Position numbers and translations under genes: made by a program
The notes under the pieces: model-generated
Databases searched by the model: none
What the model saw: the letters and a program-made list of their open reading frames with translations, nothing else
Told to the model about the DNA's origin: nothing
From: an uncultured bacterium
GTDB lineage: Bacteria > Omnitrophota > Omnitrophia > Omnitrophales > Aquincolibacteriaceae
Length of the DNA: 57,016 bases
Reading direction: 5' to 3'
NCBI GenBank assembly: GCA_964422635.1
Contig: CAYRBY010000003.1
Coordinates: forward strand, 1 to 57,016
Shown: piece after piece, positions 1 through 57,016 of the stretch
How positions within the stretch are numbered: position 1 is the stretch's first letter
How the letters are laid out: each line of letters opens with the position of its first letter

Positions 1-4
1 CCTT

Positions 5-784
5 TTAAATGTCTTCGAGAAAATTTTTAACCTCCTTTACAGACGTAAGATAGAACTCAGCGGAAGAGCTTTTCAATGGTTTTGCTGTGATTCGGATTCC
101 AACTCCCGCTTTTTTTAACGCACGAAATGCATCCTCATCGGTTTCGTCATCCCCCAGATAGATGGGAAATGCATTTTTAACCCGGTTCTCTTTTCGGGAA
201 ATAATCCATAAAACACCATCTCCCTTGCTCCACGCCCCGGAGGCTCGAAACTCCCAGACCTTTTTCCCCTTCGTTAAAAGGATATCCTCTTTAAAGAGCT
301 GCGTTTTCAAGTCCCCCTGGACAAACTTACGGATCAGCCGGACATCTTTTCTGGAAACCTTGTTGTAATTTATTGTCAAACCATAAGTCTTATGCTCAAA
401 AATGATCCCCGGAATACCCCGGAGTTTTTTTTGTAAAAGCTTTTTCAGGTTTGGAATTTTTTTTTGGAAAGCCGCAGCCTCCGGGTTAATGACTTCCCGC
501 GATGGGCCGCTAATATGGCAGCCGTGATCACCGGCGAGGAGAAGCGACTGAATTTTGAGAAACCTTCGAAGGGTCGTGACTGAACGCCCGCTGACTACAG
601 CGACAGAGATCCCTGGAGTTTTGATAAGCCGCAGAAGCAGGCGGCGCATGGCACCCGGCAATCTGGCTTTCTCGGGGGATGGGACAATAGGCGTCAAAGT
701 TCCATCATAGTCGAGAAACAGGAAAACCCCTCGCCTTTGGATCTCTGCAGAGTGTTCATGCCAAAACCTGCGGATGCTTTTCAT
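5..784 (-). CDS. otsB: trehalose-6-phosphate phosphatase (HAD superfamily)
   Basis: ORF 5..787. HAD motif I FLFLDYDGTLTP lies near the N-terminus and GDDETDEDAF near the C-terminus. The likely ATG at 784..782 forms an ATGA overlap with the stop of the upstream otsA-like gene. The 787 start in the ORF track is a TTG. Confidence 0.8.
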   Translation of the reverse strand: MKSIRRFWHEHSAEIQRRGVFLFLDYDGTLTPIVPSPEKARLPGAMRRLLLRLIKTPGISVAVVSGRSVTTLRRFLKIQSLLLAGDHGCHISGPSREVINPEAAAFQKKIPNLKKLLQKKLRGIPGIIFEHKTYGLTINYNKVSRKDVRLIRKFVQGDLKTQLFKEDILLTKGKKVWEFRASGAWSKGDGVLWIISRKENRVKNAFPIYLGDDETDEDAFRALKKAGVGIRITAKPLKSSSAEFYLTSVKEVKNFLEDI

Positions 785-2265
785 CAATTGTCCTGAAAAT
801 CAAACTTTAACAATTCCGACATAACTTTGCCTGCCCACCTGTAAATATTGTTTTGCCCGACCGCTTCTCGCATTCTTCGCATACGCCGCTCCAGCTCTTT
901 ATCTGGCGCCTGAAATGACTCATACAAAATGTCGGCAAAAGCTTCTGCATCGTAAGGATTTACCAGAAAAGCGTCCGTAAGTTCGCGGGCCGCGCCTGTG
1001 AATTGTGACAGAATCAACCGTCCGCCAAGATCTGACCGCGCAGCGACAAACTCTTTAGCTACGAGATTCATTCCGTCATGGAGAGACCCCACCAAGCATG
1101 CGTCTGCCATGCGGTAAAGTGCCAGAATGTTTTCATAACTCATGTAAGAGCGCGTCAAGATTACCGGCGTCCAATCGTCCCGCGAATATTTCCAATTGAT
1201 ATTATTCACAAGTGCGTTGATTTCATCATTAACCTGCTTGTAACTTTGAATATGAATACGGCTGATCTGGCCAAGTTGAAAAAAAACAGCTTTCCCCTGA
1301 AACTCCGGATATTTTTCCAGAAACCTGTCAAAGGCCCTTATCTTGTCGGGAATTCCCTTGGTGTAATCAACTCTGTCCACGCTCACGATCAGCTTTTTTC
1401 CTTCAAACCTATGCTCCCCACGGAGATGCTGAATACCCTCAGCCGTTTGCGGAGAATCCACGGCCGCGCTGATGGCTTCGAAATCCACGGAGATGGGATA
1501 GGCCCTGACCAAAGTTTCATGACTTTGAAAAGTAACGGAATTTTTTTCACGATCAATGCGTGTTTCCATTTCCCGGTCAACAGCAGCCAGAAAATTGTCA
1601 GCATGATACCGAATCTGAAATCCCAAAAGATCATAGGCCAGGAGACCTTCCAGAATTTCTTTTTTCTGGGGGCATATACGAAACACTTCGGGATTAGGCC
1701 AGGGAATATGCCAGAAAAGAGAGGTCACGATATTGGAAGCGCCAGAGTCTTTAAGGTATTTTGCGACGAGGGCTAAATGAAAATCCTGAACCCAGATGAA
1801 CGCCTTGCGGCCCTGAACCTCTTCGAGGATCTGGTCGGCAAAACGCCGGTTCACCTTTTGATAAGCTTCCCAGTCAGGAAAAGAAAAAAAGGGCCTTGTA
1901 AAAGTAACATGAGAAAGCGGCCACAGCCCTTCGTTACAGTACCCGTAGTAATAGGCATCCGCCTCTTCCTTTGAAAGAAAAACTCGTTTTAAAAAGTAAC
2001 TGGGGGTATCGGAAGGGACAGCCACTTTGTTATCAGCGTCTAGGACGGCTCTATCCTCGACAGAACCGCCTGTGGCCACCCAAGTACCTCCGACAGCGCT
2101 CATAACCGGGTTGAGTGCTGTCACGAGCCCGCCAGGCTGGCGCTGACAAACCACTTTCCCCGATTTTTGTATGTGACTAAAGGGCTGACGATTAGAAACG
2201 GCCACAAGCAGATAGTCTGACATTTTGGTGCGGACAATTGTTTCAAGCCTCTCACGTGTCCACAT
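784..2265 (-). CDS. otsA: alpha,alpha-trehalose-phosphate synthase (GT20)
   Basis: ORF 784..2286. GT20 hallmarks are present: GLWPLSH, IWVQDFHL, VDRVDYTKGI, SLHDGMNLVAKEF. The ATG at 2265 is preceded by AAGGAGG about 7 nt upstream. The track start at 2286 is a TTG. Confidence 0.85.
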   Translation of the reverse strand: MWTRERLETIVRTKMSDYLLVAVSNRQPFSHIQKSGKVVCQRQPGGLVTALNPVMSAVGGTWVATGGSVEDRAVLDADNKVAVPSDTPSYFLKRVFLSKEEADAYYYGYCNEGLWPLSHVTFTRPFFSFPDWEAYQKVNRRFADQILEEVQGRKAFIWVQDFHLALVAKYLKDSGASNIVTSLFWHIPWPNPEVFRICPQKKEILEGLLAYDLLGFQIRYHADNFLAAVDREMETRIDREKNSVTFQSHETLVRAYPISVDFEAISAAVDSPQTAEGIQHLRGEHRFEGKKLIVSVDRVDYTKGIPDKIRAFDRFLEKYPEFQGKAVFFQLGQISRIHIQSYKQVNDEINALVNNINWKYSRDDWTPVILTRSYMSYENILALYRMADACLVGSLHDGMNLVAKEFVAARSDLGGRLILSQFTGAARELTDAFLVNPYDAEAFADILYESFQAPDKELERRMRRMREAVGQNNIYRWAGKVMSELLKFDFQDN

Positions 2266-2295
2266 AGAAATTCCTCCTTGCACCAAGGTGCTCTT

Positions 2296-3960
2296 TTATT
2301 TTTGCGCGGTCTCACGCTCCTGCGTTTGAAGTTTAAACCAATAAAAACCATGGGGACCGAGTGTCAGTAAATACGGCAGGTCCCCTATTTTTGGAAAAAC
2401 AACGTTTCCAAAAAGCTCTACAGGAATTTTCCCTTTGTAACTTTTTAAATCCAGTTCGACAGGCTGGGGGTAACGCGACAAATTTGAGACAATAAGCAGC
2501 GTTTCTTTTTCATAACTTCTGATAAACGCAATAACCTTCAGATTAGCGGCCGGCAAAACGTTTAAGTCGCCCCGTCCGAAAGATTGATGCTTCTTACGGA
2601 TTCCGATCAATCGCTTCATCCAGTGAAGAAACGAGGTCGGAACACGTGTCTGAGCCTCAACATTTACAGCCTGATAACCATATACTGGGTCTTGAATAAC
2701 GGGCGAATAAAGCTGCGCCGGATCAGCCGCGGAAAACCCGCCGTTTTTGTCCCCGGACCACTGCATGGGTGTCCGAACCCCATTACGGTCCCCAAGGTAA
2801 ATGTTGTCTCCCATCCCTAATTCATCGCCATAATAGATCACGGGACTCCCTGGCAGGCTGAAGAGAAGGCTGTTGATCAATTCCATCTGCCTTCTTCCTC
2901 CGCTCATCAAAGGCGCGAGTCTTCTGCGGATACCGAGATTAAGTTTTGCCTTTGGATCAGCGGCATATTCCTTATACATATAATCCCGCTCTTCCTGTGT
3001 CACCTTCTCCAGGGTTAATTCGTCGTGATTTCTAAGGAAAAGCGCCCATTGTGAGTTGTCGGGGATATTCGGGGTTTGCGCGAGAATATCCACCACCGGG
3101 GTTCTGTCCTCTTTCCGGATTGCCATAAAAATACGCGGCATAAGCGGAAAGTGGAATGCCATGTGACACTCATCGCCATCACCAAAATAAGGCCTGACAT
3201 CCTCCGGCCATTGATTAGCTTCCGCAAGAAAGATCCTGTCTTTGTACTTTTCTTCCATCCTTTTTCGAAGTTCTTTCAAGAAGGCATGTGTTTCAGGCAG
3301 ATTCTCGCAGGACGTTCCCTCTCGTTCGAAAAGATACGGAACTGCGTCCAGCCTGAAGCCGTCAACGCCTCTATCAAGCCAAAAAGAAAGGACATCAAAC
3401 ATCTCGCTGATAACTTTTGGGTTGTCATAATTCAGATCGGGCTGATGATTAAAAAAACGATGCCAGTAGTATTGATGCGCCTCGGAATCCCAGGTCCAAT
3501 TTGATTTTTCTGTATCCGAAAAAATAATTCGGGCGTCACGATAACGCCTGGGGTCTTCGGTCCAGACATAGTAATCGCGTTTGCTTCCTCTTTTTGAAGC
3601 ACGGGCTGATTTAAACCAAGGATGCTGGTCAGATGTGTGGTTCATAACCAACTCGATAAGGATCCTGATGCCGCGGGCATGCGCCTCACGAACTAGCCGC
3701 CGGAAATCGCCCATGGTTCCGTACTCAGGCAAAATACTCCGGTAGTCCGAAATATCGTAGCCGTCATCTTTCAATGGGGATTTAAAGAATGGAAGCATCC
3801 AAAGGCAGGTAATCCCGATATCCTGAAGGTAATCCAGTTTCTGAATCAGCCCTCGAAAATCCCCATACCCATCGCCGTTAGAATCGTAGAAAGACTTGAC
3901 CGAAACTTCATAGATGATCGCATCTTTAAACCAAAGAGGGTCGGACATAATCCCCTTCAC
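2296..3960 (-). CDS. treS: trehalose synthase / maltose alpha-D-glucosyltransferase (GH13)
   Basis: GH13 catalytic motifs are present: DAIIYEVSVKSFYDSNGDGYGDFRGL, GFRLDAVPYL, LAEANQWPED, FLRNHDELTLE. There is no fused maltokinase. The start is GTG at 3960 or ATG at 3948. Confidence 0.8.
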   Translation of the reverse strand: MKGIMSDPLWFKDAIIYEVSVKSFYDSNGDGYGDFRGLIQKLDYLQDIGITCLWMLPFFKSPLKDDGYDISDYRSILPEYGTMGDFRRLVREAHARGIRILIELVMNHTSDQHPWFKSARASKRGSKRDYYVWTEDPRRYRDARIIFSDTEKSNWTWDSEAHQYYWHRFFNHQPDLNYDNPKVISEMFDVLSFWLDRGVDGFRLDAVPYLFEREGTSCENLPETHAFLKELRKRMEEKYKDRIFLAEANQWPEDVRPYFGDGDECHMAFHFPLMPRIFMAIRKEDRTPVVDILAQTPNIPDNSQWALFLRNHDELTLEKVTQEERDYMYKEYAADPKAKLNLGIRRRLAPLMSGGRRQMELINSLLFSLPGSPVIYYGDELGMGDNIYLGDRNGVRTPMQWSGDKNGGFSAADPAQLYSPVIQDPVYGYQAVNVEAQTRVPTSFLHWMKRLIGIRKKHQSFGRGDLNVLPAANLKVIAFIRSYEKETLLIVSNLSRYPQPVELDLKSYKGKIPVELFGNVVFPKIGDLPYLLTLGPHGFYWFKLQTQERETAQK

Positions 3961-4078
3961 TTCGCTGGGGATACCTCTGTGCCTGGAGGCATCATGATGA
4001 AAAACGTGTGCTTCTTTCTTTAAACTGCTGGAGGAGGGAAAACGGAATTGCGGCCGCTGGCCGTGATTTTAAGAAAAA

Positions 4079-4164
4079 TGGTGGGGAGTAATGGATTCGA
4101 ACCATTGAAGGCATAAGCCAACAGATTTACAGTCTGTCCCCTTTGGCCGCTTGGGTAACTCCCC
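4079..4164 (-). tRNA. tRNA-Tyr (anticodon GTA), CCA encoded
   Basis: Cloverleaf read by hand on the minus strand. Acceptor GGGGAGT/ACTCCCC, anticodon stem ACAGA/TCTGT with loop CTGTAAA, long variable arm, T-arm AATGG-TTCGAAT-CCATT, then ACCA. Confidence 0.85.
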
Positions 4165-4223
4165 GGTAAAGCGAATTAGAAAAGACCAGGTATCATACAG
4201 CTAAAAACGAAAGCTGACTCTCT

Positions 4224-4252
4224 ATTATTTCCTGGATGAGAAAAATATTCAA
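4224..4252 (-). promoter_or_regulatory. candidate sigma70-type promoter upstream of tRNA-Tyr
   Basis: The minus strand reads TTGAAT-17 nt-AATAAT, about 60 nt upstream of the tRNA-Tyr 5-prime end. This is a sequence match only. Confidence 0.25.
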
Positions 4253-4381
4253 GCTGTCGGAGGCCGGAAGCCCATTGCTTCCGGCATTTCGCTCGGCCTT
4301 GACGGCCATCGCTTCAGGCCTCTTGTACCCGCCAGCCGGAGTACTGCCTTGAACCTCTTTATCAATTGGCGCAGTTTAATA

Positions 4382-4453
4382 AGCTGGCGGAGGGATTTGA
4401 ACCCCCGACCGGCTGTTTACAAAACAGCTGCTCTACCCCTGAGCTACGCCAGC
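4382..4453 (-). tRNA. tRNA-Thr (anticodon TGT), CCA not encoded
   Basis: Acceptor GCTGGCG/CGCCAGC, D-arm GCTC-AGGGGTA-GAGC, anticodon stem GCTGT/ACAGC with loop TTTGTAA, T-arm GGGGG-TTCAAAT-CCCTC. Confidence 0.85.
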
Positions 4454-4524
4454 GCAAATGAATAGTTCCTGATCAAAAGGAGGCGCATTTTACCCGAAAC
4501 CTTAAAAAAAATAAAGCTTTGAAA

Positions 4525-4941
4525 TCAAACACTCTTTGGCGGGCAGCGTACAAGGCGGCAGCCTAAACTGTCATTAATGAGAATGGCGTATTGTTCAAAA
4601 AGGCTTCCCATGCGTACAGCTTCGGACTCAGGAATCTTTTCCACAGTAAAACTCTTCTCAAAATGCTCTCCCAGAACACCGATGGTCGGGTAAAAAACAT
4701 AAGGGGTTTTCTGTAGTTCACTCTCAAGCTGTTCGTTTCGCACTTCGTTCTCATGATCGCTGAGACGCCGATTCATTGGATTCCAGGCGGTCACAACCGC
4801 AAATTGTTTTCGCCTCAACAGCGGCAATTCCTTCGCTGATTTGAGATTAAAAAAAACTTCCTGTCCCGATTCGTCACGCACTGTATATGTGGTTCTGGCA
4901 TACAAATCGTAAATCACAGGATCAAAATTCTCATCGGACAT
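4525..4941 (-). CDS. DUF3293-like hypothetical protein
   Basis: ORF 4525..4983, whose track start is a TTG. An ATG at 4941 gives MSDENF.... The motif FAVVTAWNP resembles the xITAxNP signature I associate with DUF3293. The family assignment is from memory only. Confidence 0.5.
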   Translation of the reverse strand: MSDENFDPVIYDLYARTTYTVRDESGQEVFFNLKSAKELPLLRRKQFAVVTAWNPMNRRLSDHENEVRNEQLESELQKTPYVFYPTIGVLGEHFEKSFTVEKIPESEAVRMGSLFEQYAILINDSLGCRLVRCPPKSV

Positions 4942-5089
4942 TGAAGAAGCCTCATTTTTGAGTTTCAAATTTTCTTGTATCAAAAAACAGATAGACCCCG
5001 GTGAGGGCTGGCCTTATACTAACCGCTAAAGCTTTGGAACAACTGCAATCAAAGCTTATCATTTCAAACTTGATGGGAAAGGGAAAATC

Positions 5090-5380
5090 ATGAAAAAAAC
5101 AATCGCTATGGCAATGCTGGCTTTTGCTATGTTTGCCGCCGTTCCTTCTCACGCCTTTGCCGCAAATACGGCAAAACACGGAAAAATCACAGGGAAAACC
5201 GTAGTGGCCGGTGCAACATCCCTGCTTCTCTGGCCGGGTATCGGACAATATCTTAACGATAACGAGACCAAGAAAAATTGGACCCATGCCCTTCTCGGCA
5301 TCACGCAGGTGTTCCGCTTCTGGTCGGGCTGGGACGCTCTCATTGACCGTCAAGGCGGCCGTTGGGACGGGAAAATTTAA
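5090..5380 (+). CDS. small secreted hypothetical protein
   Basis: Classical signal peptide MKKTIAMAMLAFAMFAAVPSHAFA. A purine-rich stretch precedes the ATG, and a strong terminator hairpin follows the ORF. Confidence 0.5.
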   Translation: MKKTIAMAMLAFAMFAAVPSHAFAANTAKHGKITGKTVVAGATSLLLWPGIGQYLNDNETKKNWTHALLGITQVFRFWSGWDALIDRQGGRWDGKI

Positions 5381-5402
5381 CCTTTCTTTTCCTTCAAAGA
5401 AA

Positions 5403-5437
5403 AACCCCATGGGATCATTCCCATGGGGTTTTTTTAT
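5403..5437. terminator. bidirectional rho-independent terminator
   Basis: Perfect hairpin CCCCATGGGA-tcatt-CCCATGGGG, flanked by an A-run upstream and a T-run downstream. It sits between the convergent ORFs 5090..5380 (+) and 5462..6325 (-). Confidence 0.7.
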
Positions 5438-5461
5438 GCCTTGATTTTGACGTTTGTTAAA

Positions 5462-6325
5462 TTACTGGGGAGCTTCTTCCTTTTTACCAAAGGGCAGCTT
5501 AACATTATTTTTTAATGAAGAACCCAGAGCCCCCGCAAGTTCTTTGGACTTCTCTCCAACCACCCCTGTCGTTTTGCCCAGCGTCTCCTCGACGGTACCG
5601 ACGGCCTTGTTTCCGAGATCGGTGACGGTTTTGTTGGCCACCGTACCGACATCAAAGACGTTCTGCTGGAGAAAATCCATATTGATGTTTGTCAAACGGG
5701 CAATCGTGGTGTTTCTGAGTGCCTTTGTAATAATGAGGCGAACCAGAACATCCGGGTTGGTGATATTCTCGTGGTGCTCGTCAATATTGACATCAAAGCT
5801 CTGGACAATCGGCTGCCCGGCTATTGAGTAATCTTTAAAAATAACCTTTTCGATCTTCAGATCCAGCGAATCAATCTGGATTTTTGCCGGAGGAGCAGGC
5901 TGTTTGCCTGTTTCCGCGGGCTTGGCGCCACCCTTGGGAGCTGCCGGAGGCTGGGTTCCTTTAAGAGCATCCAGATTCAGCTTTCCTTCCTTATTCCTTA
6001 TAACCGTTACTTCTTTGAGGTGCAGCTTGAGAGCTTCCAGATGAATATTGCCTTTCAGAATATCCGCAAGTTTGTAATCAATATAAACAAGCGGAAGATC
6101 CACCATGGTTCTGTCTTCGAATCCAGCCGGGTTTTCAAGGCGAAGTCCGCCAACTTCGACAAAAGTCTTCTCGGTGTTCAGATCAAGCTTGGTGATCGTG
6201 AGGTTCAGCCCCGTCAGCTGCTTGGCGCCAAAAGTAACAGCCGCTTTGACAACCTGATTCCTGAAAACAAAGATTACTGCCACGAGGACTACAAGTCCCA
6301 GGATAAGACGCAAAAGCCATTTCAT
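5462..6325 (-). CDS. N-terminally anchored envelope protein (AsmA/DUF748-like N-terminus, tentative)
   Basis: Single N-terminal TM segment WLLRLILGLVVLVAVIFVF, followed by a beta-rich region and a Pro/Ala/Lys-rich linker (PPAAPKGGAKPAETGKQPAPPAK). The ATG is at 6325. Confidence 0.5.
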   Translation of the reverse strand: MKWLLRLILGLVVLVAVIFVFRNQVVKAAVTFGAKQLTGLNLTITKLDLNTEKTFVEVGGLRLENPAGFEDRTMVDLPLVYIDYKLADILKGNIHLEALKLHLKEVTVIRNKEGKLNLDALKGTQPPAAPKGGAKPAETGKQPAPPAKIQIDSLDLKIEKVIFKDYSIAGQPIVQSFDVNIDEHHENITNPDVLVRLIITKALRNTTIARLTNINMDFLQQNVFDVGTVANKTVTDLGNKAVGTVEETLGKTTGVVGEKSKELAGALGSSLKNNVKLPFGKKEEAPQ

Positions 6326-6427
6326 AACATACCCTTTCTGTTCTAAGGAGGATTGCTATTCTTCACAAGGAAGCGGTAGTGTAACGTTTGCCTCAAGTGT
6401 TTTCAACGGCGAATAAACGGCCGGCAA

Positions 6428-9049
6428 TTAGACCCCTTTGGCGTGGGAAACCGCCTTTCCCGGCAGGATTTCCAATTTCCCGGATTTTTCAATAATTTTA
6501 ACCTTTGTCCCATCAGGAATCTCGCCCTTCAAAAGCATACGGGCGAGGCGCGTCTCGATCTCCTTTTGAATATATCTTTTAAGCGGCCTCGCTCCATAAA
6601 CCGCGTCATACCCCTCGCTTGCAATAAAGCTCTTGGCCGGATCTGAAAGCTCTATTTCAATCCCCCGCTCAGCCAGGCGATTCCCGAGGCCCGTAACCAG
6701 AAGGTCAACGATCATCTTGATTTCCTCCTGCCGGAGCGGCTTAAACAAAACAATTTCATCCAGACGATTCAGAAATTCCGGACGAAAATGGGAACGAAGA
6801 GCCCCCATCACCCGTGTGCGGGCTCCCTCGTCAATTTCCCCGTCCTCGCTGATGCCTTCCAGCAGATGGGAAGATCCGATGTTACTGGTTAAAATAACGA
6901 CTGTATTTTTGAAGTCCACCGTCCGCCCCTGAGCATCGGTAAGACGGCCGTCATCCAAAAGCTGCAGAAGAATGTTGAAAACTTCTGCGTGTGCTTTCTC
7001 AACCTCATCGAAAAGAATAACCGAATACGGTTTGCGGCGGACAGCTTCTGTAAGCTGCCCCCCTTCTTCGTACCCCACATACCCGGGAGGTGCCCCGATC
7101 AAACGAGCTACAGCATGACGCTCCATGTATTCACTCATATCGATTCTGATCAAATTGTTTTCAGAATCAAAAAGCGCTTCAGCAAGCGTTTTGGCTGTTT
7201 CCGTTTTTCCTACTCCAGTCGGCCCCAGAAAAAGAAAGGAGCCGATGGGGCGCCGCGGATCTTTGATACCGGCCCGGGCACGAATAACCGCGTCTGAAAC
7301 CGCCTGCACAGCCTCATTCTGACCAATCACTCTTTTATGAAGAAGATCTTCCAAGTGAAGAAGTTTCTCTTTTTCTCCTTCCAACAGCCGCGAAACAGGA
7401 ATGCCCGTCCAACGGGAAACGATTTCTGAAATTTCCGACTCCGTGACTTCTTCGCGGAGCAGCCGGGTTCCGGAAACCTTATCCTGCGCGGCTTTCAGTT
7501 TTTTCTCCAGCTCCGGAAGCCTGCCGTGGCGCAGTTCAGCGGCCTTGTTCAAATCATATTCCCGCTCCGCTTTTTCAATATCGAGCTTGGTCTTTTCAAT
7601 GGTCTCACGAAGGTTCCGCAGCCCCTGAATTTCTTTCTTCTCGCTCTCCCACTGAAATTTCAGAGTATTCATTTTTTCACGCAGCGTGGAGATTTCTTTT
7701 TTGATGACCGCAAGCCGATCCTGGCTGGGTTTGTCATTTTCTTTTTTCAGAGCAGCCTCTTCAATTTCAAGCTGCATCACTCGGCGGGACACTTCATCAA
7801 GTTCTGACGGAAGGGAGTCTATCTCTGTCCTGATCATCGCGCAGGCCTCATCGACAAGGTCAATGGCCTTGTCTGGGAGAAACCGGTCTGAAATGTAACG
7901 GTTTGAAAGCACCGCACTGGCGACCAATGCATTGTCCTGAATTCTTACGCCGTGATGAAGCTCGTAGCGTTCCTTAAGCCCGCGCAAAATCGAAATCGAA
8001 TCTTCGACGGTCGGAGCATCAACAATGACGGGCTGAAAGCGCCGTTCTAAAGCAGCGTCTTTTTCAATGTATTTCCGGTATTCATCAAGCGTAGTGGCTC
8101 CAATGCAATGAAGCTCCCCCCTCGCCAGCATGGGCTTAAGCATGTTCCCTGCGTCCATGGCACCTTCTGTTTTCCCGGCGCCAACAAGCGTGTGAAGCTC
8201 ATCGATAAAAAGCAGAATTCTGCCTTCGCTCTTCCGGATCTCCTGAAGAACCGCCTTGAGCCGCTCTTCAAACTCACCCCGGTACTTGGCTCCAGCAATA
8301 AGGGATCCGAGGTCCAAAGCAAAAACCAGCTTGTCTTTCAGCCCTTCAGGAACATCGCCTCGGACCATACGCTGGGCAAGCCCTTCTACAATTGCAGTTT
8401 TGCCAACTCCAGGTTCTCCGATAAGAACCGGATTATTCTTTGTTTTTCTTGAAAGGATCCTGATGACACGACGGATTTCTTCATCGCGGCCAATGACGGG
8501 GTCTAGTTTTCCTTTTCTTGCTTCAGCCACAAGTTCGCGGCCATATTTTTCAAGCGCCTCATAACTGGCTTCGGGATCGGCACTCGTTACTCGCTGGTTT
8601 CCCCGGATTTGTGTTAACGCTGAAAGAATTTTGTCGCGGGTCAATCCGAAGGTTTTAAAGATCTTTCCGGCAGGCGAGGCATTTCCCTCATCAGAAAGGG
8701 CAAGCGCAAGATGCTCAACAGAAACATAGTCATCCTTCATGCGCTCAGCTTCTTTAGCGGCTTTCACAAGAAGCTGGTTTAAGCGCTGCGTTACGTACAC
8801 TTTTCCCGCTTCAGCTCCGGGTCCGGAAACCTTGGGCCGTGCGGCGAGTTCCTTTTCAACAGAGCCTTGAAGGCTTTGAGAGCTGATTTCCAGTTTTTGA
8901 AGCAGCCGCGGGAAAAGACCTTCAGCCTGCTCCAGAAGTGCCAGTAAAAGATGTTCTCCGTCCACTTCCATGTGCCCGTACTCAACGGCTTTTTTCTGGG
9001 CTAAAGCAAAGGCTTCCTGGGACTTCATCGTTAATTTATTGAGATCCAT
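6428..9049 (-). CDS. clpB: ATP-dependent chaperone / disaggregase ClpB
   Basis: N-terminal Clp repeat domain. Two AAA+ Walker A sites ([16 protein letters not shown]) with a long coiled-coil middle domain between them. GAGGAGG precedes the ATG at 9049. Confidence 0.95.
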
Positions 9050-9215
9050 AAGTCCTCCTCAAAAGAGTTATCCGCTTTAAACTCTCAAGGAACGTGCCAG
9101 GATCTTGATGGCTTTTATGAAGAAGCTTTGGGGAAGAATGCCTTTTTTGAGTCAAAAGGAGCCACATTAAAGGCTCACTATTGACACATCAAAAATGCAT
9201 TAGATTAAGAGAAGA

Positions 9216-10421
9216 TCAGCGGGCAGCTGGGATTTGTTCTACGGAAAGCTGAGCCGGAGGAGCCGGCATTTCAGTCTTAAGAGAAGTCAGCTTTTCATCG
9301 ATCCGTTTGCGGACGCTGGCAAGCTCCAGCTTGGCATTACGAAGCTGCCTTGAAAACTGGTCTTTAAGGGCCTCAATGTGTTCGCGTTCCGCTTCCGTAA
9401 GATCAAAAAAGGAAACGCAGAGAAGATACCGCTGATTGTCTTTATCTAGCTTTCGGTAAATCTGATCCGCCTTCTTGTAACGCTCTTCGACTTTGCGAAG
9501 ATCCATTTCGGAAGGTTTACCTTGCGTCACAGCAGCCAGAGCTTCATGAGTATAAGTGGCAACTTCATGTGCAAGTGAGGCCACCCGGTGAGACAAGTGC
9601 TTAACCCAGGCCGCAAGACGGCGGGACACAAAGGCTTCTTTATAACGGACAAGAATATCTTCGTTTCTTTCCAGGCGGCCCGAGGCCACTTCAAACTCAA
9701 GGTTTGAAAGTCCAGGAACAGAGGATTCCTTGAGGACATTCCCGACAAAAAACAGCAGCGCTCCTAACGCTATCGAAAAAACACCTGCGATACGGAACTG
9801 CTCAAAAAAGGTCTGTGATCCAAGGCCCACCGCTTCGCTATAGCCAATCCCAAGAAGAAGGGCAAGAGAGGCATGAACCCCCAGAAGAACATAAGCAGTC
9901 CGGGATCCCTTTTCGATCAGCCGGATCATCGCCTGCGGGAAAAAGAAGAGACTTGCGAAGTAAAAAACCCCTCCAGCAAGATACGCGGCAGAAAGCACAA
10001 AGTTAATCCAGGCCACAAGGCTGAAAAAACTCGAAGCGGAAGCCCGGCCGAGAGCAGAAACGACCTGAAAACTCAGCATGGTTAAAACAACTGCCAGAAA
10101 AGTCATCGTAACGGCATTCAAAATAAGACTGGTCAAGTTCCGAACCCCCAGAAGACGCGCCACAGGGTGGTCCCCCTTTTCAAGAACGGCCGGGAAATAA
10201 AAGCAAAAAAGAATGAACAGGTGGGAAATGATCAGAAAGAGAATTTTGGTATTGTTAAGAAAATTCTCCCCAGCAGGCTGACTCACCGCATGAAACCCCA
10301 TGCCGAGCGCCATGACAGCGACAATTGCAAAGGCCCAAGTTTGAACCTTTGCAGCTGTTTCAAGAGAAATTTGGGATCTGAGTTTATTCGTAAGGAAGGT
10401 AAGCCAGTTTTTGTTTTCCAT
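9216..10421 (-). CDS. polytopic membrane protein with C-terminal coiled-coil, unknown function
   Basis: Several hydrophobic segments in the first ~230 aa, then a charged helical tail (EALKDQFSRQLRNAKLELASVRKRIDEKL). I recognise no family. Confidence 0.6.
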   Translation of the reverse strand: MENKNWLTFLTNKLRSQISLETAAKVQTWAFAIVAVMALGMGFHAVSQPAGENFLNNTKILFLIISHLFILFCFYFPAVLEKGDHPVARLLGVRNLTSLILNAVTMTFLAVVLTMLSFQVVSALGRASASSFFSLVAWINFVLSAAYLAGGVFYFASLFFFPQAMIRLIEKGSRTAYVLLGVHASLALLLGIGYSEAVGLGSQTFFEQFRIAGVFSIALGALLFFVGNVLKESSVPGLSNLEFEVASGRLERNEDILVRYKEAFVSRRLAAWVKHLSHRVASLAHEVATYTHEALAAVTQGKPSEMDLRKVEERYKKADQIYRKLDKDNQRYLLCVSFFDLTEAEREHIEALKDQFSRQLRNAKLELASVRKRIDEKLTSLKTEMPAPPAQLSVEQIPAAR

Positions 10422-10592
10422 AAGATTTCTCAGGTTTTGATTTCGGTTAATTCCTGAATAACACGGGGACCAGATTTTAAAATTTTAATGTGTAAACGAT
10501 GTCTGAATCAGGCAAAGGAGAACCCGCCGCATTTTTACTTGTCGGCACCCTTCGGAGGATGCTGGGGGTACAGCCGGGTTCGAAATAGTAAA

Positions 10593-10668
10593 TGGTGGAC
10601 CGGACGGGGATTGAACCCATGACCTCCACAATGCCATTGTGGCGCTCTCCCAGCTGAGCTACCGGCCC
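10593..10668 (-). tRNA. tRNA-Ala (anticodon GGC), CCA encoded
   Basis: Acceptor GGGCCGG/CCGGTCC gives the G3:U70 Ala identity pair. Anticodon stem CCACA/TGTGG with loop ATGGCAT. T-arm with TTCAATC loop, then ACCA. Confidence 0.85.
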
Positions 10669-10794
10669 TCTATCAAAATAAAAGAATGATATCTATTACC
10701 GCAAGCGGTCCAAAGGAAGACCCTTGAGAAGGTTCATGATCATACTTAAATCCCCGCTTTTTTCAAGTAATTTGATAGGGAGGCCTGCGGGGGT

Positions 10795-13700
10795 TTAAGC
10801 GGCGCTGGCAACAGCCTGACGGGCAGCTTCGGTCGTCATAAGGTCTTCAAGCAATCCGAAAATGGCTTGTAGAACATCTGCGGTCAGTTCCGGAAACAAG
10901 GAGCCCGGCTCATCCTTAAGCTGTTTGCGCAAGGATTCAACACTCAATGCGAGCTGAACAGCCCCCTCAAATTCAGGCGTATTCAGACCAGCTCCCAAAT
11001 AAACCTGCCTTGAAACAAAAACACCCGGCGCAGCTCGAATCTCCCCCTTAGCTTCGACGAGGGTGCCACTCACAAGGATGTGTGTTGTTTGGCTCGCCTC
11101 GTCCGGTTTAATGAGAAGCGGAGTATCCACGGTATAAAAATGTCTTTCCAACCCCGGAAGTCGGAACACCTCCGCCAGCCCCGGCGATGTTTCCGTCGAT
11201 TTCAAATAGGCCAACGCCACTTTTCCCAAAGCTAGTTTCTGCTCCACAAAACCCCGCGCAGTCAAAAACGGCGTCCCCTCAAAAAGCGAGAGGTCGATCA
11301 TGAGCCGTTTGCCTTCCTGAAGTTTCACTTCGCGGCCAAAATGCTGCGCCAGGGCTTGCAGCAAAACAGTTCTCCTGGATGGGTTAAGAAAGAAGTCTGC
11401 GGCAGTACGCTGCGCCGCTGAAACTTTAAAATGAGCTGACGTTCCGGGAGAGCTTTCTCTGCGGCCCTCTGCAAGAAGTGAGGCTCGGGAAATCAACCGG
11501 TCCCTCAAATTGTAAACGTTTACAGGCCCTTTAATGCCGGACAACTGCCCTGCCAAATATTCGGGAGCAAAAACGTCTTCGTCAAAAATGATGTTGAAGT
11601 CCCCGCTTCCGGCTTCATTCCCGCGTTCAAGCTGCCCCAGCACAGCTTCTTCCAGTGCATGGCCAAGCTTCTGCCCTTCTGCATCAATATTTTCTTCCCC
11701 CTCTTTTTTCCACACTTGATCCGCAGCTTTTTCAACGCCTCCAGTCTCCGCAATGTCGTGAAGGGCATTGGCCGCATTCAAACGAGGAAGCCATGGCAGA
11801 ACATTCCGCATGCTGCCCGAGCCAGGCTGTAAAGTTTCCTGGGCGGGCTCTTCTGGGCTTCGAAGCTCTGAACGGTCCACCGGCCCGCCGTAAAGGCGTT
11901 CAGCCTCCGCCTGCACCCACTCCCAGGCCCCGTTTCTTCCAACCTGCGAAAAAATCCCCTGAAGCTGGCGCCTCGACTGGGGAACCGTCTGACCCCGGTC
12001 AGCATTTCCCTGAAAATAAACCCAAAGAACATTTTCAACATATCCAGCATCCTGATCTGTAAGCGGCGGGTTGACGTCCTCATGATGCACAAAGCTGCTC
12101 ACCCATCCATGAGCTTCCCTTACCGCAGGCTCCACTTTGGGTTTAGGCTGAGGACGGGATGATGGCGTTTGCGGTTTTTGAACTTTAGCGGCCTTGGGTT
12201 CCGCCTGCTGGGATTTCTGAAACTGCTCTTTCAGCCACGTCCAGGCATGCTCCCTGCTGAAAGATGCTGCAGAGGTAATCTGTAATTCATGCACATCCTG
12301 AGCTTCGTCGGTCGAGGATGCTTCCCGGATGGGCAGCGTAAGAGTTTCGGGCGATTGCTTGGGCGCATAAGAAGCCAGATGCAAATCGTTTCTCAAAATC
12401 TCAAGCGGGATACTCCTGCGGTTAAAATACCAGCTCAAAACTGTTTTCAACAGTAAGGGCTCCGCTTTGATTTCCGGGTCAGCAAGGGTTTCAAAGGCGT
12501 CCCCCCACCCCTCGATTTCACGAGCTCGACGCTCCAGCTCATGATACAAGGCCTCCCTTTCCTTTTTCTTGCGCTGAATGTTCCTCCTCGCAATGTCCCG
12601 CTGAATCTTTTCGCGCCGCTCCAATTCCCGAAGCGCTGCGTTACGCCGTTCGCCCTCAGCTCCCATCACCAGCGGTGAAAGACCAAAAGCCGGCAGAAGG
12701 ACTTTATAAAAAAAAGCTTCGATAAAGAGACGCTGATCGTTCCAGGCCTCGAGCTGCTGCCGCGAGGGCGCAGGCACCTGAACAGATGCTTTATTATTTT
12801 CAATAGAAAAGGCATCTGTCACAAAAGAATAAACAGGGACCGGTGAATCATCGGGTTTTTCTTCTTCCTTCAGGTTTGTCCGCTGGCTGCGTTCTCCGCC
12901 AGCGCCCACAATAGCTCCCCGAAATGGAAGCCCTGCCCTGGCCAAAAACTGCGTGTTGCGGATCTGAGCAGAAACCTGCGATTTGATGGTGTTGTTGATT
13001 AACCCCTGCAGCTGAACGCCGTCATCTTCTTTAGCTTCCAAAATATACAGTCCGCCTTCGAGAACAGGTCCCGGGATCTCGACGCCTGGCTTAGGCGTCA
13101 CTTTTAGAAAACCATCAATTTCCCTGAATCCCGCATAAAGACCGAGCCCCAAAACCTGCACATCATAAAAAGGGGCAAGCTGCTCCACTAGGCGGTCCAC
13201 GATAAACAACTCCCCGGCAACCTCATTGAAGGAAGCCCTGTTTGAGTTAAGGTAGCTGCTGGCCAGGCGGCTCACCATGCTGCGCATGCCTTTGACATCC
13301 TTATATTTCTCAATAAGCGCCTTCATTTCTCCAAATTTAAAAGCGTTTTCTCCTTCCCAAAAAAGCCGGATGCGGCTTAGCTTTTCAAGCCATTCGCGGG
13401 GCTGAAACCCGAACTCATCCGGAATTTCCTCCGGACGAGGTGTATCAATTTCCTCAGCCCGGAGTTCAGACCTCTTGGGTAATTGCAAAGACTTTTCAAT
13501 CCCATCAAAATCTGGGATGTCCTGAGCAAAACGGCTGTAGGCAAAATCCAAAGAGGCTTCAAGCCTGCCCTGGTAGCTCAGAACGGCCACCGCGCTTTCT
13601 TTTGTTAAATCCGTCGTAATTCCAATACTCGGGTATTTTGTTTCCGGAGAAACGGTTTGAATGGGCGGCAAGTCTTCATCGTAACCGGAAAGCCGCCACC

Positions 13701-16700
13701 TCATAATCGCCTGAACGCTGGGTAAAGGGTAGCCCAGCAAAAATCCAAAGATCGCATCCTGATTGGTTTGTCTTTTAGGAATGTAACCGCCGGGCCGAAG
13801 CAATTCTTCGATCAATGCCGACAGAATCGGCTCAACGGCCCTTCGTATGCTCTGGGGATCATTTGCCTGCAGCGCGTTCCGGACTTCGTCAAGCAGTGCT
13901 TTATCGCTTTCTTTTAAAATGCCTTGCTCAAAAAGAAACTGCCCTTCGCGGACAAGTCTCTCAGCAACACCACGGGAATCAAGAATCATCCCCGGATCCA
14001 TAACCGAAAAATAATCGACCGGGAAATCGGGCTGGTCCTCAAGTTCGGCAATGAGCTCCAAAGGATCCGGGTCTTTTCCTGAATAAGACAAAAACCCCGG
14101 TCGAAGTCCGAGAAAAACGGAGAGAATTCCGGGATAAAAAAACTGTTCGCGGGCTTCCTGACTCATGGGATGCTGCTTGTAAAAAGCACTGAGTTCCTTA
14201 ACCCGTTTTTCAAGCACGGCTGTCTCTTCCGGGCCCAAACTTACAGCTAATGGATTTGAATCGCTTCTCAGTTCGGAGCGTCGGGGCTCATTCGGGCGGG
14301 TTGCGGCGTCCCCTCCTCGGGTCTTACTGATCGACAGGGCAAGCTGACGCAGGAGCGTGTCCACAAGCGGCTCTTCATCCATGGCTGTGAGAATCGCCTG
14401 TTTCACCTGCCTGACCTTTTCGAGCGGTGGATTTTCAATCTCCTCAGGACTCAGGTTAAGCGCACGATAAGCTGCCCGGGCCTTGCCATAAATCAAAGAA
14501 AAAGCGGCGCGTGCAGTTTCGGGATCTTGCTCCGGGAAAACAATCCTTCTAAGAAAACTAAGCCGGGCGACATCACGCTTTTTGGCCTTCTCTTCCTCAT
14601 CGGAGCTGTTTTCATAATAAAAAAAATTGCTGACGAAATGTTCTCCTGCTGAAAAATGAAGCCTGTCACTTTCTTTCAAATCACGTTTTTTCAGCCACTG
14701 GTAGATAACTTCCGGATCACTGCTGTCGGGAAGCTTATAAACAAAATCGAAATCGATAAGCCCCGCGCCCCTGGTGTCGTCACGCCGCGTGTAGATACCA
14801 AGGTTTCCCATCTTGAAATCGGCGTCAAAATAACCGGCTTTCCATAAGCCTTTCAGATTTTCCAAAACAGCTTTTGCCAAAGCCGGACGCTTCTCAGGGT
14901 TGGGGTCCCAAGCGTTATCAACCGGAATAACCTTCTTTTGCCATGACATATTGGAAGTAACTGTCCGGCCCGGTTCACTCTTCAAATCTTTTATTACGAT
15001 AGGCTTTTCCGCAACAGCTAGATCCAGATTCGAAAGTTCTGCAGAAATTTGAGCCCGCTCGTTATCTGTGTTCCAGGGAGCTTCGATCCGAAAAACTTCC
15101 CCATCCGGAATTTCTTTTTTCTTCAAAAGGTGTTGAGGATAAACAGAAGACTTGTAAATTTTTGCTGTTCCTCCGGTGGTAATTTTTTCAAGACCCAGCT
15201 GGCGGACGATCTCTGCCCAGTACTGTTCACGGGGAACATCCATTTCCAGAATCTGCGGGGGCTCTTCCTCTCGCAGCTCCGACCGGGGCAGCTCCGGAGC
15301 TGCAGTGCGGCCGGAACTCCGGATCACGAATCCATAAGCCTGGACTTCTTCGGTGGGCTTAAGATACTGAACTTCCCAGGAATCAAAAGACTGAAGCAGG
15401 TAGTCGCGGAAGGCAAGAAGCCTCGGCTCCAGTTCCTTGGATACGGCAAACGGCGTCATAAGGACAAGCACGGCGCCATCATCTTCTTTATCTGCAACAC
15501 GAAGGTGCCGGATATCAATGTCCGGTAAAAACCTTGTTAAGAGATGCGTTACAAAAACAGCGTTTGGGGCAGTTTTTCTAACATCCATGCGGCGCCCCTC
15601 ACGGAACTCCACCTGCGGGTCGAGCTCCGTCAAACTGTCGAGGTAATTGAACGGGTGGTCGCGGACAAACTCGATGACCTGATTATGCCGCTGCCGGGTC
15701 TCACTTGGGTTCCCGGGGAGTAAAAGGTCTGCCGAAACAGCAACTCTTTTGCCGCTTTGAATCTCTTCCGTCGAGATATAAACATGAACCGCATTTTTCT
15801 CTTCATCGTAGACTGAGTACACAAGAACTTCTGAAATACCGCCAGGAACACGAAAGCGGCTGGACTCGACGTTGACAGGCGCTCCAACAGATAAAGGCTG
15901 ACGCTTTAAGTTCTTTTTAGGAAGACTGAGAGTGATTTTAATTCCCCGCCGCGGCATGAGGTCGCTTGCACCTAAATCTTTTTTCCCTATTCCCGAACGG
16001 AAAAACCACAACGACAAATAGAACCATGCCGCGCGCCACAAAGGCGTCCACGCATGCAGCCAATTCCAGGCCGCCCAGTTTCTCGGATAAAACTCCTGAA
16101 CTTTCCCATCGAACTCCAGCTGAATGGTTCCCCCGAGCTGAAAAACTGCCGGCGCAATCGTATTAAAAAAGGCATGTTCCCGCTGCCCCCCGTACCCGCT
16201 CGTAAAAGACCCTCCATACATAGACTCTTCGATTCGGGAAGCATCATGGGTGTTGTAATTGCCATAGTAGTAGATAAGCTGCAGATCTTTTTCGTTCTCG
16301 TGCTTCAGTGCGAGGATGGTGCTGTTCGGCTTCATGTGAAGCTGATTGTTCTGCACAAGTTCGACGAACACTTGATGAAAATCGGAAAAATCGTAGCCGT
16401 CAAAGCGATAGAAGTTCGGCGTGGAGGGCATCTCGTCGCCATAGTCACGGGAGGCTTTATTTCCGCCCTCTTTGACAGCGGTCATAGACCGGTTGAAAGC
16501 ATCATAGATCGACCCATGGAAGAAAAAGATTCTCGGATCAACCCCAGGCATCTGCGAAATCTCAGAAAGCAGACGCCGAGCTTCCGGATGGTTGTAACTG
16601 CGTTCAAGAATCTTATAAACCTCGGCCTGATAAGCTCGGTTCGCTTCGGGGTCTAATTCTGCTTTGATATCCGGAAAGGCCTTGGCCCGGGCGTCTTCAA

Positions 16701-19700
16701 TCAGCCGGTACAAGTTGTTCTCGTGAGGCTGCCCCTTCTCATCCGCTCCGTACCAGAGCCACTGCAGCTGAACGAGCCTGCGGTTTAATTCTTTGTCAAA
16801 GTCCGGCCCCTCTAAATAGTCATGCCGAAGCTCTGAACGCGATGAAGGTGCTAACGGGCGAAGTTCATAAATACTAACCCTGCGGGATCCTTCCTTTGTT
16901 TTTTTCCATCCATAGGAATCCGCAACTGACACCTCATATTTATTTTGCGCAAGCTGTTCCCAAATCACCGCAGAAAATTCCTCCGGAAAGATAAGGTAAA
17001 CTTTTCCTCCGGGTTTGAGATACCTCGGGGCTTCAAGCAAAAACTGTCTTAGCAATGCATGGTCTTTGTCCATGCGGGCGATATCGTTTCGTTTACCGGG
17101 CCGTTCCGCGGAATACCATGGAGGGTTCCAAAAAATCACATCAAAAAGTTCCCCTTTTCGCAGCGGTGAGAAAAAATTTCCCTGCCTGATTTCAACCTGG
17201 GGATATTTTTCGAGATTCTTTTTCGCATCTCTCACAGCTTCGGGATTAATATCGATCCCCATGAAACGGGTTTCCTTTTTCCTCTGTGCTCCCTCGGCCA
17301 GAGCACCTGTCAAAACCCCGCTGCCGATTCCCATTTCAAGAATATCCGGGTTTGCAATGTTTAGAATATCCGCACCAATGACTCTATTAACCAAATGCGC
17401 CATCATGGCATCCGTGGGGTAGAGCGTCGAATCGCCTACCTGAAGCTCGCTTTCAAGTTCCCGAAGCTCCGAACGCATTCTCTTGGAAATTTCTTCATTG
17501 CCCGCTATACGCTCTCCGCCCTGTTTCAAAATTTCACGGGCCATTTCCGGAACAGGCGCAGGCAGATCTTGAAGTGCACTGCGAAGACCTTCTTTGGCTG
17601 CTCCGACATCACGCACGACAGGCGTTTCACTTCCTGGCATTGCGGATTCTGCCTGCCTGGCAATGTTTTCAAGCGTTGCCACGGATCTTCGAGCAGACTC
17701 AGTCACCGCTTCCGCTGGGGCACCTTCACGAGCGAGCTCCTGCAAGGCGCTCGTCATGACATTTCCTGGTGAAAACGGGACTTTTTCAGACGCAACGCCA
17801 GAAGTTTTTGGGAAGGAAAGAGCATGCGGTTTCTGCCAGGAAAGAACTGAACTTTGCGTCATGGCCCTCGGAATTGACAAGGCATCAGGCCGGGACCCTG
17901 AAGATGGAAAAAAAGAACTCACACTTTCAACATTCAGAGCCCCTTTTTGTTCAAGCGGCAGGAGAGCCTTTGTAAATTCTCCGAGCCCAGAAGTAAAAGC
18001 ATCCTTCCATTGCTTCACTGTATCCTTTTGAAAATTGCCAGCCTCATCCTGCAGCGCTCTCCTGACAGCTTCCTTCGTCAGCCCCGGGGATTGACCGCGA
18101 AATTTCTGCTGATACACCTTGAAAAGCAAATCAATATATCGCGTGTAATCACTGACCTGATCGATTCGGCCGTCAGCCGAAAGCCTCCGAATCACATCGT
18201 CTCGCCAAAGCTTGAGATCCTTTTTAAACTCCGGCTCTTCCACTTCTTGCATTAGCTGAATCCCCGCATGGCGGACGAACGCATCGTAATAAGTCGTTTC
18301 CAGATAACTCTTGTAAGAAAAATTTCCCTCCATCAGGCCCGCATACGTCTCATAGCCCTCCAAAGAATCGACACGGGGTGAAATCACCGCATAAGAATAC
18401 CCGCGCTTTAAAAGCTCTTCCTCAAATCCTTGTGTATGAAATCCTCCAGCGACGACCACAGCGGCTGCGGGCTTCTGCTGACGAATCAAATTTTCAAGGT
18501 TACGGTGAAAAACGCGATCTCGCTCCAAGGCGAGCCGGTAGAATTCGAGCGCCGGCATCATGCCTGCCCTCGAATCTCCCAAAAGAACCAGATGTTTTTC
18601 GGGATCCTGACGGTACCTTTCGAGTTCTTGAGGTGTCATTTCAAGCGCCGCAAGATGCTTCAAGCGCCGGAGAGCCGCACAAGCCTCCAGAATCTCCCGC
18701 TGAGGTTCGGTTGGCTTCAGTGACTTTTCCACGAGATCCAAAGCGCTTTCCAGCTCGGAAAAAACCGAAGTGCCTTTCAACATTGAAAAGCTCTCAGTAT
18801 TCAGCAAGAGACTCTGCATACCTTGGGTCAAGCGGGGCTTGAATCCGAATTTCGAGCCTTCTCGTATGAGAATACGCAGAAAATTCCCGGGGTCCAGCTG
18901 CCCGGTAAGAAAGCTTTGGTACGCAGAGGAAAACTCCGGCGTTTCCTTCTGTGGGAAATCGCGGGCTATCTTTGCCCGAAAACTTTCCGCCATTTTCCGC
19001 ACATCGGCCTCAACAGCCGCCGGCAGATTTCTGCCGTCAGCCTCGATGAGAAGGCTTAACTGCGGATAATCTTTATGAAAGAGATCTTCATGCAGTAACC
19101 CGGAGGATAGCCTTGCTTTAAAATCCTGGATCAGCTCAAACAGATTCGACTTTTCACTGTAAAAAGATTCACGAAGATCATAAAACCGGTTGAGTTCCGG
19201 ACTGAAAGCAGAATGACGTTGTTCCCCCAGCGCCAATGTGATCGACAGAAAAACCTTTTCAAGCTCAGGCTGCTGCGCGAGAGCTTCAAGGTATGCCTTT
19301 TGGTTATCTTGATACAGATTCCAATCTTCTAGTCCTGCATATTGGGATATCGAGGTTTCTGAAACTGCAGCAAGCTCTGCACCGCTCAATTCACCTCTCT
19401 CAAGATAGGCCTCTAAAACTTTTTTCTTAATAAACTTATCCGGAAAGGTTTGAAAAAAAACGGGGTCGATCTTTCCTTCACTGCCTTCGAGGGTAACAAG
19501 CCGCACCCCCTGATTCGCTTCGAGGTAGGCGATGACATTTTGGATGCTGCGCTGAGCATCTTTGACGGCATGAGCATCCTGAAGAAAAAAGATAACGGGT
19601 TTATCTTTATCTTCCCCCTGATGGAAACTCTCAACCCGTCCCAAACTTTCTGGAAAATCCTGCGGATTAAAAGCTTGAATACCCGTCTTTACCTCTAGGG

Positions 19701-19854
19701 GGATTTGAGCAAATGCACGGGGAATACTGAAATCCTTCCCGCACGAGACTGTAAAGACACAGAGAATAAGCCATGTGATAAAGGCGCGGACAGAGAACTT
19801 CCCTTTCCGGGGATGCGCAAACATAGCTTTCCTTCTGTTTGCCGGATCAGGCAA
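10795..19854 (-). CDS. giant modular protein (3,019 aa) with six RSELR-marked module junctions
   Basis: Single uninterrupted frame. The track start at 19854 is a TTG. An ATG at 19824 (MFAHPRKGK...) is preceded by AGGAAAG and is the more likely start. Amino-acid numbers used here follow the ORF-track start. See the sub-features. Confidence 0.9.
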   Translation of the reverse strand: MPDPANRRKAMFAHPRKGKFSVRAFITWLILCVFTVSCGKDFSIPRAFAQIPLEVKTGIQAFNPQDFPESLGRVESFHQGEDKDKPVIFFLQDAHAVKDAQRSIQNVIAYLEANQGVRLVTLEGSEGKIDPVFFQTFPDKFIKKKVLEAYLERGELSGAELAAVSETSISQYAGLEDWNLYQDNQKAYLEALAQQPELEKVFLSITLALGEQRHSAFSPELNRFYDLRESFYSEKSNLFELIQDFKARLSSGLLHEDLFHKDYPQLSLLIEADGRNLPAAVEADVRKMAESFRAKIARDFPQKETPEFSSAYQSFLTGQLDPGNFLRILIREGSKFGFKPRLTQGMQSLLLNTESFSMLKGTSVFSELESALDLVEKSLKPTEPQREILEACAALRRLKHLAALEMTPQELERYRQDPEKHLVLLGDSRAGMMPALEFYRLALERDRVFHRNLENLIRQQKPAAAVVVAGGFHTQGFEEELLKRGYSYAVISPRVDSLEGYETYAGLMEGNFSYKSYLETTYYDAFVRHAGIQLMQEVEEPEFKKDLKLWRDDVIRRLSADGRIDQVSDYTRYIDLLFKVYQQKFRGQSPGLTKEAVRRALQDEAGNFQKDTVKQWKDAFTSGLGEFTKALLPLEQKGALNVESVSSFFPSSGSRPDALSIPRAMTQSSVLSWQKPHALSFPKTSGVASEKVPFSPGNVMTSALQELAREGAPAEAVTESARRSVATLENIARQAESAMPGSETPVVRDVGAAKEGLRSALQDLPAPVPEMAREILKQGGERIAGNEEISKRMRSELRELESELQVGDSTLYPTDAMMAHLVNRVIGADILNIANPDILEMGIGSGVLTGALAEGAQRKKETRFMGIDINPEAVRDAKKNLEKYPQVEIRQGNFFSPLRKGELFDVIFWNPPWYSAERPGKRNDIARMDKDHALLRQFLLEAPRYLKPGGKVYLIFPEEFSAVIWEQLAQNKYEVSVADSYGWKKTKEGSRRVSIYELRPLAPSSRSELRHDYLEGPDFDKELNRRLVQLQWLWYGADEKGQPHENNLYRLIEDARAKAFPDIKAELDPEANRAYQAEVYKILERSYNHPEARRLLSEISQMPGVDPRIFFFHGSIYDAFNRSMTAVKEGGNKASRDYGDEMPSTPNFYRFDGYDFSDFHQVFVELVQNNQLHMKPNSTILALKHENEKDLQLIYYYGNYNTHDASRIEESMYGGSFTSGYGGQREHAFFNTIAPAVFQLGGTIQLEFDGKVQEFYPRNWAAWNWLHAWTPLWRAAWFYLSLWFFRSGIGKKDLGASDLMPRRGIKITLSLPKKNLKRQPLSVGAPVNVESSRFRVPGGISEVLVYSVYDEEKNAVHVYISTEEIQSGKRVAVSADLLLPGNPSETRQRHNQVIEFVRDHPFNYLDSLTELDPQVEFREGRRMDVRKTAPNAVFVTHLLTRFLPDIDIRHLRVADKEDDGAVLVLMTPFAVSKELEPRLLAFRDYLLQSFDSWEVQYLKPTEEVQAYGFVIRSSGRTAAPELPRSELREEEPPQILEMDVPREQYWAEIVRQLGLEKITTGGTAKIYKSSVYPQHLLKKKEIPDGEVFRIEAPWNTDNERAQISAELSNLDLAVAEKPIVIKDLKSEPGRTVTSNMSWQKKVIPVDNAWDPNPEKRPALAKAVLENLKGLWKAGYFDADFKMGNLGIYTRRDDTRGAGLIDFDFVYKLPDSSDPEVIYQWLKKRDLKESDRLHFSAGEHFVSNFFYYENSSDEEEKAKKRDVARLSFLRRIVFPEQDPETARAAFSLIYGKARAAYRALNLSPEEIENPPLEKVRQVKQAILTAMDEEPLVDTLLRQLALSISKTRGGDAATRPNEPRRSELRSDSNPLAVSLGPEETAVLEKRVKELSAFYKQHPMSQEAREQFFYPGILSVFLGLRPGFLSYSGKDPDPLELIAELEDQPDFPVDYFSVMDPGMILDSRGVAERLVREGQFLFEQGILKESDKALLDEVRNALQANDPQSIRRAVEPILSALIEELLRPGGYIPKRQTNQDAIFGFLLGYPLPSVQAIMRWRLSGYDEDLPPIQTVSPETKYPSIGITTDLTKESAVAVLSYQGRLEASLDFAYSRFAQDIPDFDGIEKSLQLPKRSELRAEEIDTPRPEEIPDEFGFQPREWLEKLSRIRLFWEGENAFKFGEMKALIEKYKDVKGMRSMVSRLASSYLNSNRASFNEVAGELFIVDRLVEQLAPFYDVQVLGLGLYAGFREIDGFLKVTPKPGVEIPGPVLEGGLYILEAKEDDGVQLQGLINNTIKSQVSAQIRNTQFLARAGLPFRGAIVGAGGERSQRTNLKEEEKPDDSPVPVYSFVTDAFSIENNKASVQVPAPSRQQLEAWNDQRLFIEAFFYKVLLPAFGLSPLVMGAEGERRNAALRELERREKIQRDIARRNIQRKKKEREALYHELERRAREIEGWGDAFETLADPEIKAEPLLLKTVLSWYFNRRSIPLEILRNDLHLASYAPKQSPETLTLPIREASSTDEAQDVHELQITSAASFSREHAWTWLKEQFQKSQQAEPKAAKVQKPQTPSSRPQPKPKVEPAVREAHGWVSSFVHHEDVNPPLTDQDAGYVENVLWVYFQGNADRGQTVPQSRRQLQGIFSQVGRNGAWEWVQAEAERLYGGPVDRSELRSPEEPAQETLQPGSGSMRNVLPWLPRLNAANALHDIAETGGVEKAADQVWKKEGEENIDAEGQKLGHALEEAVLGQLERGNEAGSGDFNIIFDEDVFAPEYLAGQLSGIKGPVNVYNLRDRLISRASLLAEGRRESSPGTSAHFKVSAAQRTAADFFLNPSRRTVLLQALAQHFGREVKLQEGKRLMIDLSLFEGTPFLTARGFVEQKLALGKVALAYLKSTETSPGLAEVFRLPGLERHFYTVDTPLLIKPDEASQTTHILVSGTLVEAKGEIRAAPGVFVSRQVYLGAGLNTPEFEGAVQLALSVESLRKQLKDEPGSLFPELTADVLQAIFGLLEDLMTTEAARQAVASAA
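10798..11859 (-). other. C-terminal tail domain shared by the three large proteins (aa 2666-3019)
   Basis: Follows the last RSELR. The end ...ALSVESLRKQLKDEPGSLFPELTADVLQAIFGLLEDLMTTEAARQAVASAA aligns by eye with the ends of the 4,555-aa and 1,350-aa proteins. Confidence 0.6.
11860..11874 (-). other. RSELR junction motif (3,019-aa protein, copy 6, aa 2661-2665)
   Basis: Coding strand cgt tca gag ctt cga. Context GPVD-RSELR-SPEEPA. Confidence 0.95.
11875..13458 (-). other. module of unknown function (aa 2133-2660) with a possible PD-(D/E)xK-like core, coiled-coil and Pro-rich linker
   Basis: REIDGF...(27 aa)...YILEAKEDD gives a D...ExK pattern. Arg/Glu-rich coiled-coil ERRNAALRELERREKIQRDIARRNIQRKKKEREALYHELERRAREIE. 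Pro-rich segment KVQKPQTPSSRPQPKPKVEP. The nuclease-fold idea rests on this motif only. Confidence 0.3.
13459..13473 (-). other. RSELR junction motif (3,019-aa protein, copy 5, aa 2128-2132)
   Basis: Coding strand agg tct gaa ctc cgg. Context QLPK-RSELR-AEEIDTP. Confidence 0.95.
13474..14265 (-). other. module of unknown function (aa 1864-2127)
   Basis: Bounded by RSELR copies 4 and 5. I recognise no motif. Confidence 0.4.
14266..14280 (-). other. RSELR junction motif (3,019-aa protein, copy 4, aa 1859-1863)
   Basis: Coding strand cgc tcc gaa ctg aga. Context NEPR-RSELR-SDSNPL. Confidence 0.95.
14281..15270 (-). other. protein-kinase-like module (aa 1529-1858)
   Basis: Gly-rich loop plus Lys (TTGGTAKIYK). 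Catalytic-loop-like DADFKMGN, compare HRDLKxxN. DFG-like LIDFDF about 18 aa later. Confidence 0.45.
15271..15285 (-). other. RSELR junction motif (3,019-aa protein, copy 3, aa 1524-1528)
   Basis: Coding strand cgg tcg gag ctg cga. Context PELP-RSELR-EEEPPQ. Confidence 0.95.
15286..16824 (-). other. module of unknown function (aa 1011-1523) containing a Trp-rich hydrophobic segment
   Basis: WAAWNWLHAWTPLWRAAWFYLSLWFF (nt ~15993-16083) has 7 Trp in 26 residues. A weak GHKL-like N-box (FVELVQNNQLH) was noted but is not convincing. Confidence 0.35.
16825..16839 (-). other. RSELR junction motif (3,019-aa protein, copy 2, aa 1006-1010)
   Basis: Coding strand cgt tca gag ctt cgg. Context APSS-RSELR-HDYLEG. 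Confidence 0.95.
16840..17460 (-). other. HemK/PrmC-like SAM-dependent methyltransferase module (aa 799-1005)
   Basis: SAM motif I DILEMGIGSGVL. Catalytic motif IV FDVIFWNPPWY, an NPPW variant of NPPY as in N5-glutamine / N6-adenine methyltransferases. Confidence 0.6.
17461..17475 (-). other. RSELR junction motif (3,019-aa protein, copy 1, aa 794-798)
   Basis: Coding strand cgt tcg gag ctt cgg. Context SKRM-RSELR-ELESELQ, where a degenerate echo ESELQ follows. Confidence 0.95.
17476..19854 (-). other. signal/anchor plus N-terminal domain shared with the 4,555-aa protein (aa 1-793)
   Basis: Hydrophobic N-terminus AFITWLILCVFTVSCGKD, a possible lipobox. FLQDAHAVKDAQRSIQNVIAYLEAN (QDAH at nt 19570-19581), LEGSEG, and VVVAGGFHTQGFEEELLKRGYSYAVISPRV (GGFH at nt 18436-18447) all align by eye with the paralogue. 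Confidence 0.7.
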
Positions 19855-20016
19855 ACCAATATCTAAATTATTGATATGACGAGCACTTAAAGACTTTAAA
19901 AATCTTATACGGAAAGTTTAGCACGTGGATATCGGAGATTGAAGGGTGTAAAGGAGAAATAACGATATTAATGCTACTTTTTGAGCTTTAAAGAGTGCAA
20001 AAGAGTCTTGAGGGGA

Positions 20017-20349
20017 TTAAAACAGGGTTTCAGGCTTTACAGGGATCCCATCCTGCATGCCGGGGAGAAAAGCTGCAAACAAATCAACCAAGCCGCTGGC
20101 GGCGCGTTCCACCATTTGGCAGGTTCCATCAACAAACCCTGCGCTCTGGCGGACAAAGGGGCGGCCGGCCTTTTCGTGGTACTCCTGCATGGTGACGGGA
20201 ATTTCCAACGGTGACGTTAAAACATTCGTGAACCCGCGCTTCCAGGTACGCACAAAATTCTTGCCATAGGAATCGCCTTCCGCCGCAAAGACAGCCGGAG
20301 AAACAAGCGCAAGGCAAAGGAGTATTAAAGCGAATCTTTTTGTCTTCAT
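20017..20349 (-). CDS. small secreted protein, possibly the exosortase-system-associated TIGR04073-like family
   Basis: Signal peptide MKTKRFALILLCLALVSPAVFA. The segment WKRGFTNVLTSPLEIP resembles the K-x-x-RG-x-x-N...EIP signature I recall for that family. It lies 162 nt upstream of the giant ORF on the same strand. Confidence 0.4.
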   Translation of the reverse strand: MKTKRFALILLCLALVSPAVFAAEGDSYGKNFVRTWKRGFTNVLTSPLEIPVTMQEYHEKAGRPFVRQSAGFVDGTCQMVERAASGLVDLFAAFLPGMQDGIPVKPETLF

Positions 20350-20536
20350 TTAGAGGTTATCTTATCGGCCGTCCAAGATAAATATCAAGCAAAAAGAACC
20401 TGGGCTTTCCTTTTTTTAAAAAATTCCCAAGAGAGTTTCCTCGGTTTTGGAATTGACCGTTAAGTTTTGTTTTTAGCAGGCCGATTTTTGTAGACACACT
20501 AGACCCGGAAACAGAGCCAAGACGGCTTGAGACAGG

Positions 20537-20758
20537 ATGAAACCTATGGAAGACAATGAAATCCCTTTAAAACCTCTCTATACCTGCTCGAGCTGCAGCT
20601 GGTCCGGCAATGAATCCAGCTTTGTCACCAAGATCCTCTCCATAATGTATCGCCCCAAACATGACAACATCCAGGCCTTCAAGCAGATCAAATGCCCGAA
20701 GTGCCACAATCTTGTCACGATTATTTTTGAAACTCTGGATGGTTCAGTAGCAAAATAG
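20537..20758 (+). CDS. small zinc-ribbon-like hypothetical protein
   Basis: Two CxxC pairs (CSSCSW ... CPKCHN). It is an isolated plus-strand ORF in an intergenic gap, so its coding status is uncertain. Confidence 0.4.
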   Translation: MKPMEDNEIPLKPLYTCSSCSWSGNESSFVTKILSIMYRPKHDNIQAFKQIKCPKCHNLVTIIFETLDGSVAK

Positions 20759-20790
20759 TCGAGCTGCTGAAAAAAATAAATCCCGGCACC

Positions 20791-22146
20791 TTAGCTCAGC
20801 TTGCGAAAAACCCCTTCAAGCATTTCAAGCGCAGTATCGACCTCCCGCGGCTTCAAAACCAAGGGTGGAGAAAACCGGATAGAACTGTCTCCGCAAGGCA
20901 GAAGAAGAAGTCCCCGGCGAAAGGCCTCGTCAATAATACGGTCCCGCAGCTGAGGCGCAATCTCCCGGGTTTCACGATCTTTAACGATTTCAATTCCTAC
21001 CATAAGTCCAATCCCGCGAACATCCCCAATGACAAGAAATTGCCTGGATAAGGCTTCCAGGCCTTTGAGAAGGTATTCTCCTGCTTTGGCGGCATTCTGA
21101 AGAAGCCCTTCCTCAAGGAGCCGGATCGTTTCAAGAGCCGCGGCGCAGGCGATTGGATTACCGCCAAAAGTGTTGGCATGCGCCCCTGGTTCCCAATCCA
21201 TCACATCGGCTCTCGCCACCAAAGCACCCAAAGGAAGCCCTGACGCAATCCCCTTTGCAATCGTAATCATATCGGGCTCCACGTCCCAGTTTTGAATCGC
21301 AAACATTTTTCCTGTGCGCCCCATCCCCGCCTGAACTTCATCAACAATCAAAAGGATTCCGTGTTTTTTTGTCAGCGCACGCAAACGTGCATGGAAATTA
21401 GGCGGCGGCACAACATACCCGCCCTCCCCCTGAATAGGTTCTACAATTACGGCCGCGACTTCATCCGGCGGAACCGTCCGCTTGAACAAAGTGTTTTCAA
21501 TATAATCCACACACTCTTCGCCGTACTTCAACAAATCATCATGCTTGCAAAGGCGGTAAAAATAAGGGTATTCAATATGGGACACGCCCGGAACGAGCGG
21601 GCCGAATTTTTTCTTCTGCCTGATCTTGCTTCCGGTAAGGGAAAGCGAGCCCATCGAGCGCCCGTGAAAGGCTCCAAAAAAAGCGATCATTCTTTCGCGT
21701 CCGGTTTTGTAGCGGGCGAGTTTAAATGCGGCCTCCACAGACTCCGTGCCTGAATTGGTAAAGAAAACTCTTTTTTTGAAATTTCCAGGCGCAAGTGAGG
21801 CAAGCTTTTCTGCGAGTTTGACCTGAAGTTCGTAATAAAAGTCGGTCCCGGACATGTGAATGAGTTCGCCCGCCTGATGCTGAATAGCGTGAACGACTTT
21901 CGGATGACAATGCCCCGTGGCGGTAACTGCAATTCCCGCAGTAAAATCAAGGAACTGATTTCCATCCACATCTTCAATCCACACGCCGCGGCCTCTCTTG
22001 GCCACAAGCGGATAAGAGCGAGTGTAGGATGGCGACATGACTTTGTCATCCCGCTTGAGAATGGCTCGTGCTTTGGGACCCGGAAGAGGATAACGGATCA
22101 TCGGTTTCTGGCTTTTGGGAGGGTGCTTCTTGGTTTTCTTTTTCAT
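20791..22146 (-). CDS. class-III PLP aminotransferase (4-aminobutyrate / acetylornithine aminotransferase-like)
   Basis: LPGPKARAILKRDDKVMSPSY N-terminus typical of GabT-like enzymes. FTNSGTESVEAAFKLAR and DEVQAGMGRTGKMFA are present. Confidence 0.8.
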   Translation of the reverse strand: MKKKTKKHPPKSQKPMIRYPLPGPKARAILKRDDKVMSPSYTRSYPLVAKRGRGVWIEDVDGNQFLDFTAGIAVTATGHCHPKVVHAIQHQAGELIHMSGTDFYYELQVKLAEKLASLAPGNFKKRVFFTNSGTESVEAAFKLARYKTGRERMIAFFGAFHGRSMGSLSLTGSKIRQKKKFGPLVPGVSHIEYPYFYRLCKHDDLLKYGEECVDYIENTLFKRTVPPDEVAAVIVEPIQGEGGYVVPPPNFHARLRALTKKHGILLIVDEVQAGMGRTGKMFAIQNWDVEPDMITIAKGIASGLPLGALVARADVMDWEPGAHANTFGGNPIACAAALETIRLLEEGLLQNAAKAGEYLLKGLEALSRQFLVIGDVRGIGLMVGIEIVKDRETREIAPQLRDRIIDEAFRRGLLLLPCGDSSIRFSPPLVLKPREVDTALEMLEGVFRKLS

Positions 22147-22228
22147 AGTGCCCCCTGTCCTCGCTGATTAATGTTTCGATCGCTGCAGCATCTTAAGTGT
22201 GGCCGGCTCTTCAAAGCTGTCTTACTCA

Positions 22229-22261
22229 AGATCAATCTGTGCTTTTTGAAGTTTGCCGCTG
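22229..22261. repeat. 33-bp direct repeat, downstream copy (duplicate of the ALDH gene 3-prime end)
   Basis: AGATCAATCTGTGCTTTTTGAAGTTTGCCGCTG is identical to 22335..22367. On the minus strand it encodes SGKLQKAQIDL followed by E-stop. Confidence 0.9.
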
Positions 22262-22327
22262 CACCTTAGTTTAGGATGGCTCCGTGGGAGCCATCGAAAA
22301 GCGTCAGGGACCGGCACTGCATCAAAC

Positions 22328-23809
22328 TCAATCCAGATCAATCTGTGCTTTTTGAAGTTTGCCGCTGTAATCCACGTACACGCTTTTCCACTCACTAAAA
22401 ATATCGAGGCCTGCTTCACCCGCTTCCCGGTGTCCATTCCCTGTCTGTTTAATACCGCCGAACGGCATGTGCACTTCCGCTCCGATGGTCGGCCCATTCA
22501 CATAAGTAATTCCGGCCTGGATATCGCGGATCGCTTTCATCGCGCGGTTCACATCGCGCGTATAGATGGAGGAAGACAGTCCGTATTTCGTGTTATTGAG
22601 GTATTCAACAGCCTCCTCAAAACTATTGACCGCCATGATGCAAACGACGGGGCCAAAAATCTCTTCCTGCATAATACGCATTTTCGGGTGCACGCCTGAA
22701 AAAACGGTCGGCTCAAAAAAAGAACCTCGCTTCAGCGCCCCTTTAGTCATACGCTTTCCCCCGCATTCAAGACTGGCCCCTTCTTCAATCCCAAGCGCTA
22801 CGTATTCCTTCACACGAGCGAGCTGTTTTTCATTCACAAGGGGTCCCATTTCGATCCCCGCATCAAGACCGTTGCCTGTGCGGATCTTTTGGGCACGCAT
22901 CACGAAGTTTTTGAGGAATATTTTAAATACTTTTTTGTGAACGAAGATCCGGCTAGTGGCCGTGCAGCGCTGTCCCGTGGTTCCGAATGCCCCCCAAAGA
23001 GCGCCCTCCATCGCCAAAGCCAGATCAGCATCCTCCATCACAATCTGCGCATTTTTTCCGCCCATCTCAAGCGAGCATCTCTTGAGCGAGCGTCCGCAAT
23101 GGCCGGCCACTTCCCGCCCCACCTCCGAGGAACCTGTAAAAGAAATCAAATCCACTCCAGGGTGATGAACCAGCGCGGCGCCCGCAGAACCGTCACCATG
23201 CACAAGACTTACAACACCTCGGGGCACGCCCGCCTTTTCCAAGATTTCAACGAAGCGGGATGCGCACGCGGGTGTGTCTTCAGAAGGTTTCAAAATAACC
23301 GTGTTTCCACACATCAATGCAGGGAAGGTTTTCCACGAAGGTATTGCAACCGGAAAATTCCAAGGGGTAATCAATCCGCAAACCCCCACGGGCCTGCGCA
23401 TGGACATCACGAACTTGTTGCGGAGTTCACTTGTTGATGTTTTCCCAAAAAGCCTGCGCCCTTCCCCCGCTGTATAAACCGCCATATCAATAGCTTCCTG
23501 AACATCGCCCCGAGCCTCCTTGAGAACTTTGCCCATTTCCCGCGTCATAAGACGGGCTATTTCTTCTTTCTGATCTTCCAGAAGTTTAGCGGCCCTCATC
23601 AAGATGCCGCCCTTTTTAGGCGGCGGGACAAGACTCCAGGAGGGAAAAGCTTCACGGGCTGCGAGAACGGCCGCGTTAATGTCTGCGGACGTGGACTCAG
23701 GAAAAATCCCGATAACATCGGAAGGGTCTGCAGGGTTCGTACTTTGAAAGGTTCCGCGGCTCTTTGTTTTCAGCCAGCCTCGGATATAGTTGCGGTAAAT
23801 CTTCGCCAT
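22328..23809 (-). CDS. NAD(P)-dependent aldehyde dehydrogenase (semialdehyde dehydrogenase-like)
   Basis: FTGSSEVGREV, the catalytic Glu region LEMGGKNAQIV, and the catalytic Cys region GQRCTATSRIFV. By my reading of the printed sequence the ATG is at 23808, so there is a 1-nt uncertainty at the start. Confidence 0.85.
   Translation of the reverse strand: MAKIYRNYIRGWLKTKSRGTFQSTNPADPSDVIGIFPESTSADINAAVLAAREAFPSWSLVPPPKKGGILMRAAKLLEDQKEEIARLMTREMGKVLKEARGDVQEAIDMAVYTAGEGRRLFGKTSTSELRNKFVMSMRRPVGVCGLITPWNFPVAIPSWKTFPALMCGNTVILKPSEDTPACASRFVEILEKAGVPRGVVSLVHGDGSAGAALVHHPGVDLISFTGSSEVGREVAGHCGRSLKRCSLEMGGKNAQIVMEDADLALAMEGALWGAFGTTGQRCTATSRIFVHKKVFKIFLKNFVMRAQKIRTGNGLDAGIEMGPLVNEKQLARVKEYVALGIEEGASLECGGKRMTKGALKRGSFFEPTVFSGVHPKMRIMQEEIFGPVVCIMAVNSFEEAVEYLNNTKYGLSSSIYTRDVNRAMKAIRDIQAGITYVNGPTIGAEVHMPFGGIKQTGNGHREAGEAGLDIFSEWKSVYVDYSGKLQKAQIDLD
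22335..22367. repeat. 33-bp direct repeat, copy inside the ALDH gene 3-prime end
   Basis: Identical 33-mer encoding the last residues SGKLQKAQIDL(D) of the aldehyde dehydrogenase. The two copies start 106 bp apart. Confidence 0.9.
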
Positions 23810-23866
23810 AAGCTCCTCCCGGCAAAGAACGCCTTGCGGAAATTCATTCAGCGCAGACGGGTCTTT

Positions 23867-24622
23867 TTACCCGCGCTTCAACCAATCTTCAAAAATCCGA
23901 ATGGCCTGGTAATCTGTAACATCAAGCTTGAGGGGGGTAATCGACACATATCCATTCATGACAGCTTCTTCGTCGCTCGTGCCGTCGGTGTCATAAACCT
24001 CAATTTCACCGGCCAAAGAGTAGACGCGTTTCCCATCATGCTCTTTTTCTTTCACGAATTCTTCCACGAAACGGGAGGATGCCTGTTTGGTAATTTTTAC
24101 GCCTCGCATCTTTTCAAAAGGGATAGGAGGAATGTTAACGCTGACCAGAGTCTCGGGAGGAAAGGCGTTGGCGGCATAGCCCTCAATCACGCGCGCGGCA
24201 ATCTGGATGCTGGCCGAGAAGTCATCAAACACGCGGCTGCAAAGAGAAAAAGCGGCTGCAGGAATATGATTTATGACCGCTTCGCGCGCAGCGGAAATTG
24301 TTCCCGAGTAATAAACACTGACGCCCGTGTTGGCCCCCTGATTCACACCTGAAACTACAAGATTCGGCATAAAATATTTGAGCTCTGAGATTGCAAACTT
24401 GATGCAGTCCGCCGGCGTACCGTGAACCTTGTAATGATCAATTCCATGATCGCGGTACTCTTCAATGCGAAGTTTTTGACCAAGGGAAATGGAATGACTG
24501 CAAGCTGAACGCTCACTGGCGGGTGCCACTACAATCGCATTCACGCCCTGCGGGACATTCCGGATCAGAGCCTGAATGCCTGGCGCATCAATACCATCAT
24601 CATTTGTATAGATTACGTTCAT
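23867..24622 (-). CDS. surE: 5-prime/3-prime-nucleotidase SurE
   Basis: N-terminal NDDGIDAPGIQAL and SGVNQGANTG motifs. Length is typical for the family. Confidence 0.9.
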   Translation of the reverse strand: MNVIYTNDDGIDAPGIQALIRNVPQGVNAIVVAPASERSACSHSISLGQKLRIEEYRDHGIDHYKVHGTPADCIKFAISELKYFMPNLVVSGVNQGANTGVSVYYSGTISAAREAVINHIPAAAFSLCSRVFDDFSASIQIAARVIEGYAANAFPPETLVSVNIPPIPFEKMRGVKITKQASSRFVEEFVKEKEHDGKRVYSLAGEIEVYDTDGTSDEEAVMNGYVSITPLKLDVTDYQAIRIFEDWLKRG

Positions 24623-24687
24623 AAAAGCCTCACATCCTTAAAAGCACTTATCATTTTTTATCAAAATGTAGTGATATTATAAAAGCC

Positions 24688-25488
24688 TTACCAATTATAG
24701 CACATGCCATAATGAGTTAGCCTGATCCTCTGTACGGCGACCCAGCGCCTTAGAAGCGGGGAGCGGAACAGGCGGAATTCATGTGCCCGGCCCGTCGTAA
24801 AAGACGTAATTTTTCTTAAATCCGAGTCGACTATTCCCGGGTGGCACATCACCTCACTTATGCCGGGTGCAAGGCTGCGAAGCACAGAAAGAAGAGCGTT
24901 TTTTCTCCAGTAACCTTCCGGGTTCAGATCCCCCAAAAGCCGCGCTGCGCATGCAGGCATCGCGTGCTTCATTTTCCCGCTAAGCAGGGAGCGTCTCACG
25001 GGAAGCCTGAAGTACTTTGCGGTTTTGATGAGCGCGTCCCAATACAAAGGATGATCGTGGACCTGATGGTGCGTGTCCATATGTGTGGGCAGACGTCCAA
25101 AATGCTTTTTAAAAAGAAGAATCTGGTTTTTATATTCGAGGGCGACCTCTTTCTTCTCAGGCGGATGGTGCAGCTGACTATCTCGCTTCCGGAACATCCC
25201 GTCTCCGGAGATAAGCGAATTTAGTTTTTGAGGAGAAGAAACCGGGGCGCCCAGGGTGACATTCAAATGGATACCGACCCCCAAGGATTTGGCCGCTTTA
25301 AAGGCCCTGACGGTTGTTGCTTCCAGGGGAAGATTTACAAGAAGGGTCGTACTGGTAACAATACCTGTGGCATGCGCCTCAAGAATTGCTTGGCTGACGC
25401 CGGGAGTGAGGTTGGCATCATCCGCATTAACGATGAGTAAACGTGGTGCGCTGACCTGTTCTTTCATTCCCGCCTTCCGGGGATTCAC
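24688..25488 (-). CDS. YdjC/ChbG-family carbohydrate deacetylase
   Basis: LIVNADDANLTPGVSQAILEAHATGIVTSTTLLVN and MDTHHQVH motifs. The GTG at 25488 overlaps the acpS stop by 4 nt. An alternative ATG lies at 25467. Confidence 0.7.
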   Translation of the reverse strand: MNPRKAGMKEQVSAPRLLIVNADDANLTPGVSQAILEAHATGIVTSTTLLVNLPLEATTVRAFKAAKSLGVGIHLNVTLGAPVSSPQKLNSLISGDGMFRKRDSQLHHPPEKKEVALEYKNQILLFKKHFGRLPTHMDTHHQVHDHPLYWDALIKTAKYFRLPVRRSLLSGKMKHAMPACAARLLGDLNPEGYWRKNALLSVLRSLAPGISEVMCHPGIVDSDLRKITSFTTGRAHEFRLFRSPLLRRWVAVQRIRLTHYGMCYNW

Positions 25489-25862
25489 GGGATGGCGATG
25501 ACCACAGAGGCCATGGCGATTTCACGTTCGTGGGCGAGGGAAAGTTGAATTTGAGCTGCCGGGGGAAAGCGTAGTTTTTTTTTCAGCGCCGGGGACAAAT
25601 GGATGTACGGCTTTCCACTCGGCTCTTTCCGCACTTCAATATCTTTTAGATTTTTTATTTTGAAAACCGGGGAGACGGCCTTGCAGAAGGCTTCTTTTGC
25701 GGCAAAGCGGACGGCATAATGTTCGTCTCGCATACGCTTGGGCTGGCAGTACAACTTCTCATCTTCCGTGAAAATCCGGGATACGAAACGCTTTCCCTGC
25801 AGCTTCAGGACTTCCCGGATCCGGCTGACACTGGTGATATCAATCCCGTGGAGAACCTTCAC
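25485..25862 (-). CDS. acpS: holo-[acyl-carrier-protein] synthase
   Basis: GIDITSVSRI, FTEDE, FAAKEAFCKA and SLAHE motifs, in a 125-aa protein. Confidence 0.85.
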   Translation of the reverse strand: MKVLHGIDITSVSRIREVLKLQGKRFVSRIFTEDEKLYCQPKRMRDEHYAVRFAAKEAFCKAVSPVFKIKNLKDIEVRKEPSGKPYIHLSPALKKKLRFPPAAQIQLSLAHEREIAMASVVIAIP

Positions 25863-25867
25863 GGTTT

Positions 25868-26164
25868 CTATCCGCGCATGACAAAATAAATAGCCGCGCC
25901 GACAATGAGCAGCGAAAGAATATAAAAATTATTGAACCGCCAGAAATCAGCGATTTTCGAGAAAACACCAGGGCCATTCTTCTGTTTTGCGCTGGCAGGC
26001 TGAATCTGGAAACGCAGGTTCAAAACTTCTTCTTTTCTGAACCTTAAAAAGGTTCCCCCGATTTTATATGCCTGCAGTTTTCCCTGCGCGATGTACTGCT
26101 CCAGCTGCTGCTGCTCAATCGAAAGGTAATTCTTAACTTCTTCAACGGTGAGCATGTTATTCAT
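25868..26164 (-). CDS. excisionase-type HTH protein with C-terminal membrane anchor
   Basis: LTVEEVKNYLSIEQQQLEQYIAQGKLQAYKIGGTFLRFRKEEV resembles an HTH_17/MerR-like helix-turn-helix. The C-terminal hydrophobic segment is FYILSLLIVGAAIYFV. Confidence 0.6.
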   Translation of the reverse strand: MNNMLTVEEVKNYLSIEQQQLEQYIAQGKLQAYKIGGTFLRFRKEEVLNLRFQIQPASAKQKNGPGVFSKIADFWRFNNFYILSLLIVGAAIYFVMRG

Positions 26165-26254
26165 GTGACAAAAACCATCCTTTAATTCGGAATTTCATAC
26201 CGGGACAACAGGTGTTTGGCAGCAAAACCCCTGGCCCCTAGAACCAGCTGCGGG

Positions 26255-26791
26255 TTAAGAACGGACTTTTTCTTCCTGAATCCAGCGATCAACCGCAGAC
26301 TTGCTGAAAAACCAGCCGTTACCTTCCTGCTTTGCGGGAATCTTTCTCTTGTTGGCCCACTCTTCAACAATGCGCGACTCGACTTCCAGGTATTGGGCAA
26401 CATCTTTCAGCGTCATGGTAACATCCGAGGCTTCTCCGCCTGTCGGATTTCCATTCAACATCGAAATCTGCCCTTCCAAAATGGCGCCTTCGGTCACACT
26501 GAGGCGAGGTGTACGAATATTGCCGCGGATCACGGCAGGAGCAATTACAGAAACACTTTGAGTGGCATCCACATCACCTGTCACTTTACCGGCAATGATA
26601 ATGCGGTCACCGTTGATATTGGCTTTAACTTTCGCGTTTTCACCAATCGTCAAATTGCCGCGGGCATCGAGCTTCCCTTCAAAACTACCGTTGATACGGA
26701 GGTTGACAGGGTCCTTGAATGAAATGGTGCCCTGCATACTGGCATCAACATCGAGGATTTTTTCTTCCACCTGTTCGTTTTTCTTGGCCAT
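26255..26791 (-). CDS. bactofilin-domain protein fused to a C-terminal excisionase-type HTH
   Basis: Bactofilin beta-helix repeats (INGSFEGKLDARGNLTIGENAKVKANINGDRIIIAGKVTGDVDATQSVSVIAPAVIRGNIRTPRLSVTEGAILEGQI), followed by MTLKDVAQYLEVESRIVEEWANKRKIPAKQEGNGWFFSKSAVDRWI. Confidence 0.7.
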   Translation of the reverse strand: MAKKNEQVEEKILDVDASMQGTISFKDPVNLRINGSFEGKLDARGNLTIGENAKVKANINGDRIIIAGKVTGDVDATQSVSVIAPAVIRGNIRTPRLSVTEGAILEGQISMLNGNPTGGEASDVTMTLKDVAQYLEVESRIVEEWANKRKIPAKQEGNGWFFSKSAVDRWIQEEKVRS

Positions 26792-27004
26792 GTGCGGGTT
26801 CTCCTTGTGCTAGGGGTTTTTGCGGCGTGAGAATTATCCTTTTTTGACGCGTCCCTGTAAAGGGAAAAGACGCTTTAACAGCGGGGCTTTGACCTTTTTC
26901 TAACTTCTTGTAAAAACTTGGGATAGCCTTTCTCTGTTTGGCAGCACCGCCTTCAAAACATTCCCCCAAATGCCGATAATAAAAGCTCCTTAACTCCGGA
27001 GCTT

Positions 27005-28621
27005 TTGATGATTCGACCCCTTCTCGTATCGGGCATTACCCTTTTTTGGCTTTCCTCTATGGGGCAGCTTGTTTCCCGGGAGTTCTTTTCCATGACCCCG
27101 GTGAGATCACCCTATGAGGTTTTGACGGTTCAGGGGACCTCTCTTCGCGAAGAGTACCGCGGAATATACCTTGGCGGGAACCTGATTGGTTTCACCAACA
27201 CAGCATTGGAGCAAGCATCTTCGGACAAGGAGGATACTTCTGCAAAATCATCTCCAATAAAAGCTTCTCAGCCGCTTGAGAAAACAAAAGAAACCGCCAA
27301 GACGCCTGACGGCTTCGATCTTACGGAGGATTCCGCCGGGGCCGGGAAACAAAACCCGGTCGAAACAGGAGGTTTCGAACTCCGCCAGAATACGTATATG
27401 ACTTTTCTCTTTCTCGGAACAGAACGGGAGATGCTGGTTCGCAGTAAGGCTCTTCTGAACGACCGCCTTGAGCTGAAGGCTTTTGAGGTGAAAATGACCA
27501 GCGGCGGCTATTCCACTGACATCAAAGGGCGCACCCGGTCCAGTCAAATAGAACTGATCATAGAAAGCAAAGGCTCCGCACCGATCAAGAAAACCCTCGA
27601 CATCCAACAACCGCTTTTCTTTTCTGAATCTTTGCCCATGCTCTGGACACCGGAGAACTTGAAACCCGGAAAGCGCGGATCGCTCCGCGTCTGGAACCCG
27701 CTGCTTCTGAGCGTGAGCGCGATCGAATTTCGTGTCAGTTCAAAACAGCGGATTGATTTCGGCTCAGAGAATATAGAAGCCTATGTCGTCACTTTAAGTG
27801 AAAATGGTGTTGAGACCCGCTACTGGTGTACCCCCGAAGGCGTAGTGCTGAAATATGAAAGCCCAACCGGACTCCTGATGGTCAAACAGGATGCCTGGAA
27901 AATTTTTGATGCGCTTCGCGAGAAAAGAAAAGCACTGACGGATCTACCCAATCTTTATTCCATCCCTTCAAACATCACCCTGCAGAATCCGGAAAAGATC
28001 ACAGAGCTTTCCGTGCGGGTTAAAACCCCTGAAAAAGAAGAGGAGATGACCTTACGGCGCGAGAGCCTGGATGATCTCCTTCAAGCACAGCGAGGAAGTT
28101 TCACATCCCCCGACTTTCAGCCTTATTTGGGGTCCACGGAATACATCCAGTCCGATGCCGCGGGAATCAAGCGCCTGGCGGAAGAGTGGGCCGGCCCGGA
28201 CAATACAGTTTTAGGTTCTGCTCAGCGTCTTCTTGAAGGCGTCCATCAATGGATGACTCCAACGCCGACCGTCAGCATTCCTTCCGCCCTTCAAGTACTG
28301 GAAATGAAAAAAGGCGACTGCAATGAATACACCGTTCTCTTTACCGCCCTGGCAAGAGCCTTGGGGATCCCCACAAAAACAGTAGCGGGTCTCGTCTACC
28401 GGGACGGGCGATTCTTTTATCACGCCTGGCCGGAAATATATGCGGGCCGGTGGATAGGCGTGGATCCCACCTTTCTTCAAATACCCGTAGATGCAACCCA
28501 TGTGCCGCTTGTCGAGGGAAGTCTTGAAGAGCAGACCAATCTCATTCAGAAAATCGGTAAAATCAGCATAGAAATTCTGCGTGCAAAAGGATCTGAAAAG
28601 AAGGAGCCTCAAGAACAATGA
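27005..28621 (+). CDS. transglutaminase-like (Cys-His-Asp) domain protein with N-terminal anchor
   Basis: N-terminal TM segment. C-terminal core GDCNEYTVLFTALARALGIPTKTVAGLVY...FYHAWPEIY...GVDPT. The likely ATG is at 27008, after GGAG. Confidence 0.75.
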   Translation: MMIRPLLVSGITLFWLSSMGQLVSREFFSMTPVRSPYEVLTVQGTSLREEYRGIYLGGNLIGFTNTALEQASSDKEDTSAKSSPIKASQPLEKTKETAKTPDGFDLTEDSAGAGKQNPVETGGFELRQNTYMTFLFLGTEREMLVRSKALLNDRLELKAFEVKMTSGGYSTDIKGRTRSSQIELIIESKGSAPIKKTLDIQQPLFFSESLPMLWTPENLKPGKRGSLRVWNPLLLSVSAIEFRVSSKQRIDFGSENIEAYVVTLSENGVETRYWCTPEGVVLKYESPTGLLMVKQDAWKIFDALREKRKALTDLPNLYSIPSNITLQNPEKITELSVRVKTPEKEEEMTLRRESLDDLLQAQRGSFTSPDFQPYLGSTEYIQSDAAGIKRLAEEWAGPDNTVLGSAQRLLEGVHQWMTPTPTVSIPSALQVLEMKKGDCNEYTVLFTALARALGIPTKTVAGLVYRDGRFFYHAWPEIYAGRWIGVDPTFLQIPVDATHVPLVEGSLEEQTNLIQKIGKISIEILRAKGSEKKEPQEQ

Positions 28622-29388
28622 GCACGATGGTGGAACTCAAAGAAGTACGGAAAGATTACGGAAAAAAAACGGCGGTTGCGGGGCTTGACCTCGTAGTCCC
28701 CAAAGGAGAACTTTTTGTCCTGCTCGGGCCCAACGGCGCGGGGAAAACATCCACGCTTAAAATGCTTGTCGGTCTGCTCCGCATGACTGCCGGCTCGATC
28801 AAAATCGGCAGCTTTGACATTGCCAAGGAATCTGACAAAGCAAAAAGTCTGATCAGCTTTGTTCCGGACATCCCCTATGTTTACGAAAAGCTCACGCCCC
28901 GCGAGCTTCTCCGCTTCACGGGCCAGCTCCGCAGCCTCGACAGGCAGACCCTTGAAGAACGAAGCGATGAACTTCTCCGTTTTTTCTCCCTCGACCATGT
29001 CCGGGACGTTCTTCTCGAAGAGTTTTCACACGGGATGCGCCAAAAGGCCATTCTTGCGTCCGCTCTTCTGCATAATCCCGAGCTGTTGATTCTTGATGAA
29101 CCCATGGTCGGACTGGATCCCATGAGCATCAAAAGCTTCAAGGATCTTTTAAAAAGAAAATGCGCTGAAGGCATGACGATCATTTTTTCAACACACACCC
29201 TTCCCCTTGCTCAGGAACTCGCCGACCGGATCGCCATAATGCATCAAGGCCAGCTCGTGGCCCTTGGAACGCTCGAAGACCTTCAAAAGAAATTCGGCAC
29301 ACGGGAGAATCTGGAAGCCATGTTTCTTAGGCTGGTCGAAAAGGAAGAGGCCCCGGGTGCCGCTAAACAAAAACTCATCCGGTCATGA
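28618..29388 (+). CDS. ABC transporter ATP-binding protein
   Basis: Walker A GPNGAGKTST, a degenerate signature FSHGMRQK, and Walker B LLILDEP. There is a 4-nt start/stop overlap with both neighbours. Confidence 0.9.
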   Translation: MSTMVELKEVRKDYGKKTAVAGLDLVVPKGELFVLLGPNGAGKTSTLKMLVGLLRMTAGSIKIGSFDIAKESDKAKSLISFVPDIPYVYEKLTPRELLRFTGQLRSLDRQTLEERSDELLRFFSLDHVRDVLLEEFSHGMRQKAILASALLHNPELLILDEPMVGLDPMSIKSFKDLLKRKCAEGMTIIFSTHTLPLAQELADRIAIMHQGQLVALGTLEDLQKKFGTRENLEAMFLRLVEKEEAPGAAKQKLIRS

Positions 29389-31040
29389 ACTCGATTTCCG
29401 CACTCTTATATCTGAAGTCCGCCTTGTTCAAGAATGGCCTGCTGCGGCTTGCCAGAAAATCGCGCGTTGAGTTTTTGACACTGCTCGTGTTTTTTACGGC
29501 AACAGCAGCGGGCTTGTATTTTTTCTTTTCCTGGAGCCTCGGTTTCTTTCAGTCCCAGGAGCCTTTTGGGGCCATCCTTATTGACGAAACGCTATACCTT
29601 TTTACTCTGGCCCTGATGTCCATGCTTTTCGTTTCCTCTGCAGTATCTGCCTACGCCTCACTGTTCCGCTCCGGAGAAGTCTCGTTTTTGGCTGTTCAGC
29701 CTCTTGCCTGGAACCGCATCTTCTTTCTAAAACTGGGCGAAGGGGTCTGGCTAAGCTCCTGGTCACTTCTCTGGGTCGCACTGCCTTTTGTTATTGCCTA
29801 TGGTCAAACCAAACATTCTGCTCCATGGTTTCCTTTGCTGTGCTTCTCCTACTTTATTCCTTTCATTCTTTTAACAGGAACTTTGGGAACATTGACCACG
29901 GTCCTCCTGATGGGCCTCCTGCCGAACCGGAAACGCCGCAGGATCGCATTGGGCTTGGGCCTGTTCACGGGCATTGCCCTCCTCGCTCATATTCAGCCGG
30001 AAATCATTAAAGAGCAAGGTTCCTTGGCAGGCGTTTTAAGCGGGTATTTACCGCATGTAGCGATGGCAAAAAATGGGTTTCTTCCTTCCAGCTGGGTGGC
30101 CCGCGGCATCATCGAATCCGCACAAATAAGGACTTTAAGTATTCTTCCCGTCAGCGATTCTTTTTTCTACTTTCAGCTGTTGTTATCGAACGCTCTTTTC
30201 CTGTTACTGCCCGCAGCCTGGATCGGAAGCCGCCTCTACCCTGCCATTTTCTTCCGTGTTCAAGATCATGGCGAGGGCGAAAAACTGCGCAGGGCTTCAG
30301 GAAGCTCCGCCTTTGAAAAATTCATCGATTCCCTGCCTGGAGTTTCCCGCCCGGCACTGGCTCTTTTCGAAAAAGATGTTAAAACTTTTTTTCGTGATCC
30401 TTCCGAATGGTCCCAGATGCTTATCTTTTTCGGTCTGCTGGTTCTATACTTTGCAAACCTGAGAAACCTGGAATTTCACATCCTGAAAGACATGTGGAAA
30501 AACCTGGTGTTCGTTTTAAACACGCTGGGAACCTATATTGTTCTTTCAAGTTTCAGCATGCGTTTTATTTTCCCCATGCTGTCACTGGAAGGAAACCGCT
30601 TCTGGCTGATCAGCCTCTCGCCCCTGCGTTTTTCTGAAATTTTAATGGAAAAACTGGTGTTGGGCGTTTTGCTTTCGGGGGCTTTAACGCTTCCTCTTGT
30701 TGTTTTGTCCGGAGTCATGCTTGAAATGCCGGGGGAAAGAATTATCTTCACGGCCGGGCTCGGCTTTTTCGTGTGTATTGCGCTTACCGGACTATCCGTG
30801 GGCTTCGGGGCACTGTTCCCCAATTTTAAATCCACAAATCCCTCTGAAATAATTTCAGGGGCCGGCGGCTCCCTTCTTCTGACGGCTCATCTTTCCTACC
30901 TTGCCCTCGTCGGATTTTTTCTTGCCTTTTCCCAGGAACCGCGCATGCTGACTTTTGTACTTGCGGCCTTGGGAAGCTTGATCACAGGCTTTGTGCCGAT
31001 GCAGGCCGGCATTCATCAGCTGAAAAGAAGGGATTTCTAA
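29385..31040 (+). CDS. polytopic ABC-exporter-type permease (putative)
   Basis: At least 10 hydrophobic segments. The gene is translationally coupled to the ABC ATPase by a 4-nt overlap. Confidence 0.6.
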   Translation: MNSISALLYLKSALFKNGLLRLARKSRVEFLTLLVFFTATAAGLYFFFSWSLGFFQSQEPFGAILIDETLYLFTLALMSMLFVSSAVSAYASLFRSGEVSFLAVQPLAWNRIFFLKLGEGVWLSSWSLLWVALPFVIAYGQTKHSAPWFPLLCFSYFIPFILLTGTLGTLTTVLLMGLLPNRKRRRIALGLGLFTGIALLAHIQPEIIKEQGSLAGVLSGYLPHVAMAKNGFLPSSWVARGIIESAQIRTLSILPVSDSFFYFQLLLSNALFLLLPAAWIGSRLYPAIFFRVQDHGEGEKLRRASGSSAFEKFIDSLPGVSRPALALFEKDVKTFFRDPSEWSQMLIFFGLLVLYFANLRNLEFHILKDMWKNLVFVLNTLGTYIVLSSFSMRFIFPMLSLEGNRFWLISLSPLRFSEILMEKLVLGVLLSGALTLPLVVLSGVMLEMPGERIIFTAGLGFFVCIALTGLSVGFGALFPNFKSTNPSEIISGAGGSLLLTAHLSYLALVGFFLAFSQEPRMLTFVLAALGSLITGFVPMQAGIHQLKRRDF

Positions 31041-31062
31041 TTCCATTTTTTGGGGATCCATT

Positions 31063-32496
31063 ATGATTCGAATCCGATCGATTTCCGGATTTTTTTTCAT
31101 TTTCTTGTCAGGACTCATTCTGGCCGCGGCGCTGGCTTCCTCCGCTGCCGCATCACCTCTCCAGCCTTATCATCATGAAATCCTGATGTCCTCAGGGCTC
31201 CGGCTTGGGGCGCTCTGCCTGGGTTGCCTGCTGCCGCTTCTTTGTCGAGGGTTCTTTCTGAAAGTTTCCGTTTTTTTCTCTGAGAGGAAGAACAAAAATC
31301 TCATCCTGGCTGTGTCCGTAATAGGAATCGATTTTCTAGCTCGTTTAACAACACCGCAAATCGCATTTGGAAAAGGCTTGCTGGGGCTTGGCTATGGCCA
31401 CGACGGCACCGTATACGGCTGGATGACGGAACATTTCGCCTGGTTCAAGCACTCCGTTCAGCCCCCCTTCAACGGCCGCATCCTGATGCCCTGGCTTGTT
31501 CACGTTTCAGGTCTTTCAACCTTTTCAGGGTACGGTCTCTTCAACGGTCTTTTTTATTTTGCAAACGCATGGCTTGTCTTTCAACTGATGCGCTTTTATA
31601 AAGCAAGTGAAGGCGTCTGCTCCGCGGCTGTCATTTTGTTTTGCCTGGTTCGTTTCTATGAAAAATTTTCCGTCTATTACCCTGTTTTGACCGATATGGC
31701 CGGCGTGTTCTTTCTTCTTGCAGGTATTAACGCTGCTCTCCGGGGAAAACCATTTCTCTTCGCCCTCACTTTAACCCTGGGTGTTTTGTGCCGGGAAAAT
31801 ATTCTAGTGCTGATTCCTTTTTTCCTGATCTGCGTCTGCAAAGCAGACGCTTGCAAAATCACCCGGCTGAAAGCAGCAGGATTTACCCTGATTCCGTTGT
31901 TACTCTTTGGGGTTCTCCGGATGCACCCGGTTTTTCAACCGTCAGGATCCAGCTCCGAGACGGACCCCCTGTCCTTTCTTGCGGGTTATTTCCAGGAGCC
32001 CAGACGCTTCCTTGCCTTTGGGCTCGCACATGCAAATACGCTGGGCCTTATTTTCTTTTTGCCGCTTTTTCGATTCCGCCAAAGCCTGGAATTTTTGCGA
32101 AAACATCCTGAATGGCTTTATTATGGAACCGCCACGGTTTTTCTGTCCCTGGCTGGCGGCATGGATTATGACCGCTTTGCCGTGTGGCAGGCTCCTCTGG
32201 GCCTGGTCCTCATGGCTTCGATGGCACAGAGTTTTTCTTCAGTCTTTTGGGTCATGGCGGTTTGGATTCAGTTTTTGATAACGGAGCTCTGGAACCCTTG
32301 GTTCCCGGATGAAATGTTTTACCTTTCCCGGTACAGCTGGTTCCCTCACAGCCAAATGCTTGAAAGGATTTTCTCCTTGCCGCACTCTTTTGATTATCAG
32401 GCCGCAGCCGGTCTTTTTTTCCTTTTTGCGCTTGCCGCAAGCATCCTGCCGATGTGGACTGTTTTCCAATCTAAAAACGAAGGCAATGCGGGATGA
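31063..32496 (+). CDS. polytopic membrane protein, possible GT-C-type glycosyltransferase
   Basis: Many TM segments throughout. It lies in an operon with GT2, DegT and acetyltransferase genes. The family was not recognised from motifs. Confidence 0.45.
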   Translation: MIRIRSISGFFFIFLSGLILAAALASSAAASPLQPYHHEILMSSGLRLGALCLGCLLPLLCRGFFLKVSVFFSERKNKNLILAVSVIGIDFLARLTTPQIAFGKGLLGLGYGHDGTVYGWMTEHFAWFKHSVQPPFNGRILMPWLVHVSGLSTFSGYGLFNGLFYFANAWLVFQLMRFYKASEGVCSAAVILFCLVRFYEKFSVYYPVLTDMAGVFFLLAGINAALRGKPFLFALTLTLGVLCRENILVLIPFFLICVCKADACKITRLKAAGFTLIPLLLFGVLRMHPVFQPSGSSSETDPLSFLAGYFQEPRRFLAFGLAHANTLGLIFFLPLFRFRQSLEFLRKHPEWLYYGTATVFLSLAGGMDYDRFAVWQAPLGLVLMASMAQSFSSVFWVMAVWIQFLITELWNPWFPDEMFYLSRYSWFPHSQMLERIFSLPHSFDYQAAAGLFFLFALAASILPMWTVFQSKNEGNAG

Positions 32497-34160
32497 AACC
32501 GGCCCCAGCCTCCTTTCAACGAATGAAAATTCCCGGCTGGAATGCGGATACTCTGTTCCTGATCCTGGTGCTGTTACAAACCTCAGTGTTCTGGCTTTTT
32601 CCAATGATCCCAACCAGCGATGGCCCTGTCCATCTCTACAATGCCTTGATTCTGAAAAATTATTTTCTTCCCGAAAGTGCCCCACTAAGAGAATTTTTCA
32701 TTTTAAACCTTCTTCCCAACCCCAACTGGCTGATCCAGCCGATTCTCTCTTTGCTGCTTTTTGTTTTTTCACCCAACACAGCAGAAAAGATTCTGGCAAC
32801 GGGTTACCTCATCGGATTCCCTTATGCGTTCCGCTTTGCCCTCCGTCAAATGCGCCCGTCTTCAGAGTTTTTGGCTTTCCTAGCACTGCCGCTGACGACT
32901 CAGTGGCTTTTCTTTCTCGGTCTTTATAATTTCTTTTACGGAACCCTTTTGTATTTGATGATCCTTGGCTATTCGGAAAAATACTGCCGTTCGCCCGCCA
33001 GGCATCACACTTTCATTCTTTCATGCCTGATGGCGCTTCTAAGCCTGACCCATCTGGTACCCTGCATTCTGGCGGCCGTCACGCTGATCGTGCTGGAGGT
33101 TTGGCGGTTTCTGGCAGCACGCATTCCCGCGGCAAGCGGCGGAAGCACCCGACAAGAGCCCCCTCCGCCCCAAACCGGAAGGATTCTGACATCGCTTGTA
33201 ATTCCCGCACTTGTGATTGGCTTTTTTCTGATCCGCAAAGGAACGGGTGAGGTTTTCGGGTTTCCTGATTACCCAGAAATGATGAAAAGACTTCAAATCA
33301 TTCTTTCTCCGAAATGGCTTTCGGCTTTCACGCAAAGCGAATTTGTTCCTTACGGAATTCTGCTGACCGCATTTCTCTCTCTCTTCTTTTACGTCTTCCT
33401 CCAGCGCAGGTTTCATTCGAGCGTAAGACTTTGGGGAGGTTTTTTTCTGGTTTTTTTCCTGCTTCTTGCACTCACCCTGGCCGTTCCATCGGCTGCTTCC
33501 GGAGGAACCGTCATTTACCCCAGAACGGCGCTCTACATGCTTTACATGGTTTTGTTCATGGCCTCCTTTGCTGCATATTCTCAGGAGGGGCGGAACTTTA
33601 TTGTGCTTTTATCCGCCTTTCTGGTTTTGATACTCGCGGGCCTTCACATCCATAGTTTCCGGAGCCTGAATCAGCTTCTGAAAAATTATCATTCCTGCGA
33701 TGCATCGATCTCACCGGGAAGCCTTTTAGTTCAGGTGAATTTTCCATCAGACACCCGATCAGCAAAGAAAAGAGCCTGGGCAGAGCGGCTGGATCCGTTT
33801 TATCATCAGGTGATGGCTTCCGCCCACAAAAGCGCCGCGATCCCGCTTACTCATTTCACAGCACATTGGGATCACCACACTGTTTCATACCGGAAGCAAT
33901 GGGATCTGTATTCAATCGTGGGGAAATCCCTGGATGAAATGGAGCTAAAACCCTTGGAAGCCGACCTGTCCTTGTTTGAACTTAAAACCGGCCGGGCGAT
34001 TGACAACATTCTTGTGTGGGACATTGCTCCTGAAAATCTGCGATCCGTAGAAAACACATCGCTTTTTCAATGGATCGGAAACAATTATACGGCAGTCTGC
34101 AGCTCTGATACTCCCGGCGCCCTGCGGCTCTATCAAAGGAAGAGCGAAAAAACGGCTTAG
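32493..34160 (+). CDS. polytopic membrane protein with C-terminal soluble domain, possible GT-C-type glycosyltransferase
   Basis: About 10 TM segments, then a soluble tail of roughly 180 aa. There is a 4-nt overlap with the preceding gene. Confidence 0.45.
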   Translation: MKPAPASFQRMKIPGWNADTLFLILVLLQTSVFWLFPMIPTSDGPVHLYNALILKNYFLPESAPLREFFILNLLPNPNWLIQPILSLLLFVFSPNTAEKILATGYLIGFPYAFRFALRQMRPSSEFLAFLALPLTTQWLFFLGLYNFFYGTLLYLMILGYSEKYCRSPARHHTFILSCLMALLSLTHLVPCILAAVTLIVLEVWRFLAARIPAASGGSTRQEPPPPQTGRILTSLVIPALVIGFFLIRKGTGEVFGFPDYPEMMKRLQIILSPKWLSAFTQSEFVPYGILLTAFLSLFFYVFLQRRFHSSVRLWGGFFLVFFLLLALTLAVPSAASGGTVIYPRTALYMLYMVLFMASFAAYSQEGRNFIVLLSAFLVLILAGLHIHSFRSLNQLLKNYHSCDASISPGSLLVQVNFPSDTRSAKKRAWAERLDPFYHQVMASAHKSAAIPLTHFTAHWDHHTVSYRKQWDLYSIVGKSLDEMELKPLEADLSLFELKTGRAIDNILVWDIAPENLRSVENTSLFQWIGNNYTAVCSSDTPGALRLYQRKSEKTA

Positions 34161-34188
34161 CTCCGCGCTCCTGAAAAATGTTACACTC

Positions 34189-34764
34189 TTGTTTTCAAAC
34201 AAACGAAAGTGTGCGAAAAACATGCCCAACTCAAATCCTTTCATCTCCCCGCTGGCCCACGTAATCAATACTTCTCTGGGAGAAAACTCCAAGGTCTGGC
34301 ATTTCTGTAATCTTTATGACTGCACAGTAGGCCGGGATACTCAGATTGGAAGTTTTTCTGAAATCCGCAAGGGGGCAACGGTCGGTGATCATTGCCGCAT
34401 TCAGTCGTATGTCCACATCCCGGAATCCTGCCGCGTCGGAAATTTTGTCTTTCTCGGACCTGGGGTTATCCTGACTAACGACGCCTCTCCCTCTGCGCTC
34501 AAAGCAAAATCCGGCCAGTGGAAACTTGAACCCGTTATCATCGAAGATCACGCGGTCGTAGGCGCGGGTTGTGTCATTGCTCCCGGTGTTGTGATTGGGA
34601 CTAAAAGTTTTATTGGTGCCGGAAGTCTTGTACTTCAAAACACAGAACCTTATGGCGTTTATTATGGCCACCCGGCTGTTAAAAAAGGGGATCTTCGGGA
34701 CAAGAAATTTGCCGGTCGATTTCCTGAGATCGTCAACAGGGAACCCGCACCGCCCTCGCCATGA
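34189..34764 (+). CDS. hexapeptide-repeat (LbH) sugar N-acetyltransferase
   Basis: Left-handed beta-helix repeats: IGSFSEIRKGATVGDHCRIQSYVHIPESCRVGNFVFLGPGVILTND and VVGAGCVIAPGVVIGTKSFIGAGSLV. The track start is a TTG and the probable ATG is at 34222. Confidence 0.75.
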   Translation: MFSNKRKCAKNMPNSNPFISPLAHVINTSLGENSKVWHFCNLYDCTVGRDTQIGSFSEIRKGATVGDHCRIQSYVHIPESCRVGNFVFLGPGVILTNDASPSALKAKSGQWKLEPVIIEDHAVVGAGCVIAPGVVIGTKSFIGAGSLVLQNTEPYGVYYGHPAVKKGDLRDKKFAGRFPEIVNREPAPPSP

Positions 34765-35483
34765 GAACCCTCGTAGCACCCATAGTTTTTAATGAAATGC
34801 CACGGGCGCTCACGCTCTGGGATAAATTCCGCCTCTCCCCTGCGCATGAAACCTGTGATTTTGTAATGATGAATGATGGCTCTGAGGATGGCTTTGAAAA
34901 AGCCTGCCGGGAAAAAGGAATTCCTATTTTGAGTCACTCGAAAAGACAAGGCGTGGGGGCCGCAATCCGGACAGTTCTCAAAGAAGGGCTGTCGAAGGGC
35001 TATGACTCGGTTGTGATTATGGCCGGAAACACAAAGGATGATCCCGCTCAAATTCCTCTGCTTCTGGAACCTCTTCTCAAAGACAAGGCTGACTTTGTTC
35101 AAGGCTCCCGATTCCTCAAAGGCGGCCGTTATGACGGGCTGCCTTTCCATCGGCTTCTTGCAACACGCTGGCTTCATCCGGCGCTTATGTCTTTTTTTTC
35201 GGGAAAAAAAGTTACTGACAGCACCAACGGCTTTCGGGCCCTCAAGCTCGCTTTGCTGCGGGATCCCCGCATCCAAATAGATCAACCCTGGCTTGACCGT
35301 TACGAACTGGAGCCTTATCTATTATTTAAAACTCTGACCTGCGGCTTCCGCTATCAAGAAATTCCCGTGAGCAAAATCTATCCTCTCAGTGATAAGATGC
35401 CTTATTCTAAAATGAAGCCATGGAGCGATTGGTGGTCGATCCTCCGCCCTGTGTTTCTGCTGGGGCTCGGACTCAGGAAATAA
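34761..35483 (+). CDS. GT2 glycosyltransferase (polyprenyl-phosphate sugar transferase-like)
   Basis: VMMNDGSEDG, GVGAAIR and MAGNTKDDP motifs. The small DPM1/ArnC/GtrB-like size (240 aa) fits. There is a 4-nt overlap with the upstream gene. Confidence 0.7.
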   Translation: MRTLVAPIVFNEMPRALTLWDKFRLSPAHETCDFVMMNDGSEDGFEKACREKGIPILSHSKRQGVGAAIRTVLKEGLSKGYDSVVIMAGNTKDDPAQIPLLLEPLLKDKADFVQGSRFLKGGRYDGLPFHRLLATRWLHPALMSFFSGKKVTDSTNGFRALKLALLRDPRIQIDQPWLDRYELEPYLLFKTLTCGFRYQEIPVSKIYPLSDKMPYSKMKPWSDWWSILRPVFLLGLGLRK

Positions 35484-35486
35484 ATC

Positions 35487-36590
35487 ATGAAAATTCCTCT
35501 TGTCGATTTAAAAGCGCAGTATGGGCAGATAAAACGGGAAATAGAACAAACCGTTCTCACGGTCCTTTCCGATCCGCACTATGTTTTGGGGCCTTCGGTC
35601 GCAGCATTCGAAAAAGCCTTTGCCCGCTACACCGCGACACGACATGCCGTTGGAACAGCATGCGGCCTTGATGCGCTTTATCTGGCGCTGACAGCCTCTG
35701 GCATTGGCCGGGGCGATGAGGTGATTGCGCCTGCCCACACTTTTGCCGCCACCACCCTGGCAATTCTCCGAACGGGTGCCCGCCCTGTTCTTGCGGACTG
35801 CGACCCCGTTACTTTTAATATCCAAACACAGGGGCTTGAAAAGAAAATCACGCGGCGGACAAAAGCCATCATCCCCGTTCACCTTTATGGCCAAATGGCC
35901 GACATGCCCGCCATCCTTAAAATTTCAAGGAAGCACAATCTCAGGGTGATCGAAGATGCCTCACAGGCGCACGGTGCTGAGTGTCACGGGGAAAAGGCTG
36001 GAAGCTTGGGGGATTTTGGCTGTTTCAGTTTCTACCCCAGCAAAAATCTAGGCGCTTACGGAGATGCGGGCTGCCTGGTCACAAACTCCAAAAAGATGGC
36101 GGATCTTGTTAAAGCACTCGGAAACTACGGATCATTTGTGAAGTACCGGCACGACCTTAAAGGGGTAAATTCGCGGCTTGATTCCGTGCAGGCCGCGGTT
36201 CTCAGTATCAAATTAAAATATTTGGACCGGTGGAATGCAGCAAGAAGAAAAGCGGCAGCGCTCTACAACGAATCTTTCAAAAAAATTTCAGGGGTGCAGA
36301 TCCCTGAAATTATGCCGGGCATGACGCCGGTTTACCATGTCTATGTCATCCGGGTTCCCAAACGCGACAAAGTTCTGAAGTCCCTTCTCAATAAAGGCAT
36401 TGGCGCGGGCGTCCATTACCCTCAGCCGGTTCATCTGCTAAAGTGCCACAAGGATCTGGGCTATCGCCCGGGGGATTTTCCTCACGCAGAAATGGCCGCG
36501 AGATCGATCCTTTCTCTTCCATTGTTCCCGGAAATCACGCCTCGGCAGATCCGGCAAGTGGTTCAAGCTGTAGGCTCAGCCCTCCAGTAA
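35487..36590 (+). CDS. DegT/DnrJ/EryC1/StrS-family sugar aminotransferase
   Basis: [12 protein letters not shown] start, [11 protein letters not shown], and [16 protein letters not shown] containing the PLP lysine. Confidence 0.85.
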
Positions 36591-36611
36591 CTGTCCCGGT
36601 CTGTGGCGGTA

Positions 36612-37844
36612 TCAGGCGGGCGGTTTGTTCAGAGGCGGGACTGGAACATCCTGATAATGCGTCGATGAAGGCGCCAGTTTAAGGAAGAGCATAAGCAGCA
36701 CACTTGCGGTTGCCGCCAATACGGCTCCCATCAAAAATGCCGCATGAGATCCATAGAACTGCCAGACAAACCCAAAAATAAGACTCGCAGGAAGTGCCGC
36801 TGCACCAACAATAAAATAGTACCAGCCAAAAGCCCGACCTTTCCCCGATTGCCCGGCGTAATCCGCCAAAATGGCCCGTTCTCCGCCCTCAGTAAATCCG
36901 TAGAAAAGACCGTACACGGCAAAGAGAACCCACGCATGAAGGGGTGTTGAGGCAAAGGCAAAGCCCGTATACACGAGCGTGTAAACCACCCACCCCATCA
37001 GGATCACACGTCTTCTTCCGAGACGGTCTGACAATGCGCCTAAAGGTAGCGTCGTGAGGGCTTTCACTAAATTTAAAACCAGCCAAAGCATTGGCATCAG
37101 AGAACTCGGAACACCCAGCTGCGCTGCTCGTAATAGCAGAAAAGCATCGGATGAACTACCCAGAATGAAAAGGAAAAGAATGGCGAGATAGATCCCAAGC
37201 TTTCCTGAAGGCGGTTTTAAAGAAACGGCTTGAGCCTGTGTGCGGGGACGGTCCATAGCGACTTCGCGGACTTTCCACATAATCAGAAGAACCCCCAGTA
37301 TTCCAGGAATTGCCGCAATCAGAAAAAGGTGCCGGAGATCCTTGATCCAGAAAGAAAGCAGGAGCGTTGCCAAAATAGGTCCCGTGACGGCTCCTGCGTG
37401 GTCAAGAGATCTCTGAAGTCCATACGCTTTTCCCCGGTGATGAGCGCTTACGGAATCCGCAATCAGCGCATCCCGGGGAGAGGTCCGGACGCCCTTGCCA
37501 ATCCGGTCCGCAAACCGGACAAATAAAACCACCCAAGGGGTCCATGCGAAGGCCATCAAGGGCTTGGAAAATGCGGAAAAACTGTACCCCGCCAAAACCA
37601 GCTTGCTGCGGTCCTTTACGCGATCCGCCCATAAGCCCGACAGAAGCATAAAAAAAGCAGCTGTCGACTCCGCAAGCCCCTCGACGAGCCCCAGAAATCC
37701 CTGCCCCGCACCAAGGACTTGGGTTAGAAAAACAGGAAGAAGCGGAAAAATCATATCGCTTGAAACGTCGGTCAGAAAACTGACGACGCCAAAAATAAAA
37801 ACATTCCGGGGGACTCCGTGGAGAGGATTTTTCTTTTTATCCAT
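36612..37844 (-). CDS. MFS transporter
   Basis: About 12 TM segments. FGVVSFLTDVSSDMIFPLLPVFL and DRLGRRRV-type loop motifs are present. Confidence 0.8.
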   Translation of the reverse strand: MDKKKNPLHGVPRNVFIFGVVSFLTDVSSDMIFPLLPVFLTQVLGAGQGFLGLVEGLAESTAAFFMLLSGLWADRVKDRSKLVLAGYSFSAFSKPLMAFAWTPWVVLFVRFADRIGKGVRTSPRDALIADSVSAHHRGKAYGLQRSLDHAGAVTGPILATLLLSFWIKDLRHLFLIAAIPGILGVLLIMWKVREVAMDRPRTQAQAVSLKPPSGKLGIYLAILFLFILGSSSDAFLLLRAAQLGVPSSLMPMLWLVLNLVKALTTLPLGALSDRLGRRRVILMGWVVYTLVYTGFAFASTPLHAWVLFAVYGLFYGFTEGGERAILADYAGQSGKGRAFGWYYFIVGAAALPASLIFGFVWQFYGSHAAFLMGAVLAATASVLLMLFLKLAPSSTHYQDVPVPPLNKPPA

Positions 37845-37916
37845 GAAGAGACAAACTACATGAAAAGGCGTTTGAAGGGAAGCTCATCTCTCTGACCAGG
37901 ACACGCCTTGGGGCCA

Positions 37917-38888
37917 TCACATGCTTTGACGGGAGTGAGAAGCTCTTTTGAGGCGGTCCATAATCGCAAGACCTAAACCGGTTTCCGGAACCGGCTCTGC
38001 AAGAATGATCTCTGCCCCGCTCGCATCAAGGCGGTGGAGCGCGGCAAAAAGGTTCTGAGCCGCTTCACTCAAGGATCCCTGAGCGGACAAAACCTCGCAG
38101 GCCTTTGCCGGAATTTTTTCCGGGGCGGTTTTCAAAAGAAGAACGCCTGCCTTTGAAAGTCCGGGATATGTCAAAATCTGCGCCAAGGGTAGAATTTTGA
38201 GCGCCGTCCTCGGCGCATAATGCTGAAGAAGCTGTCCGGGCGCTGTAGGCTTTGCGCTTACAGCTGCGGCACTGAGCGGGCCTATCTTACTTTCAATTTC
38301 TTCCGCGGCAAGGCCGCCGGGTCTAAGAATCGCGGGGTTTTCACCGGATAAATCCACGATCGTAGATTCCACCCCCGTTTCGCAGGGGCCTCCGTCAAGA
38401 ATCATGTCAACTTTTGAACCCAGAGATTCCTCGACATGGACAGCCGTTGTCGGACTTAGAAAACCGAACGGATTAGCGCTCGGAGCGGCTATCGGAAAAC
38501 CGCATTCCCGGATCAGAGCCAGCGCTACAGGGTGGGCAGGAACGCGGATGGCAACAGTGGGAAGACCTGATGTCACCAGATCTGCAATGGCGTCTTTGCG
38601 GGGCAAAACAAGTGTCAGGGGCCCTGGCCAGAACGCTTGCATCAAAAGCTCTGCCTTTTCCGAAACAACCGCATATTTTTCAACCTCGCTGCGGTTTGCG
38701 ACGTGCACGATGAGGGGGTCAAAAAAGGGTCGATTTTTAGCTTCGAAAATCCGGACAACTGCGGCGGAATTCAAGGCATCGGCCCCTAAACCATAGACCG
38801 TCTCGGTCGGGAAGGCCACCAGACCTCCTTGCCGCAATATTGACGCTGCCCTGCGAACAGCTTCCGGGTTTGCTTTTTGAAGAATCAT
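37917..38888 (-). CDS. tsaC: L-threonylcarbamoyladenylate synthase (Sua5/YwlC type, with C-terminal Sua5 domain)
   Basis: GGLVAFPTETVYGLGADA, FEAKNRP and PSANPFG motifs. The track ORF (to 38984) runs through a terminator hairpin into tRNA-Glu. The ATG at 38888 (MILQKANPEA...) gives a canonical N-terminus. Confidence 0.85.
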   Translation of the reverse strand: MILQKANPEAVRRAASILRQGGLVAFPTETVYGLGADALNSAAVVRIFEAKNRPFFDPLIVHVANRSEVEKYAVVSEKAELLMQAFWPGPLTLVLPRKDAIADLVTSGLPTVAIRVPAHPVALALIRECGFPIAAPSANPFGFLSPTTAVHVEESLGSKVDMILDGGPCETGVESTIVDLSGENPAILRPGGLAAEEIESKIGPLSAAAVSAKPTAPGQLLQHYAPRTALKILPLAQILTYPGLSKAGVLLLKTAPEKIPAKACEVLSAQGSLSEAAQNLFAALHRLDASGAEIILAEPVPETGLGLAIMDRLKRASHSRQSM

Positions 38889-38902
38889 GGGACACTGTGG
38901 AA

Positions 38903-38935
38903 TAAAAAAGGCTGGCGGCATGCCAGCCTTTTTTA
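38903..38935 (-). terminator. rho-independent terminator downstream of tRNA-Glu
   Basis: Hairpin AAGGCTGGC-(5 nt)-GCCAGCCTT, with T-runs on both strands. Confidence 0.65.
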
Positions 38936-38975
38936 ACATTGGCTCAGCTTCGTTTGTCCAAAGCTGAGATAAAAA

Positions 38976-39050
38976 CGTCCCCAAGGGGATTTGAACCCCT
39001 GTCGCTAGAATGAAAATCTAGTGTCCTAGGCCGAGCTAGACGATGGGGAC
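38976..39050 (-). tRNA. tRNA-Glu (anticodon TTC), CCA not encoded
   Basis: Acceptor GTCCCCA/TGGGGAC, anticodon stem CTAGA/TCTAG with loop TTTTCAT, T-arm AGGGG-TTCAAAT-CCCCT. Confidence 0.85.
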
Positions 39051-39134
39051 ATAAAGGAGGTCTAATAGGCCCGAATAAGAGGGGGTATTATACTGATTTC
39101 GCTCCGGGAAGCAAAGGCCATTTTTGATGCTTGT

Positions 39135-42100
39135 TTAAGCCGCGGCTGCGATACGCGCCTGAGCCGCAAGATAGGTCGAAACAGCCTGTACCACAGCCTG
39201 GAAATTCTGCGGGAAAAGGCTCCTGGGATTCAACACATGGAAATAATCCTCAGGCTGCTTTCCAAGCGCCATCGCCTGAAGAACCGTGATGACAGTTGAT
39301 GCAAAAAGCCCTGGATCCGACATCGCCGCCGGATCAAGGCTGAAAAGGTTCAAGCCCCTGCGCTTCGGGAAACTGCTAAAGACATCTTCTTCGCCAAGCA
39401 GCGCATGATGCTCAGCGGCTGCAAGTTTCGAATGCGGCACAGTCGCAAAAACAGATGCCCCCATTCCCCCTCTTACCTGAAGTTGTCCTCTTTTTAATTG
39501 AATCCCTTTTCCAGCGGCTAAACTCAAAATTTGTTTTTCGAATTTTCCAGCACCTTCCTCGTTCAGTGACGCCATATTCAAATGCAAAGCGCCGTTCACA
39601 GAAGCAACGACAGCGAGTACAGGAAGAAAACCAGCAAGATTTTCTGGCACTTTCGGCATTTGAACATGAACCACGGCCGAAAGCCCCGCAGCACCCTGAT
39701 CTTCGGGACTGCGCACAGGCAAACCTGAAATTTCTGACATCATTTTCTGAAGAGCCGGATCAGAAACCCCCGCCCGTTCAAAAAGTCCTGCATCATCCAT
39801 CACTTGCCGCTCCACCCATCTTTGAGCCGCTTGTTCCCGAGGAAGTTCGGCAGCCCCTTCTCGATCATCGTCTACAGCAACTTGCGCCGGCAGGCGGTCT
39901 GCAATTTGTTTAGAGGCATACACCCCTCCAAGGTCACGAGAAACATTGACCACAGAAGCCTGAACATCCGGCCCAAAAAGGCCGGGCGAGCGGAGCGCAA
40001 ACCGCGGGCTCACAGTTTCAGAAAGAGTCCGCTTCCATTCTTGAGTTGAAGAAATATCAGGGGTTGCGGCCAAGCGAAGCTCCGAACGCCCAACAAGCTC
40101 CTGTCTTTCCTTCAGTGTCCGGAACCTTTGAAAATCAGCACTTGCCACAATCTTGGCTTCGATTCGGTCCTGCAGCATGGTGGCTACAAGATTCATCTCA
40201 TCGAGCTCCGGCAGATCCCCTGCTTCCATCCGGTCGATCAGCATTTTCATAGATGCCGGTTTATAGCTGGTTCCCAGATCAAAAACGTGCTCAAGATCCT
40301 GACTATCTGTCATTCGAATCATTTCAAGCAGCTCAGGAATTTTATTGGTGGGTGCCACTAGCTGCATCTTACGGCCATGATAAATTTCAAGCGCCATCGC
40401 AGCAAAAAGCATACGGGCCGATCCGCCCCACTGACCTTCAACGGTTAGATGAAGTCCCAGTTCACGGGCTGAACCTTCAAGATCCGCTATCGCTTTCACA
40501 AGCCCCGGGTGGAGCTTGTTCATCTCATCGCTTCCTTCATCCCGGGATTCAAGCACAGACTTTTGAAGGTCATTGGTCCCGATTCCAAAAAAAGGCTTGG
40601 CCTCAGAATCCTGATGCTGTTCAAGTACGGCTTTCATAATATCCATTCGCTGCTCAACGGCCGAAACCTCTTCAAACATATAGCCAAACCGGATTTTGCT
40701 CAGCCTCTGCGTGATTTTATCTCCAAAATCAGAACCGGCCACCTTAGAGAAATCCGCGTCAGACTCCTTTCCGAACAGCTCTTCATGCGGCTTCATTTCA
40801 GCCTTGCTTAAAAGTTGCTTTCTGAACCAGTCCAACCCCTTTTCAAGCCCTTCCGCTTCCAGGGCATCGATGTCTGTGACCCACCCGTGTCGGCGCACAA
40901 CAGCGGCCTCGGTTTGGACAAGTGCTTCTTCTTCAAGTTCACGGATAAGTTCCTTCCGAGCCTCTTCAAAAAGCTTCTTCAGCGCCCCCACCTCTTCTAC
41001 TTTGAGCAGGTTCGGGAGCAAAATTTGGAGGTTGTCTTTCCGTGCACGGAGATAAGCACGGTAGATCGCCTTGATCTGCATTTTTCCAAACTCACGTTGA
41101 TTGCGGAACTCCCCGCGTTCATCCAGATAAAAACGGATATTGGAATGCGTTTTAAGAATGCTCTCAATCTGTTCTTCCGTTTTTCCCTGCACAAAAAACT
41201 TTGGGCGTTTATCTCCTTGAACGTCATAAAGGCGCACGGTCAACGGTGCTTCAGGATCAGAAAACGGCAGCAGCATTTCTTCGATGGCAAGGCTCAAGCG
41301 CATCTCGTCGAACTCAATACCCGCACGGTCCATTTCCCCCATCAATTGCTCCAGCCGGAGCAGGCCAATGCCGCGGGCCCCAAACTTTTGAAATCGCGGC
41401 TGATCGCCGTCGCGTTTCAGATAATCCAAACGCGATTCATCCGCCCAAAAATAAAAAGGCCGTCCATTAACAAGGGCCGGCAGCGACACTCGAGGAAGAA
41501 AATACGCATCCAGATACTTATAAACTTTGCCGCGCTCGATCATATCCCGCTGCGCTTCCGCGCTCGGGTTCACAACAGCAATTCCTTTCTTGCCGTCCAC
41601 GAGCACAAAATCACCTTCTTTAAGTTCCCTGAAATCCATTTTGCGGTCTTCAAAATCCAGAGCTTCAATGGGAACGATACCCTGATCTTTTGAAAAAATA
41701 AACCAGTGCGGAACACGCCCCGCCGCATCGTCCGGAGCAAAGCGTTTCAGCGTTGCGATGGAAACAACCTTTCCGCGTCCCTTATTTCTCATCATAAGCT
41801 CCGAAAAATCGGCTTCATGCCGGATCTTTTCGGCGAACACGATGAGATTCTTGTCGCCCCCGCGTTTCACGATGCCGTACTGGCTGACGTTGTAAAAACG
41901 CATGAGAAAATCGAGCTGCTCGTCGGGGAGATCGCGATACTGTTCTGATCCCTTCTGACTGAAAAATTTTGCAGTGCCATAATCCAGTGTCCGGCCGCGC
42001 TCCCTGATTTCATACATCACCTGGGTTCTGAATTCTGCAATAAATGTTCTCAGTCTTTCAGATGGGGCTGGGAAGAAGTTCAGGGTGTCTTTGTAAACAG

Positions 42101-45100
42101 CTTCAAACCTTTCAAGCTCAGCCTGCTTTTTGCGATCGCGCTCTGCCTGCAGGTCTGACGAGTCATAAATAAAATCATACGTATCAAACTCATCGCGTAT
42201 TCCTTCCAAAAGGGACCTTTGCTCTTCAAAAACCTTGATCAGTCTTGAGCCAACAAGGGTATCTCCGCCCCGTTTTCTGCTGTCTTCCACCATTTTCTTC
42301 AGACGATCCAAGCCGGGCTCGATTTTATTTTTGATAACCTGATTGATGGCGAATTGGGCGCGCTTTCCCTGCTCAACGATTTTCAGAATATCCGGAAGCA
42401 AATCGCTAATCAGCATGACGCGTCGGCCCGTCGCAATCTTCCGCTCCAAATCAATAAGCTGCTTGACCCTGTCCTTTTCGTCTTCGCCGTAATCCTCCGG
42501 TGAAATGTGCAGGCCATAAGGGAGCCTGAGAATGATTTCAAAAACTTTCACCAGAACTTGATCTCTCTCCCGGTTAATAAAAAGTTTTTTCCGCTCCTCT
42601 TCATCAAGACCGCTTTCGACATAAACAAGCTCTTCACGGTTTTCCAAGGCTGGAAGAAGTCTTTTGTCAACAATCCCAGAAGCCATGGTTAAATCCAGAT
42701 CATCCCCGGATTCTTCTTTGGCGGCAGCCAGCATCTCATCTTTCACGGTCCGCAGCGCTATCTCCGCCTTGATCTCCTGGGTCCTGATCAAGTCCATAGC
42801 CCGGCGGATCATAAGCTCTACAACATCCAGGGCTTGCGGGAGATACCCTTTCTCCTGAAGCTCACCCATGACCTGCATCCAAAGAGTGTCGAGGGTTTCA
42901 AGCTCATTGTGTATTTTTTGGACAACAACCTTGTCATCATCATAAGGTCTCTTCAGAGAAGTATTCATTTGCCGCTGGGAAGGACGCCAAAAAACCAATT
43001 CACCAGCCTCTACTTTCAGCATTTCCGGAGAAACGCCGTTAAGGCGGACATTCTGAGGGGACTTCGTTTCCTCCGATCGCAGCTCGGAGCGAACTGTATA
43101 GGCTTTTGAACTCTTTGTGGGATTCAACGGGATTTCAGGAAGGCCTTCCGCGCGGCGCGTAAACCGCAGCCCTGCAAAAAAGCTGTGCGGAACCTGCTTA
43201 CCATTAATCGTAATACCGTAAATTTCGTAATCCGGGCTGAGAGATTCAAAAAACGACTTTATATCGACCTTCTTCTGCTGTTCATCCTTAATGGACATGA
43301 TGTCCAGGTCCGTGATCAGTTCCCCGCCGACTTTAAGATGTCTCGAAAGCATGCCCACCGTGCCCGGAATGTTGCGCATATATTCCATGACGGCCTGCGT
43401 CATCACGATCACGTCAAAAGATTCGTTTTCAAAAGCTCCCAGGTTTTGCTCTAAATCCATAAGGGCAAATCTCTGCCGAACGCTGACCATAATCGTTCCG
43501 GCTTCACCCGTGTCGATGCCAAGAATCTGTGAAAGCCCCTCGTTTGAAAACAACAGGTCCTCAAACGCGCCGGAATAAATCTCTGCCTGATCGCCATACG
43601 TTCTTATCAGTTCGGCAGGAACCACGCCGCGGCCCACGCCAAGAAGGAGCACTCGAGGTTTCTGGCCGCTGGCAATACGATCCGTAATGGCCTTGGTCAC
43701 GCGGCCTCCATGCATTTCATCCAGAAAGGCAAAGTTGCGGATGACATTCTCTTCAAGGCCATATGGATTAGGCTGTTCTTCGGCCCGCAATTCAGAACGG
43801 CGCGAGTGATAAACGTTGGAATTGGCCGTAGCATCAAGAGGTATTTCATTGATCTGCTCGAAGGAACGCGTAAAGTGCAAACCCGCAAGAAGGCTCGTGG
43901 GGGCCTGTTTGCCTTCCAGCGTAATCCCGTAAATCTCATAATTGGGTCCAAGGGATTCAAAGAAACTTTTCACATCGACGCTTTTGCCTGTCACAGAATC
44001 CTTGATTGAGAAAATGTCGAAGTCCGTCATGAATTCGCCTTTCAAGGCGAGCTTGGCGGAAAGCCGGTCCACAAGCCGTGGCTTGTTCTCTATGTACTGC
44101 ATCACAGTCTGAGTGATGATAATGACGTCAAAGGACTGAGAATCAAAAGCTCCGAGATCCTTCTCTGCGTTCGAGATGACATAGCGGTCACGTATTGTTT
44201 TTATGATGGCCTCTGTTTCCGCCGCGCTTACCTTGCCCTCCCAGAACGATGCCAACTGTTCGGGTGAAAAAAGAAGATCCTCTTTGGCGGTTGAGTAAAG
44301 CTCAATTTTATCTCCGTATTCACGCAGCATGTCCGCAGGTGCCACGCCGCGTCCGATACCAATCAAGAGCACGCGGGGTTTATCCCCAGCAGCGATCCGG
44401 CGGTTAAGGGACGCCCGGATACGGCCTCCGTGCATTTCATCAACCTGAGCAAAACCACGCGTTACGTTTTCTTCGGATTTATAAGGATTGTCTTCTTCGG
44501 ATCTCAATTCCGAGCGGTTCCGGGGGCGAAGATTGTTGAGCGTATCTATCCGGTCAGTGAGATAAGCATAATCTGTTGTAAAGGCCGCTTCCGAGGGACG
44601 AATCACCCCAGCTCCAAGCTGAAGCAAAGAAAGGTATTGGGGAATCCTGTCATGCCAGTCGTTTTGTGCATTCGCGGCACGATTCGATAATGTCTTAAGA
44701 AGACTGGGGTCACGCGCAGCCGCATCAAAAGCAGCCGCGAGGGTTCCTCTGAGAGCCGCTCCGGTAAAATCGGTAAACAGAAAGCCGTTGCCATGGTCAG
44801 GGTGATCAAAGTAATTGATCAGCGTTGCGGCAATGCCTCCCACATTTCTTGCCACCACAGGCGTTCCTGAAGCCAATGATTCCAGTTGCGTAATACCGCC
44901 CGGCTCATAACGGGAAGGCATTAGAAAGAACCGGCTTGCCAGCATGACCTGCAGGGTTGTGGCGCCAGGGATAAAGGTATACTCACCGCGGATTCTGCCG
45001 GGGTATCTCCCCTCAAGTTCACGGGTCAAATCCCTCAGACGTTCTGCCGTCCCATCCCCCTCAGCAACAGGTCCACCCAGGAATATCTGCACTTCCGGGT

Positions 45101-48100
45101 TCATTTTGAGAAGACTTTCCAACACAGTCACTCCATCTTCCGTTTCCGTCAGGAGCTGGATTCCCTTCTGCTCCGCAACGCGTCCAATCATTGAGAGAAA
45201 AATCGCATTGGGGTTCTCGGTGAAACCAAAATCTTTTTGGGTTTTAACAAGTGCCGAATTTTTATAGTCCCAAAGGTTTTTGAGGAACTCTTCGTCTGAA
45301 TAGGCATCCATCAAGGGAGGCAATTCGAGCGCCTTACGGGCCTCTTCACCTTTTTTCCAGAACGTCTTTCTCGCCGAGGCTTCATCAATGCCGTTGCTGA
45401 TTCCAAACAAAATGTCTTTCAGCGGATTCAGGATATTATCAAGACCCTCCCCCGCCTCCCGCGTCAGCATTTGCTCGGCGTAGGGGCGGCTGACAGTAAG
45501 AATCGAACGGTTTACGTGTTCCATGGCGCTTGAAGTAATGTTGAGGAACCGGTCATCGTTGGGATCGGCAACATCTTTATAAAAATCGTGGTTGAGTCCC
45601 AGAAGCGGCCAAAGATCCAACCCATACTGATTCGTAAAGATTCGGCCCTGATAATCGCGTCCGTAATTGTGAATCATGTGAACCGTCCCCACATCCTTGA
45701 GCAGCGGATCTTGCGAGTATCGGGGGTCCCGCTGAAGAAATGTCGGAATTAAACCGGTAACCCAGTCATTGGAGATGATGAGCTGCGGATCGACACCGAG
45801 CGCCCTGTTTTGAACTACTTCAAGAGCGGCACGGGATAGGAAGACAGCGCGCCGTAATTCTTCCGAAGACGGCACTTTCGCATACAGTTTGTCGGCAAGC
45901 CGGGGATGTCTCAGAAAGAGGTATCGGACCCCTTCAGCTTTGGCCTCATACACACGGCTTTGGACCGTTCTTTGAAAGGTGCGGATTTTTTCATCCGTCA
46001 AGCCGGTCATGTGTGTACCCGAATCATACATCGGGCCAAATGTCATTCCGATCTCGGCGACAGGATCAGCTTTAATGGGCACCCTTTCACCGCTCTCGGT
46101 CATGAACCCCTTTTCAATCAAAGCAGACGCGGATTCATGTTTCTTGCCCTGATTATCTTCATACAGCGGCGTAATGACCGTAACGGATACGCCGCTCTCT
46201 GACAAAGCCTTGGCAAGGCCTTCTATAACTTTGGCCAGCCCTCCGGCAATCGCATGAGGACCTTCCGGAGCTACAAAAACAATTTCTCCAATACCGAGAG
46301 TTTCCAGGGCGTGCAAAGCGGGCAGCGCTCTTTCTTTGAAGAACGGATTCCACACTTTGCTGTCTTCCTTAAGACGGGTATGAATCTTTGAGAGCGCCTC
46401 GCGGAAACGGGGAACATCCTTAACTGCCTCGTAAACAATCTTTCCCATCCCTCGCATTTCCTCTTCGGTGACAAGGCGGTGAATCGTTGAGAGAAAACTA
46501 TCGTAGGGATTCGCATCAATAAGGCTCTGGCGGATTTCCTGAATGGCTTCCTGCTTTTTAAGATTACGCCGGAGGTCTTCAAGGACTGTTTTTGGCGGGA
46601 GATCGATCCTCATGACAGCATCATCACTCCGATTTTTTCCCTGCCACACCCGTTCACCTGTTTCGCGGTTTTGGGCATAGGCCGTCACGCCAAACTCACC
46701 GATCCGTCCGGGTTGAATCACTTTGCTTGCCTTGTAAATTCCTCCTCCGAGATCCTCAATGTCCCAATTAAGGATTTCGTGGTCCGTCCAATCCAACGGA
46801 CCTTGCGTATATTCTCCCCAATGAAAAAACATCTCTGATTTTTCAAGCGTTGCGGCGTCTGTCCTGAAAGTAATTTCAACCTTGGCGGAATCTCCGGACA
46901 CAGTCACAACAGGACGGGATGTAAATTGAATCGCTTCGGAATACGGTTTCTCGGACGAGCGCAGCTCTGAGCGTATTCCCATCTCTTTGTCAAAAACTTC
47001 AATGAGAATACGCCACCGCTCAAACTCACGGACCGAACTCTGTTTCAGACTCGTCCGGACCTCCTCTGCAAATCCCAGATCCACTTGCCGGAGAAGTTTC
47101 GTCATCGCCCCCTGAACATCAACATAGCTGCCCGTTTCAAAAGTGCGGAGCGCGTCATCAATATCAGACTGTACGGCCAATGCGTATCCGGGTGTATAGC
47201 TCAAGGTTTGGGCAGCCGGATCAAAGCGAATGTCGCCCGAATCATCTAAAGAAACAGCCTCTCTGAAAGTCGACAGAATCTCAGGGTCGCCAAGAACGTT
47301 TTGAAAAGTGTCCAGCAGCTCACTGTTTTCAGTTATCTCTGCCAAACCGGCCACTTTTGCCCGTTTCTCGGCCGGCAGCTTCCAGGTAAAGTCCCCCTCC
47401 GAGATCCGGCGGACAAGGAGCTTTAAAGTCTTAACATCTTCAGAGGTTTCGATATCCAATTTTCCAATCGCATTCAGAAACGCACGATCAAGACTCTCTG
47501 TCTCTGTGCTTGTTCTGAGCTCCGAACGCTGAGCTGGTTTCACGTTTGCAGAGCCGGCAAGGGCAAGACTGCTGTAGAATGTATCCCGGCTCTTTTCAAC
47601 AGCCTGAATGACATATTCATCTTTCGGATCCAGGTAGGCGGAACCTCTCAAATAACTGACAATAGAAGCATTCGCTTTCGTAAGGCTCAAAATCTCGGCG
47701 TCCGCAGGGCCGCGCAAATCAACATATACGGGCTTCATCCATTTTTTCAGCAAATCAATGGCTGAAAATTTCAAACCAACCTTTTGTCCTGGCCTTAACA
47801 CCTCTCTGAGCCTTGAACGAAACGGGAAAGAAACTCCGTTTTCCGTTTCCGGAGATTTCCTCCATGTTTCGGCAGGCTCAAGATCGCCCGTTCTTGAATC
47901 TTTAGAATAAAGCCAGGGTTCGGTGAGATAAGAATCTTCGTCGCCATAACCAAAAGTACCGCTGGGATTGTCATAAAGGAAATCAAAAAAGCCATTTTGA
48001 ACAAGCACTAAATTCGCCAGATCATAATCATAAGCCTCAATGGAAACATTCCAGCTCTCTGCCCAGACCTGAAAAGATCCAATTCCTTCTTTTGACAGAA

Positions 48101-51100
48101 TTTCCTGATGGTGCGATTCGTAATATTTTTTTAGCCCATAATAAACAATCATTCCGAGCGTATAAGGCTCTTCACCGCTTGAAACACCGATGCTTTTTAA
48201 GGTAACGGCTTTGTCCCCTGCCCGCATTTTCTCTTCAATGAGCTGGTCCAGAAACTTTATAGTTGCAATCTGATCAAATCGGAAAAAAGCGGTTGTTGCC
48301 CTTCCAAAATCAGCAGTTTTCGAAAAAGCCCGGAGGACGTCAGCTGCGAAGGCGCTGATTTCGGCAGGTTTAGCGGACAGATTTTCTTCCAGGTAGGCTC
48401 TGAAAGAGGATTGTCCGGAAGCCTGGATACGTGCCTGGATCATACCTTCAAAGAACTGTGCATACTCATAAGGAAGTTTATCCGCGCGGATTGCCTGAAA
48501 AACACTGGCGGCCTGCGCACTTTTCTCCGGCGAAAGCTTTTCATACACGAGCTTCAGAAATTGCTGTTTTAGCGCCGTCTCATCGAAAACCCCCGTCAGC
48601 AGAGTTTGGAGCTCGGACCGGAAAGAATCGGTCTCAACACTCCGGAGTTCCGAACGTGCCGCATAGGTAAGGAGAAGAATCTCTCGGGAACTGTCATAAA
48701 GTTTCCCGGAAAAGATTGCGCCTTCGATCCCCGGAGAAAGGATGGCCTCATGAAGTTCTGCATCTGTTATCTGATCAATAGAAGATACATGCAGGACTGC
48801 GATAACCGGTTGATCTGAAGCATCACGGCCTGCGATCACGGCATGCTGCATACCCTGATGCTCAAAGAAGCCACGGTACTGAAGGTCTGAAATACTAACG
48901 CCTGCGATTTGTGCGCTGCGGTTATCTTCCGCCAGACGGATAAGGTAGGCCGCAGATCCAAACGCTAATAAATTTTCGTACATGGCCCGGCGCCACAAAA
49001 GCTTGGCATCTGAAGATTCCGTTGTTCTCAAAACAACGTCTTCTCCCAGAACCGGCACGCCTGCAAGAATATGCCCGGAGGATATAACCAGCGGCGCAGA
49101 GAGTTTCAGCTGATAAGCAATCCCATGTTCGGATTTCACCATAAGCGGTGCCTGCGGCGAAGTGCTTTCATTTGTAATTCCGTAAAGAAAACTATCTGAG
49201 ACCTCAAGATTGAAAGCTCCACGCATGCCCGAAACAACGGAATTCTTAATAACACCTGTCGAACCGGGCAAAACTTCAGAAGCTGTAATGATGGAATTCT
49301 GGACCTCAACCTGCGTCCCGGGCAATGTTCCTGTAAATAGTTCCGGCACTCCCCAGAACTGCCGCGCCAAACGACCTTCGGCTGTATCCTGAAGAAGAAC
49401 AAGGATGTTCCGTCTGAAGATTCCTTCCGTCGTACCTTCCTCAATTCCTACATTCCCGAAATCCCACCAAAGAGACTTGGCTCCAGCATTAATGACCTTC
49501 ATGAAGGGCTGAGAAGAGTTTTTCCGTGAGCTCAGATAAAGGCTGAGTACGCGCTCCGTAAACTCCGGCTGATCAAGCCTTTCTTTCGCAAGAAATTTTT
49601 TCAAAGATTCTGCATTCTTGAATTGCGAAACATCAGCGGCAGCATTCTTAAGAACAAACTCCAAGCGAGTGAGAGGGATCCACCAATCCCCGTCGGTATC
49701 AGCCCGGTTCTTTGACTGTTCCAGGGGATTTTCCTCACTCAGCTCCTGCCGGTAAGAACGCATCATGCTGTCCCAGAAACGGCGGTCCACCGTAAAAGAT
49801 CCCAGGCTTTTGCCCATTCCGGAAACCTGGCTGTGCGCAGCTATGAACTCCTGGGCTTCCTGCACTGTTTTTGGTTTCTGCATGAGCCGTGCAGCCGTCC
49901 ACACCCCCGGCCCCTGCGCTTCAAGTGCAATCAACCCGTATTTATTGATAATGTCTTCGTACGGAAACTGCCCCACCAATGCCAAAATCTCGACAGGAGA
50001 ATCGCTCGGACTTTGAAGCTCCTGGAGCGGCACCGTCGGCACAAACACCTGATCTCCCCAAAACACCATGACGCGGCCAGGACGGTTCTTGGCAAAAATA
50101 GCGCTTTGAAAAATGGTCGACTCAAGAAGCGTCATCGGCACTTGACTTCCTTCTTTGTTCAGATAGCGGGGCATTGTGATACGGCTTTTAGAACCGTATT
50201 CGGAACCCGTAATCGGCCAAACACGGCTTCCAAAACCTGCCGTATGATAAATCGCGATGGTGGCTTCCCTTCCCTTTTCACGCCTAACTTTGTCCATCAG
50301 TGATTTCCAGCTGATCCCAGCCTGTTCTTTACTTTCCTGCCGGGCGCTTTGGTAGGCCAGAAGACTGCCCAGTCCGTTTCCGGGAGGAGAACCAGCACCG
50401 TAACTTTCCAGGACTGAAAACACCGTCGTATCTTTTCCGATAACCTGTCCGCGCATGCTTTCAAGTCTCTGCTTCCAATAACGCCGTTCGCTTTCCTGCG
50501 CCGAAACGACGATCACAATGTCGGGACCTTCGGAGTTTTCAACAGCGTTGTACATGGCCTGAATGTTTTGCTGTGCAAACGCCTGCTCCTCCAAACTCAG
50601 TCCGGCAGAGTCCGTGGCTCTCAGCTCTGAACGCGGCAACGCACCAGCTTGCGTTTGCTGAGGGACTTTTGCGCTGTCAGGAAGTGACACGGCCGAAGGC
50701 TTCCATTTAAACTCTGAAGAGGCGGAATCCGGCCGCCGGCCTTCCACCGCCCGGCTAAAACCAATATCTGACGAGGACAAAACCGCGCTGATGGTAGAGT
50801 TATTCGGAAGCAAGGCTTCAAGGTTCGGTTTTGCAGAAAATGTAAGAGCCGGCGATGAGGCGGTTTCAGGAACCTCGACATCCAAGACCTGGGATAACAC
50901 GGGATGGCTTTTAAACGCTGCTCTGACACCATTCAAAGAGTCGGAAGTCAGTCCCTTTTCCTTCATCCACAAAGGCAGTGCGACCTCGACAGCTTCTTTA
51001 AAAAGAAGCGCTTCCTGTTTGGTCAGAAAAGGGTTGGCATTTTTGAAATAGATTTTAAGGTCTGCGTTTTCTCCTCCCATGACCCGGGCATATCTTTCGC

Positions 51101-52802
51101 CGCGGTCAATCTCTCCAACGCGGGGCATCACAGAGGCAAAGGACAACTTTCTTTCTCTCAGGACATCCTGAATTCCCTGAGAGTGAAACCCTCCGCTGAC
51201 AATCACAAGAACAGGCCGCGAATCCGGGGTTTCTTTTTTCGAAAACACTTCGCGGCCAGGCTTGTTCATTTCCTCCCGCACAAAGCTCAGGGCATTTGAA
51301 ACCAAAGCTTCGTCACGCTCCCGGGCCTGCTGGTAAAAGAAAAATGCACGCCGGGTCAGCTCGGTCAATTTCGCAAGATCATCTTGATCTAAAACACCTT
51401 TGAGCAGCACCTCAAGATCCGGCTTTTGAGAATCCAGGAGCTCAAACTCCTGACGCGTCATCTCAAGATACAAAAGTTTCTGGAGGCGCTCATAATTGCG
51501 CACCCTCTCGACCCATTCCTTTTCTGCCGGGCCTGCAGCCAAGCTGTTGAGAATACCGTTTTCAAGCCGGTCCATTTCATCGAACAACCCTTGGACATCC
51601 AGTTCAGACTGAAAAACAACAGCCTTCATGGCAGACTTAAAAGACTGGGCTGTCTTTTCGTCTGCGGCTTTAAAGATCCCCTTGATCTCAAGTTCTTCGA
51701 GAATCCGTCTTGGAGAAAGTTCCTGCTTTTCAGCAGCTGGGTATCTCGATAGATCTTCTGCACTTAAAAAACCCTGGCGGTTCGCCAGATCTACCAGCGC
51801 AGAAAGAATTTCTTTGTTCTGAGATGAGCTCGAAAGAATATTCAGGATCTGCTTCCAGCTTTGAACAACTGCTTCGCTGCGAAGATTCGCTTTTACTTTC
51901 TTGAGTTGAAGCAATCTTGCAAAGTTGGGGAATCGCAGCTGCTCTATAGTGTCATCCAGATCGACATGCAAAGTCTGAAGGCTTTGGGCCTTGAGAGCAT
52001 CTGCGTAAACGCTCAAATCGCCGCTGCCTGCGTCTTTCCGGCGTATTCCAAATTGCCCATGCCTGCGCTTTTCCCGCTCCTTATAGAATCGCACCAGTTC
52101 AGGATTCAGTGTCTGCGTCATCGCGCTTTGCAGAGCCTCTTTGCCCTTTTCAAGGACCTCGGATACCCAGGGACGGACATTAAGCAAAGTCCGGTATGAT
52201 TCTAAATTCTCGCGGTAAAGCGGTGTTGTCTCCACCCCTTGAATTTTTACAGCTCGTAAGGTTCCAGTCTCCCGTGTCTCTGTTTGCTTCTGATACTGAG
52301 ACCACGCAAAAAGTTCAACCCCGGAGACTTCCCCCTTTTCGAACAAATCCTGGACAACTGCTTCGCCGGCGGCGGAAAGCTCCGGGAAAAAGTCAAAATA
52401 CTCAGGATGCAAATTGCCGCGGGCACCTTCTACAGCGATATAAAGATCAGAGTTGCGGGCTGCTTGGTTTTCAGCGAGAAACGTAAGGATTTCCTGAATG
52501 TGTTTTTGAGCATCGGGGTTAGCGTGAGCATCTTGGAGATGAATGACCCTGGGAGTTTCCGCACTTCCAGCTCCCTCTTCAATACTCTGAACAGCGCCCG
52601 CTGTTTCAGGCAGATTCTTGAGAAGTGCTGACAAAGCCCCTTTTTCTTCATAGGCAGGGCTGCGCGAAACCGCTGCGGGCATATCACCGGCATACGCTTG
52701 ACGGACAGTCCCCGGCCCCGTTGTCTCAGAACAGAGAAAGACAATGAGCAAAGGCCAAGCAATGAGCCGGGCCCACCCGGTTTTGATTTTGAACAAATTC
52801 AT
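39135..52802 (-). CDS. giant modular protein (4,555 aa) with eight RSELR-marked module junctions
   Basis: Single uninterrupted frame. The ATG at 52802 is preceded by GGAG. See the sub-features for modules. Confidence 0.9.
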   Translation of the reverse strand: MNLFKIKTGWARLIAWPLLIVFLCSETTGPGTVRQAYAGDMPAAVSRSPAYEEKGALSALLKNLPETAGAVQSIEEGAGSAETPRVIHLQDAHANPDAQKHIQEILTFLAENQAARNSDLYIAVEGARGNLHPEYFDFFPELSAAGEAVVQDLFEKGEVSGVELFAWSQYQKQTETRETGTLRAVKIQGVETTPLYRENLESYRTLLNVRPWVSEVLEKGKEALQSAMTQTLNPELVRFYKEREKRRHGQFGIRRKDAGSGDLSVYADALKAQSLQTLHVDLDDTIEQLRFPNFARLLQLKKVKANLRSEAVVQSWKQILNILSSSSQNKEILSALVDLANRQGFLSAEDLSRYPAAEKQELSPRRILEELEIKGIFKAADEKTAQSFKSAMKAVVFQSELDVQGLFDEMDRLENGILNSLAAGPAEKEWVERVRNYERLQKLLYLEMTRQEFELLDSQKPDLEVLLKGVLDQDDLAKLTELTRRAFFFYQQARERDEALVSNALSFVREEMNKPGREVFSKKETPDSRPVLVIVSGGFHSQGIQDVLRERKLSFASVMPRVGEIDRGERYARVMGGENADLKIYFKNANPFLTKQEALLFKEAVEVALPLWMKEKGLTSDSLNGVRAAFKSHPVLSQVLDVEVPETASSPALTFSAKPNLEALLPNNSTISAVLSSSDIGFSRAVEGRRPDSASSEFKWKPSAVSLPDSAKVPQQTQAGALPRSELRATDSAGLSLEEQAFAQQNIQAMYNAVENSEGPDIVIVVSAQESERRYWKQRLESMRGQVIGKDTTVFSVLESYGAGSPPGNGLGSLLAYQSARQESKEQAGISWKSLMDKVRREKGREATIAIYHTAGFGSRVWPITGSEYGSKSRITMPRYLNKEGSQVPMTLLESTIFQSAIFAKNRPGRVMVFWGDQVFVPTVPLQELQSPSDSPVEILALVGQFPYEDIINKYGLIALEAQGPGVWTAARLMQKPKTVQEAQEFIAAHSQVSGMGKSLGSFTVDRRFWDSMMRSYRQELSEENPLEQSKNRADTDGDWWIPLTRLEFVLKNAAADVSQFKNAESLKKFLAKERLDQPEFTERVLSLYLSSRKNSSQPFMKVINAGAKSLWWDFGNVGIEEGTTEGIFRRNILVLLQDTAEGRLARQFWGVPELFTGTLPGTQVEVQNSIITASEVLPGSTGVIKNSVVSGMRGAFNLEVSDSFLYGITNESTSPQAPLMVKSEHGIAYQLKLSAPLVISSGHILAGVPVLGEDVVLRTTESSDAKLLWRRAMYENLLAFGSAAYLIRLAEDNRSAQIAGVSISDLQYRGFFEHQGMQHAVIAGRDASDQPVIAVLHVSSIDQITDAELHEAILSPGIEGAIFSGKLYDSSREILLLTYAARSELRSVETDSFRSELQTLLTGVFDETALKQQFLKLVYEKLSPEKSAQAASVFQAIRADKLPYEYAQFFEGMIQARIQASGQSSFRAYLEENLSAKPAEISAFAADVLRAFSKTADFGRATTAFFRFDQIATIKFLDQLIEEKMRAGDKAVTLKSIGVSSGEEPYTLGMIVYYGLKKYYESHHQEILSKEGIGSFQVWAESWNVSIEAYDYDLANLVLVQNGFFDFLYDNPSGTFGYGDEDSYLTEPWLYSKDSRTGDLEPAETWRKSPETENGVSFPFRSRLREVLRPGQKVGLKFSAIDLLKKWMKPVYVDLRGPADAEILSLTKANASIVSYLRGSAYLDPKDEYVIQAVEKSRDTFYSSLALAGSANVKPAQRSELRTSTETESLDRAFLNAIGKLDIETSEDVKTLKLLVRRISEGDFTWKLPAEKRAKVAGLAEITENSELLDTFQNVLGDPEILSTFREAVSLDDSGDIRFDPAAQTLSYTPGYALAVQSDIDDALRTFETGSYVDVQGAMTKLLRQVDLGFAEEVRTSLKQSSVREFERWRILIEVFDKEMGIRSELRSSEKPYSEAIQFTSRPVVTVSGDSAKVEITFRTDAATLEKSEMFFHWGEYTQGPLDWTDHEILNWDIEDLGGGIYKASKVIQPGRIGEFGVTAYAQNRETGERVWQGKNRSDDAVMRIDLPPKTVLEDLRRNLKKQEAIQEIRQSLIDANPYDSFLSTIHRLVTEEEMRGMGKIVYEAVKDVPRFREALSKIHTRLKEDSKVWNPFFKERALPALHALETLGIGEIVFVAPEGPHAIAGGLAKVIEGLAKALSESGVSVTVITPLYEDNQGKKHESASALIEKGFMTESGERVPIKADPVAEIGMTFGPMYDSGTHMTGLTDEKIRTFQRTVQSRVYEAKAEGVRYLFLRHPRLADKLYAKVPSSEELRRAVFLSRAALEVVQNRALGVDPQLIISNDWVTGLIPTFLQRDPRYSQDPLLKDVGTVHMIHNYGRDYQGRIFTNQYGLDLWPLLGLNHDFYKDVADPNDDRFLNITSSAMEHVNRSILTVSRPYAEQMLTREAGEGLDNILNPLKDILFGISNGIDEASARKTFWKKGEEARKALELPPLMDAYSDEEFLKNLWDYKNSALVKTQKDFGFTENPNAIFLSMIGRVAEQKGIQLLTETEDGVTVLESLLKMNPEVQIFLGGPVAEGDGTAERLRDLTRELEGRYPGRIRGEYTFIPGATTLQVMLASRFFLMPSRYEPGGITQLESLASGTPVVARNVGGIAATLINYFDHPDHGNGFLFTDFTGAALRGTLAAAFDAAARDPSLLKTLSNRAANAQNDWHDRIPQYLSLLQLGAGVIRPSEAAFTTDYAYLTDRIDTLNNLRPRNRSELRSEEDNPYKSEENVTRGFAQVDEMHGGRIRASLNRRIAAGDKPRVLLIGIGRGVAPADMLREYGDKIELYSTAKEDLLFSPEQLASFWEGKVSAAETEAIIKTIRDRYVISNAEKDLGAFDSQSFDVIIITQTVMQYIENKPRLVDRLSAKLALKGEFMTDFDIFSIKDSVTGKSVDVKSFFESLGPNYEIYGITLEGKQAPTSLLAGLHFTRSFEQINEIPLDATANSNVYHSRRSELRAEEQPNPYGLEENVIRNFAFLDEMHGGRVTKAITDRIASGQKPRVLLLGVGRGVVPAELIRTYGDQAEIYSGAFEDLLFSNEGLSQILGIDTGEAGTIMVSVRQRFALMDLEQNLGAFENESFDVIVMTQAVMEYMRNIPGTVGMLSRHLKVGGELITDLDIMSIKDEQQKKVDIKSFFESLSPDYEIYGITINGKQVPHSFFAGLRFTRRAEGLPEIPLNPTKSSKAYTVRSELRSEETKSPQNVRLNGVSPEMLKVEAGELVFWRPSQRQMNTSLKRPYDDDKVVVQKIHNELETLDTLWMQVMGELQEKGYLPQALDVVELMIRRAMDLIRTQEIKAEIALRTVKDEMLAAAKEESGDDLDLTMASGIVDKRLLPALENREELVYVESGLDEEERKKLFINRERDQVLVKVFEIILRLPYGLHISPEDYGEDEKDRVKQLIDLERKIATGRRVMLISDLLPDILKIVEQGKRAQFAINQVIKNKIEPGLDRLKKMVEDSRKRGGDTLVGSRLIKVFEEQRSLLEGIRDEFDTYDFIYDSSDLQAERDRKKQAELERFEAVYKDTLNFFPAPSERLRTFIAEFRTQVMYEIRERGRTLDYGTAKFFSQKGSEQYRDLPDEQLDFLMRFYNVSQYGIVKRGGDKNLIVFAEKIRHEADFSELMMRNKGRGKVVSIATLKRFAPDDAAGRVPHWFIFSKDQGIVPIEALDFEDRKMDFRELKEGDFVLVDGKKGIAVVNPSAEAQRDMIERGKVYKYLDAYFLPRVSLPALVNGRPFYFWADESRLDYLKRDGDQPRFQKFGARGIGLLRLEQLMGEMDRAGIEFDEMRLSLAIEEMLLPFSDPEAPLTVRLYDVQGDKRPKFFVQGKTEEQIESILKTHSNIRFYLDERGEFRNQREFGKMQIKAIYRAYLRARKDNLQILLPNLLKVEEVGALKKLFEEARKELIRELEEEALVQTEAAVVRRHGWVTDIDALEAEGLEKGLDWFRKQLLSKAEMKPHEELFGKESDADFSKVAGSDFGDKITQRLSKIRFGYMFEEVSAVEQRMDIMKAVLEQHQDSEAKPFFGIGTNDLQKSVLESRDEGSDEMNKLHPGLVKAIADLEGSARELGLHLTVEGQWGGSARMLFAAMALEIYHGRKMQLVAPTNKIPELLEMIRMTDSQDLEHVFDLGTSYKPASMKMLIDRMEAGDLPELDEMNLVATMLQDRIEAKIVASADFQRFRTLKERQELVGRSELRLAATPDISSTQEWKRTLSETVSPRFALRSPGLFGPDVQASVVNVSRDLGGVYASKQIADRLPAQVAVDDDREGAAELPREQAAQRWVERQVMDDAGLFERAGVSDPALQKMMSEISGLPVRSPEDQGAAGLSAVVHVQMPKVPENLAGFLPVLAVVASVNGALHLNMASLNEEGAGKFEKQILSLAAGKGIQLKRGQLQVRGGMGASVFATVPHSKLAAAEHHALLGEEDVFSSFPKRRGLNLFSLDPAAMSDPGLFASTVITVLQAMALGKQPEDYFHVLNPRSLFPQNFQAVVQAVSTYLAAQARIAAAA
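39138..40073 (-). other. C-terminal tail domain shared by the three large proteins (aa 4244-4555)
   Basis: Starts RSELR-LAATPD. Ends ...VLQAMALGKQPEDYFHVLNPRSLFPQNFQAVVQAVSTYLAAQARIAAAA, which aligns by eye with the tails at 10798-11859 and 52961-53857. Confidence 0.6.
40074..40088 (-). other. RSELR junction motif (4,555-aa protein, copy 8, aa 4239-4243)
   Basis: Coding strand cgt tcg gag ctt cgc. Context ELVG-RSELR-LAATPD. Confidence 0.95.
40089..43076 (-). other. PEP-utilizing-enzyme-like module (aa 3243-4238; Enzyme I / PPDK / PEP synthase family)
   Basis: Swivel-domain-like GDFVLVDGKKGIAVVNPS. TIM-barrel motifs FGARGIGLLRLEQLM and FFGIGTNDLQKSV. I could not find the canonical phospho-His motif (G-G-x-T-S-H) or the catalytic Cys context. 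Confidence 0.55.
43077..43091 (-). other. RSELR junction motif (4,555-aa protein, copy 7, aa 3238-3242)
   Basis: Coding strand cgc tcc gag ctg cga. Context AYTV-RSELR-SEETKSPQ. Confidence 0.95.
43092..43784 (-). other. class-I methyltransferase-like module, second copy (aa 3007-3237)
   Basis: PRVLLLGVGRGVVPAEL (a GxGxG-type motif I) and FDVIVMTQAVMEYM. This is a paralogue of the preceding module. Confidence 0.45.
43785..43799 (-). other. RSELR junction motif (4,555-aa protein, copy 6, aa 3002-3006)
   Basis: Coding strand cgt tct gaa ttg cgg. Context YHSR-RSELR-AEEQPNPY. Confidence 0.95.
43800..44501 (-). other. class-I methyltransferase-like module, first copy (aa 2768-3001)
   Basis: PRVLLIGIGRGVAPADM and FDVIIITQTVMQYI. 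It begins SEEDNPY...EENV.R.FA..DEMHGGR, as its paralogue does. Confidence 0.45.
44502..44516 (-). other. RSELR junction motif (4,555-aa protein, copy 5, aa 2763-2767)
   Basis: Coding strand cgc tcg gaa ttg aga. Context RPRN-RSELR-SEEDNPY. Confidence 0.95.
44517..46958 (-). other. glycogen/starch-synthase-like GT5 module with an N-terminal beta-sandwich-like region (aa 1949-2762)
   Basis: IVFVAPEGPHAIAGGLAKVIEGLAKALSESGVSVTVITPLYE (the GlgA KxGGL-type motif region), SMIGRVAEQKGIQLL, and PSRYEPGGITQLESLASGTPVVARNVGGI. The N-terminal ~120 aa (EITFRTD...MFFHWGEY...IYKASKV) resemble a carbohydrate-binding-type sandwich, with low confidence. Confidence 0.7.
46959..46973 (-). other. RSELR junction motif (4,555-aa protein, copy 4, aa 1944-1948)
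   Basis: Coding strand cgc tca gag ctg cgc. Context EMGI-RSELR-SSEKPY. Confidence 0.95.
46974..47513 (-). other. small module of unknown function (aa 1764-1943)
   Basis: Bounded by RSELR copies 3 and 4. I recognise no motif. Confidence 0.4.
47514..47528 (-). other. RSELR junction motif (4,555-aa protein, copy 3, aa 1759-1763)
   Basis: Coding strand cgt tcg gag ctc aga. Context KPAQ-RSELR-TSTETE. Confidence 0.95.
47529..48641 (-). other. CheR-like SAM-dependent methyltransferase module (aa 1388-1758)
   Basis: LKSIGVSSGEEPYTLGMIVY matches the CheR-type xGCSxGEEPYSxAM motif. It is followed by SIEAYDYDLANLVLVQNGFF, compare atDid...l..A..G.Y. Confidence 0.55.
48642..48656 (-). other. RSELR junction motif (4,555-aa protein, copy 2, aa 1383-1387)
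   Basis: Coding strand cgt tcg gaa ctc cgg. Context TYAA-RSELR-SVETDS. A degenerate echo, RSELQ, lies 8 aa downstream. Confidence 0.95.
48657..50618 (-). other. NDP-sugar pyrophosphorylase-like module (fucokinase / GDP-fucose pyrophosphorylase N-domain-like) plus beta-helix-like region (aa 729-1382)
   Basis: DIVIVVSAQESERRYWKQRL...GNGLGSLLAY and IYHTAGFGSRVWPITGSEYGSKSRITMP resemble the motifs I recall for that family (IVLTA..Y..QL ... GSGGATL ... HsGG.SkRlP). WWDFGNVG is followed by short repeats such as VQNSIITASEVLPGSTGVIKNSVVSG. Confidence 0.4.
50619..50633 (-). other. RSELR junction motif (4,555-aa protein, copy 1, aa 724-728)
   Basis: Coding strand cgt tca gag ctg aga. Context GALP-RSELR-ATDSAG. 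Confidence 0.95.
50634..52802 (-). other. signal/anchor plus N-terminal domain shared with the 3,019-aa protein (aa 1-723)
   Basis: Hydrophobic N-terminus WARLIAWPLLIVFLCSE with an AYA-G site. IHLQDAHANPDAQKHIQEILTFLAEN (QDAH at nt 52524-52535), VEGARG, and VIVSGGFHSQGIQDVLRERKLSFASVMPRV (GGFH at nt 51183-51194). Confidence 0.7.
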
Positions 52803-52855
52803 ATCGCTCCGCGATGGTTTTACGCGTGTTGGGGCCTTTTTAAAAGTCTTACAGA

Positions 52856-52884
52856 AAGATACCCTACGAAACGGCTTGGGTCAA
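52856..52884 (-). promoter_or_regulatory. candidate sigma70-type promoter in the gap between the two large ORFs
   Basis: The minus strand reads TTGACC-17 nt-TATCTT, about 55 nt upstream of the 4,555-aa ORF start. A second candidate, TTGCAA-17-TATGTT, lies further upstream. These are sequence matches only. Confidence 0.25.
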
Positions 52885-52957
52885 ACCAGGGGGGAAACTT
52901 TATCTGCTTAAAACATAAGGGGTTGTAAAAAACTTTGCAATCCGGAAAAGACGTCTT

Positions 52958-55900
52958 TTAAGCTTGGGTCGCCAGATGGTTGATCACCTGAATCATCCGG
53001 GAAACATTCTCAACAAGTTCATCCAGATTAATATCGAATTTTTTAAGAAGATCGTCCATTCGAACAACATCATATTGATCACTCAGCTGCCGCAAAAGCG
53101 CTGAGGCCACAAGAATAGCCGTATTTCGATCCAGGCGCTCGTTAAAAATTCTCTGCATACGCGGAATATAGCCGAGCTTGTCCAGCCAATCCATGCGTTC
53201 GCCTACAACAGCCGAATCCAGCTCCTTGTTTTCAGAGTAGAGCTGCTTCACGGCCCGGACGTAACTGGCAGGGCTTCCATCTGTAGATACGAACTTGAAT
53301 TGTTCGATCACCCTGGAAGCAGAAATCTTGAGCTCGTCCTGACGGGCAGCGACGCGTGAGGCCTGAGACCTGGCCTGCTGAGGCGAACCATTCACAAGAA
53401 AAGCAAAAAGGTTTCCTCTGTCTGCTGCCGCCAAAACAACAGCTACGCGGAAAAGTTCATCACTGGATTGATCCTGCTCTAAAGGCAGGACAATCTGGCC
53501 CGGAGTTTTTGCGTGATCCAGGAGCCAGCTATATTTTCCCAAAGCAGCGCGGGCCTCTTTGAGAACGACGGGTTCCTCTTCAGCAGTCTCTGGCGGAGAG
53601 GAAAGCCTCAGGCGAACGTATTCCAAAGAAGCAGGATCTTCCGAACGGATCAGTTCATCGGAGACAAACGCTGCAGCAACCGCTCCAGCCACCTGATCTT
53701 TAGGGATAAAATCAGGGTGATGTTCCAAGAATTGCCCCACATCAACCGACTCAGGAGCCGGAAGAGATAAGACTTTTGCGTGGAAATCTGCAGTCGTTGC
53801 CGGATTGACTCCATCGGCCTGAACAAGACTTTCAAAGACAGAACTTGTTTCTGCGAGCCGAAGCTCCGAACGGATCGAACCCAAAGGAGGTGTCCGGCGT
53901 CCGGGGCCGATAAGATTAATATTTAAATCTGCTGTCAGCTTGGGCGCCCGGGAATAGAGCGTGTTCCGGGTATCAATCAAGAGCTGCCCTGAAAATTTTG
54001 CATAATCCAGCTTTTTGTATTCATCCCAATCCGTAATCAGAAGGGCGGCATCTGCAGGCTTGCTGCCGGCAGGAGTTTCATAAGACAGAGCCTCTTCAGC
54101 TTGATTGACAAACACAACTCTGTTTGTCGCTTCATATCTTTCCTTGAAAAATATTTCACGGAAGTAAAACTCTTTGATAACCGAAAGATCCAGACGCTTA
54201 TCTCTGAGCAGATTTTGAAAAGATTGAATCAGGGGGCGGGTCAAAAACTGCGCACTCTGGTCATCCTCCCACGGATCCTTCGGGCTGCGCGCATCAAAAT
54301 AGTTTCCGTAGCTTTTCCGAAAAGCCTCTTCACTAAGAGTCAGTTTATGGTCCGCAACCATTCTTTCCCTTAATTGCCTTTGAAAAACCGGATTAAAACG
54401 AAGGCGGGCAAATAGCTGCCGCTGCGCCGATTGGTCCTCTAAAGCACCCGATTTCAGATAGCCATCAAAGGCCTTTTCAAAATCGCCGTCATACTTGAAG
54501 TGCTTATAAAGTTCGCCAAGATAATTTGAGATAATCGCCTCTTTGCGCGGCGCGTCGGGTGTTCTGAAAATAGGGTCATCAATTCTGACCTGCTGGACTT
54601 CAAGTTTTAGAAGTTCATAAAGTACATGCGCACTCGGCGCTTCTCTCATATCGTCTGTTTCAGCTTTAAAGGCCATTCCAAGAAGCGCGATCACCTTGCC
54701 CTGGAGAATCGCTTTGGTTCCAATCGCCTTGGCGCCGCGGAGCTGCTCAATAAGCCTCTTAACATCCGCTGTTTTAAAATATTGATTCAATTGGTCCGCA
54801 AGAACAATCATGAGAAGCGAACGGCCTGCTTGTTCGTCTGAAAGATAATTCACGGCGCGGACGTCCTTAGGGAAACAGGAACCGCCGTAACCGCAGCCCT
54901 CATTCAGGAAGGCGTTGCCGCCGACCCGTTGATCTTTCCGCAGGCGGGGAGCAATCTCACGGAAGTTCGAGCCCTCGATTTCAAGAGCAGCATCCTGCGC
55001 CATCACATTTGCAGTTGTAATGGAAACAGCCAGAAAAGCGTTCGCAGCGTACTTGATCAATGTGGATGTGGCAGTATCAGTCAACAGAACCGTGTGCGGG
55101 GTGCGCAGCATGAGCGGGTACCAAAGCTCCAACAGGTCTTTCTCGACCCGTTTCCGGGCCTCCGGAGGCATAGACGAATAAAAGCCCAAAACGGTCCGGT
55201 CAAGATCGGTCGTAATATCTTTAATGGCCTGACCTTCTCTTAAAAATTCAGGGTTACTGACGAACCCGTAGTCAATCCCGGGCTTAAGCCCAAACTCTTG
55301 CTCCAGGATTTTAACAGCATCTTCAAAAACCCTCGGCGTAACCGTCGATTTAATTACGATTGTCTTGAAGGCCGCTTCCCTTCCGGACTCAGCGGCCTGC
55401 CGCTTGATAATCGCCGCGATATCACGCATGGCTCCGTTAATATAAGAGGGGTCTTGGGCACCGTTGTCTTGCTGGGGTGTCCCGACGGCCAGATAAACGA
55501 TGCTCGCTTCGCGAACACCTTTTTCGTATTCTTCAGGCGATGCCTGAAACCGAATCCTTCCTGACTCCTTACCTTTGATAATCAGATCGCGCAATCCGGG
55601 CTCATGAATAGGGACTTCCGTCGCTTGCGAGTTAAGCGCATCCATGGCCCGCTTTCTCTGCGGAATGTCCAAAACAGTGACATCATTTCCAAGATCCGCA
55701 AGATTCGCGCCCGTAGTCAGACCCACATAGCCTCCGCCGATCACAGCAACCCTTTTCTGAGTGACTGGAACAGCCTTCGCCTCACGCTGATCCAGTTCAG
55801 GCGTTCCAAAGATGTCTTCCAGTTTCTTCTTGCGCGCGTCATCGGTTTCCAAAGATAAAAGATATGCCTCATATTCTCCAATGGCTTTTGCCGCAAGCTG

Positions 55901-57016
55901 CGGACTCCCTCGCTCATAATCATCCGCAATCACATGACTGTCGGCTAACGTATAATCGGCCTGCCCGTCCAGAACGGGCCGGCCGACACTGACGTAATGG
56001 ATACCGGCGGTTTTCAAACTTTCAAGCGTGTAAAGAGTTTCACCGTTGGCACGAAGCCCAAAAAGGTTAATCCCATCAAACAGATACTTTGCTCCGAGAC
56101 TCTGTTTAAGCTTGGGCAAATCGAGTTTCTTTAAATCCGTATTGGCGTCGGTAGGAATGACTACAAAATCCGCACTGGCTGAGGCCGTGTAAATATCAAG
56201 ATCGGGTGTCCCCTCGTCGACTCCATAAAAACGAACTCGACGGTCTTTGAGAATTTTGGCCATAGAATCATGCTCATTAGCCTTAATTCTATCGAGCCAC
56301 TCTTTTAACGATTGGCGGGCAAGCGGATCAGCGACATAAAACTCTGTAACACCTGAGGAAACCAGCTGGCGGATAATACGCTTGGCCGGCGATTTGGTCA
56401 CCCGGGTGTCCCCTTCGCGATACCCCACACCAATGAGCGCTGCCTTGCGCCCTTTCAGGTCTCCGACATAGGCGGATATTTTGTCTGAAAAATCCTGCAG
56501 ATTGCGCTTATTGATATCGGTAATTGTTTCCAACTCAAAAAGAAAGTGAAGAATAGGCGGGAGTTTATCAAGAATGTCTTTAACGGTTAGATCGCTTTCG
56601 GGATCCTCGGCGATTTCCCGGAGCATGGCAACGCTGTCAGAAAGCCGCCGCTCAATAATTTCAAGTTTCTTTTGCTTCGTGTCCTGCTTTTCGCGTTCCG
56701 TGAAAAAGTCAGGCCGGGCTTCAAGAGAAGCAAGAACCTCTTCCAGGCGCTCCTCCCTGACCCATTCCAAAAATTGAGCGAGACGTCCGCCAAACCCCAA
56801 AGAAGGATTCGTGAAAAGTTTCCGGATGCGTTTGTCTAGCCCCGCGCCGTAAGCCACAGCACTGAGATCTGCGCCATAGCGCTCAGATACTTTGGCCAAA
56901 TCATTAAAGTGCGCGAGTTTTGCAGCCAGATAGAGAAACAAATCATTCTTGGTCTGCTCCGCGCTCGGAGCACTCATAAAGTCAGGGTTGTCAAAATTAG
57001 CCCTGAGCATTTGGAG
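52958..57016 (-). CDS. large modular protein (at least 1,350 aa, 5-prime end outside the window): tandem UDP-glucose-dehydrogenase-like modules, RSELR, shared tail
   Basis: The frame is open to the window edge (codons LQ precede the first Met at 57010). The first residues already lie in the middle of a UDPGDH-type central domain, so the true start must be upstream of the window. Confidence 0.85.
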   Translation of the reverse strand, partial: LQMLRANFDNPDFMSAPSAEQTKNDLFLYLAAKLAHFNDLAKVSERYGADLSAVAYGAGLDKRIRKLFTNPSLGFGGRLAQFLEWVREERLEEVLASLEARPDFFTEREKQDTKQKKLEIIERRLSDSVAMLREIAEDPESDLTVKDILDKLPPILHFLFELETITDINKRNLQDFSDKISAYVGDLKGRKAALIGVGYREGDTRVTKSPAKRIIRQLVSSGVTEFYVADPLARQSLKEWLDRIKANEHDSMAKILKDRRVRFYGVDEGTPDLDIYTASASADFVVIPTDANTDLKKLDLPKLKQSLGAKYLFDGINLFGLRANGETLYTLESLKTAGIHYVSVGRPVLDGQADYTLADSHVIADDYERGSPQLAAKAIGEYEAYLLSLETDDARKKKLEDIFGTPELDQREAKAVPVTQKRVAVIGGGYVGLTTGANLADLGNDVTVLDIPQRKRAMDALNSQATEVPIHEPGLRDLIIKGKESGRIRFQASPEEYEKGVREASIVYLAVGTPQQDNGAQDPSYINGAMRDIAAIIKRQAAESGREAAFKTIVIKSTVTPRVFEDAVKILEQEFGLKPGIDYGFVSNPEFLREGQAIKDITTDLDRTVLGFYSSMPPEARKRVEKDLLELWYPLMLRTPHTVLLTDTATSTLIKYAANAFLAVSITTANVMAQDAALEIEGSNFREIAPRLRKDQRVGGNAFLNEGCGYGGSCFPKDVRAVNYLSDEQAGRSLLMIVLADQLNQYFKTADVKRLIEQLRGAKAIGTKAILQGKVIALLGMAFKAETDDMREAPSAHVLYELLKLEVQQVRIDDPIFRTPDAPRKEAIISNYLGELYKHFKYDGDFEKAFDGYLKSGALEDQSAQRQLFARLRFNPVFQRQLRERMVADHKLTLSEEAFRKSYGNYFDARSPKDPWEDDQSAQFLTRPLIQSFQNLLRDKRLDLSVIKEFYFREIFFKERYEATNRVVFVNQAEEALSYETPAGSKPADAALLITDWDEYKKLDYAKFSGQLLIDTRNTLYSRAPKLTADLNINLIGPGRRTPPLGSIRSELRLAETSSVFESLVQADGVNPATTADFHAKVLSLPAPESVDVGQFLEHHPDFIPKDQVAGAVAAAFVSDELIRSEDPASLEYVRLRLSSPPETAEEEPVVLKEARAALGKYSWLLDHAKTPGQIVLPLEQDQSSDELFRVAVVLAAADRGNLFAFLVNGSPQQARSQASRVAARQDELKISASRVIEQFKFVSTDGSPASYVRAVKQLYSENKELDSAVVGERMDWLDKLGYIPRMQRIFNERLDRNTAILVASALLRQLSDQYDVVRMDDLLKKFDINLDELVENVSRMIQVINHLATQA
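52961..53857 (-). other. C-terminal tail domain shared by the three large proteins (aa 1052-1350)
   Basis: Starts RSELR-LAETSS, compare RSELR-LAATPD in the 4,555-aa protein. Ends ...ILVASALLRQLSDQYDVVRMDDLLKKFDINLDELVENVSRMIQVINHLATQA. Confidence 0.5.
53858..53872 (-). other. RSELR junction motif (1,350-aa protein, aa 1047-1051)
   Basis: Coding strand cgt tcg gag ctt cgg. Context LGSI-RSELR-LAETSS. Confidence 0.95.
53873..55756 (-). other. complete UDP-glucose/GDP-mannose dehydrogenase-like module with a large insertion (aa 419-1046)
   Basis: Rossmann motif VAVIGGGYVGLTTGANLADLGNDVTVLDI. Catalytic Cys motif GYGGSCFPKDV. C-terminal domain VIALLGMAFKAETDDMREAPS. An insertion of roughly 170 aa lies between DDPIF and VVFVNQAEEAL. 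Confidence 0.75.
55976..57016 (-). other. partial, apparently degenerate UDPGDH-like module (aa 1 to ~345; boundaries approximate)
   Basis: Central-domain-like LYLAAKLAHFNDLAKVSERYGADLSAVAYGAGLDKRI. The catalytic position reads GFGGRLAQF where GGSCFPKD is expected. The C-terminal domain is AALIGVGYREGDTRVTKSPAKRI...YVADP. Confidence 0.5.

Follow-up and report, generated by a model that had tools for sequence, protein, structure and literature searches.

The window analysed here, a 57,016-nt stretch of DNA from an uncultured bacterium (GCA_964422635.1 CAYRBY010000003.1:1-57016), carries three giant genes on the minus strand, ORF A and its paralogues B and C. ORF A stays open across 3,019 codons in the translation of the window, with exactly the coordinates and length that a first-pass annotation, made from the sequence alone, had given. 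A database protein of 3,009 aa, P0012, is 100% identical to ORF A from M11. The true start is likely the ATG at nt 19824, ten codons inside the TTG-started frame, because P0012 begins there. The genes and the conserved ends of ORF A are located as follows.

10795..19854, minus strand: giant ORF A, 3,019 aa counted from the TTG start
19711..19824, minus strand: N-terminal Sec-type signal peptide region of ORF A, aa 11-48, predicted from hydropathy
18265..19671, minus strand: conserved head core of ORF A, aa 62-530, a candidate hydrolase of the TIKI/TraB/erythromycin-esterase superfamily
10798..10803, minus strand: C-terminal Ala-Ala of ORF A, a family-wide feature
39135..52802, minus strand: paralogue B, 4,555 aa, with a homologous head and eight RSELR copies
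52958..57016, minus strand: paralogue C, N-terminus cut by the window end, with one RSELR copy

The predicted signal peptide of ORF A consists of a positive n-region, a hydrophobic core (FITWLILCVFTV) and a lipobox-like VSC, and AFA/Q in the ORF A N-terminus aligns with the WAQ-type site of the family. Sec-type signal peptides are predicted in ORF A, in paralogue B and in 108 of the 119 relatives with complete N-termini. Around this segment the mean net charge across the family is +2.8 before and -0.5 after.

ORF A and paralogue B are separated by 19.3 kb, in line with the distance of about 19 kb on the same strand noted before. The genes between them encode an aminotransferase, an aldehyde dehydrogenase, SurE, YdjC, a bactofilin, an ABC transporter, Sua5 and an MFS protein, so that the earlier description of the interval as housekeeping is borne out by metabolic and housekeeping annotations. 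An Rfam search of the whole window returned four tRNAs and nothing else. A tRNA gene lies directly downstream of the giant gene at both A and B; this was considered as a family trait and found not to be general.

Six copies of the pentapeptide RSELR, at precisely the amino acid and nucleotide positions reported in the first-pass annotation, divide ORF A into modules A1 to A7.

17461..19854, minus strand: module A1, aa 1-798, signal peptide, head and low-complexity linker, closing with RSELR 1
17461..17475, minus strand: RSELR site 1, aa 794-798
16825..17460, minus strand: module A2, aa 799-1010, SAM-dependent methyltransferase with NPPW, closing with RSELR 2
16825..16839, minus strand: RSELR site 2, starting at aa 1006
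15271..16824, minus strand: module A3, aa 1011-1528, with an aromatic, Trp-rich stretch around aa 1290-1316, closing with RSELR 3
15271..15285, minus strand: RSELR site 3, starting at aa 1524
14266..15270, minus strand: module A4, aa 1529-1863, with the kinase-like motifs TTGGTxK, D-x-K-x-x-N and IDFD, closing with RSELR 4
14266..14280, minus strand: RSELR site 4, starting at aa 1859
13459..14265, minus strand: module A5, aa 1864-2132, no match in Pfam or NCBIfam, closing with RSELR 5
13459..13473, minus strand: RSELR site 5, starting at aa 2128
11860..13458, minus strand: module A6, aa 2133-2665, closing with RSELR 6
11860..11874, minus strand: RSELR site 6, starting at aa 2661
10798..11859, minus strand: tail module A7, aa 2666-3019, ending in RQAVASAA

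The methyltransferase module proposed earlier from its NPPW motif (aa 910) is A2, which matches the Pfam families Methyltransf_31 (2e-12), MTS (1.5e-10) and N6_N4_Mtase (5e-6). Related modules were found in 11 other family members at very different positions. As expected from the first reading, most interior modules match nothing known: A3, A5 and A6, like the tail module A7, are without a match in Pfam and NCBIfam. The Trp-rich A3 also has zero matches in PDB, and is present in four other sequences including P0017 and L001, the latter probably the genomic locus of P0017. A6 recurs elsewhere in the chain in P0111, P0130, P0049 and L076. A4 is protein-kinase-like at the level of motifs. These (TTGGTxK; DFKMGN, conforming to D-x-K-x-x-N; IDFD) are kept in four orthologues and may point to a kinase-like module, but no Pfam, PDB-sequence or NCBIfam match was obtained, and a word-indexed protein search gave no homologues of it.

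The occurrence of RSELR is far above chance, with six copies observed in ORF A against 0.010 expected from composition. In the six-frame translation of the window, 15 of the 16 copies are inside the three giant ORFs (six in A, eight in B, one in C), and no enrichment was seen in other frames. All five codons vary synonymously among these 15 sites: CGT, CGC, CGG or AGG for the first Arg, TCG, TCA, TCC or TCT for Ser, GAG or GAA for Glu, CTT, CTG, CTC or TTG for Leu, and CGG, CGA, AGA or CGC for the last Arg. It is therefore the peptide that is conserved and not the DNA. In relatives the peptide generalises to R-[SA]-E-x-R, found 362 times in 212 kaa versus 14.6 +/- 4.4 times in shuffled sequences, and it is the commonest recurring pentapeptide in most family members. 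Its flanks are not conserved, with small residues preceding and acidic residues trailing, as expected of linker-like sequence.

Several lines of evidence indicate that these marks are module borders. Pfam domains fall within the motif-bounded segments. Among 79 paralogues, 32% of the ends of homology blocks (HSPs) are located within 10 aa of a motif, versus 5% for random positions. At least one mark is present in 117 of 119 complete family proteins; the first lies a median of 699 aa after QDAH, the last a median of 336 aa before the C-terminus, and the interior modules between marks have a median size of 314 aa. L073 and L080 possess only the first and the last mark, flanking cargo of 2,500-3,200 aa. 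In one subgroup a second dialect, [GA]-[AS]-S-[LM]-G, takes the same positions. The two dialects are essentially mutually exclusive, and proteins with two or more copies of the second have at most one R-type motif. The G-dialect belongs mostly to one clade (12 of 16) and is used at all three loci of JAKQXH01 (L005, L015 and L036). Two dialects that take the same positions yet exclude each other are in keeping with a recognition site whose reader, an enzyme, evolves along with it.

The extent of the family was revealed by an exhaustive search of representative proteins; a word-indexed search gave six to seven short fragments. In species-representative genomes a profile of the head matches over 531 loci, and nearly all those with a named organism are from Candidatus Omnitrophota. 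With the same profile, 9,428 protein clusters were obtained at E<=1e-3. Judged from these profile matches, the family extends across the whole phylum Candidatus Omnitrophota. Among the 150 matches listed, members range from about 1 to 7.9 kaa, the longest being 7,864 aa, and the 80 loci kept for comparison include up to four paralogues per genome. The common layout is a Sec-type signal peptide, a head of about 470 aa, punctuated enzyme-sized modules and a tail of about 300-350 aa. Paralogue B contains a starch/glycogen-synthase-like glycosyltransferase (GT5/GT1), two tandem methyltransferases and a PEP-utilising enzyme (PEP-utilizers_C), and terminates in AAAA; paralogue C contains UDP-glucose dehydrogenase modules and a 299-aa tail terminating in TQA. 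For enzymes that depend on SAM, NAD, PEP and nucleotide sugars, export from the cytoplasm would make little metabolic sense unless their site of action is another cell.

The interior of the chain had been described as swappable within a multi-gene family, and comparison of related proteins upholds both statements with whole-module gain, loss and replacement. P0116, an orthologue of B with 80% identity, has a single methyltransferase module where B has two. P0106 is without A2, P0017 has about 1,290 other residues in its place, and P0074 possesses an additional 210 aa or so between A4 and A5. The breakpoints in all four proteins are within about 20 aa of RSELR. No conserved neighbouring protease or partner gene was found around the 80 loci, where the commonest neighbour cluster is present in 16. 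Since no partner gene recurs more widely than this, the constant parts of the system are expected to act in cis.

The N-terminal domain is common to A and B, as the first-pass annotation had proposed (BLASTP E=2e-35, 27% identity over about 580 aa). Alignments of 76 and 147 family sequences display invariant residues D93-A-H95, E123 (28 residues after H95) and H473 in GGFH, together with an invariant Arg in F-Y-x-x-A-x-x-R-D. The head and tail domains of ORF A were modelled by AF2. In the head model (pLDDT 80.3), an alpha/beta core, with strands at 33-39, 48-54, 80-83, 87-90, 132-136, 425-431 and 448-454, is split by a helical insertion of about 280 aa (~139-421). The top Foldseek match is Bcr135 (3b55), a weak one with E=0.03 and probability 0.54; other weak matches (E>=0.03) are 2rad, EreC (6xcs/6xcq) and, at rank 42, HopBA1 (5t09), and TM scores are low (0.15-0.26). 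Bcr135 and EreC both belong to the TIKI/TraB/erythromycin-esterase superfamily. The ORF A head has no Pfam match to the superfamily clan (PF01963, PF05139, PF04187), and the head profile found nothing relevant among PDB sequences. Among 76 relatives, sub-threshold Pfam matches to four families of the superfamily recur, including TraB_PrgY_gumN in nine members (best 0.0027), Erythro_esteras in seven (0.02) and ChaN in four (0.021). The catalytic residue sets of RRSP (E3900-x-H3902, E3930, H4030) and Bcr135 (H85, E113) have been described (PMC6254334). The head residues follow the same pattern of two His and two acidic residues with the 28-residue spacing from His to Glu, except that the first acid is Asp, not Glu. 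Residues and model together make the head a candidate TIKI/TraB/erythromycin-esterase-type hydrolase. TIKI-type proteins include sequence-specific endopeptidases (PMC6254334). The superfamily also includes esterases and non-enzymes, and membership therefore does not imply protease activity. None of the conserved head positions separates the R-dialect from the G-dialect. Being the same in both, these residues are a poor fit to the idea that the conserved site of the head reads the motif; for the head to be the reader, variable specificity pockets would be needed, the alternative being a protease acting in trans.

One half of the ORF A tail model (A7, pLDDT 85.4) is helical and the other is alpha/beta and Rossmann-like, with terminal helices in addition. 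Its fold has no significant match in PDB (best E=0.066), and an autotransporter-like beta-barrel, which had been considered, is ruled out by this helical and Rossmann-like model. Tails across the family are alike in position, in size (about 300-350 aa, median 336 aa past the last motif) and in their Ala-Ala or Ser-Ala end. AA or SA closes 112 of 156 family proteins, and most of those ending otherwise appear to be fragments. Jackhmmer searches reach 51 of 137 family tails from the A tail and 72 of 137 from the L018 tail; the two sets overlap, and hhalign relates them with 96% probability. On this profile evidence the A tail does belong to the common tail domain of the family. The tail shared between the giants of the window, as proposed at first, is only partly confirmed. 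The A tail joins the main family tail, but it is not detectably homologous to that of B (BLASTP E=0.034) or C (no match), and naive HMM, jackhmmer and hhalign comparisons gave no link to either.

We consider, with a rough probability of 0.55, that the members of this family are exported polyproteins which are cleaved at the marks, the head being the candidate protease. The chain would be made in one piece and sent to the Sec pathway by its N-terminal signal peptide. It would comprise a conserved hydrolase head, a variable series of unrelated enzyme-sized modules and a conserved tail with a free Ala-Ala end, and every junction would bear R-[SA]-E-x-R (RSELR in the source genome), most likely as an endoproteolytic processing site. 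Cutting would free the head and tail and liberate the modules as individual proteins, and the head is the best protease candidate. As every module comes with borders of its own, paralogues could acquire, lose or duplicate modules and pass them to one another while the system stays intact. We infer here that the chain is cut, which protease cuts it, that it is exported entire and where the modules end up. The earlier suggestion of a delivery or processing scaffold is consistent with all the evidence.

Cleavage might also be carried out by a separate Omnitrophota protease acting in trans. The head would then have another job, as an esterase or glycan-related hydrolase, as a membrane or surface anchor, or as an aid to folding or export. 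It would suit this explanation that the conserved head residues are constant across dialects, for a trans enzyme could change together with the dialect from lineage to lineage. The concentration of the G-dialect in one clade and its use at every JAKQXH01 locus also speak for it, and the TIKI superfamily includes esterases and haem binders. We regard it as rather unlikely, considering that no protease gene is conserved beside the 80 loci, that a complete set of catalytic-type residues is kept in every head, and that nothing else besides the tail is universal in cis. Quite improbable, in our view, is an uncleaved mega-enzyme, whose enzymes run as one tethered assembly line and in which R-[SA]-E-x-R is a linker serving as a docking site, modification site or hinge, the modifier possibly being the embedded kinase-like or methyltransferase modules. 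Omnitrophota giants have been detected by proteomics and discussed as single coats or assemblies (PMC10066038). The modules do share a theme, with sugar-nucleotide and glycan enzymes in B and C, and cleavage of the chain is read from sequence grammar. A structural linker, however, is not expected to switch wholesale to [GA][AS]S[LM]G with its positions kept. The motif also stays at the junctions of head with cargo and cargo with tail even where the cargo is otherwise unpunctuated, and the free shuffling of module order and context suits independent units better than an ordered line.

Two further explanations concern the gene instead of the protein. If the marks were a nucleic-acid signal, such as a recombination or RNA processing site, their translation as RSELR would be incidental; module exchange does take place at these points. 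The 15 sites, however, have no fixed DNA sequence, relatives retain the peptide pattern with a variable x, and the other reading frames are not enriched. The odds of such a signal are accordingly very small, and a DNA repeat or recombination signal is effectively refuted by the synonymous codon variation. That the giant ORF is an artefact, in which separate genes were fused by assembly or sequencing error, is scarcely credible. No point in its favour was found, an identical 3,009-aa protein exists independently (P0012), thousands of relatives have the same architecture, and orthologues stay in open frame through every junction.

The preferred reading, an exported and cleaved polyprotein, can be carried further to a self-contained, self-processing system in which a TIKI-type head would cut at R-[SA]-E-x-R, or at [GA][AS]S[LM]G in one lineage, and free the interchangeable cargo, with the Ala-Ala-ended tail as a recognition or export handle. 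We propose this extension tentatively, giving it somewhat less than an even chance. The enzyme cargo would then be released beyond the cytoplasm; a host or prey cell, entered or reached at its surface, is a plausible destination. If it is true, the punctuation would be a general cleavage code for Omnitrophota giant proteins, permitting their in silico dissection into mature products.

Giant multi-enzyme proteins of Omnitrophota have been reported by West-Roberts et al. 2023 (10.1101/2023.11.21.568195) and Nielsen & Lui 2026 (10.64898/2026.06.07.730766); processing was suspected, with the cleavage points stated as unknown (10.1101/2023.11.21.568195). The proteins found here resemble them in phylum, long ORFs, signal peptide and weak sequence conservation, and in cargo such as starch synthase PF08323, GT1 PF00534, methyltransferase PF08241 and PPDK/PEP-utilising enzymes. 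As in class 1 of Nielsen & Lui, unrelated enzyme Pfams are present in A, B and C, a signal peptide is predicted for the family, and the relatives are in Omnitrophota MAGs. They differ in length, the published proteins being at least 10-30 kaa and A 3,019 aa, B 4,555 aa and the listed relatives at most 7,864 aa; neither A, B nor any of the 150 relatives listed attains the 10 kaa at which class 1 begins. A TIKI-like head, either punctuation motif and an Ala-Ala tail are not described in these two preprints. Literature searches returned only a software name for RSELR and no papers for an Omnitrophota polyprotein, and the family with its grammar of head, punctuation and tail is apparently undescribed.

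MARTX toxins are likewise large secreted chains with conserved ends and variable effector modules shuffled between strains. Their built-in protease frees the modules at short inter-module sites, and by analogy the same idea is proposed for the ORF A family. The MARTX protease cuts after Leu; the marks of the ORF A family are R-[SA]-E-x-R. MARTX proteins are distinguished by Gly-rich repeats, a C80 cysteine protease and type I secretion, which uses a C-terminal signal and no signal peptide at the N-terminus, whereas no segment of A, B or C has a Pfam match to C80 or a Gly-rich repeat and the ORF A family carries a predicted Sec-type signal peptide. The MARTX effector RRSP is a TIKI-family endopeptidase (PMC6254334), and the candidate protease of the ORF A family is a TIKI-like head.

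With the TIKI/TraB/PrgY/GumN/ChaN/erythromycin-esterase proteins the head has in common the acid-x-His, the Glu at +28 and the second His, which would stand at the ends of parallel strands in a putatively shared alpha/beta core. It departs from them in the helical insertion of about 280 aa and in Asp for Glu, and all matches are below significance. Many members of the TIKI superfamily are exported or membrane-tethered; none is known to have been described as leading a polyprotein. Viral polyproteins (picornavirus, potyvirus) offer a further analogy, as single products with an in-chain protease and a short peptide at each junction, and a short conserved peptide at the junctions between units was found in the ORF A family as well. 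Unlike them, this family is cellular, chromosomal and multi-paralogue, its cargo consists of metabolic and modifying enzymes, and export by signal peptide is predicted. The window holds no signs of a virus.

Omnitrophota are widespread, ultra-small and probably host-dependent bacteria, of which giant, poorly annotated ORFs are a hallmark. The roles of these ORFs are poorly understood (PMC10066038), and missing cleavage points block the analysis of the giant proteins (10.1101/2023.11.21.568195). The ORF A family may provide the cleavage map that is lacking. Its grammar of head, marks and tail turns a chain of 3-8 kaa into a list of predicted mature products and points to a candidate protease with specific residues, with thousands of members open to comparison. 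If cleavage is true, the family would represent a rare bacterial polyprotein strategy, chromosomal and cellular, and a natural plug-in system for enzyme modules. It would also offer a way into the question of how such episymbionts or predators bring enzymes to act beyond their own cytoplasm.

ORF A runs over 3,019 uninterrupted codons on the minus strand (10795-19854), and its product is identical to P0012 of the public protein library, which begins ten codons further downstream, at an ATG instead of the TTG; the ORF is therefore no artefact of the window. The six RSELR copies reported in the first-pass annotation are exact in every residue and nucleotide position, against 0.010 expected from the protein's own composition. 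Translated in all six frames, the window contains 16 RSELR, of which 15 fall in three giant ORFs on the same strand:

10795-19854, minus strand: ORF A, six RSELR
39135-52802, minus strand: ORF B, a paralogue of 4,555 aa, eight RSELR
52958-57016 (window end), minus strand: ORF C, a paralogue, one RSELR

Each of the five residues is encoded by many different synonymous codons across the 15 sites, so that the conserved thing is the peptide, neither a DNA nor an RNA element.

The six motifs divide the ORF A protein into seven segments, A1 to A7. Segment A1 (aa 1-798) has no match in Pfam or NCBIfam, and it matches the initial ~580 aa of ORF B at E=2e-35, which bears out the N-terminal similarity expected between the two giant proteins. 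A2 (aa 799-1010), previously read as an NPPW methyltransferase, is indeed a SAM methyltransferase (Pfam Methyltransf_31, 2e-12; MTS, 1.5e-10). No matches to A3-A6 were found in Pfam, NCBIfam or PDB sequences. The Trp-rich stretch noted earlier sits within A3 as an aromatic segment. In A4 the order and spacing of a Gly-rich loop, D-x-K-x-x-N and IDFD are kinase-like, and these motifs are kept in four orthologues; a homologue search with A4 found none, and the earlier call of a kinase-like module is supported at motif level. Only the N-terminal ~25 residues of the protein are strongly hydrophobic. The enzymes recognised inside the segments of B and C comprise a starch/glycogen-synthase-like GT5+GT1, two tandem methyltransferases, a PEP-utilising domain and UDP-glucose dehydrogenase. 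Segments B6 and B7 (43077-44501, minus strand) are tandem copies of one methyltransferase module, each bounded by RSELR. P0116, an orthologue 80% identical to B, has a single methyltransferase module against the tandem two, so that a module seems to have been duplicated or lost recently. ORF C appears to encode two UDP-glucose/GDP-mannose dehydrogenase copies one after the other, of which the first is truncated at the window end, and no RSELR separates them; the single RSELR of C lies ahead of the tail, and the C-terminus is TQA, not AA.

More than 531 family loci were confirmed in species-representative genomes by searching with a back-translated pattern of the conserved N-terminal head domain (QDAH...). 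The named organisms are nearly all Candidatus Omnitrophota, and up to four paralogues per genome occur among the 80 loci kept. In an exhaustive profile search, 1.84 billion representative proteins were covered and 9,428 protein clusters passed E<=1e-3, of which 6,524 also passed E<=1e-30; among the 150 clusters listed, lengths reach 7,864 aa and the head is N-terminal in nearly all. Locus L044 (contig CAZUJQ010000110.1) carries the MAG label 'uncultured Planctomycetales bacterium'; the contig is mis-binned or wrongly labelled, or else this is a rare family member from outside Omnitrophota. At locus L042, the matched member has a tandem paralogue immediately upstream (5470-9645, plus strand), a second family member with HH in place of the head's otherwise invariant A-H (FIQDHHAS).

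The commonest recurring pentapeptide in these relatives is, in nearly all cases, a variant of R-[SA]-E-x-R, with x usually L, V, M, A or T. It occurs 362 times in 212 kaa versus 14.6 +/- 4.4 in shuffles, and its density is ~1.7 per kaa in the family versus 0.18 per kaa in neighbouring ORFs. The flanks are unconserved except that residues upstream are small and those downstream acidic. A subgroup without this motif possesses a second dialect of the mark, [GA]-[AS]-S-[LM]-G, at like spacing:

Proteins with the G-type mark: P0044, P0045, P0046, P0047, P0051, P0053, P0082, P0115
Loci with the G-type mark: L003, L005, L015

Within a protein, one dialect essentially excludes the other: proteins with at least two G-type marks have at most one R-type motif, and 12 of the 16 G-dialect members fall in one clade of heads. 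Their last mark is followed by a tail of about 300-400 aa, as in the rest of the family. At least one mark is present in 117 of 119 complete proteins. Median distances are 699 aa from QDAH to the first mark and 336 aa from the last mark to the C-terminus, and the median interior module is 314 aa long. Some members have only two flanking marks, enclosing 2,500-3,200 aa of unpunctuated cargo. P0001 (1,178 aa) is nearly cargo-free, consisting of head, RSEVR, about 150 aa, RSEVR and a tail ending in TAA. Such members imply that head and tail may have a function of their own. P0005 (1,111 aa) and P0075 (1,053 aa) are also near cargo-free, lack a mark and end in IAA.

The marks coincide with borders of homology. 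In BLAST comparisons of 79 paralogues, a mark stands no more than 10 aa away from 32% of the block ends and from 5% of random positions; the median distances are 29 aa and 112 aa, respectively. Close relatives differ by whole modules (P0116, P0106, P0017, P0074): A2 is missing from P0106 and replaced by about 1,290 other residues in P0017, and P0074 has ~210 aa extra between A4 and A5. Modules resembling A2 and A6 were also found at quite different positions in other members. This gain, loss and relocation supports the earlier proposal of a multi-gene family with swappable interior modules.

Invariant residues of the head, from 76 and then 147 sequences, are Q-D-A-H, E-G, two more Glu, F-Y..A..R-D, G-G-F-H, Y and M. 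Its AlphaFold2 model (pLDDT 80.3, pTM 0.70) displays an alpha/beta core split by a ~280-residue helical insertion, with the invariant His, Glu and His at C-terminal ends of strands. Foldseek matches to PDB were weak (best E=0.03, TM 0.15-0.26); Bcr135 (3b55, 2rad) and the erythromycin esterase EreC were among the best and HopBA1 was listed too, all three being members of the TIKI superfamily (PMC6254334). Pfam scans of 76 single heads gave recurrent sub-threshold matches to TraB_PrgY_gumN (9), Erythro_esteras (7), DUF5694 (5) and ChaN (4). Active superfamily members are defined by a 2His/2Glu set, as E3900-x-H3902, E3930 and H4030 in RRSP or H85 and E113 in Bcr135 (PMC6254334). ORF A has D93-x-H95, E123 and H473, and the spacing from first His to Glu is 28 residues in all three proteins. 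Fold, profiles and catalytic-type set all point to the TIKI superfamily for the head, of which it is, on well-founded grounds, a candidate member: a divergent hydrolase with an intact catalytic-type set. The superfamily includes sequence-specific endopeptidases (TIKI, RRSP) and also esterases (PMC6254334).

The tail of ORF A (A7, 354 aa) was modelled at pLDDT 85.4, with one half helical and the other Rossmann-like alpha/beta, plus terminal helices, and had no significant fold match in PDB. Tail sequences diverge fast. With jackhmmer on 137 tails, 51 were reached from A and 72 from locus L018 in overlapping sets, which hhalign joined at 96% probability; no method tried linked the tails of B and C to these sets. 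The "shared tail" described earlier thus holds for A within the family, while A and B/C share only position, size and terminal Ala. Ala-Ala or Ser-Ala ends 112 of 156 proteins, and the exceptions appear to be mostly fragments. PDZ- and Clp-type recognition read a free C-terminus, and by analogy the Ala-Ala terminus may be recognised as a free C-terminus.

A hydrophobic core after net positive charge was found in 108 of 119 complete N-termini, followed in many of those inspected by a W-A-Q-like site; this segment is a Sec-type signal peptide. In 64% of these proteins there is no other strongly hydrophobic segment. No neighbour gene is conserved at more than 16 of 80 loci, so that the constant components are those within the chain itself. 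Ordinary chromosomal genes separate A and B, as the housekeeping genes noticed before. Other features of the window are:

5-3960, minus strand: trehalose-phosphatase (OtsB-like), GT20 trehalose-6-phosphate synthase (OtsA-like) and alpha-amylase-family enzyme in a row, with a sugar/glucan theme common to B and C cargo modules
9216-10421, minus strand: 401-aa ORF downstream of A, past the tRNA-Ala, with several hydrophobic segments and, at the C-terminus, a coiled-coil-like region; no family match
10593-10668, minus strand: tRNA-Ala(GGC), ~130 nt downstream of ORF A on the same strand
27005-34160, plus strand: transglutaminase-core protein, then ABC ATPase, PF16949 ABC-type protein and a pair of large ORFs without family match (477 and 555 aa), a cluster of unusually low AT skew (-0.22 to -0.26)
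38975-39051, minus strand: tRNA-Glu(TTC), ~85 nt downstream of ORF B on the same strand

An adjoining tRNA is no rule of the family, being found at only a few of 26 related loci.

The best explanation of these sequence patterns is that the proteins are exported polyproteins with the marks as putative processing sites. The polyprotein would be exported through the signal peptide at its N-terminus and be cut at the marks between modules. This reading is based on a peptide-level motif in unconserved linkers, present at every module border, kept where head meets cargo and where cargo meets tail even in chains otherwise without punctuation, and swapped wholesale for a different pentapeptide in one lineage. 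As no enzymatic element other than the hydrolase-type domain is universal in cis, the head is the leading candidate for the protease. Its conserved residues are identical across the R- and G-dialects, which leaves room for a protease cutting the marks in trans.

MARTX toxins are the closest functional analogue, although their defining features are absent from the family. Two preprints (10.1101/2023.11.21.568195; 10.64898/2026.06.07.730766) describe giant Omnitrophota multi-enzyme proteins that have signal peptides and carry the same cargo Pfams, the former preprint suspecting processing and stating the cleavage points to be unknown; head, marks and tail are mentioned in neither. The family is of a known kind, the modular, probably processed, giant exported protein, and its grammar of head, marks and tail is apparently undescribed and directly testable. 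We speculate that cofactor-dependent enzymes of cytoplasmic type outside the cytoplasm would be sensible chiefly if their action is in or on another cell, which would fit the episymbiotic or predatory lifestyle proposed for Omnitrophota (PMC10066038).

Follow-up and report, generated by a model that had tools for sequence, protein, structure and literature searches.

Three giant proteins encoded on a 57,016-nt stretch of DNA from an uncultured bacterium (hereafter the window) are punctuated by a strict pentapeptide, R-[SA]-E-x-R, and belong to one very large uncurated family. The best explanation of this family is that its exchangeable cassettes and its C-terminal tail are each headed by R-[S>A]-E-[V/L/M/A/T/I/S]-R, located in a short, poorly conserved and hydrophobic-poor linker. 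Judged from sequence patterns, a dedicated protein would read the motif; an endopeptidase is the likeliest such reader, and the giants would then be exported polyproteins (probability of roughly 0.5).

Protein A (4,555 aa; 39135..52802, minus strand, as are all of its features below) consists of a signal/anchor, an N-domain, seven RSELR-bounded modules and a C-terminal tail closing in ...IAAAA. The initial annotation had described one uninterrupted frame of 4,555 codons with eight RSELR copies, and this single open frame and all eight copies were confirmed at exactly the residues and nucleotides it gave. The chain opens with a basic N-terminus (K5, K7 and R12) followed by the hydrophobic stretch LIAWPLLIVFLC (aa 1-39; 52686..52802), together reading as a predicted Sec-type signal peptide or signal anchor. 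The next segment, taken initially for an NDP-sugar-pyrophosphorylase-like enzyme, has no Pfam or NCBIfam match and is instead the conserved N-domain of the family (aa 78-656; 50835..52571), with key residues Q90-D91-A92-H93, E125, R496-D497 and G537-G-F-H540. Directly past it lies RSELR 1 (aa 724; 50619..50633), the first motif, which reads RAELR in the orthologue A2 and RSELR in the orthologue P0005. No family was detectable for module 2 (aa 729-1382; 48657..50618; aa 724-1382 as a segment that includes its motif) or for module 4 (aa 1764-1943; 46974..47513), and the SAM-binding, CheR-like match proposed for module 3 (aa 1388-1758; 47529..48641) is weak, being found at sub-threshold level only (E 4.8e-5; 23 bits versus a cut-off of 27). 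Domain searches did bear out the GT5 (plus GT1), MTase-like and PEP-utilizers_C assignments: module 5 (aa 1949-2762; 44517..46958) joins an N-terminal extension to a glycogen-synthase-like GT-B enzyme of GT5/GT1 type, modules 6 (aa 2768-3001; 43800..44501) and 7 (aa 3007-3237; 43092..43784) are two class-I MTase-like copies, the second 54% identical to the first, and module 8 (aa 3243-4238; 40089..43076) is multi-domain and includes a PEP-utilizers_C/PTS enzyme-I-like domain. The remaining motifs are RSELR 2 (aa 1383; 48642..48656), RSELR 3 (aa 1759; 47514..47528), RSELR 4 (aa 1944; 46959..46973), RSELR 5 (aa 2763; 44502..44516), RSELR 6 between the two duplicated MTase modules (aa 3002; 43785..43799), RSELR 7 (aa 3238; 43077..43091) and RSELR 8 (aa 4239; 40074..40088), the last of which heads the tail and reads RNELR in A2. 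The conserved tail itself (aa 4244-4555; 39138..40073) closes in an amphipathic helix and ...AAAA-COOH.

The two paralogues lie on the same strand. Protein B (10795..19854) shares the chassis of protein A, is 3,019 aa long from a TTG start or 3,009 aa from an ATG 10 codons downstream, and carries six RSELR copies (17461-17475, 16825-16839, 15271-15285, 14266-14280, 13459-13473 and 11860-11874), an N-domain (aa 80-648; 17911..19617) whose AF2 model has a mean pLDDT of 84 and a pTM of 0.71, and, as one of its modules, a HemK-like MTase (aa 831-976). Protein C (52958..57016; ORF 52958..57010) lies 155 bp upstream of A; its C-terminal 1,350+ aa are present, with the rest beyond the window end, and they hold a single RSELR (53858-53872), a UDP-glucose 6-dehydrogenase module that is intact (GGSCFPKD) and a tail whose last residues are ...ATQA. 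C2 (L001), its orthologue, has 2,303 aa; the window proteins are 4,555, 3,019 and about 2,300 aa long, and lengths reach 7,839 aa among the family members listed. One further RSELR match in the window is on the plus strand (52444-52458), past a stop codon and in an antisense frame.

RSELR is by far the commonest 5-mer of proteins A, B and C, with 15 copies (8, 6 and 1, respectively) against 0.027 expected from their composition; 2,000 shuffles of the three proteins gave a mean of 0.027 and never more than 1 copy, and the other long frames of the window (11,675 aa) contain no copy. Among the 15 copies every codon varies: CGT/CGC/CGG/AGG for the first Arg, TCG/TCA/TCC/TCT for Ser, GAG/GAA for Glu, CTT/CTG/CTC/TTG for Leu and CGG/CGA/AGA/CGC for the last Arg. 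This synonymous variation places the constraint on the peptide, and it effectively refutes a nucleic-acid signal (for recombination, RNA processing or translational pausing) or relics of a single duplicated linker. Module shuffling does occur at the motif points, as a recombination signal would have it, but a degenerate 15 nt is too short for homologous recombination, and one junction shares neither flanking DNA nor flanking protein with another. An artefact of chance or composition is countered by an enrichment of 57- to 500-fold over composition, and all the explanations of this group are considered extremely improbable.

Family-wide, the grammar of the motif was defined on 151 proteins, in which no 5-mer is commoner than R-[SA]-E-[VLMATIS]-R (839 observed versus 14.6 expected, 57-fold). 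Both Arg and Glu are strict, with neither Lys for either Arg nor Asp for Glu accepted, while position 2 is enriched 114-fold in Ser and 19-fold in Ala. The fourth position is lineage-specific (V/L/M/A/T/I/S) and homogeneous within a protein or genome: the majority variant accounts for 0.637 of the sites within a protein, versus 0.426 ± 0.011 in shuffles. The motif is under selection at the amino-acid level and is specific to this giant-protein family, for at 80 independent metagenomic loci the family ORFs hold 300 copies in 198,691 aa, whereas the 362 ordinary ORFs beside them hold 2 copies in 145,418 aa, the chance level (2.83 expected). The flanks carry almost no information family-wide. A small residue at +1 and Glu at about 15% in +2..+6 form a weak tendency, and this is all that stands, across the family, of an acidic or polar stretch that had been reported after each RSELR.

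At the junctions, the motif is conserved while its surroundings drift. Between orthologues of 59% overall identity, five junctions keep the motif without a single change (100%), whereas the 10 residues on each side are only 30-38% identical; the 83%-identical orthologue A2 shows only S to A and S to N changes within the motif. For RSELR 2, 3, 4, 5 and 7 of protein A, comparison with A2 and P0005 likewise found the motif kept at the equivalent junctions as the flanks diverge, and both orthologues lack the duplicated MTase module together with RSELR 6. Shuffling and duplication also act on units bounded by the motif. BLAST HSPs start within 10 aa of a motif in 31% of cases versus 5% at random, and 326 of them span a motif versus 713 at random. 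The GT5 and MTase cassettes of protein A recur in P0059, each RSELR-bounded but non-adjacent there, and the MTase cassette of protein A was duplicated in register from RSELR. Modules have a median length of about 316 aa and are mostly ‘dark'.

Every testable motif sits between folded units. In an AF2 fragment of protein A, modelled from a shallow alignment (7 rows; mean pLDDT 57.5), 3 of 3 motifs, RSELR 5 and RSELR 7 among them, fell, at pLDDT below 50, within coil that separates two folded cores, and over 1,120 sites hydrophobic content falls and P/G/S climbs within about 10-15 aa of the motif. The initial claim that motifs coincide with module boundaries stands in this direction; in the other, domain boundaries without a motif exist, as segments 5 and 8 of protein A are multi-domain. 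Always lying in linkers, and with charged, helix-compatible residues, the motif might be an intrinsic element that has no reader and acts structurally, as a cap or hinge (perhaps through Arg/Glu salt bridges) insulating domains during co-translocational folding. We consider this unlikely: a physical spacer should accept Lys in place of Arg and Asp in place of Glu, neither a fourth residue specific to the protein or genome nor invariance amid drifting neighbours is expected of it, and no defined structure is seen in AF2. The notion of ‘functional punctuation' in the initial annotation is strongly supported by junction conservation, the 57-fold family enrichment, the ends of alignment blocks at motifs, the match with the units of shuffling and duplication, the low-pLDDT linkers and the chance-level frequency in ordinary neighbouring genes.

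The family into which A, B and C fall comprises 7,419 representative clusters at 50% identity (1,075 of them with E ≤ 1e-30), and as a whole it is without a Pfam or NCBIfam model. Its fixed chassis consists of a Sec-type N-terminal signal/anchor, an N-domain of ~600 aa and a ~300-aa tail ending in [AS]A. N-domain and tail enclose a variable number of mutually unrelated enzyme-like cassettes, among them GT5 enzymes of the glycogen-synthase type, UDP-glucose dehydrogenase, methyltransferases, a PEP-utilising enzyme and transaldolase, with many others of no recognised kind. By a hydropathy heuristic, on which all signal/anchor calls are based, A, B and C2 each have a basic-then-hydrophobic N-terminal segment, such a segment precedes the N-domain in 105 of 129 family members, and no further hydrophobic segment was found in A, B or C2. 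As to lineage, which is supported indirectly, the members that carry a name come from Candidatus Omnitrophota: P0152 is MDP3921746.1 [Candidatus Omnitrophota bacterium] and P0153 comes from [Candidatus Omnitrophica bacterium]; the nearest named relatives of the ClpB encoded in the window are from Verrucomicrobiae (77%) and Omnitrophica (75%).

If the motif is read, proteolytic processing there is plausible from its sequence signature. The exported chain would be cut at each R-[SA]-E-x-R by a sequence-specific endopeptidase, and cutting would release, or at least unlink, a module set of fixed stoichiometry, that is, a bacterial polyprotein. The support is circumstantial: a strict grammar, a lineage-specific fourth residue, tandem copies (closely spaced motifs, 8-60 aa apart, flank short low-complexity spacers that hold no domain) and the intact TIKI-type pattern, described below, of the N-domain that heads every member. 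A strict short linker motif is equally expected of a non-cleaving docking site, where a partner would bind each motif uncut to organise, fold, tether or quality-control the modules. That partner might be a protein that scaffolds or anchors the chain, a chaperone for its export or folding, or the N-domain or tail of the family itself. The grammar, the information-poor flanks, the linker position, the family specificity and the lineage-specific fourth residue fit docking equally, and the conserved N-domain and tail could provide the binding site. One N-domain and one tail would however face up to about 20 motifs per chain, making stoichiometric cis-binding awkward; tandem motifs around domain-free spacers are more typical of processing sites; and the neighbourhoods of the family genes revealed no partner with repeated binding domains. 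Docking, with whichever of these partners, is rated a serious but somewhat improbable alternative. Against processing, in turn, a conserved protease gene beside the family genes was not found.

Strict Arg and Glu would also suit recognition by the active site of a modifying enzyme, and MTase and GT modules are common cargo, and some enzyme, perhaps an embedded methyltransferase or glycosyltransferase, may modify the motif Arg, Glu or Ser; methylation, ADP-ribosylation, glycosylation and phosphorylation are examples. Ser can be dismissed as the target, however, since Ala replaces it, as does Asn in an orthologue, and no single modifying module is universal, many members being devoid of any detectable MTase or GT; post-translational modification is accordingly judged very unlikely.

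For cleavage by an endopeptidase, the obvious candidate protease would be the built-in TIKI-type N-domain, which might work in cis or, across the paralogues that a cell makes, in trans, with a separate genome-encoded enzyme being equally possible. In the N-domains of 18 diverse members, D14-x-H16, E44, R366 and H394 are invariant, with spacings of 28 both from H to E and from R to H; of 218 proteins, 207 have [QE]D[AG]H and 217 have GG[FY]H, and in protein A small insertions lengthen both catalytic spacings. The pattern and spacing match Bcr135 (H85/E113) and RRSP (E3900, H3902, E3930, R4001 and H4030), a MARTX effector that is itself a TIKI-family endopeptidase, and TIKI and RRSP are both sequence-specific endopeptidases (PMC6254334). 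Features held in common with the TIKI/TraB/PrgY/erythromycin-esterase/ChaN superfamily are D/E-x-H, a Glu 28 residues on, an Arg 28-29 residues before a second G-x-x-H and, in the N-domain model, a parallel beta-sheet core with helices on its sides. Tiki is membrane-tethered and extracytoplasmic, as the N-domain is predicted to be. The superfamily also includes esterases and non-enzymes.

With the B N-domain model as query, the highest-probability Foldseek matches were all of the TIKI superfamily, namely Bcr135 (3b55, the best, E 0.25 and probability 0.47; 2rad, 0.35), EreC (6xcs, 0.25) and HopBA1 (5t09, 0.14). Pfam gave sub-threshold Erythro_esteras matches (E 0.0023) in 2 of 18 members and ChaN at E 0.11, and a PDB profile search with the N-domain was negative. 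The TIKI assignment is not statistically significant, since the scores of the N-domain against curated members, in sequence as in structure, all fall short of significance; from the superfamily it further differs by a helical insert of about 290 aa between core strands and by an Asp, not Glu, as first acidic residue. The protein A N-domain is read as a putative hydrolase of the TIKI/erythromycin-esterase superfamily that carries a large helical insert. The N-domain of B is 43% and 40% identical to those of RAEVR-using proteins and 25% to that of A, yet A and B, encoded in one genome, both use RSELR, which argues against simple cis co-evolution between an N-domain and its own sites. A tentative extension, which we regard as possible rather than probable, is that the membrane-tethered TIKI-type N-domain, or paralogues in trans, would self-process the exported polyprotein of Omnitrophota-type bacteria at R-[SA]-E-x-R and release a genetically hard-wired, equimolar kit of cytoplasm-type enzymes outside the cytoplasm, the N-domain and the [AS]A-terminated tail serving as a delivery and maturation chassis. 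The chemistry of the kit would be sugar-nucleotide, methyl-transfer and phosphotransfer, and its location the periplasm of the producer or an attached host or prey cell.

Several known systems resemble this arrangement. MARTX toxins, to which protein A had been compared, are alike in logic, with a conserved delivery chassis at both ends, exchangeable cassettes and unstructured linkers cut by a built-in protease; membership fails, as Pfam scans of A, B and C found no RTX/HemolysinCabind and no Peptidase C80 (the CPD domain), the N-terminus is Sec-type rather than T1SS-only and the cargo is of metabolic-type enzymes. In MARTX toxins, cleavage of the linkers follows a Leu and involves no strict pentapeptide. 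The gingipain polyproteins of Porphyromonas gingivalis (RgpA, Kgp and HagA) are cut after Arg/Lys into cooperating catalytic and adhesin domains; their sites are single basic residues, not a pentapeptide, and Pfam found neither a C25 peptidase nor a T9SS C-terminal domain in A, B or C. In viral polyproteins (picorna-, flavi-, poty- and nidoviruses), one ORF encodes many units with a junction consensus and an embedded protease, and the consensus varies between lineages together with the protease. The giants similarly have a short consensus that recurs at junctions and co-varies with lineage; unlike the viral systems, they are encoded by cellular genes on a chromosome, their product leaves the cytoplasm, paralogues differ by shuffled and duplicated modules, and cleavage is a proposal. 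To our knowledge, the TIKI fold is not among the protease types of viral polyproteins.

Closest are the Omnitrophota giants, described as ‘Archaeovorin'-type (West-Roberts et al. [quoted passage not shown] They share the lineage, the cargo (GT5 starch/glycogen synthase, GT1, methyltransferases and PEP/PPDK-type) and a signal peptide or membrane anchor, but exceed 10,000 aa (Nielsen & Lui) or 30,000 aa (West-Roberts) versus 2-8 kaa for the family proteins. Whether such giants act whole or cut is a question raised in both surveys; cleavage was proposed in one of them with cleavage points stated as unknown, which prevented splitting the giants for structure prediction (West-Roberts et al. 2023). 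Multi-enzyme giants are known, then, but neither survey mentions the shared N-domain, the [AS]A tail or the R-[SA]-E-x-R punctuation; literature searches found no description of the three, in agreement with the earlier remark that no described family carries the motif.

The analysis defines a large uncurated family with a conserved chassis, and R-[SA]-E-x-R offers the first explicit candidate cut or recognition points for giants whose processing is debated, as well as a parsing rule for annotating their ‘dark' modules. If it is a peptidase, the N-domain would be a new clade of the TIKI superfamily, and self-processing, if true, would give viral polyproteins a counterpart in cells and the TIKI fold a new substrate class and role. 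If cleavage holds true, it would be a widespread bacterial polyprotein strategy that supplies enzyme sets of fixed stoichiometry in ultra-small, possibly host-dependent cells.

Translation bore out protein A, one of the three giant paralogous ORFs (A, B and C) of the window, as a single frame of 4,555 codons (39135..52802, minus strand), with RSELR at aa 724, 1383, 1759, 1944, 2763, 3002, 3238 and 4239 and at nucleotide coordinates exactly matching those of the initial annotation. A six-frame scan of the window found six further RSELR in protein B (a 3,019-aa ORF at 10795..19854, minus strand), one in protein C (52958..57010, minus strand, running past the window edge) and none in any other real gene; a plus-strand match at 52444 was discounted, as it lies in an antisense frame with a stop codon ahead. 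These 15 copies compare with 0.027 expected from the composition of A, B and C combined; 2,000 shuffles gave 0.027 copies on average and never more than one, and every other 5-mer occurs at most twice. The fourth residue is Leu in all 15, and the copies are encoded with four Arg, four Ser, both Glu and four Leu codons. Since synonymous codons differ among the copies, selection acts on the peptide and not on the DNA. A nucleic-acid-level signal, or chance, is an extremely improbable origin of the motif.

A, B and the full-length C orthologue (C2) share a common layout, that is, a basic-then-hydrophobic N-terminus, a domain of ~600 aa (the N-domain) and a last segment (the tail; 304-359 aa after the final RSELR). 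The N-domain, at 24-30% pairwise identity among the three, carries the motifs LQDAHA...DAQ, EG, ERD and GGFHxQG, and the first RSELR follows at aa 724-794. No hydrophobic segments were found beyond the N-terminus in any of the three. The N-terminal hydrophobic segment of B (aa ~32-40; window 19735-19760) ends in ...FTVSCGKD, matching a PROSITE-style lipobox, and B may be a lipoprotein; A and C2 resemble plain signal peptides.

Pfam and NCBIfam upheld several of the enzyme labels first given to A: a glycogen-synthase-like GT5+GT1 module (aa 2174-2683), two class-I MTase-like modules in tandem and, for the PEP-utilizing-enzyme-like part, a PEP-utilizers_C/PTS-EI-like domain (aa ~3720-3955). The label of NDP-sugar pyrophosphorylase-like for segment 1 was rejected, the segment having no match in either collection. 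A HemK-like MTase was found in B and a complete UDP-glucose 6-dehydrogenase in C. Intact motifs include GGSCFPKD and GxGxxG in C, the GT-B-fold E-x7-E in A and GxGxG in the MTases. At aa 2187-2195 (window ~46218-46244) the GT5 module of A reads IAGGLAKV where GlgA has KTGGL, with the E-x7-E region intact; the Lys of KTGGL, catalytically important in E. coli GlgA, is absent from this module, whose activity and donor specificity are uncertain. A word-index search found no homologues of the two MTase modules of A, PDB searches with the unassigned parts of A and B returned matches to the MTase and PTS-EI-like parts only, and no exact copy of A is on record in the assembly index.

The sole relative in the genome collection, the MAG 'uncultured bacterium SRP342105_co1_457', harbours syntenic orthologues of C and A. 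Its orthologue of A (83% identical) carries, in order, RAELR, RSELR, RSELR, RSELR, RAELR, RSELR and RNELR at its junctions, with one MTase module absent between the fifth and the sixth. In another orthologue of A (P0005; 59% identical), RSELR is unchanged at five of the five alignable junctions, and the ten residues on each side of it are 30-38% identical, below the 42-51% found farther out. As these alignments read, RSELR is a conserved island within a drifting linker. The MTase modules of A are 54% identical, the two copies being in register from their RSELR onwards and stopping just short of the RSELR that follows (window 43092-44516), and the MTase cassette is a tandem pair in this genome only and a single copy in the 83%- and 59%-identical orthologues. 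The duplication is a recent cassette gain, motif included.

While a word-index search with the N-domain returned three matches only, an exhaustive HMMER profile search, which was needed to reveal the family, identified 7,419 representatives with E <= 1e-3, 1,075 of them with E <= 1e-30. The matches listed are mostly of 2,000-7,800 aa with the N-domain at the N-terminus, and the named members are Candidatus Omnitrophota or Omnitrophica. The ClpB of the window fits an Omnitrophota affiliation, yet only suggestively, as ClpB is too conserved. Across the family the first motif lies directly behind the N-domain (median aa 739), and the median length is 316 aa both for internal segments and for the piece after the last motif (IQR 278-360 for the latter). 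Certain short members such as P0014 (1,178 aa) consist of a signal, the N-domain, one RSExR and a tail, without cargo; these minimal members suggest that the N-domain and tail form a functional core into which enzyme cassettes are inserted. In two other members, P0130 and P0140, most cassettes have no Pfam match, and aa 2443-2522 of P0130 show a borderline match to Peptidase_M50 (site-2 protease; 27.4 bits against a cut-off of 27.2).

Among the best 150 of the 7,419 members, the most frequent 5-mers are RSELR (207), RSEVR (171), RSEMR (92), RSEAR (82), RAEVR (73), RSETR (45), RSEIR (41) and RSESR (33), and the motif first observed in A thus widens to a family-wide rule, R-[SA]-E-x-R, with 839 occurrences of R-[SA]-E-[VLMATIS]-R in the top members against 14.6 expected. 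The residue requirements are strict. At position 2 the enrichment is 114-fold for Ser and 19-fold for Ala; Asp is not accepted for Glu (0.7-fold), nor Lys for either Arg, with 1.5-fold enrichment at position 1 and no entry among the substitutions listed for position 5. No flanking position exceeds 0.25 bit; there is a leaning towards small residues or Pro at −3 to −1 and towards a small residue at +1, after which some Glu is seen. A signal-peptidase-I-like site, considered for the small residues at −1/−3, was rejected at about 0.1-0.25 bit there. That the pentapeptide is a site of modification, a reading on which an enzyme would alter its residues, is very unlikely.

The motif is specific to the family. 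In 80 further family loci from metagenomes, the family ORFs harbour 300 motifs in 198,691 aa, while the 362 ordinary neighbouring ORFs harbour two in 145,418 aa (2.83 expected), so that the equal frequency in ordinary proteins which the initial annotation had named as refuting was not seen. Otherwise, motif-rich ORFs at these loci are confined to the C-terminal portions of neighbouring family genes, which end in [AS]A or QA. No conserved neighbour gene, such as a dedicated protease, was found across the 80 loci; the top family occurs in only 9 of 58 loci, and the recurrent neighbours are all housekeeping (for instance, UvrC, HolA, MurJ, HflX, an amidase and BamD). A dedicated partner, if one exists, would be built in or encoded elsewhere.

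The initial annotation had placed each copy at a module boundary. When family members are compared by BLAST, a motif lies within 10 aa of 31% of the HSP starts and of 20% of the ends (5% under random placement), and 326 of 1,234 HSPs span a motif versus 713 at random. The GT5 cassette of A aligns to 3294-4144 of another member, P0059, which has RSELR at 3300 and 4137, and the MTase cassette to 5370-5608, with RSELR at 5370 and 5602; the two are non-adjacent in P0059. An AF2 model of A aa 2720-3290, from a shallow alignment, shows two folded Rossmann-type cores, with all three motifs in coil of pLDDT <50 (fragment residues 1-61, 261-302 and 504-571); its modest quality (mean pLDDT 57.5) is partly due to the alignment covering MTase copy 2 only. 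Over 1,120 sites, the 10-15 residues around the motif are poorer in hydrophobic residues (0.25, down from 0.32) and richer in P/G/S. All testable motifs lie between folded units, but the converse does not hold: some domain boundaries have no motif, because some cassettes are multi-domain. An intrinsic linker element, serving the connection between units without being recognized by any protein, would also reside in such coil; given the conservation of the pentapeptide within a drifting linker, we consider it unlikely.

Within a protein the fourth residue tends to be uniform: the majority variant makes up 0.637 of the sites, versus 0.426 ± 0.011 in shuffles. The N-domain of B is 43% and 40% identical to those of RAEVR-users and 25% identical to that of A, yet A and B both use RSELR, which suggests that specificity is set per genome. 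This fits a trans-acting reader of the mark, or N-domains acting on all paralogues. Where motifs lie close together, the spacers between them are short and of low complexity, an arrangement typical of processing sites. A motif for docking, which a partner would bind without cleavage, is possible but rather doubtful. On the favoured reading (probability about 0.5), a dedicated protein would recognize R-[SA]-E-x-R, and this reader would most likely be an endopeptidase that splits the exported chain into separate modules.

For such an endopeptidase the built-in N-domain would be the prime suspect. A confident AF2 model of the N-domain of B (pLDDT 84, pTM 0.71) features a small parallel-sheet core plus a helical insert of ~290 aa. 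PDB sequence and profile searches gave no real match, and no NCBIfam models were found for the N-domain or tail. Foldseek with the model returned no significant match, the highest probabilities being for Bcr135 (3b55/2rad), the erythromycin esterase EreC (6xcs) and HopBA1 (5t09); a few members have sub-threshold Pfam matches to Erythro_esteras and ChaN. Ere enzymes are esterases, and ChaN and PMT are not hydrolases; the activity of the N-domain could be something other than proteolysis. The structures of Bcr135, EreC and HopBA1 are listed as members of the TIKI superfamily, in which Tiki and RRSP are sequence-specific endopeptidases, with catalytic sets of H85 and E113 in Bcr135 and of E3900, H3902, E3930, R4001 and H4030 in RRSP (PMC6254334). 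The invariant N-domain residues (D14-x-H16, E44, R366 and H394) follow the TIKI spacings, with 28 from His to Glu and 28 versus 29 from Arg to the second His, and of 218 proteins, 207 have the first and 217 the second His motif. There is thus a good case for the N-domain as a TIKI-superfamily hydrolase, although not one that is statistically secured.

At the other end of the chain, 76% of family proteins terminate in [AS]A-COOH behind an amphipathic helix (AA 88 and SA 28 of 153), and the rest look incomplete; in the window these ends lie at 39138-39230 (A), 10798-10890 (B) and 52961-53050 (C). The tails are of at least two unrelated-looking types (B-like; A- and C-like) with only the last ~30 residues in common. 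The shared end resembles a C-terminal signal, which might serve, for instance, in secretion, in recognition by a PDZ/tail-specific protease or as a degron.

Genes of the family can lie in tandem: a gap of 155 bp (52803-52957) separates the end of C from A, which lies downstream on the same strand, B is ~19 kb off, and at several metagenome loci (L011, L012, L015, L046, L053 and L079) a second family gene ends just upstream of the fetched one. The window is otherwise ordinary chromosome, with OtsA/OtsB, amylase, ClpB, SurE, Sua5, an MFS transporter, DegT, and an ABC transporter with a transglutaminase-core protein. At 5-3960 (minus strand), consecutive genes for trehalose-phosphatase, trehalose-6-phosphate synthase (GT20) and an alpha-amylase-family enzyme make up a sugar-storage or osmolyte cluster, which shares the genome with giants that carry glycogen-synthase-like and UDP-glucose dehydrogenase modules. 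Between B and ClpB, a 401-aa ORF (9216-10421, minus strand) has no Pfam match, and the same gene adjoins ClpB on an independent Logan contig (L082). At 27005-34160 (plus strand) are a transglutaminase-core protein (538 aa), an ABC ATPase, an ABC_tran_2 protein and two ORFs (477 and 555 aa) without Pfam match; transglutaminase-fold proteins can be cysteine proteases, and no link between this cluster and the giant genes was found.

A, B and C are not members of the MARTX toxins, nor are they viral-type polyproteins by membership. In the literature searched, RSELR variants turned up only as PL7 alginate-lyase motifs, which are unrelated. Nothing relevant was found in literature linking Omnitrophota with polyproteins, and the literature searched contains no mention of RSELR-type motifs, the N-domain or the [AS]A tail. 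Omnitrophota giants composed of GT5, GT1, MTase, PPDK-type and further enzyme domains, most of them with signal peptides or TM helices, are already described by West-Roberts et al. 2023 (bioRxiv 10.1101/2023.11.21.568195) and Nielsen & Lui 2026 (bioRxiv 10.64898/2026.06.07.730766). Both preprints raise the question of whether such chains work intact or are cut, and West-Roberts et al. describe the cleavage points as unknown. A, B and C are smaller relatives of these multi-enzyme giants, and what is new here is the punctuation rule together with the conserved chassis.

What the first reader, a model, noticed from the sequence alone, without database searches (positions are those of the whole stretch)
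39138..40073. A related 300-350-aa C-terminal tail closes all three large proteins
**Seen directly.** After their last RSELR, each protein ends in a tail of 354, 312 or 299 aa (nt 10798-11859, 39138-40073 and 52961-53857). The final ~70 aa share a pattern:
- ALSVESLRKQLKDEPGSLFPELTADVLQAIFGLLEDLMTTEAARQAVASAA
- AMALGKQPEDYFHVLNPRSLFPQNFQAVVQAVSTYLAAQARIAAAA
- ASALLRQLSDQYDVVRMDDLLKKFDINLDELVENVSRMIQVINHLATQA

Two of the tails begin RSELR-LA(A/E)T.

**Inference.**
- A common C-terminal domain on proteins with different cargo suggests a shared targeting, secretion-signal, assembly or anchoring function.
- C-terminal recognition domains of secretion substrates are the obvious analogy.
- No matching secretion machinery is visible in this window.
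Basis: partly seen in the sequence, partly recalled or inferred. Interest (0 to 1): 0.65.

Follow-up and report, generated by a model that had tools for sequence, protein, structure and literature searches.

The report
C-terminal cap of giant modular proteins
Each of the three giant proteins ends in a closing domain of about 300 residues, but only two of the three tails are demonstrably related; that domain is the constant end-piece of an apparently undescribed family of signal-peptide-bearing, bead-on-a-string multi-enzyme proteins seen so far only in the uncultivated phylum Omnitrophota, and its function is still unknown.

Summary
The coordinates and quoted sequences are correct. Tail C (52961-53857) is a clear member of a conserved domain family. 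A profile of it found 36 protein clusters, and every match lies at the extreme C-terminus of proteins up to 5132 aa. Tail B (39138-40073) is a distant, degenerate member (hhalign E 3e-6, score 47; best of 100 shuffles 20). Tail A (10798-11859) shows no detectable similarity to B or C. It belongs to a second tail family (E about 1e-14 to the tail of L014).

All three tails share position (directly after the last RSELR), size, and a C-terminal Ala.

AlphaFold gives a confident model for the C-type tail: a helical lead-in followed by a five-strand Rossmann-like core. It has no significant PDB, Pfam or NCBIfam relative and no conserved acidic, His, Ser or Cys residue.

The tails always accompany an N-terminal signal peptide, a roughly 600-aa N-terminal cap, and enzyme modules separated by R-S-E-[LVMI]-R. 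Tail type tracks the N-cap phylogeny.

The secretion-signal analogy is not supported. A non-catalytic assembly or processing cap of a possible polyprotein is the best reading. Function remains inferred.

The parts
39138..40073 (-). Tail B: the 312 aa after the last RSELR of protein B. A divergent member of the C-type tail family.
   Evidence: Translation, motif positions. hhalign against the 33-sequence C-type profile gives Prob 88%, E 3.2e-6, score 47, against a shuffle maximum of 20. It matches only 19 of 60 consensus columns, where other members match 30-51.
39147..39554 (-). The part of tail B that hhalign realigns with confidence: residues 179-314 of the 317-aa query. It corresponds to the second half of the Rossmann-like core plus the two terminal helices.
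   Evidence: realigned MAC alignment. The terminal-63-column profile scores 22.2 against a shuffle maximum of 14.7.
40074..40088 (-). Last RSELR of protein B, the boundary between the PEP-utilizer module and the tail.
   Evidence: Codons differ between motif copies, so conservation is at peptide level.
52961..53857 (-). Tail C: 299 aa, a typical member of the C-type tail family, ending HLATQA.
   Evidence: 52% and 38% identity over about 305 aa to the tails of P0004 and P0003. The profile search gave 36 hits, all C-terminal.
52961..53572 (-). High-confidence core of tail C, model residues 101-304. It comprises a helix carrying the A-R-E-A-L-G-x-Y-A-W-L-L-D motif, a five-strand beta/alpha Rossmann-like sandwich, and two terminal helices.
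   Evidence: AlphaFold2 with a 32-sequence alignment gives mean pLDDT 86.8 and pTM 0.70. Most 10-residue blocks from 101 to 304 are above 90 (lowest 85-88).
53858..53872 (-). Last RSELR of protein C. It lies in a disordered linker (model residues 1-9, pLDDT below 50).
10798..11859 (-). Tail A: 354 aa, same position and same terminal -AA, but a second sequence family (A-type).
   Evidence: No signal against the C-type profile. E 3e-14 to 1e-14 over 292 aa to the 299-aa tail of L014.
11860..11874 (-). Last RSELR of protein A.
39135..52802 (-). Giant protein B (4555 aa): signal peptide, N-cap, seven cargo modules, tail. It holds eight RSELR boundaries.
   Evidence: GT5/GT1, methyltransferases, PEP-utilizer.
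10795..19854 (-). Giant protein A (3019 aa): signal peptide, N-cap, five cargo modules, tail. It holds six RSELR boundaries.
52958..57016 (-). Giant protein C, a C-terminal fragment of at least 1352 aa: a UDP-glucose dehydrogenase module followed by the tail. It lies directly upstream of B.
   Evidence: 71% identical to P0007/L033a, which is 2271 aa long and carries the N-cap.
50634..52802 (-). N-terminal cap of B: a signal-peptide-like leader plus a roughly 600-aa domain with invariant Q-D-x-H, E, E, N, Y, R and G-G-F-H.
17476..19854 (-). N-terminal cap of A, 32% identical to that of B.

Best explanation
The tail is the constant C-terminal cap of a modular giant-protein family seen here only in Omnitrophota. 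The family architecture is: Sec-type signal peptide, then a conserved N-terminal cap of about 600 aa, then a variable string of complete enzyme modules each preceded by R-S-E-[LVMI]-R, then a final R-S-E-x-R, then a closing domain of about 300 aa ending in -[AS]-Ala.

Shown:
- Tails B and C belong to one such closing-domain family, with a helical lead-in and a five-strand Rossmann-like alpha/beta core.
- Tail A belongs to a second family in the same position.
- Tail type follows the phylogeny of the N-cap, so the two ends of the protein have co-diverged rather than been swapped.
- The C-type tail has no conserved acidic, His, Ser or Cys residue. The N-cap, by contrast, has ten invariant polar residues.

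Inferred:
- The tail is a non-catalytic terminal module for docking, oligomerisation or recognition. It would work together with the catalytic-looking N-cap in the maturation or assembly of the whole chain.
- That maturation is most plausibly processing at the RSExR linkers, after which the tail would be released as its own ~300-aa protein.
- The tail is not a C-terminal secretion signal.
For: Position and universality:
- All 36 hits of the C-type profile are C-terminal.
- Tail length after the last motif clusters at 280-325 aa in most complete family members that keep a strict last motif. This holds across different tail types, with outliers of about 220-370 aa.
- Most ORFs complete at the C-terminus end in Ala, including all eight tails first compared that are not C-type: wA, L014, L007, L012, L021, L032, P0005 and P0006. 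A few do not (see evidence against).

Homology: C and B; A with L014.

Structure: pLDDT 86.8, with the RSELR in a disordered linker and the last helix packed into the fold.

Non-catalytic character: columns conserved at 70% or more are L, G, P and A plus Y235, R241 and R261. The N-cap has invariant Q, D, H, Q, E, E, N, Y, R and H.

Co-divergence: the N-cap neighbour-joining tree places every C-type tail, including wB, in one large clade. wA, L014 and L042a form a separate clade.

Linker and processing idea:
- RSELR occurs 76 times against 0.42 expected, and there are 175 R[SAT]E[LIVMT]R sites with unconserved flanks.
- Codons for the motif are synonymous but different between copies.
- All six comparable motifs are identical between orthologues 66-71% identical overall, while the flanks vary and carry indels.
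- Module content between the wB and L033b orthologues changes six residues after an RSELR.

The tail evolves faster than the cargo: 36% (helical part) and 61% (core) identity against 85% for the UDP-glucose dehydrogenase core.

Signal peptides.
Against: - No experiment or proteomic datum shows cleavage at RSExR, so processing is pure inference.
- The protease assignment of the N-cap rests on a motif pattern recalled from memory plus two non-significant Foldseek hits (ChaN 2g5g at E 0.27, 3b55 at E 0.41). Pfam, NCBIfam and PDB sequence searches found nothing.
- Y235, R241 and R261 are conserved and could form a ligand site, so a binding or enzymatic role is not excluded.
- A few complete ORFs break the terminal-Ala rule. 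L039 and L040 end in -SV, L046 in -IL, and L001a and P0002 appear interrupted.
- Common ancestry of A-type and C-type tails is not demonstrated.
- Exported enzymes that need NAD, UDP-sugars, SAM or PEP are hard to rationalise.
- No interaction between the N-cap and the C-cap was tested.
Confidence: 0.5

Rival explanations
1. One reading: the tail is a C-terminal targeting or secretion-recognition domain read by a dedicated export or anchoring machinery.
For: It is a conserved terminal domain on proteins with different cargo. The extreme C-terminus is the best conserved stretch of the C-type family, and the final Ala is invariant in 31 of 31 sequences. The proteins are evidently destined for export.
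Against: - N-terminal Sec-type signal peptides already account for export.
- The 300-aa Rossmann-like fold, with its terminal helix packed into the domain, resembles no known C-terminal secretion signal.
- Pfam and NCBIfam give no hits.
- No T1SS or T9SS genes, sortase or exosortase genes, or other conserved neighbours were found.
- The tails fall into several sequence families that are not detectably related to one another. That is unexpected for a signal read by a single machine.
Confidence: 0.1
2. The tail is a ligand-binding or enzymatic Rossmann-like domain, for example a nucleotide or sugar-phosphate binder. It would supply one common biochemical or regulatory activity to every chain.
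For: The model has a Rossmann-like five-strand alpha/beta core. The weak Foldseek neighbours are nucleotide or sugar-nucleotide binders: GT-B C-domains, the G6PDH NAD domain, HAD-like proteins and cytidylyltransferases. G234-Y235, R241 and R261 are conserved. The cargo is largely sugar-nucleotide metabolism.
Against: - No Foldseek match reaches E<=1e-3, and TM-scores normalised to the query are at most 0.33.
- No glycine-rich loop is apparent after strand 1 on inspection of the alignment, and no conserved Asp, Glu, His, Ser or Cys is present.
- Tail B has lost most hallmark residues yet is retained.
- The tail evolves faster than the enzyme modules.
Confidence: 0.15
3. The tail is chiefly a C-terminal recognition handle for proteolysis or quality control. 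The invariant small C-terminus (-[AS]-Ala) would be read by a C-terminus-specific protease or unfoldase, such as a Prc/Ctp-type tail-specific protease or ClpXP acting on an ssrA-like -AA end. That enzyme would then process or remove the chain.
For: A terminal Ala is found across otherwise unrelated tail families. Genes ending in -AA are degron-like according to established knowledge of ssrA/ClpXP and Tsp specificity; this is from memory and was not tested here.
Against: - The terminal residues sit at the end of a well-packed helix (pLDDT about 97, falling to about 88 in the last few residues). They are not on a free, flexible tail.
- -TQA, the commonest ending, is not a classical ClpX motif.
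- No such protease gene is linked to the family.
- A full 300-aa conserved domain is not needed for a three-residue degron.
Confidence: 0.1
4. There is no common function. The tails are simply the last module inherited by descent in each paralogue lineage. The resemblance among the three window proteins would then reflect gene duplication plus chance.
For: Tail A is not detectably related to B or C. There are several tail families. Tail type follows the protein phylogeny, as simple vertical inheritance predicts.
Against: - The closing module is never lost or internalised while cargo modules come and go.
- Most complete members have a closing module of about 220-370 aa, commonly 280-325 aa.
- The terminal Ala is shared by tail families that are otherwise unrelatable.
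- Tail C's family is conserved across at least 36 clusters defined at 50% identity.
Confidence: 0.15

Closest known systems
MARTX (multifunctional autoprocessing RTX) toxins
   Same: Both are giant bacterial proteins with conserved N- and C-terminal regions. In both, these regions flank a variable, lineage-specific string of independently folding cargo domains, with defined inter-domain sites at which MARTX cargo is released. This is the closest analogue in logic. The MARTX properties are from my own knowledge.
   Different: - No homology: Pfam finds no RTX or glycine-rich repeats and no Peptidase_C80 CPD.
- Export here is implied by an N-terminal Sec-type signal, not by a C-terminal T1SS signal.
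- The delimiter is a fixed pentapeptide, R-S-E-[LVMI]-R.
- The cargo is sugar-nucleotide, glycan, methyltransferase and PEP enzymes, not toxins.
- Processing is unproven.
Viral polyproteins, with a protease encoded in the chain and conserved short cleavage motifs between mature proteins
   Same: A short, strictly conserved peptide motif sits at every module boundary in an otherwise unconserved, disordered linker. One end of the chain carries a domain with an enzyme-like set of invariant polar residues.
   Different: This is a cellular, chromosomal gene family, flanked by ClpB, SurE, Sua5 and similar genes. No recognisable protease family was found. Cleavage has not been shown.
Omnitrophota giant proteins ('Archaeovorins' and Dockerin-type) described by West-Roberts et al., bioRxiv 10.1101/2023.11.21.568195
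   Same: Same phylum. GT5 glycogen-synthase-like and GT1 domains sit inside very long ORFs. [quoted passage not shown]
   Different: - Those proteins exceed 30,000 aa.
- As far as the passages returned by the keyword look-up show, they have transmembrane anchors, C39 and subtilisin peptidase domains and SecA-like domains.
- The text look-ups found no RSExR motif, N-cap or C-terminal cap in that paper or in the 2026 complete-genome preprint.
- Homology between the two sets was not tested here.
C-terminal sorting and secretion domains: T9SS CTD, T1SS C-terminal signal, LPXTG, PEP-CTERM
   Same: They lie at the extreme C-terminus and are shared by proteins with different passenger domains.
   Different: As recalled, not tested against models here, those signals are small: an ~80-aa beta-sandwich, an unstructured ~60-aa segment, or a motif followed by a transmembrane helix. 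The tail is a ~300-aa alpha/beta domain without a hydrophobic anchor and gives no family hit.
ChaN / TIKI / TraB-PrgY-GumN / erythromycin-esterase superfamily (this comparison concerns the N-cap, not the tail)
   Same: The invariant residue pattern is ...Q-D-A-H..., E-G...F-Y-x-x-A-x-x-R-D..., G-G-F-H-x-x-G, on a split alpha/beta core. Two superfamily members appear among the top eight Foldseek hits: ChaN 2g5g and 3b55.
   Different: Both hits are non-significant (E 0.27 and 0.41, TM-scores at most 0.25). The core carries a ~340-aa helical insertion. No Pfam, NCBIfam or PDB sequence match was found. This remains a lead, not a membership.

Membership tests
C-type tail family (unnamed; defined here by alignments A2 and A5) | Significant match to the family profile over the whole ~300-aa domain. 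| tested here: met
   Tail C: hmmsearch E 4e-96 and 52% identity to P0004. Tail B: hhalign E 3.2e-6, Prob 88%, 280 columns, shuffle maximum 20. Plain HMMER misses tail B, so its membership is profile-profile only.
C-type tail family: tail A | Significant match to the family profile. | tested here: not met
   hhalign scores of 16.0-20.9 fall inside the shuffle range (best shuffle 25.3). The A-type profile against the C-type profile gives Prob 0.4%. The global-mode alignment is out of register.
C-type tail family | Located at the extreme C-terminus, directly after the last R-S-E-x-R, and ending in Ala. | tested here: met
   True of tails A, B and C and of all 36 database hits. A304 is invariant.
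C-type tail family | Hallmark motifs: A-R-E-A-L-G-x-Y-A-W-L-L-D, F-L-E-x-L-G-Y, A-x-L-L-R-x-Q, H-x-A-T-Q-A. | tested here: inconclusive
   Tail C has them all. Tail B keeps only 19 of 60 consensus columns and has lost most motifs.
Known C-terminal secretion or sorting signals (T9SS CTD, T1SS signal, LPXTG, PEP-CTERM) | A match to curated models; a small beta-sandwich or unstructured signal, or a motif followed by a C-terminal transmembrane helix; linked export genes. | tested here: not met
   No Pfam or NCBIfam hit. The AlphaFold2 model is a 300-aa alpha/beta domain. There is no C-terminal hydrophobic segment in the sequences. No linked export genes were found.
MARTX toxins | N- and C-terminal glycine-rich RTX-type repeats, a Peptidase_C80 autoprocessing domain, and T1SS export. 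| tested here: not met
   Pfam on the three whole proteins shows only metabolic-enzyme domains. An N-terminal Sec-type leader is present instead.
Classical nucleotide-binding Rossmann domains | A glycine-rich phosphate-binding loop after strand 1, a conserved acidic residue after strand 2, and close structural neighbours. | tested here: not met
   No such loop or conserved acidic residue appears among the columns conserved at 70% or more. The best Foldseek E-value is 2.4e-3 and TM-scores normalised to the query are at most 0.33.
ChaN/TIKI/TraB/EreA superfamily (N-cap only) | An alpha/beta core carrying the paired His motifs plus conserved Glu and Arg, with family-model or structural matches. 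| tested here: inconclusive
   The invariant H, E, R and GGFH pattern is present. Foldseek hits to 2g5g and 3b55 are non-significant. No Pfam, NCBIfam or PDB sequence hit was found. The defining motif list comes from memory.
Proteolytically processed polyprotein | Demonstrated cleavage at the conserved inter-module motif. | not testable with these tools
   Only indirect evidence is available: motif enrichment, conservation and a disordered context.

The most novel reading that the evidence does not exclude
These genes encode true bacterial polyproteins. After Sec export, the N-terminal cap, a divergent TIKI/TraB/ChaN-like hydrolase, or a partner protease, cuts at every R-S-E-[LVMI]-R. This would release a stoichiometric set of sugar-nucleotide, glycan, methyltransferase and PEP enzymes outside the cytoplasm, or into a host or prey cell. 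The C-terminal cap would be the obligatory last product, docking to the N-cap to license or terminate processing. This would be a mode of gene organisation and enzyme delivery not described for cellular organisms. It would also supply the missing 'cleavage points' for Omnitrophota giant proteins.
Probability: 0.2. Interest if true: 0.85.

Novelty: categorically new. Interest (0 to 1): 0.6.

Why it matters
Omnitrophota are ubiquitous, uncultivated nanobacteria that are suspected parasites or predators. Their giant genes are a recognised puzzle.

This work shows that a subset of these genes follows a strict grammar: signal peptide, N-cap, enzyme modules delimited by RSExR, then C-cap. Both caps have no detectable relative in Pfam, NCBIfam or the PDB, and they co-evolve. 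That turns a vague 'long ORF' into a testable object:
- The motif predicts exact processing sites.
- The caps define two new domain families that can be used to find every member.
- The presence of complete cofactor-dependent metabolic enzymes behind a secretion signal raises the question of where they act: periplasm, cell surface or host.

For this finding specifically, the tail is not a secretion tag. It is a conserved, probably non-catalytic terminal domain whose role in assembly or processing can now be tested directly.

Tried and rejected
- Direct homologue searches with tail B alone, and with the last 600 aa of B, returned nothing. The word prefilter probably failed. The 66%-identical orthologue seen in L033 (5925 aa) was not retrieved, and its tail lies beyond the 10-kb flank, so I could not obtain a B-type partner sequence.
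- Protein B is not in the gene-position collection.
- A metagenome scan with the A-type tail alignment found no relatives. The N-cap alignment A6 was too diverse to seed a scan. The second scan, with A1, gave 13 loci.
- Pfam, NCBIfam and PDB sequence searches on the tails and the N-cap gave only noise.
- Foldseek against the PDB and BFVD gave only generic Rossmann-like neighbours for the tail model, and nothing significant against the PDB for the N-cap model.
- Attempts to link A-type and the other tail types to the C-type all stayed within shuffle ranges. These were single sequences, group profiles, a profile restricted to the terminal 63 columns, the enlarged profile including wB, and global mode.
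- L042a against the A-type profile is marginal (24.8 against a shuffle maximum of 24.9).
- Stand-alone tail genes: P0019 is a contig-edge fragment and P0025 sits on a 1-kb contig, so neither is informative.
- A conserved partner gene next to the giant genes was not found.
- Literature: RSELR as a whole word occurs only in alginate-lyase (PL7) papers. There is no Omnitrophota polyprotein literature.
- I considered a Ser-His-Asp hydrolase reading of the tail. I rejected it because none of those residues is conserved at 70% or more.
- A structure prediction for tail A was not possible with an alignment, because its only homologue comes from a locus and was not admissible (one search shows the rule). 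I used the second structure job for the N-cap instead.
Full report
OBSERVATION

The window carries three very long minus-strand ORFs. A is 10795-19854 (3019 aa). B is 39135-52802 (4555 aa). C is 52958-57016, at least 1352 aa, with its N-terminus off the window.

RSELR occurs 6, 8 and 1 times in A, B and C. It occurs only once elsewhere in all six frames. The motif is encoded by differing synonymous codons, so it is conserved at the peptide level.

WHAT THE PROTEINS ARE

Pfam finds complete enzyme domains between the motifs. These are GT5/GT1 glycogen-synthase-like, PEP-utilizer and several methyltransferases in B; a methyltransferase in A; and UDP-glucose dehydrogenase in C. The surrounding genes are ordinary chromosomal genes: ClpB, SurE, Sua5, OtsA, an amylase, and a glycan cluster with an ABC transporter.

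A and B begin with a signal-peptide-like leader and a homologous domain of roughly 600 aa, 32% identical between them. A profile of that 'N-cap' found six proteins. A genome scan then found 32 loci whose named records are all Candidatus Omnitrophota/Omnitrophica MAGs, the rest being labelled only 'uncultured bacterium'. A metagenome scan added 13 more loci.

In these relatives the same grammar recurs: N-cap, then modules separated by R-[SAT]-E-[LIVMT]-R. In a 146-kaa family set, RSELR occurs 76 times against 0.42 expected. RSEVR occurs 33 times, RSEMR 20 and RSEIR 11. The flanks are unconserved apart from small residues before the motif and Ser/Ala/Thr then acidic residues after it.

ARE THE THREE TAILS RELATED?

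Pairwise, hardly. With homologues the answer becomes clear.

Tail C is 52% and 38% identical over about 305 aa to the C-terminal tails of P0004 and P0003. Both of those start at the last [RK][SE]ELR and end HLATQA. A HMMER search of 1.84 billion cluster representatives with this three-sequence profile gave 36 hits, 18 of them below 1e-10. Every hit lay at the extreme C-terminus of proteins up to 5132 aa. The full-length hits carry the N-cap and RSExR motifs, and their tails after the last motif are mostly 279-325 aa.

Tail B scores 47.0 against a 33-sequence profile of this family (Prob 88%, E 3.2e-6, 280 collinear columns). One hundred shuffles reach at most 20.1, and the reversed sequence scores 15.7. 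B is therefore a distant member. It is degenerate, keeping only 19 of 60 consensus columns.

Tail A scores 20.9, within its shuffle range (maximum 25.3). It stays negative in every variant tried: group profiles, a terminal-helix-only profile, an enlarged profile, and global mode. Tail A is instead homologous to the 299-aa tail of L014 (E 3e-14 to 1e-14 over 292 aa).

Further tail types exist: L021/L032, L036/L038, L031up/L035up, L007, L012, P0005 and P0006.

Across all types, tail length and the ending are shared. Most complete members end in -[AS/Q]-Ala, including all eight non-C-type tails first compared. The final Ala is the only invariant column of the C-type family.

STRUCTURE

AlphaFold2 on tail C with a 32-sequence alignment gives mean pLDDT 86.8 and pTM 0.70.
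- Residues 1-9, which include RSELR, are disordered.
- Residues 12-100 are helical with moderate confidence.
- Residues 101-304 are mostly above 90.

The high-confidence part consists of a helix carrying the AREALG-YAWLLD motif, five beta-alpha units in a Rossmann-like arrangement, and two terminal helices, the last of which is packed into the fold.

Foldseek finds no PDB or viral match with E<=1e-3. The best neighbours are generic Rossmann-like domains with TM-scores, normalised to the query, of at most 0.33. PDB sequence search, Pfam and NCBIfam are all negative.

Columns conserved at 70% or more are Leu, Gly, Pro and Ala plus Y235, R241 and R261. No acidic, His, Ser or Cys residue is conserved. 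This argues against an enzyme.

The N-cap is different. It has invariant Q, D, H, Q, E, E, N, Y, R and H residues. Its model is confident (pLDDT 87.8, pTM 0.83) and shows a split alpha/beta core with a ~340-aa helical insertion. Its only suggestive structural neighbours are ChaN (2g5g, E 0.27) and the erythromycin-esterase-like 3b55 (E 0.41). That fits my recollection of the His...Glu...Arg...GxxH signature of the ChaN/TIKI/TraB/EreA superfamily. It is a lead, not a demonstration.

EVOLUTION

A neighbour-joining tree of the N-caps puts every protein with a C-type tail, including B, in one large clade. A groups with L014 and L042a, and L021/L012/L032/L007 form a third clade. So the two caps co-diverge and tails are not swapped. 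The window holds paralogues from two deep clades.

Some non-C-type tails (L036/L038, P0005) nest inside the C-type clade. This shows that tails can diverge beyond recognition. A common origin for all tails is therefore plausible but unproven.

Against orthologues 66-71% identical (L033, from the contig of P0007):
- All six comparable RSELR motifs are identical, while their flanks vary and carry indels.
- B and its orthologue are collinear until six residues after the fifth RSELR, and then carry different modules.
- The tail is less conserved (36% in the helical part, 61% in the core) than the UDP-glucose dehydrogenase core (85%).

Giant genes are often tandem: C then B in the window, and likewise in L002, L004, L031, L033, L034, L035 and L042. 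No other neighbour is conserved.

INTERPRETATION

Shown. The tail is a real, conserved, always-terminal domain of a modular protein family seen here only in Omnitrophota. B and C share it. A has a different family in the same slot.

Inferred. Four observations point the same way. The tail lacks catalytic-type conservation. It co-evolves with an enzyme-like N-cap. It follows a disordered, strictly conserved pentapeptide. It is never lost while cargo changes. The most economical model is therefore a non-catalytic cap that functions with the N-cap in maturation or assembly of the chain. The most plausible form of that maturation is processing at RSExR, which would liberate the tail as a separate ~300-aa protein.

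The secretion-signal analogy is disfavoured for three reasons. Classical N-terminal signal peptides are present in 24 of 26 full-length members. The fold and size do not fit known signals. No export genes are linked. Rival readings (ligand-binding Rossmann domain, C-terminal degron or protease handle, no common function) are not excluded and are scored separately.

COMPARISON WITH WHAT IS KNOWN, AND NOVELTY

The closest analogues in logic are MARTX toxins and viral polyproteins. None of their defining features (RTX repeats, CPD, T1SS, a known protease family) is present.

West-Roberts et al. (bioRxiv 10.1101/2023.11.21.568195) describe far larger Omnitrophota proteins containing GT5 and GT1 domains. 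They suspect cleavage but note the lack of known cleavage points. Keyword look-ups in that paper and in a 2026 complete-genome preprint turned up no mention of an inter-module motif, linker or polyprotein. RSELR as a word appears only in alginate-lyase papers. Source annotations for the family members looked up are only 'hypothetical protein'.

Within the libraries I could search, the tail family and the architecture it closes are undescribed.

VERDICT

- Interest is moderate to high. This rests mainly on what the tail reveals about the whole architecture. The tail's own function remains unknown.

Noticed in passing
window 10795-19854, 39135-52802 and 52958-57016 (minus strand); motif copies start at nt 53872, 50633, 48656, 47528, 46973, 44516, 43799, 43091, 40088, 17475, 16839, 15285, 14280, 13473 and 11874: R-S-E-L-R marks every module boundary. 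It is family-wide as R-[SAT]-E-[LIVMT]-R: 76 RSELR against 0.42 expected. Codons differ between copies, the flanks are unconserved, and the motif sits in a disordered linker. It is identical in orthologues 66-71% identical overall while the flanks carry indels. It looks like a processing or recognition site.
   Followed up: partly
window 50634-52802 and 17476-19854 (minus strand): This is the N-terminal cap. It has a Sec-type signal-peptide-like leader followed by a roughly 600-aa domain with no Pfam, NCBIfam or PDB match. Invariant residues are Q-D-x-H, E, E, N, Y, R and G-G-F-H. The AlphaFold2 model is confident (pLDDT 87.8), with a split alpha/beta core and a ~340-aa helical insert. Weak Foldseek hits to ChaN (2g5g) and EreA-like 3b55 hint at a TIKI/TraB/ChaN-type hydrolase.
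   Followed up: partly
window 52803-52957 (gap between C and B); also L002, L004, L031, L033, L034, L035 and L042: Giant genes of this family commonly sit in tandem on the same strand. C ends 155 nt before B starts. The same C-then-B order is kept in the related contig L033, where the B orthologue is 5925 aa.
   Followed up: partly
window 43092-44516 (minus strand; B residues 2763-3001 and 3002-3237): Two adjacent modules of B are tandem duplicates of one methyltransferase-like unit, each starting RSELR-[SA]-E-E. In the L033 orthologue the collinear alignment with B ends six residues after the RSELR that precedes them, so its downstream module content differs. Modules are therefore gained and lost at motif boundaries.
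   Followed up: partly
P0004 (1274 aa) against P0007 (2271 aa); L033:466-7389: These two close relatives share the N-cap, the first ~200 residues after it, and the tail. They differ by about 1000 aa containing the whole UDP-glucose dehydrogenase region. The cargo is dispensable or variable while the caps are kept.
   Followed up: no
all complete family ORFs (window A, B and C; L002, L007, L012, L014, L021, L032, L035, L036, L038, L042, L045; P0003-P0037): The proteins end in Ala, usually -AA, -SA or -QA, even where the tails are otherwise unrelatable. The exceptions (L039 and L040 ending -SV, L046 ending -IL, and L001a and P0002, which appear interrupted) lack the strict N-cap motifs and/or RSExR boundaries, or are probably broken genes. 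A C-terminal -AA is degron-like in bacteria. The meaning here is unknown.
   Followed up: partly
window 9216-10421 (minus strand): A 401-aa ORF lies directly downstream of giant gene A. It has a multi-pass hydrophobic N-terminal half and a charged, coiled-coil-like C-terminal half. It has no Pfam hit and no homologue in the fetched loci.
   Followed up: partly
window 30001-34000 (plus-strand ORFs 31063-32496 and 32493-34160): There is a strong negative AT skew here (-0.26 and -0.22), unlike the rest of the window. It coincides with two ORFs of 477 and 555 aa that have no Pfam hit. They lie downstream of an ABC ATPase and an ABC_tran_2 gene, and upstream of hexapeptide-transferase, GT2 and DegT genes.
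   Followed up: no
window 26255-26791 (minus strand): This is a bactofilin domain fused to a C-terminal HTH_17 DNA-binding domain, an unusual combination.
   Followed up: no
window 52444 (plus strand): The only RSELR outside the three giant ORFs lies in an antisense frame inside gene B. It is probably a chance occurrence.
   Followed up: no

Follow-up and report, generated by a model that had tools for sequence, protein, structure and literature searches.

According to the literature, it is an open question whether giant Omnitrophota proteins function as single polypeptides or are processed into fragments. Published descriptions reported N-terminal regions without identifiable domains except for C39 and S8 peptidases, called the cleavage points unknown, and proposed that the proteins act on prey surfaces. 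The window analyzed here, the whole 57,016-nucleotide stretch of one contig from an uncultured bacterium of this phylum, encodes two large multi-domain proteins, A and B, which begin with similar domains. The locus raises the question of what this domain is, and whether it could be the activity that cuts the proteins it heads. Neither the N-terminal domain nor the R-S-E-x-R junction motif considered below is mentioned in the published descriptions of Omnitrophota giant proteins.

Translation of the minus strand showed that protein A (4,555 aa, 39135-52802) carries HLQDAHANPDAQKHIQEILTFLAEN with QDAH at aa 90-93, VEGARG (E125), and VIVSGGFHSQGIQDVLRERKLSFASVMPRV with GGFH at aa 537-540. Protein B (3,019 aa, 10795-19854, minus strand) carries FLQDAHAVKDAQRSIQNVIAYLEAN (aa 92-95), LEGSEG (E123) and VVVAGGFHTQGFEEELLKRGYSYAVISPRV (aa 470-473). 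All the motifs quoted in the original prediction were found in these two translations, and the likeness of the two N-terminal domains that it had noted by eye was confirmed by BLASTP (A aa 13-588 versus B aa 25-520, 27% identity, E = 2e-35), a sequence similarity showing homology far above chance. The motif spacing of about 440 aa given there agreed with the His-to-His distance of 447 aa in protein A, the corresponding distance being 378 aa in protein B. The span 50634-52802 corresponds exactly to aa 1-723 of protein A and ends at the first RSELR. In the six-frame translation of the window, a profile search detected the domain exactly twice, in protein A (E = 2.5e-196) and protein B (E = 7e-165). 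Look-ups of proteins A and B by exact sequence, aimed at extending the flanking DNA, matched no record. The features of the locus are listed in Table 1.

Table 1. Features of proteins A, B and C in the window.
Feature	Position	Strand	Basis
Protein A, predicted Sec-type signal peptide, aa 1-38	52689..52802	minus	read from sequence
Protein A, shared N-terminal domain, aa 55-620	50943..52640	minus	AlphaFold2 model and family profile match
Protein A, motif 1, Q90-D91-A92-H93, directly after the beta-strand at aa 85-91	52524..52535	minus	conservation and model
Protein A, V124-E125-G126-A127, end of the next beta-strand; E125 and G126 invariant	52422..52433	minus	conservation and model
Protein A, G189-V-E191-T, end of the third strand; E191 invariant, G189 99%	52227..52238	minus	conservation and model
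Protein A, F489-Y490-x5-R496-D497, long helix re-entering the core	51312..51338	minus	conservation
Protein A, motif 2, G537-G538-F539-H540, strand-to-helix junction; four residues invariant	51183..51194	minus	conservation and model
Protein A, first RSELR, aa 724-728, about 100 aa past the domain end; putative first cleavage site	50619..50633	minus	sequence
Protein A, remainder, eight modules; RSELR at aa 1383, 1759, 1944, 2763, 3002, 3238, 4239	39135..50618	minus	
Protein B, paralogous N-terminal domain, aa 55-550	18205..19692	minus	AlphaFold2 model and profile match
Protein B, QDAH	19570-19581	minus	sequence
Protein B, LEGS	19480-19491	minus	sequence
Protein B, GLED	19324-19335	minus	sequence
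Protein B, FY..A.ERD	18517-18543	minus	sequence
Protein B, GGFH	18436-18447	minus	sequence
Protein B, remainder; RSELR at aa 794, 1006, 1524, 1859, 2128, 2661	10795..17475	minus	
Protein C, third family member directly upstream of A; N-terminus beyond the window	52958..57010	minus	sequence

The N-terminus of protein A has basic residues (K5, K7 and R12), a hydrophobic stretch LIAWPLLIVFLC and A-Y-A preceding G39, and the same n/h/c layout with AxA sites was seen in the N-termini of the family. With a profile built from six sequences, the domain was found in 9,446 clusters at 50% identity, all without annotation. It was N-terminal, behind a Sec-type signal peptide, in all of the 152 members examined, proteins of 487 to 7,839 aa, and began at aa 3-127 in the 150 matches listed. 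The genome scan found several copies of the domain per genome, and all the named genomes having it belonged to Omnitrophota. The predicted signal peptide would imply export, which is odd beside cargo of a cytoplasmic type needing SAM, NAD and nucleotide sugars.

Thirteen residues, namely H93, E125, G126, G161, E191, F489, Y490, R496, G537, G538, F539, H540 and P560, were identical in 146 of 146 members, so that the two His and the Glu singled out in the original prediction are invariant in the homologues. Within the first motif, Q90 was conserved at 99%, and position 91 was D in 80 sequences and N in 61; position 497, following the invariant R496, was D or E in every member (146/146). The domain has a His after the first core strand, a Glu ending the second core strand, Arg-Asp/Asn before motif 2 and a second motif of the GxxH type, all of them features of the Tiki/TraB/ChaN/erythromycin-esterase superfamily. 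The presence of Arg-Asp/Asn in the helix before motif 2 is a feature of the superfamily, which we confirmed here for Ere and YbaP. The acidic residue or Gly expected before the first His (GxxH, G-E-x-x-H, or E-x-H in RRSP) is not found in the domain; as the original prediction had pointed out, the first motif is QDAH rather than GxxH, the Gly being absent and a Gln occupying the position of Ere E43 in the profile alignment. E191 is a candidate for the second acidic catalytic residue.

AlphaFold2 models of the domains of protein A (m00520c2d9c6c; pLDDT 90.3, pTM 0.87) and protein B (m65aef0f688ca; pLDDT 83.4) predicted an alpha/beta core made up of the N- and C-terminal parts of the domain, with a helical insertion of roughly 280-340 aa between them. 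The modelled core consists of beta-alpha-beta units with 6-7 strands shared between the two parts, and the invariant residues sit at strand ends in the model of protein A. In the superfamily, which includes HopBA1 (5T09), Bcr135 (3B55) and ChaN (2G5G), the known fold has helices flanking a central, mainly parallel beta-sheet (PMC6254334). Foldseek searches with the two independent models against a library of about 350,000 chains gave Tiki-superfamily chains (Bcr135, ChaN, EreC and HopBA1) as the PDB matches of highest probability, all with E > 0.1. The first search detected 3b55 (Bcr135) with a probability of 0.38 and 2g5g (ChaN) with 0.38 at rank 5, along with 6xcs/6xcq (EreC), and the second detected 5t09 (HopBA1) with 0.35 and 6xcs, an entry titled as the EreC H289N mutant, with 0.23. 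The E-values were at least 0.09 overall; the large helical insertion accounts for the superfamily matches remaining at E = 0.25 (the best member) or above, with TM-scores of 0.1-0.26. Chance helical proteins dominated the match lists, and the comparison with viral structures gave nothing informative. None of the profile or structure searches placed the domain in an unrelated fold.

The N-terminal half of the domain was aligned by hhalign with the alignment of the erythromycin-esterase (Ere) family at P = 0.0062, which put H93, E125 and G189-E191 on the invariant H46, E74 and G131-D133 of EreB. For the C-terminal half, an alignment at P = 0.048 was obtained with the Ere template restricted post hoc to its C-region, placing R496-D497 on R259-D260 and H540 on the invariant H288; with the whole Ere profile, the wrong region was aligned (P = 0.33). 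When the insertion was deleted from the sequences, the only recurrent weak Pfam matches were PF04187 (ChaN, 'Tiki superfamily'; E = 0.005-0.006, 13-17 bits versus a gathering threshold of about 27) and PF18950 (DUF5694). The latter, which we take to be in the same clan as PF04187, matched 4 of 27 sequences in a colinear manner from the EG motif to GGFH, with 14-16 bits versus a cut-off of about 27. No Pfam model passed its threshold for the domain, and direct Pfam and NCBIfam scans of N-terminal segments yielded nothing meaningful. Sequence-profile searches of the PDB with alignments of 6, 42 and 27 sequences returned chance helical matches, with superfamily members absent. As for TraB/GumN, hhalign against E. 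coli YbaP, alone or with 98 close homologues (a narrow template profile, Neff 2.3), gave P = 0.2-0.7, and PF01963 was absent from all the Pfam match lists. The superfamily membership suggested in the original prediction was thus upheld in part: the weak matches to Ere, ChaN, Bcr135 and HopBA1 converged, but no single test was conventionally significant and the TraB/GumN profile was silent. These matches, each of them weak when taken singly, suggest that the domain is a very divergent Tiki/TraB/ChaN/erythromycin-esterase hydrolase and may form a new, highly divergent branch of this known superfamily. We infer a hydrolytic activity, for which a peptide would be the substrate.

The pentapeptide RSELR occurs eight times in protein A, six times in protein B and once in protein C, as compared with an expectation of about 0.01 per protein, and the 15 sites bracket Pfam domains and lie between enzyme modules. 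Since the codons for RSELR vary synonymously, selection acts on the peptide and not on the DNA, and a DNA-level repeat was ruled out. An autoproteolysis site with Ser as the nucleophile was ruled out as well, by the presence of Ala in place of Ser at 20% of the sites. Within the 152 family proteins, the more general R[SA]ExR was observed 778 times versus 24.6 expected, about 32-fold, with a median spacing of 257 aa. Only 10 of the 778 sites lie within the N-terminal domain; the first site is found at a median of aa 713, and among members with a length of 1,500 aa or more, at least two sites are present in 96 of 104. The density was 2.35 per 1,000 aa in the family proteins versus 0.16 in upstream neighbor ORFs, and none was found in the 22 other ORFs of the window (8,567 aa). 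In this lineage, position x is always Leu, even across distant paralogs, and elsewhere it is loose; for this reason a correlation of the variable x with the domain cannot separate action in cis from that in trans. The replacement of Ser by Ala at one site in five, together with the loose x, fits a recognition sequence and also a non-proteolytic docking motif. In the literature, 'RSELR' turned up only as the name of a piece of software, and no paper linking Omnitrophota with polyproteins or with an R-S-E-x-R motif was found in the searchable literature.

Among the modules of protein A are a GT5/GT1 glycogen-synthase-like module, a PEP-utilising module and two tandem methyltransferase modules, each with RSELR at its start; the C-terminal module ends in ...IAAAA. 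The methyltransferase of protein B (aa 834-966) lies within the module of aa 794-1005. In protein C, which ends in ...HLATQA, there are UDP-glucose dehydrogenase domains and a single RSELR (aa 1047); the ortholog of this protein, P0123 (2,271 aa, 71% identity), has the N-terminal domain. 'Empty' members also exist, such as P0002 (1,087 aa), which comprise nothing but the N-terminal domain, a single K/RSExR and the C-terminal module. Of 155 proteins, 124 keep the tail [A/S/Q]-A-COOH at the C-terminus. The conserved C-terminal module might equally be the processing activity.

From this co-occurrence of domain and motif, the N-terminal domain would be the best candidate for cutting proteins A and B at the repeated Arg-Ser-Glu-x-Arg junctions. 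The original prediction that the domain could recognise RSELR is supported insofar as the motif is specific to domain-bearing proteins, and the putative role in cleavage is suggested by this co-occurrence. Our preferred reading, plausible but tentative, is that the Sec signal peptide is followed by a very divergent Tiki-type hydrolase domain, which would serve as the processing peptidase built into an Omnitrophota polyprotein. The proposed active site would comprise H93 (Q-D/N-A-H), E125, E191, R496 followed by D/E, and H540 (G-G-F-H) at the C-terminal ends of the core strands, where a His-Glu pair may activate water by analogy with the Ere enzymes and the RRSP endopeptidase, and the helical insertion interrupting the alpha/beta core might act as a 'lid'. 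The linkers cut by the domain would be the R-[S/A]-E-x-R segments between enzyme modules, which read RSELR in this lineage. Cutting would probably start in cis, at the site some 100 aa past the domain, and the freed domain could then act in cis or in trans to release the individual enzymes. Cleavage at RSExR is putative, as are the bond cut and the choice between cis and trans action. On a broader scale, it is conceivable, although we consider it rather doubtful, that Omnitrophota use true cellular polyproteins phylum-wide in thousands of gene families. Such polyproteins would be Sec-targeted, with a Tiki-like autoprocessing peptidase at the N-terminus and a C-terminal module with [A/S/Q]-A-COOH at its end as fixed parts, and between them an exchangeable set of up to dozens of ordinary metabolic enzymes, released at R-[S/A]-E-x-R.

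The same observations could be explained by a Tiki/Ere-type hydrolase with another substrate, such as an ester or peptide in the cell envelope or in a host or prey cell, or a small molecule, with RSExR being cut by another protease or serving uncut as a flexible, charged docking or spacer segment. Such a domain is possible, if somewhat unlikely. It agrees with the best profile match being to esterases of the Ere family and with the signal peptide, which would put the domain outside the cytoplasm; the domain-motif association is moreover correlative, and the substrates of the superfamily are very varied, some members being non-proteolytic (ChaN binds haem and PMT is inactive; PMC6254334). However, it leaves unexplained why each polyprotein has its own N-terminal copy and why the motif is nearly confined to the carriers of the domain, and A, B and C yielded no other protease domain.

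We regard as unlikely a non-catalytic leader that functions, together with the C-terminal module, in export, tethering, folding or assembly, the His, Glu and Tyr residues binding metal or haem as in ChaN. The constant position of the domain directly behind the signal peptide, the existence of the 'empty' members, the retention of the C-terminal tail in most of the proteins and the haem-binding lipoprotein ChaN being among the best structural and Pfam matches all speak for a leader. Nevertheless, the invariant set follows the order and register of the catalytic signature of active Ere enzymes, His ... Glu ... Arg-Asp ... His, and the corresponding residues are 100% conserved in the domain family. 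Still less probable is a coincidental resemblance, in which a new fold of alpha/beta and helical parts would mimic the signature by short motifs (xxxH, EG and GGFH). The E-values are all non-significant, the Foldseek lists consist mostly of chance helical proteins, and strand ends in Rossmann-like folds often carry short motifs. Coincidence would nonetheless have to account for four subfamilies of the superfamily ranking at the top by probability in two independent model searches of some 350,000 chains, for an unbiased profile alignment setting three invariant positions on three invariant ones (P = 0.006), and for the lowest of the weak Pfam E-values obtained with the insert-deleted sequences belonging to PF04187, which Pfam itself labels as Tiki superfamily.

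The proposed processing peptidase was compared with known systems. The Ere family (EreA/EreB/EreC and Bcr135/Bcr136; PF05139) shares with the domain the order and register of the conserved residues, as seen in the profile alignments, and a helical region between the core halves; EreC and Bcr135 were among the best Foldseek matches. On the other hand, the domain has Q-D/N-A-H and G-G-F-H in place of G-E-x-S-H and A-H-N-A-H, its helical insertion is much larger, it is secretion-tagged and heads multi-kilodalton polyproteins, the sequence score is not significant and a macrolide substrate is implausible. ChaN (PF04187) differs in being a small haem-binding lipoprotein. Tiki1/2, TraB/PrgY and GumN (PF01963) share two xxxH motifs, a Glu and Arg-Asn/Asp in the same order, as in E. 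coli YbaP (GSIH ... VEAD ... QRN ... GALH), and Tiki is a protease (PMC6254334). RRSP (DUF5) of MARTX toxins is a sequence-specific endopeptidase of the Tiki fold with a 2His/2Glu site, and resembles the present case as a Tiki-fold domain that cuts a specific acidic-rich peptide and is located inside a giant secreted multi-domain bacterial protein (PMC6254334). Unlike the activity proposed here, RRSP cuts host Ras/Rap1 and not its own polyprotein; it was not among the Foldseek matches listed, and the domain has Gln or Asp/Asn for the first acidic residue of the motif. The processing of MARTX is performed by a separate cysteine protease domain.

In viral and toxin polyproteins (picornavirus 3C; the cysteine protease domain of MARTX and large clostridial toxins), modules are likewise separated by a short recurring motif with one protease domain in the chain, a candidate protease in the present case. 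The protease folds are unrelated, however, and the modules here are ordinary metabolic enzymes of a cellular bacterium, the candidate protease is always N-terminal after a signal peptide, and cleavage is putative. The published Omnitrophota giant proteins ('archaeovorins' and multi-enzyme clusters) have in common with the proteins described here the phylum, predicted signal peptides and a content of sugar-metabolism, PEP/pyruvate dikinase-like and methyltransferase domains, but they exceed 20 kaa, as compared with 2-8 kaa here. We could not find a bacterial polyprotein architecture with such a leading domain described in the searchable literature.

The finding pairs a conserved, catalytic-looking domain with a precise junction motif in a concrete form that can be tested, and the motif by itself is enough to divide giant proteins computationally into modules, which can then be used in structure prediction and annotation. 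Should the domain not be a peptidase, a family of more than 9,000 clusters always leading such proteins would still need explaining. If it is the processing peptidase, it would extend the Tiki/Ere superfamily by a new specificity and a new biological role, would provide a compact pair of sequence-specific protease and site that is possibly useful as a tool, and would establish enzyme polyproteins as a normal bacterial strategy. If polyproteins are indeed used phylum-wide, Omnitrophota would have adopted for their proteins a strategy of expression and delivery that is known elsewhere in viruses and a few toxins but not in the core metabolism of bacteria.

The gene content of the window was that of an ordinary bacterial chromosome (trehalose synthesis, alpha-amylase, ClpB, aminotransferases, an ABC transporter, Sua5 and others), together with three giant minus-strand proteins, A, B and C. 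The Pfam matches scattered along these proteins were ordinary enzymes, namely a GT5/GT1 glycogen-synthase-like unit, SAM methyltransferases and a PEP-utilising domain in A, a methyltransferase in B and a UDP-glucose dehydrogenase in C. Over all of its visible length, C, located directly upstream of A in a tandem arrangement, shared 71% identity with residues 926-2271 of P0123, which is a 2,271-aa protein carrying the domain that heads A and B (N-domain). Judged from this identity, P0123 is the ortholog of C, and C belongs to the family as well, so that the window has three members, two in tandem. Elsewhere, a 401-aa ORF without Pfam match (9216-10421, minus strand) was located immediately downstream of B, and in a small ORF (26255-26791, minus strand) a bactofilin domain was followed by a C-terminal HTH_17 DNA-binding domain, an unusual fusion. 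Two adjacent plus-strand ORFs without Pfam match (31063-32496 and 32493-34160) were found just downstream of ABC_tran / ABC_tran_2 genes, and the AT skew was strongly negative (-0.22 to -0.26) at 30001-34000, across both ORFs.

Coordinates of the giant ORFs and their modules (forward-strand numbering)
Feature	Position	Strand	Remark
Giant ORF A	39135-52802	-	4,555 aa
Giant ORF B	10795-19854	-	3,019 aa
Giant ORF C	52958-57010	-	continues past window end, N-terminus outside
Sec-type signal peptide (predicted), A	52689-52802	-	by eye
Sec-type signal peptide (predicted), B	19708-19824	-	by eye
Tandem paralogous methyltransferase module, A	43092-43799	-	aa 3002-3237
Tandem paralogous methyltransferase module, A	43800-44516	-	aa 2763-3001
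C-terminal module, A	39135-40088	-	
C-terminal module, B	10795-11874	-	
C-terminal module, C	52958-53872	-	

The motif strings on which the original prediction based a Tiki/TraB/GumN/ChaN-type hydrolase were each found in the translations of A and B, and the span 50634-52802 corresponded exactly to aa 1-723 of A. The alignment of the two N-termini, previously made by eye, was confirmed by BLASTP (A aa 13-588 versus B aa 25-520, 27% identity, E = 2e-35). The family profile detected two copies only, those of A and B, in the six-frame translation of the window. No Pfam or NCBIfam model matched the N-domain, and a word-indexed search returned four relatives only, one labelled Candidatus Omnitrophica. 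The exhaustive profile search collected 9,446 clusters at 50% identity (E <= 1e-3), 6,192 of them at E <= 1e-30; by these sequence matches, the N-domain defines a very large unannotated family. It started within the first ~130 residues in 150 of the 150 matches listed, in proteins of 487-7,839 aa. A one-genome-per-species scan gave 204 confirmed loci, including five copies from one MAG, and among the 80 kept, the loci naming a lineage were Omnitrophota/Omnitrophica except for one 'PVC group' and one 'Planctomycetia' label. Thirteen positions (H93, E125, G126, G161, E191, F489, Y490, R496, G537, G538, F539, H540 and P560 in A) were identical in 146/146 aligned sequences, among them the His and Glu residues for which variation among homologues would have refuted the original prediction. 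Q90 and Q99 were 98-99% conserved, and position 91 was D or N and position 497 D or E.

The AlphaFold2 model of A aa 55-620, made from a 42-sequence alignment, was confident (pLDDT 90.3, pTM 0.87). It showed an alpha/beta core in two parts, with strands at aa 85-91, 120-124 and 185-190 in the N-terminal part and at 531-537 and 555-560 in the C-terminal part, and a helical region of some 280-340 residues in between. The invariant residues were located at the C-terminal strand ends, the usual active-site place in such folds, or at the starts of the next helices, and are predicted from the model to be clustered in space. The B model was also usable (pLDDT 83.4). Foldseek analysis of both models against about 350,000 PDB chains gave no significant match because long helical proteins dominated the lists. 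The highest-probability matches included 3b55 (Bcr135, 0.38, rank 3), 2g5g (ChaN, 0.38, rank 5) and EreC 6xcs/6xcq (ranks 13-14) for A, and 5t09 (HopBA1, 0.35) and 6xcs (EreC, 0.23) for B. As the Tiki superfamily is not known to supply more than a few dozen of these chains, it is very unlikely, by our own estimate rather than by computation, that four of its members topped two independent searches by chance. PMT, HopBA1 (5T09), Bcr135 (3B55) and ChaN (2G5G) are placed in this superfamily, whose members have in common a core built on a parallel sheet and a catalytic motif of the 2His/2Glu type (PMC6254334).

The Pfam scan of single family members gave one weak match, to PF04187 ('Haem-binding uptake, Tiki superfamily, ChaN', E = 0.006). 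When the helical insertion was deleted, PF18950 (DUF5694) matched 4 of 27 sequences, with the EG motif through GGFH in colinear order, PF18185 (STALD/SLOG) matched two and PF04187 one (E = 0.005), while no family other than PF18950 and PF18185 matched more than one of the 27. For hhalign we used 120 Ere-family homologues (37-99% identity), collected after the EreB sequence had proved 100% identical to an annotated ere(B) gene of a plasmid. The N-terminal half of the N-domain aligned with the Ere family at P = 0.0062 in the register H93 = H46, E125 = E74 and G189/E191 = G131/D133, and these Ere residues were invariant in the Ere alignment, too. Aligned with the complete Ere profile, the C-terminal half missed its expected position (P = 0.33). 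When the template was cut to Ere residues 240-330, R496-D497 paired with R259-D260, and H540 paired with H288 (P = 0.048); this alignment counts less because the restriction was a post hoc step. Comparison with a TraB/GumN profile from E. coli YbaP, a narrow one, gave no signal, and motif 1 departed from the canonical signature, being Q-D/N-A-H instead of G-E-x-x-H with Gln where Ere has Glu.

The N-domain is probably a member of the Tiki superfamily, a reading that rests on convergence and not on one significant score. The original prediction was partly supported, its superfamily assignment being probable from the motifs, their invariance and the convergent fold and profile matches; no score was significant and the TraB/GumN profile was silent. 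A coincidental resemblance is conceivable but very unlikely. A Tiki-like fold with the catalytic motifs as assigned is probable, and among known families, Ere esterases and ChaN-like proteins of the Tiki superfamily come closest.

RSELR, the repeated junction motif, occurred 8 times in A, 6 times in B and once in C, where about 0.01 was expected per protein, and its codons varied synonymously between sites, indicating selection on the peptide. The sites were located between Pfam domains, with every enzyme within one RSELR-delimited segment. Each of the two tandem methyltransferase modules of A started at RSELR and continued with an acidic stretch that was similar in both (..EE.NPY..EENV.R.FA..DEMH), so that the unit that was duplicated is the RSELR-delimited one. 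In 152 family proteins, the top over-represented pentapeptides beyond the N-domain were all R-S-E-x-R, followed by R-A-E-x-R, and R[SA]ExR was observed 778 times against 24.6 expected. Only 10 of the 778 sites fell within the N-domain, though it makes up about one fifth of the residues; the first site was at a median of aa 713, the median spacing was 257 aa, and at least two sites were present in 96 of the 104 members of >=1,500 aa. The flanks showed a mild bias only, toward small residues before and acidic residues after the motif. As controls, the other 22 ORFs of the window (8,567 aa) had none, and upstream neighbour ORFs of 49 related loci had 0.16 sites/1,000 aa versus 2.35 in family proteins. 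The x position was fixed as Leu throughout the window lineage, which covers A and B, distant paralogs of each other, as well as P0043, P0050, P0056 and P0119; it was loose (V/M/A/S/T/I) in most other members; RAExR or RPExR was the main form in a few. Ala replaced Ser at 20% of the sites, which argues against self-cleavage with Ser as the nucleophile.

The C-terminal ends were similar in A (...ARIAAAA), B (...QAVASAA) and C (...NHLATQA), and an amphipathic helix with a terminal [A/S/Q]-A-COOH behind it was seen in 124 of 155 family proteins. The sequences of the last module (about 300 aa) formed two or three profile-linked subfamilies. This conserved end may act as a signal for sorting, anchoring or degradation, and might even provide the processing activity. 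Short members such as P0002, P0003 and P0004 (about 865-1,140 aa) were free of enzyme cargo and had just the N-domain, a single K/RSExR-like site and the C-terminal module, suggesting a conserved frame that receives inserted cargo modules. The family showed a fixed architecture of signal peptide, N-domain, ~100-aa linker, modules with R-[S/A]-E-x-R in front of every one, and last module with [A/S/Q]-A-COOH.

The N-termini of the family, assigned by eye, resembled signal peptides of the Sec type: a basic n-region was followed by a hydrophobic core and then by an AxA site, predicted at ...RQAYA|G in A and ...PRAFA|Q in B; further hydrophobic segments were few in these two proteins. Glycogen synthase, SAM methyltransferases, a PEP-utilising domain and UDP-glucose dehydrogenase, all cytoplasm-type cargo, were found behind such peptides. 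The combination of a predicted signal peptide with enzymes dependent on cytoplasmic cofactors is a topological paradox, already noted in published work for larger Omnitrophota proteins.

We infer that the N-domain would work as a His/Glu hydrolase, recognising R-S-E-x-R as a charged element and cutting the chain at it. The two Arg and the Glu of the motif could be recognised through the numerous acidic and basic residues that are invariant in the N-domain. As each polyprotein has its own N-domain copy with the first site within reach, the initial cut may occur in cis at that site, after which the freed N-domain could work in trans. RRSP, a TIKI member described as a metal-independent, sequence-specific endopeptidase (PMC6254334), is a precedent for a Tiki-fold domain with this kind of activity inside a giant bacterial protein. 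A putative processing role is plausible, while the complete chain of fold, hydrolase activity and R-S-E-x-R as substrate is tentative, its chances being somewhat below even. A hydrolase acting on a different substrate is somewhat less likely than this chain. A non-catalytic export or assembly leader, to be set beside the signal peptide and the N-terminal position, is unlikely, with the putative catalytic residues invariant throughout the family.

For the processing reading, the closest systems in working principle are viral polyproteins and autoprocessing toxins. A preprint on Omnitrophota giant proteins describes N-terminal regions generally without identifiable domains and cleavage points as unknown, and no mention of the N-domain or the R-[S/A]-E-x-R motif was found in the searchable literature on these proteins. 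The polyprotein architecture headed by the N-domain may be more novel than the domain itself.
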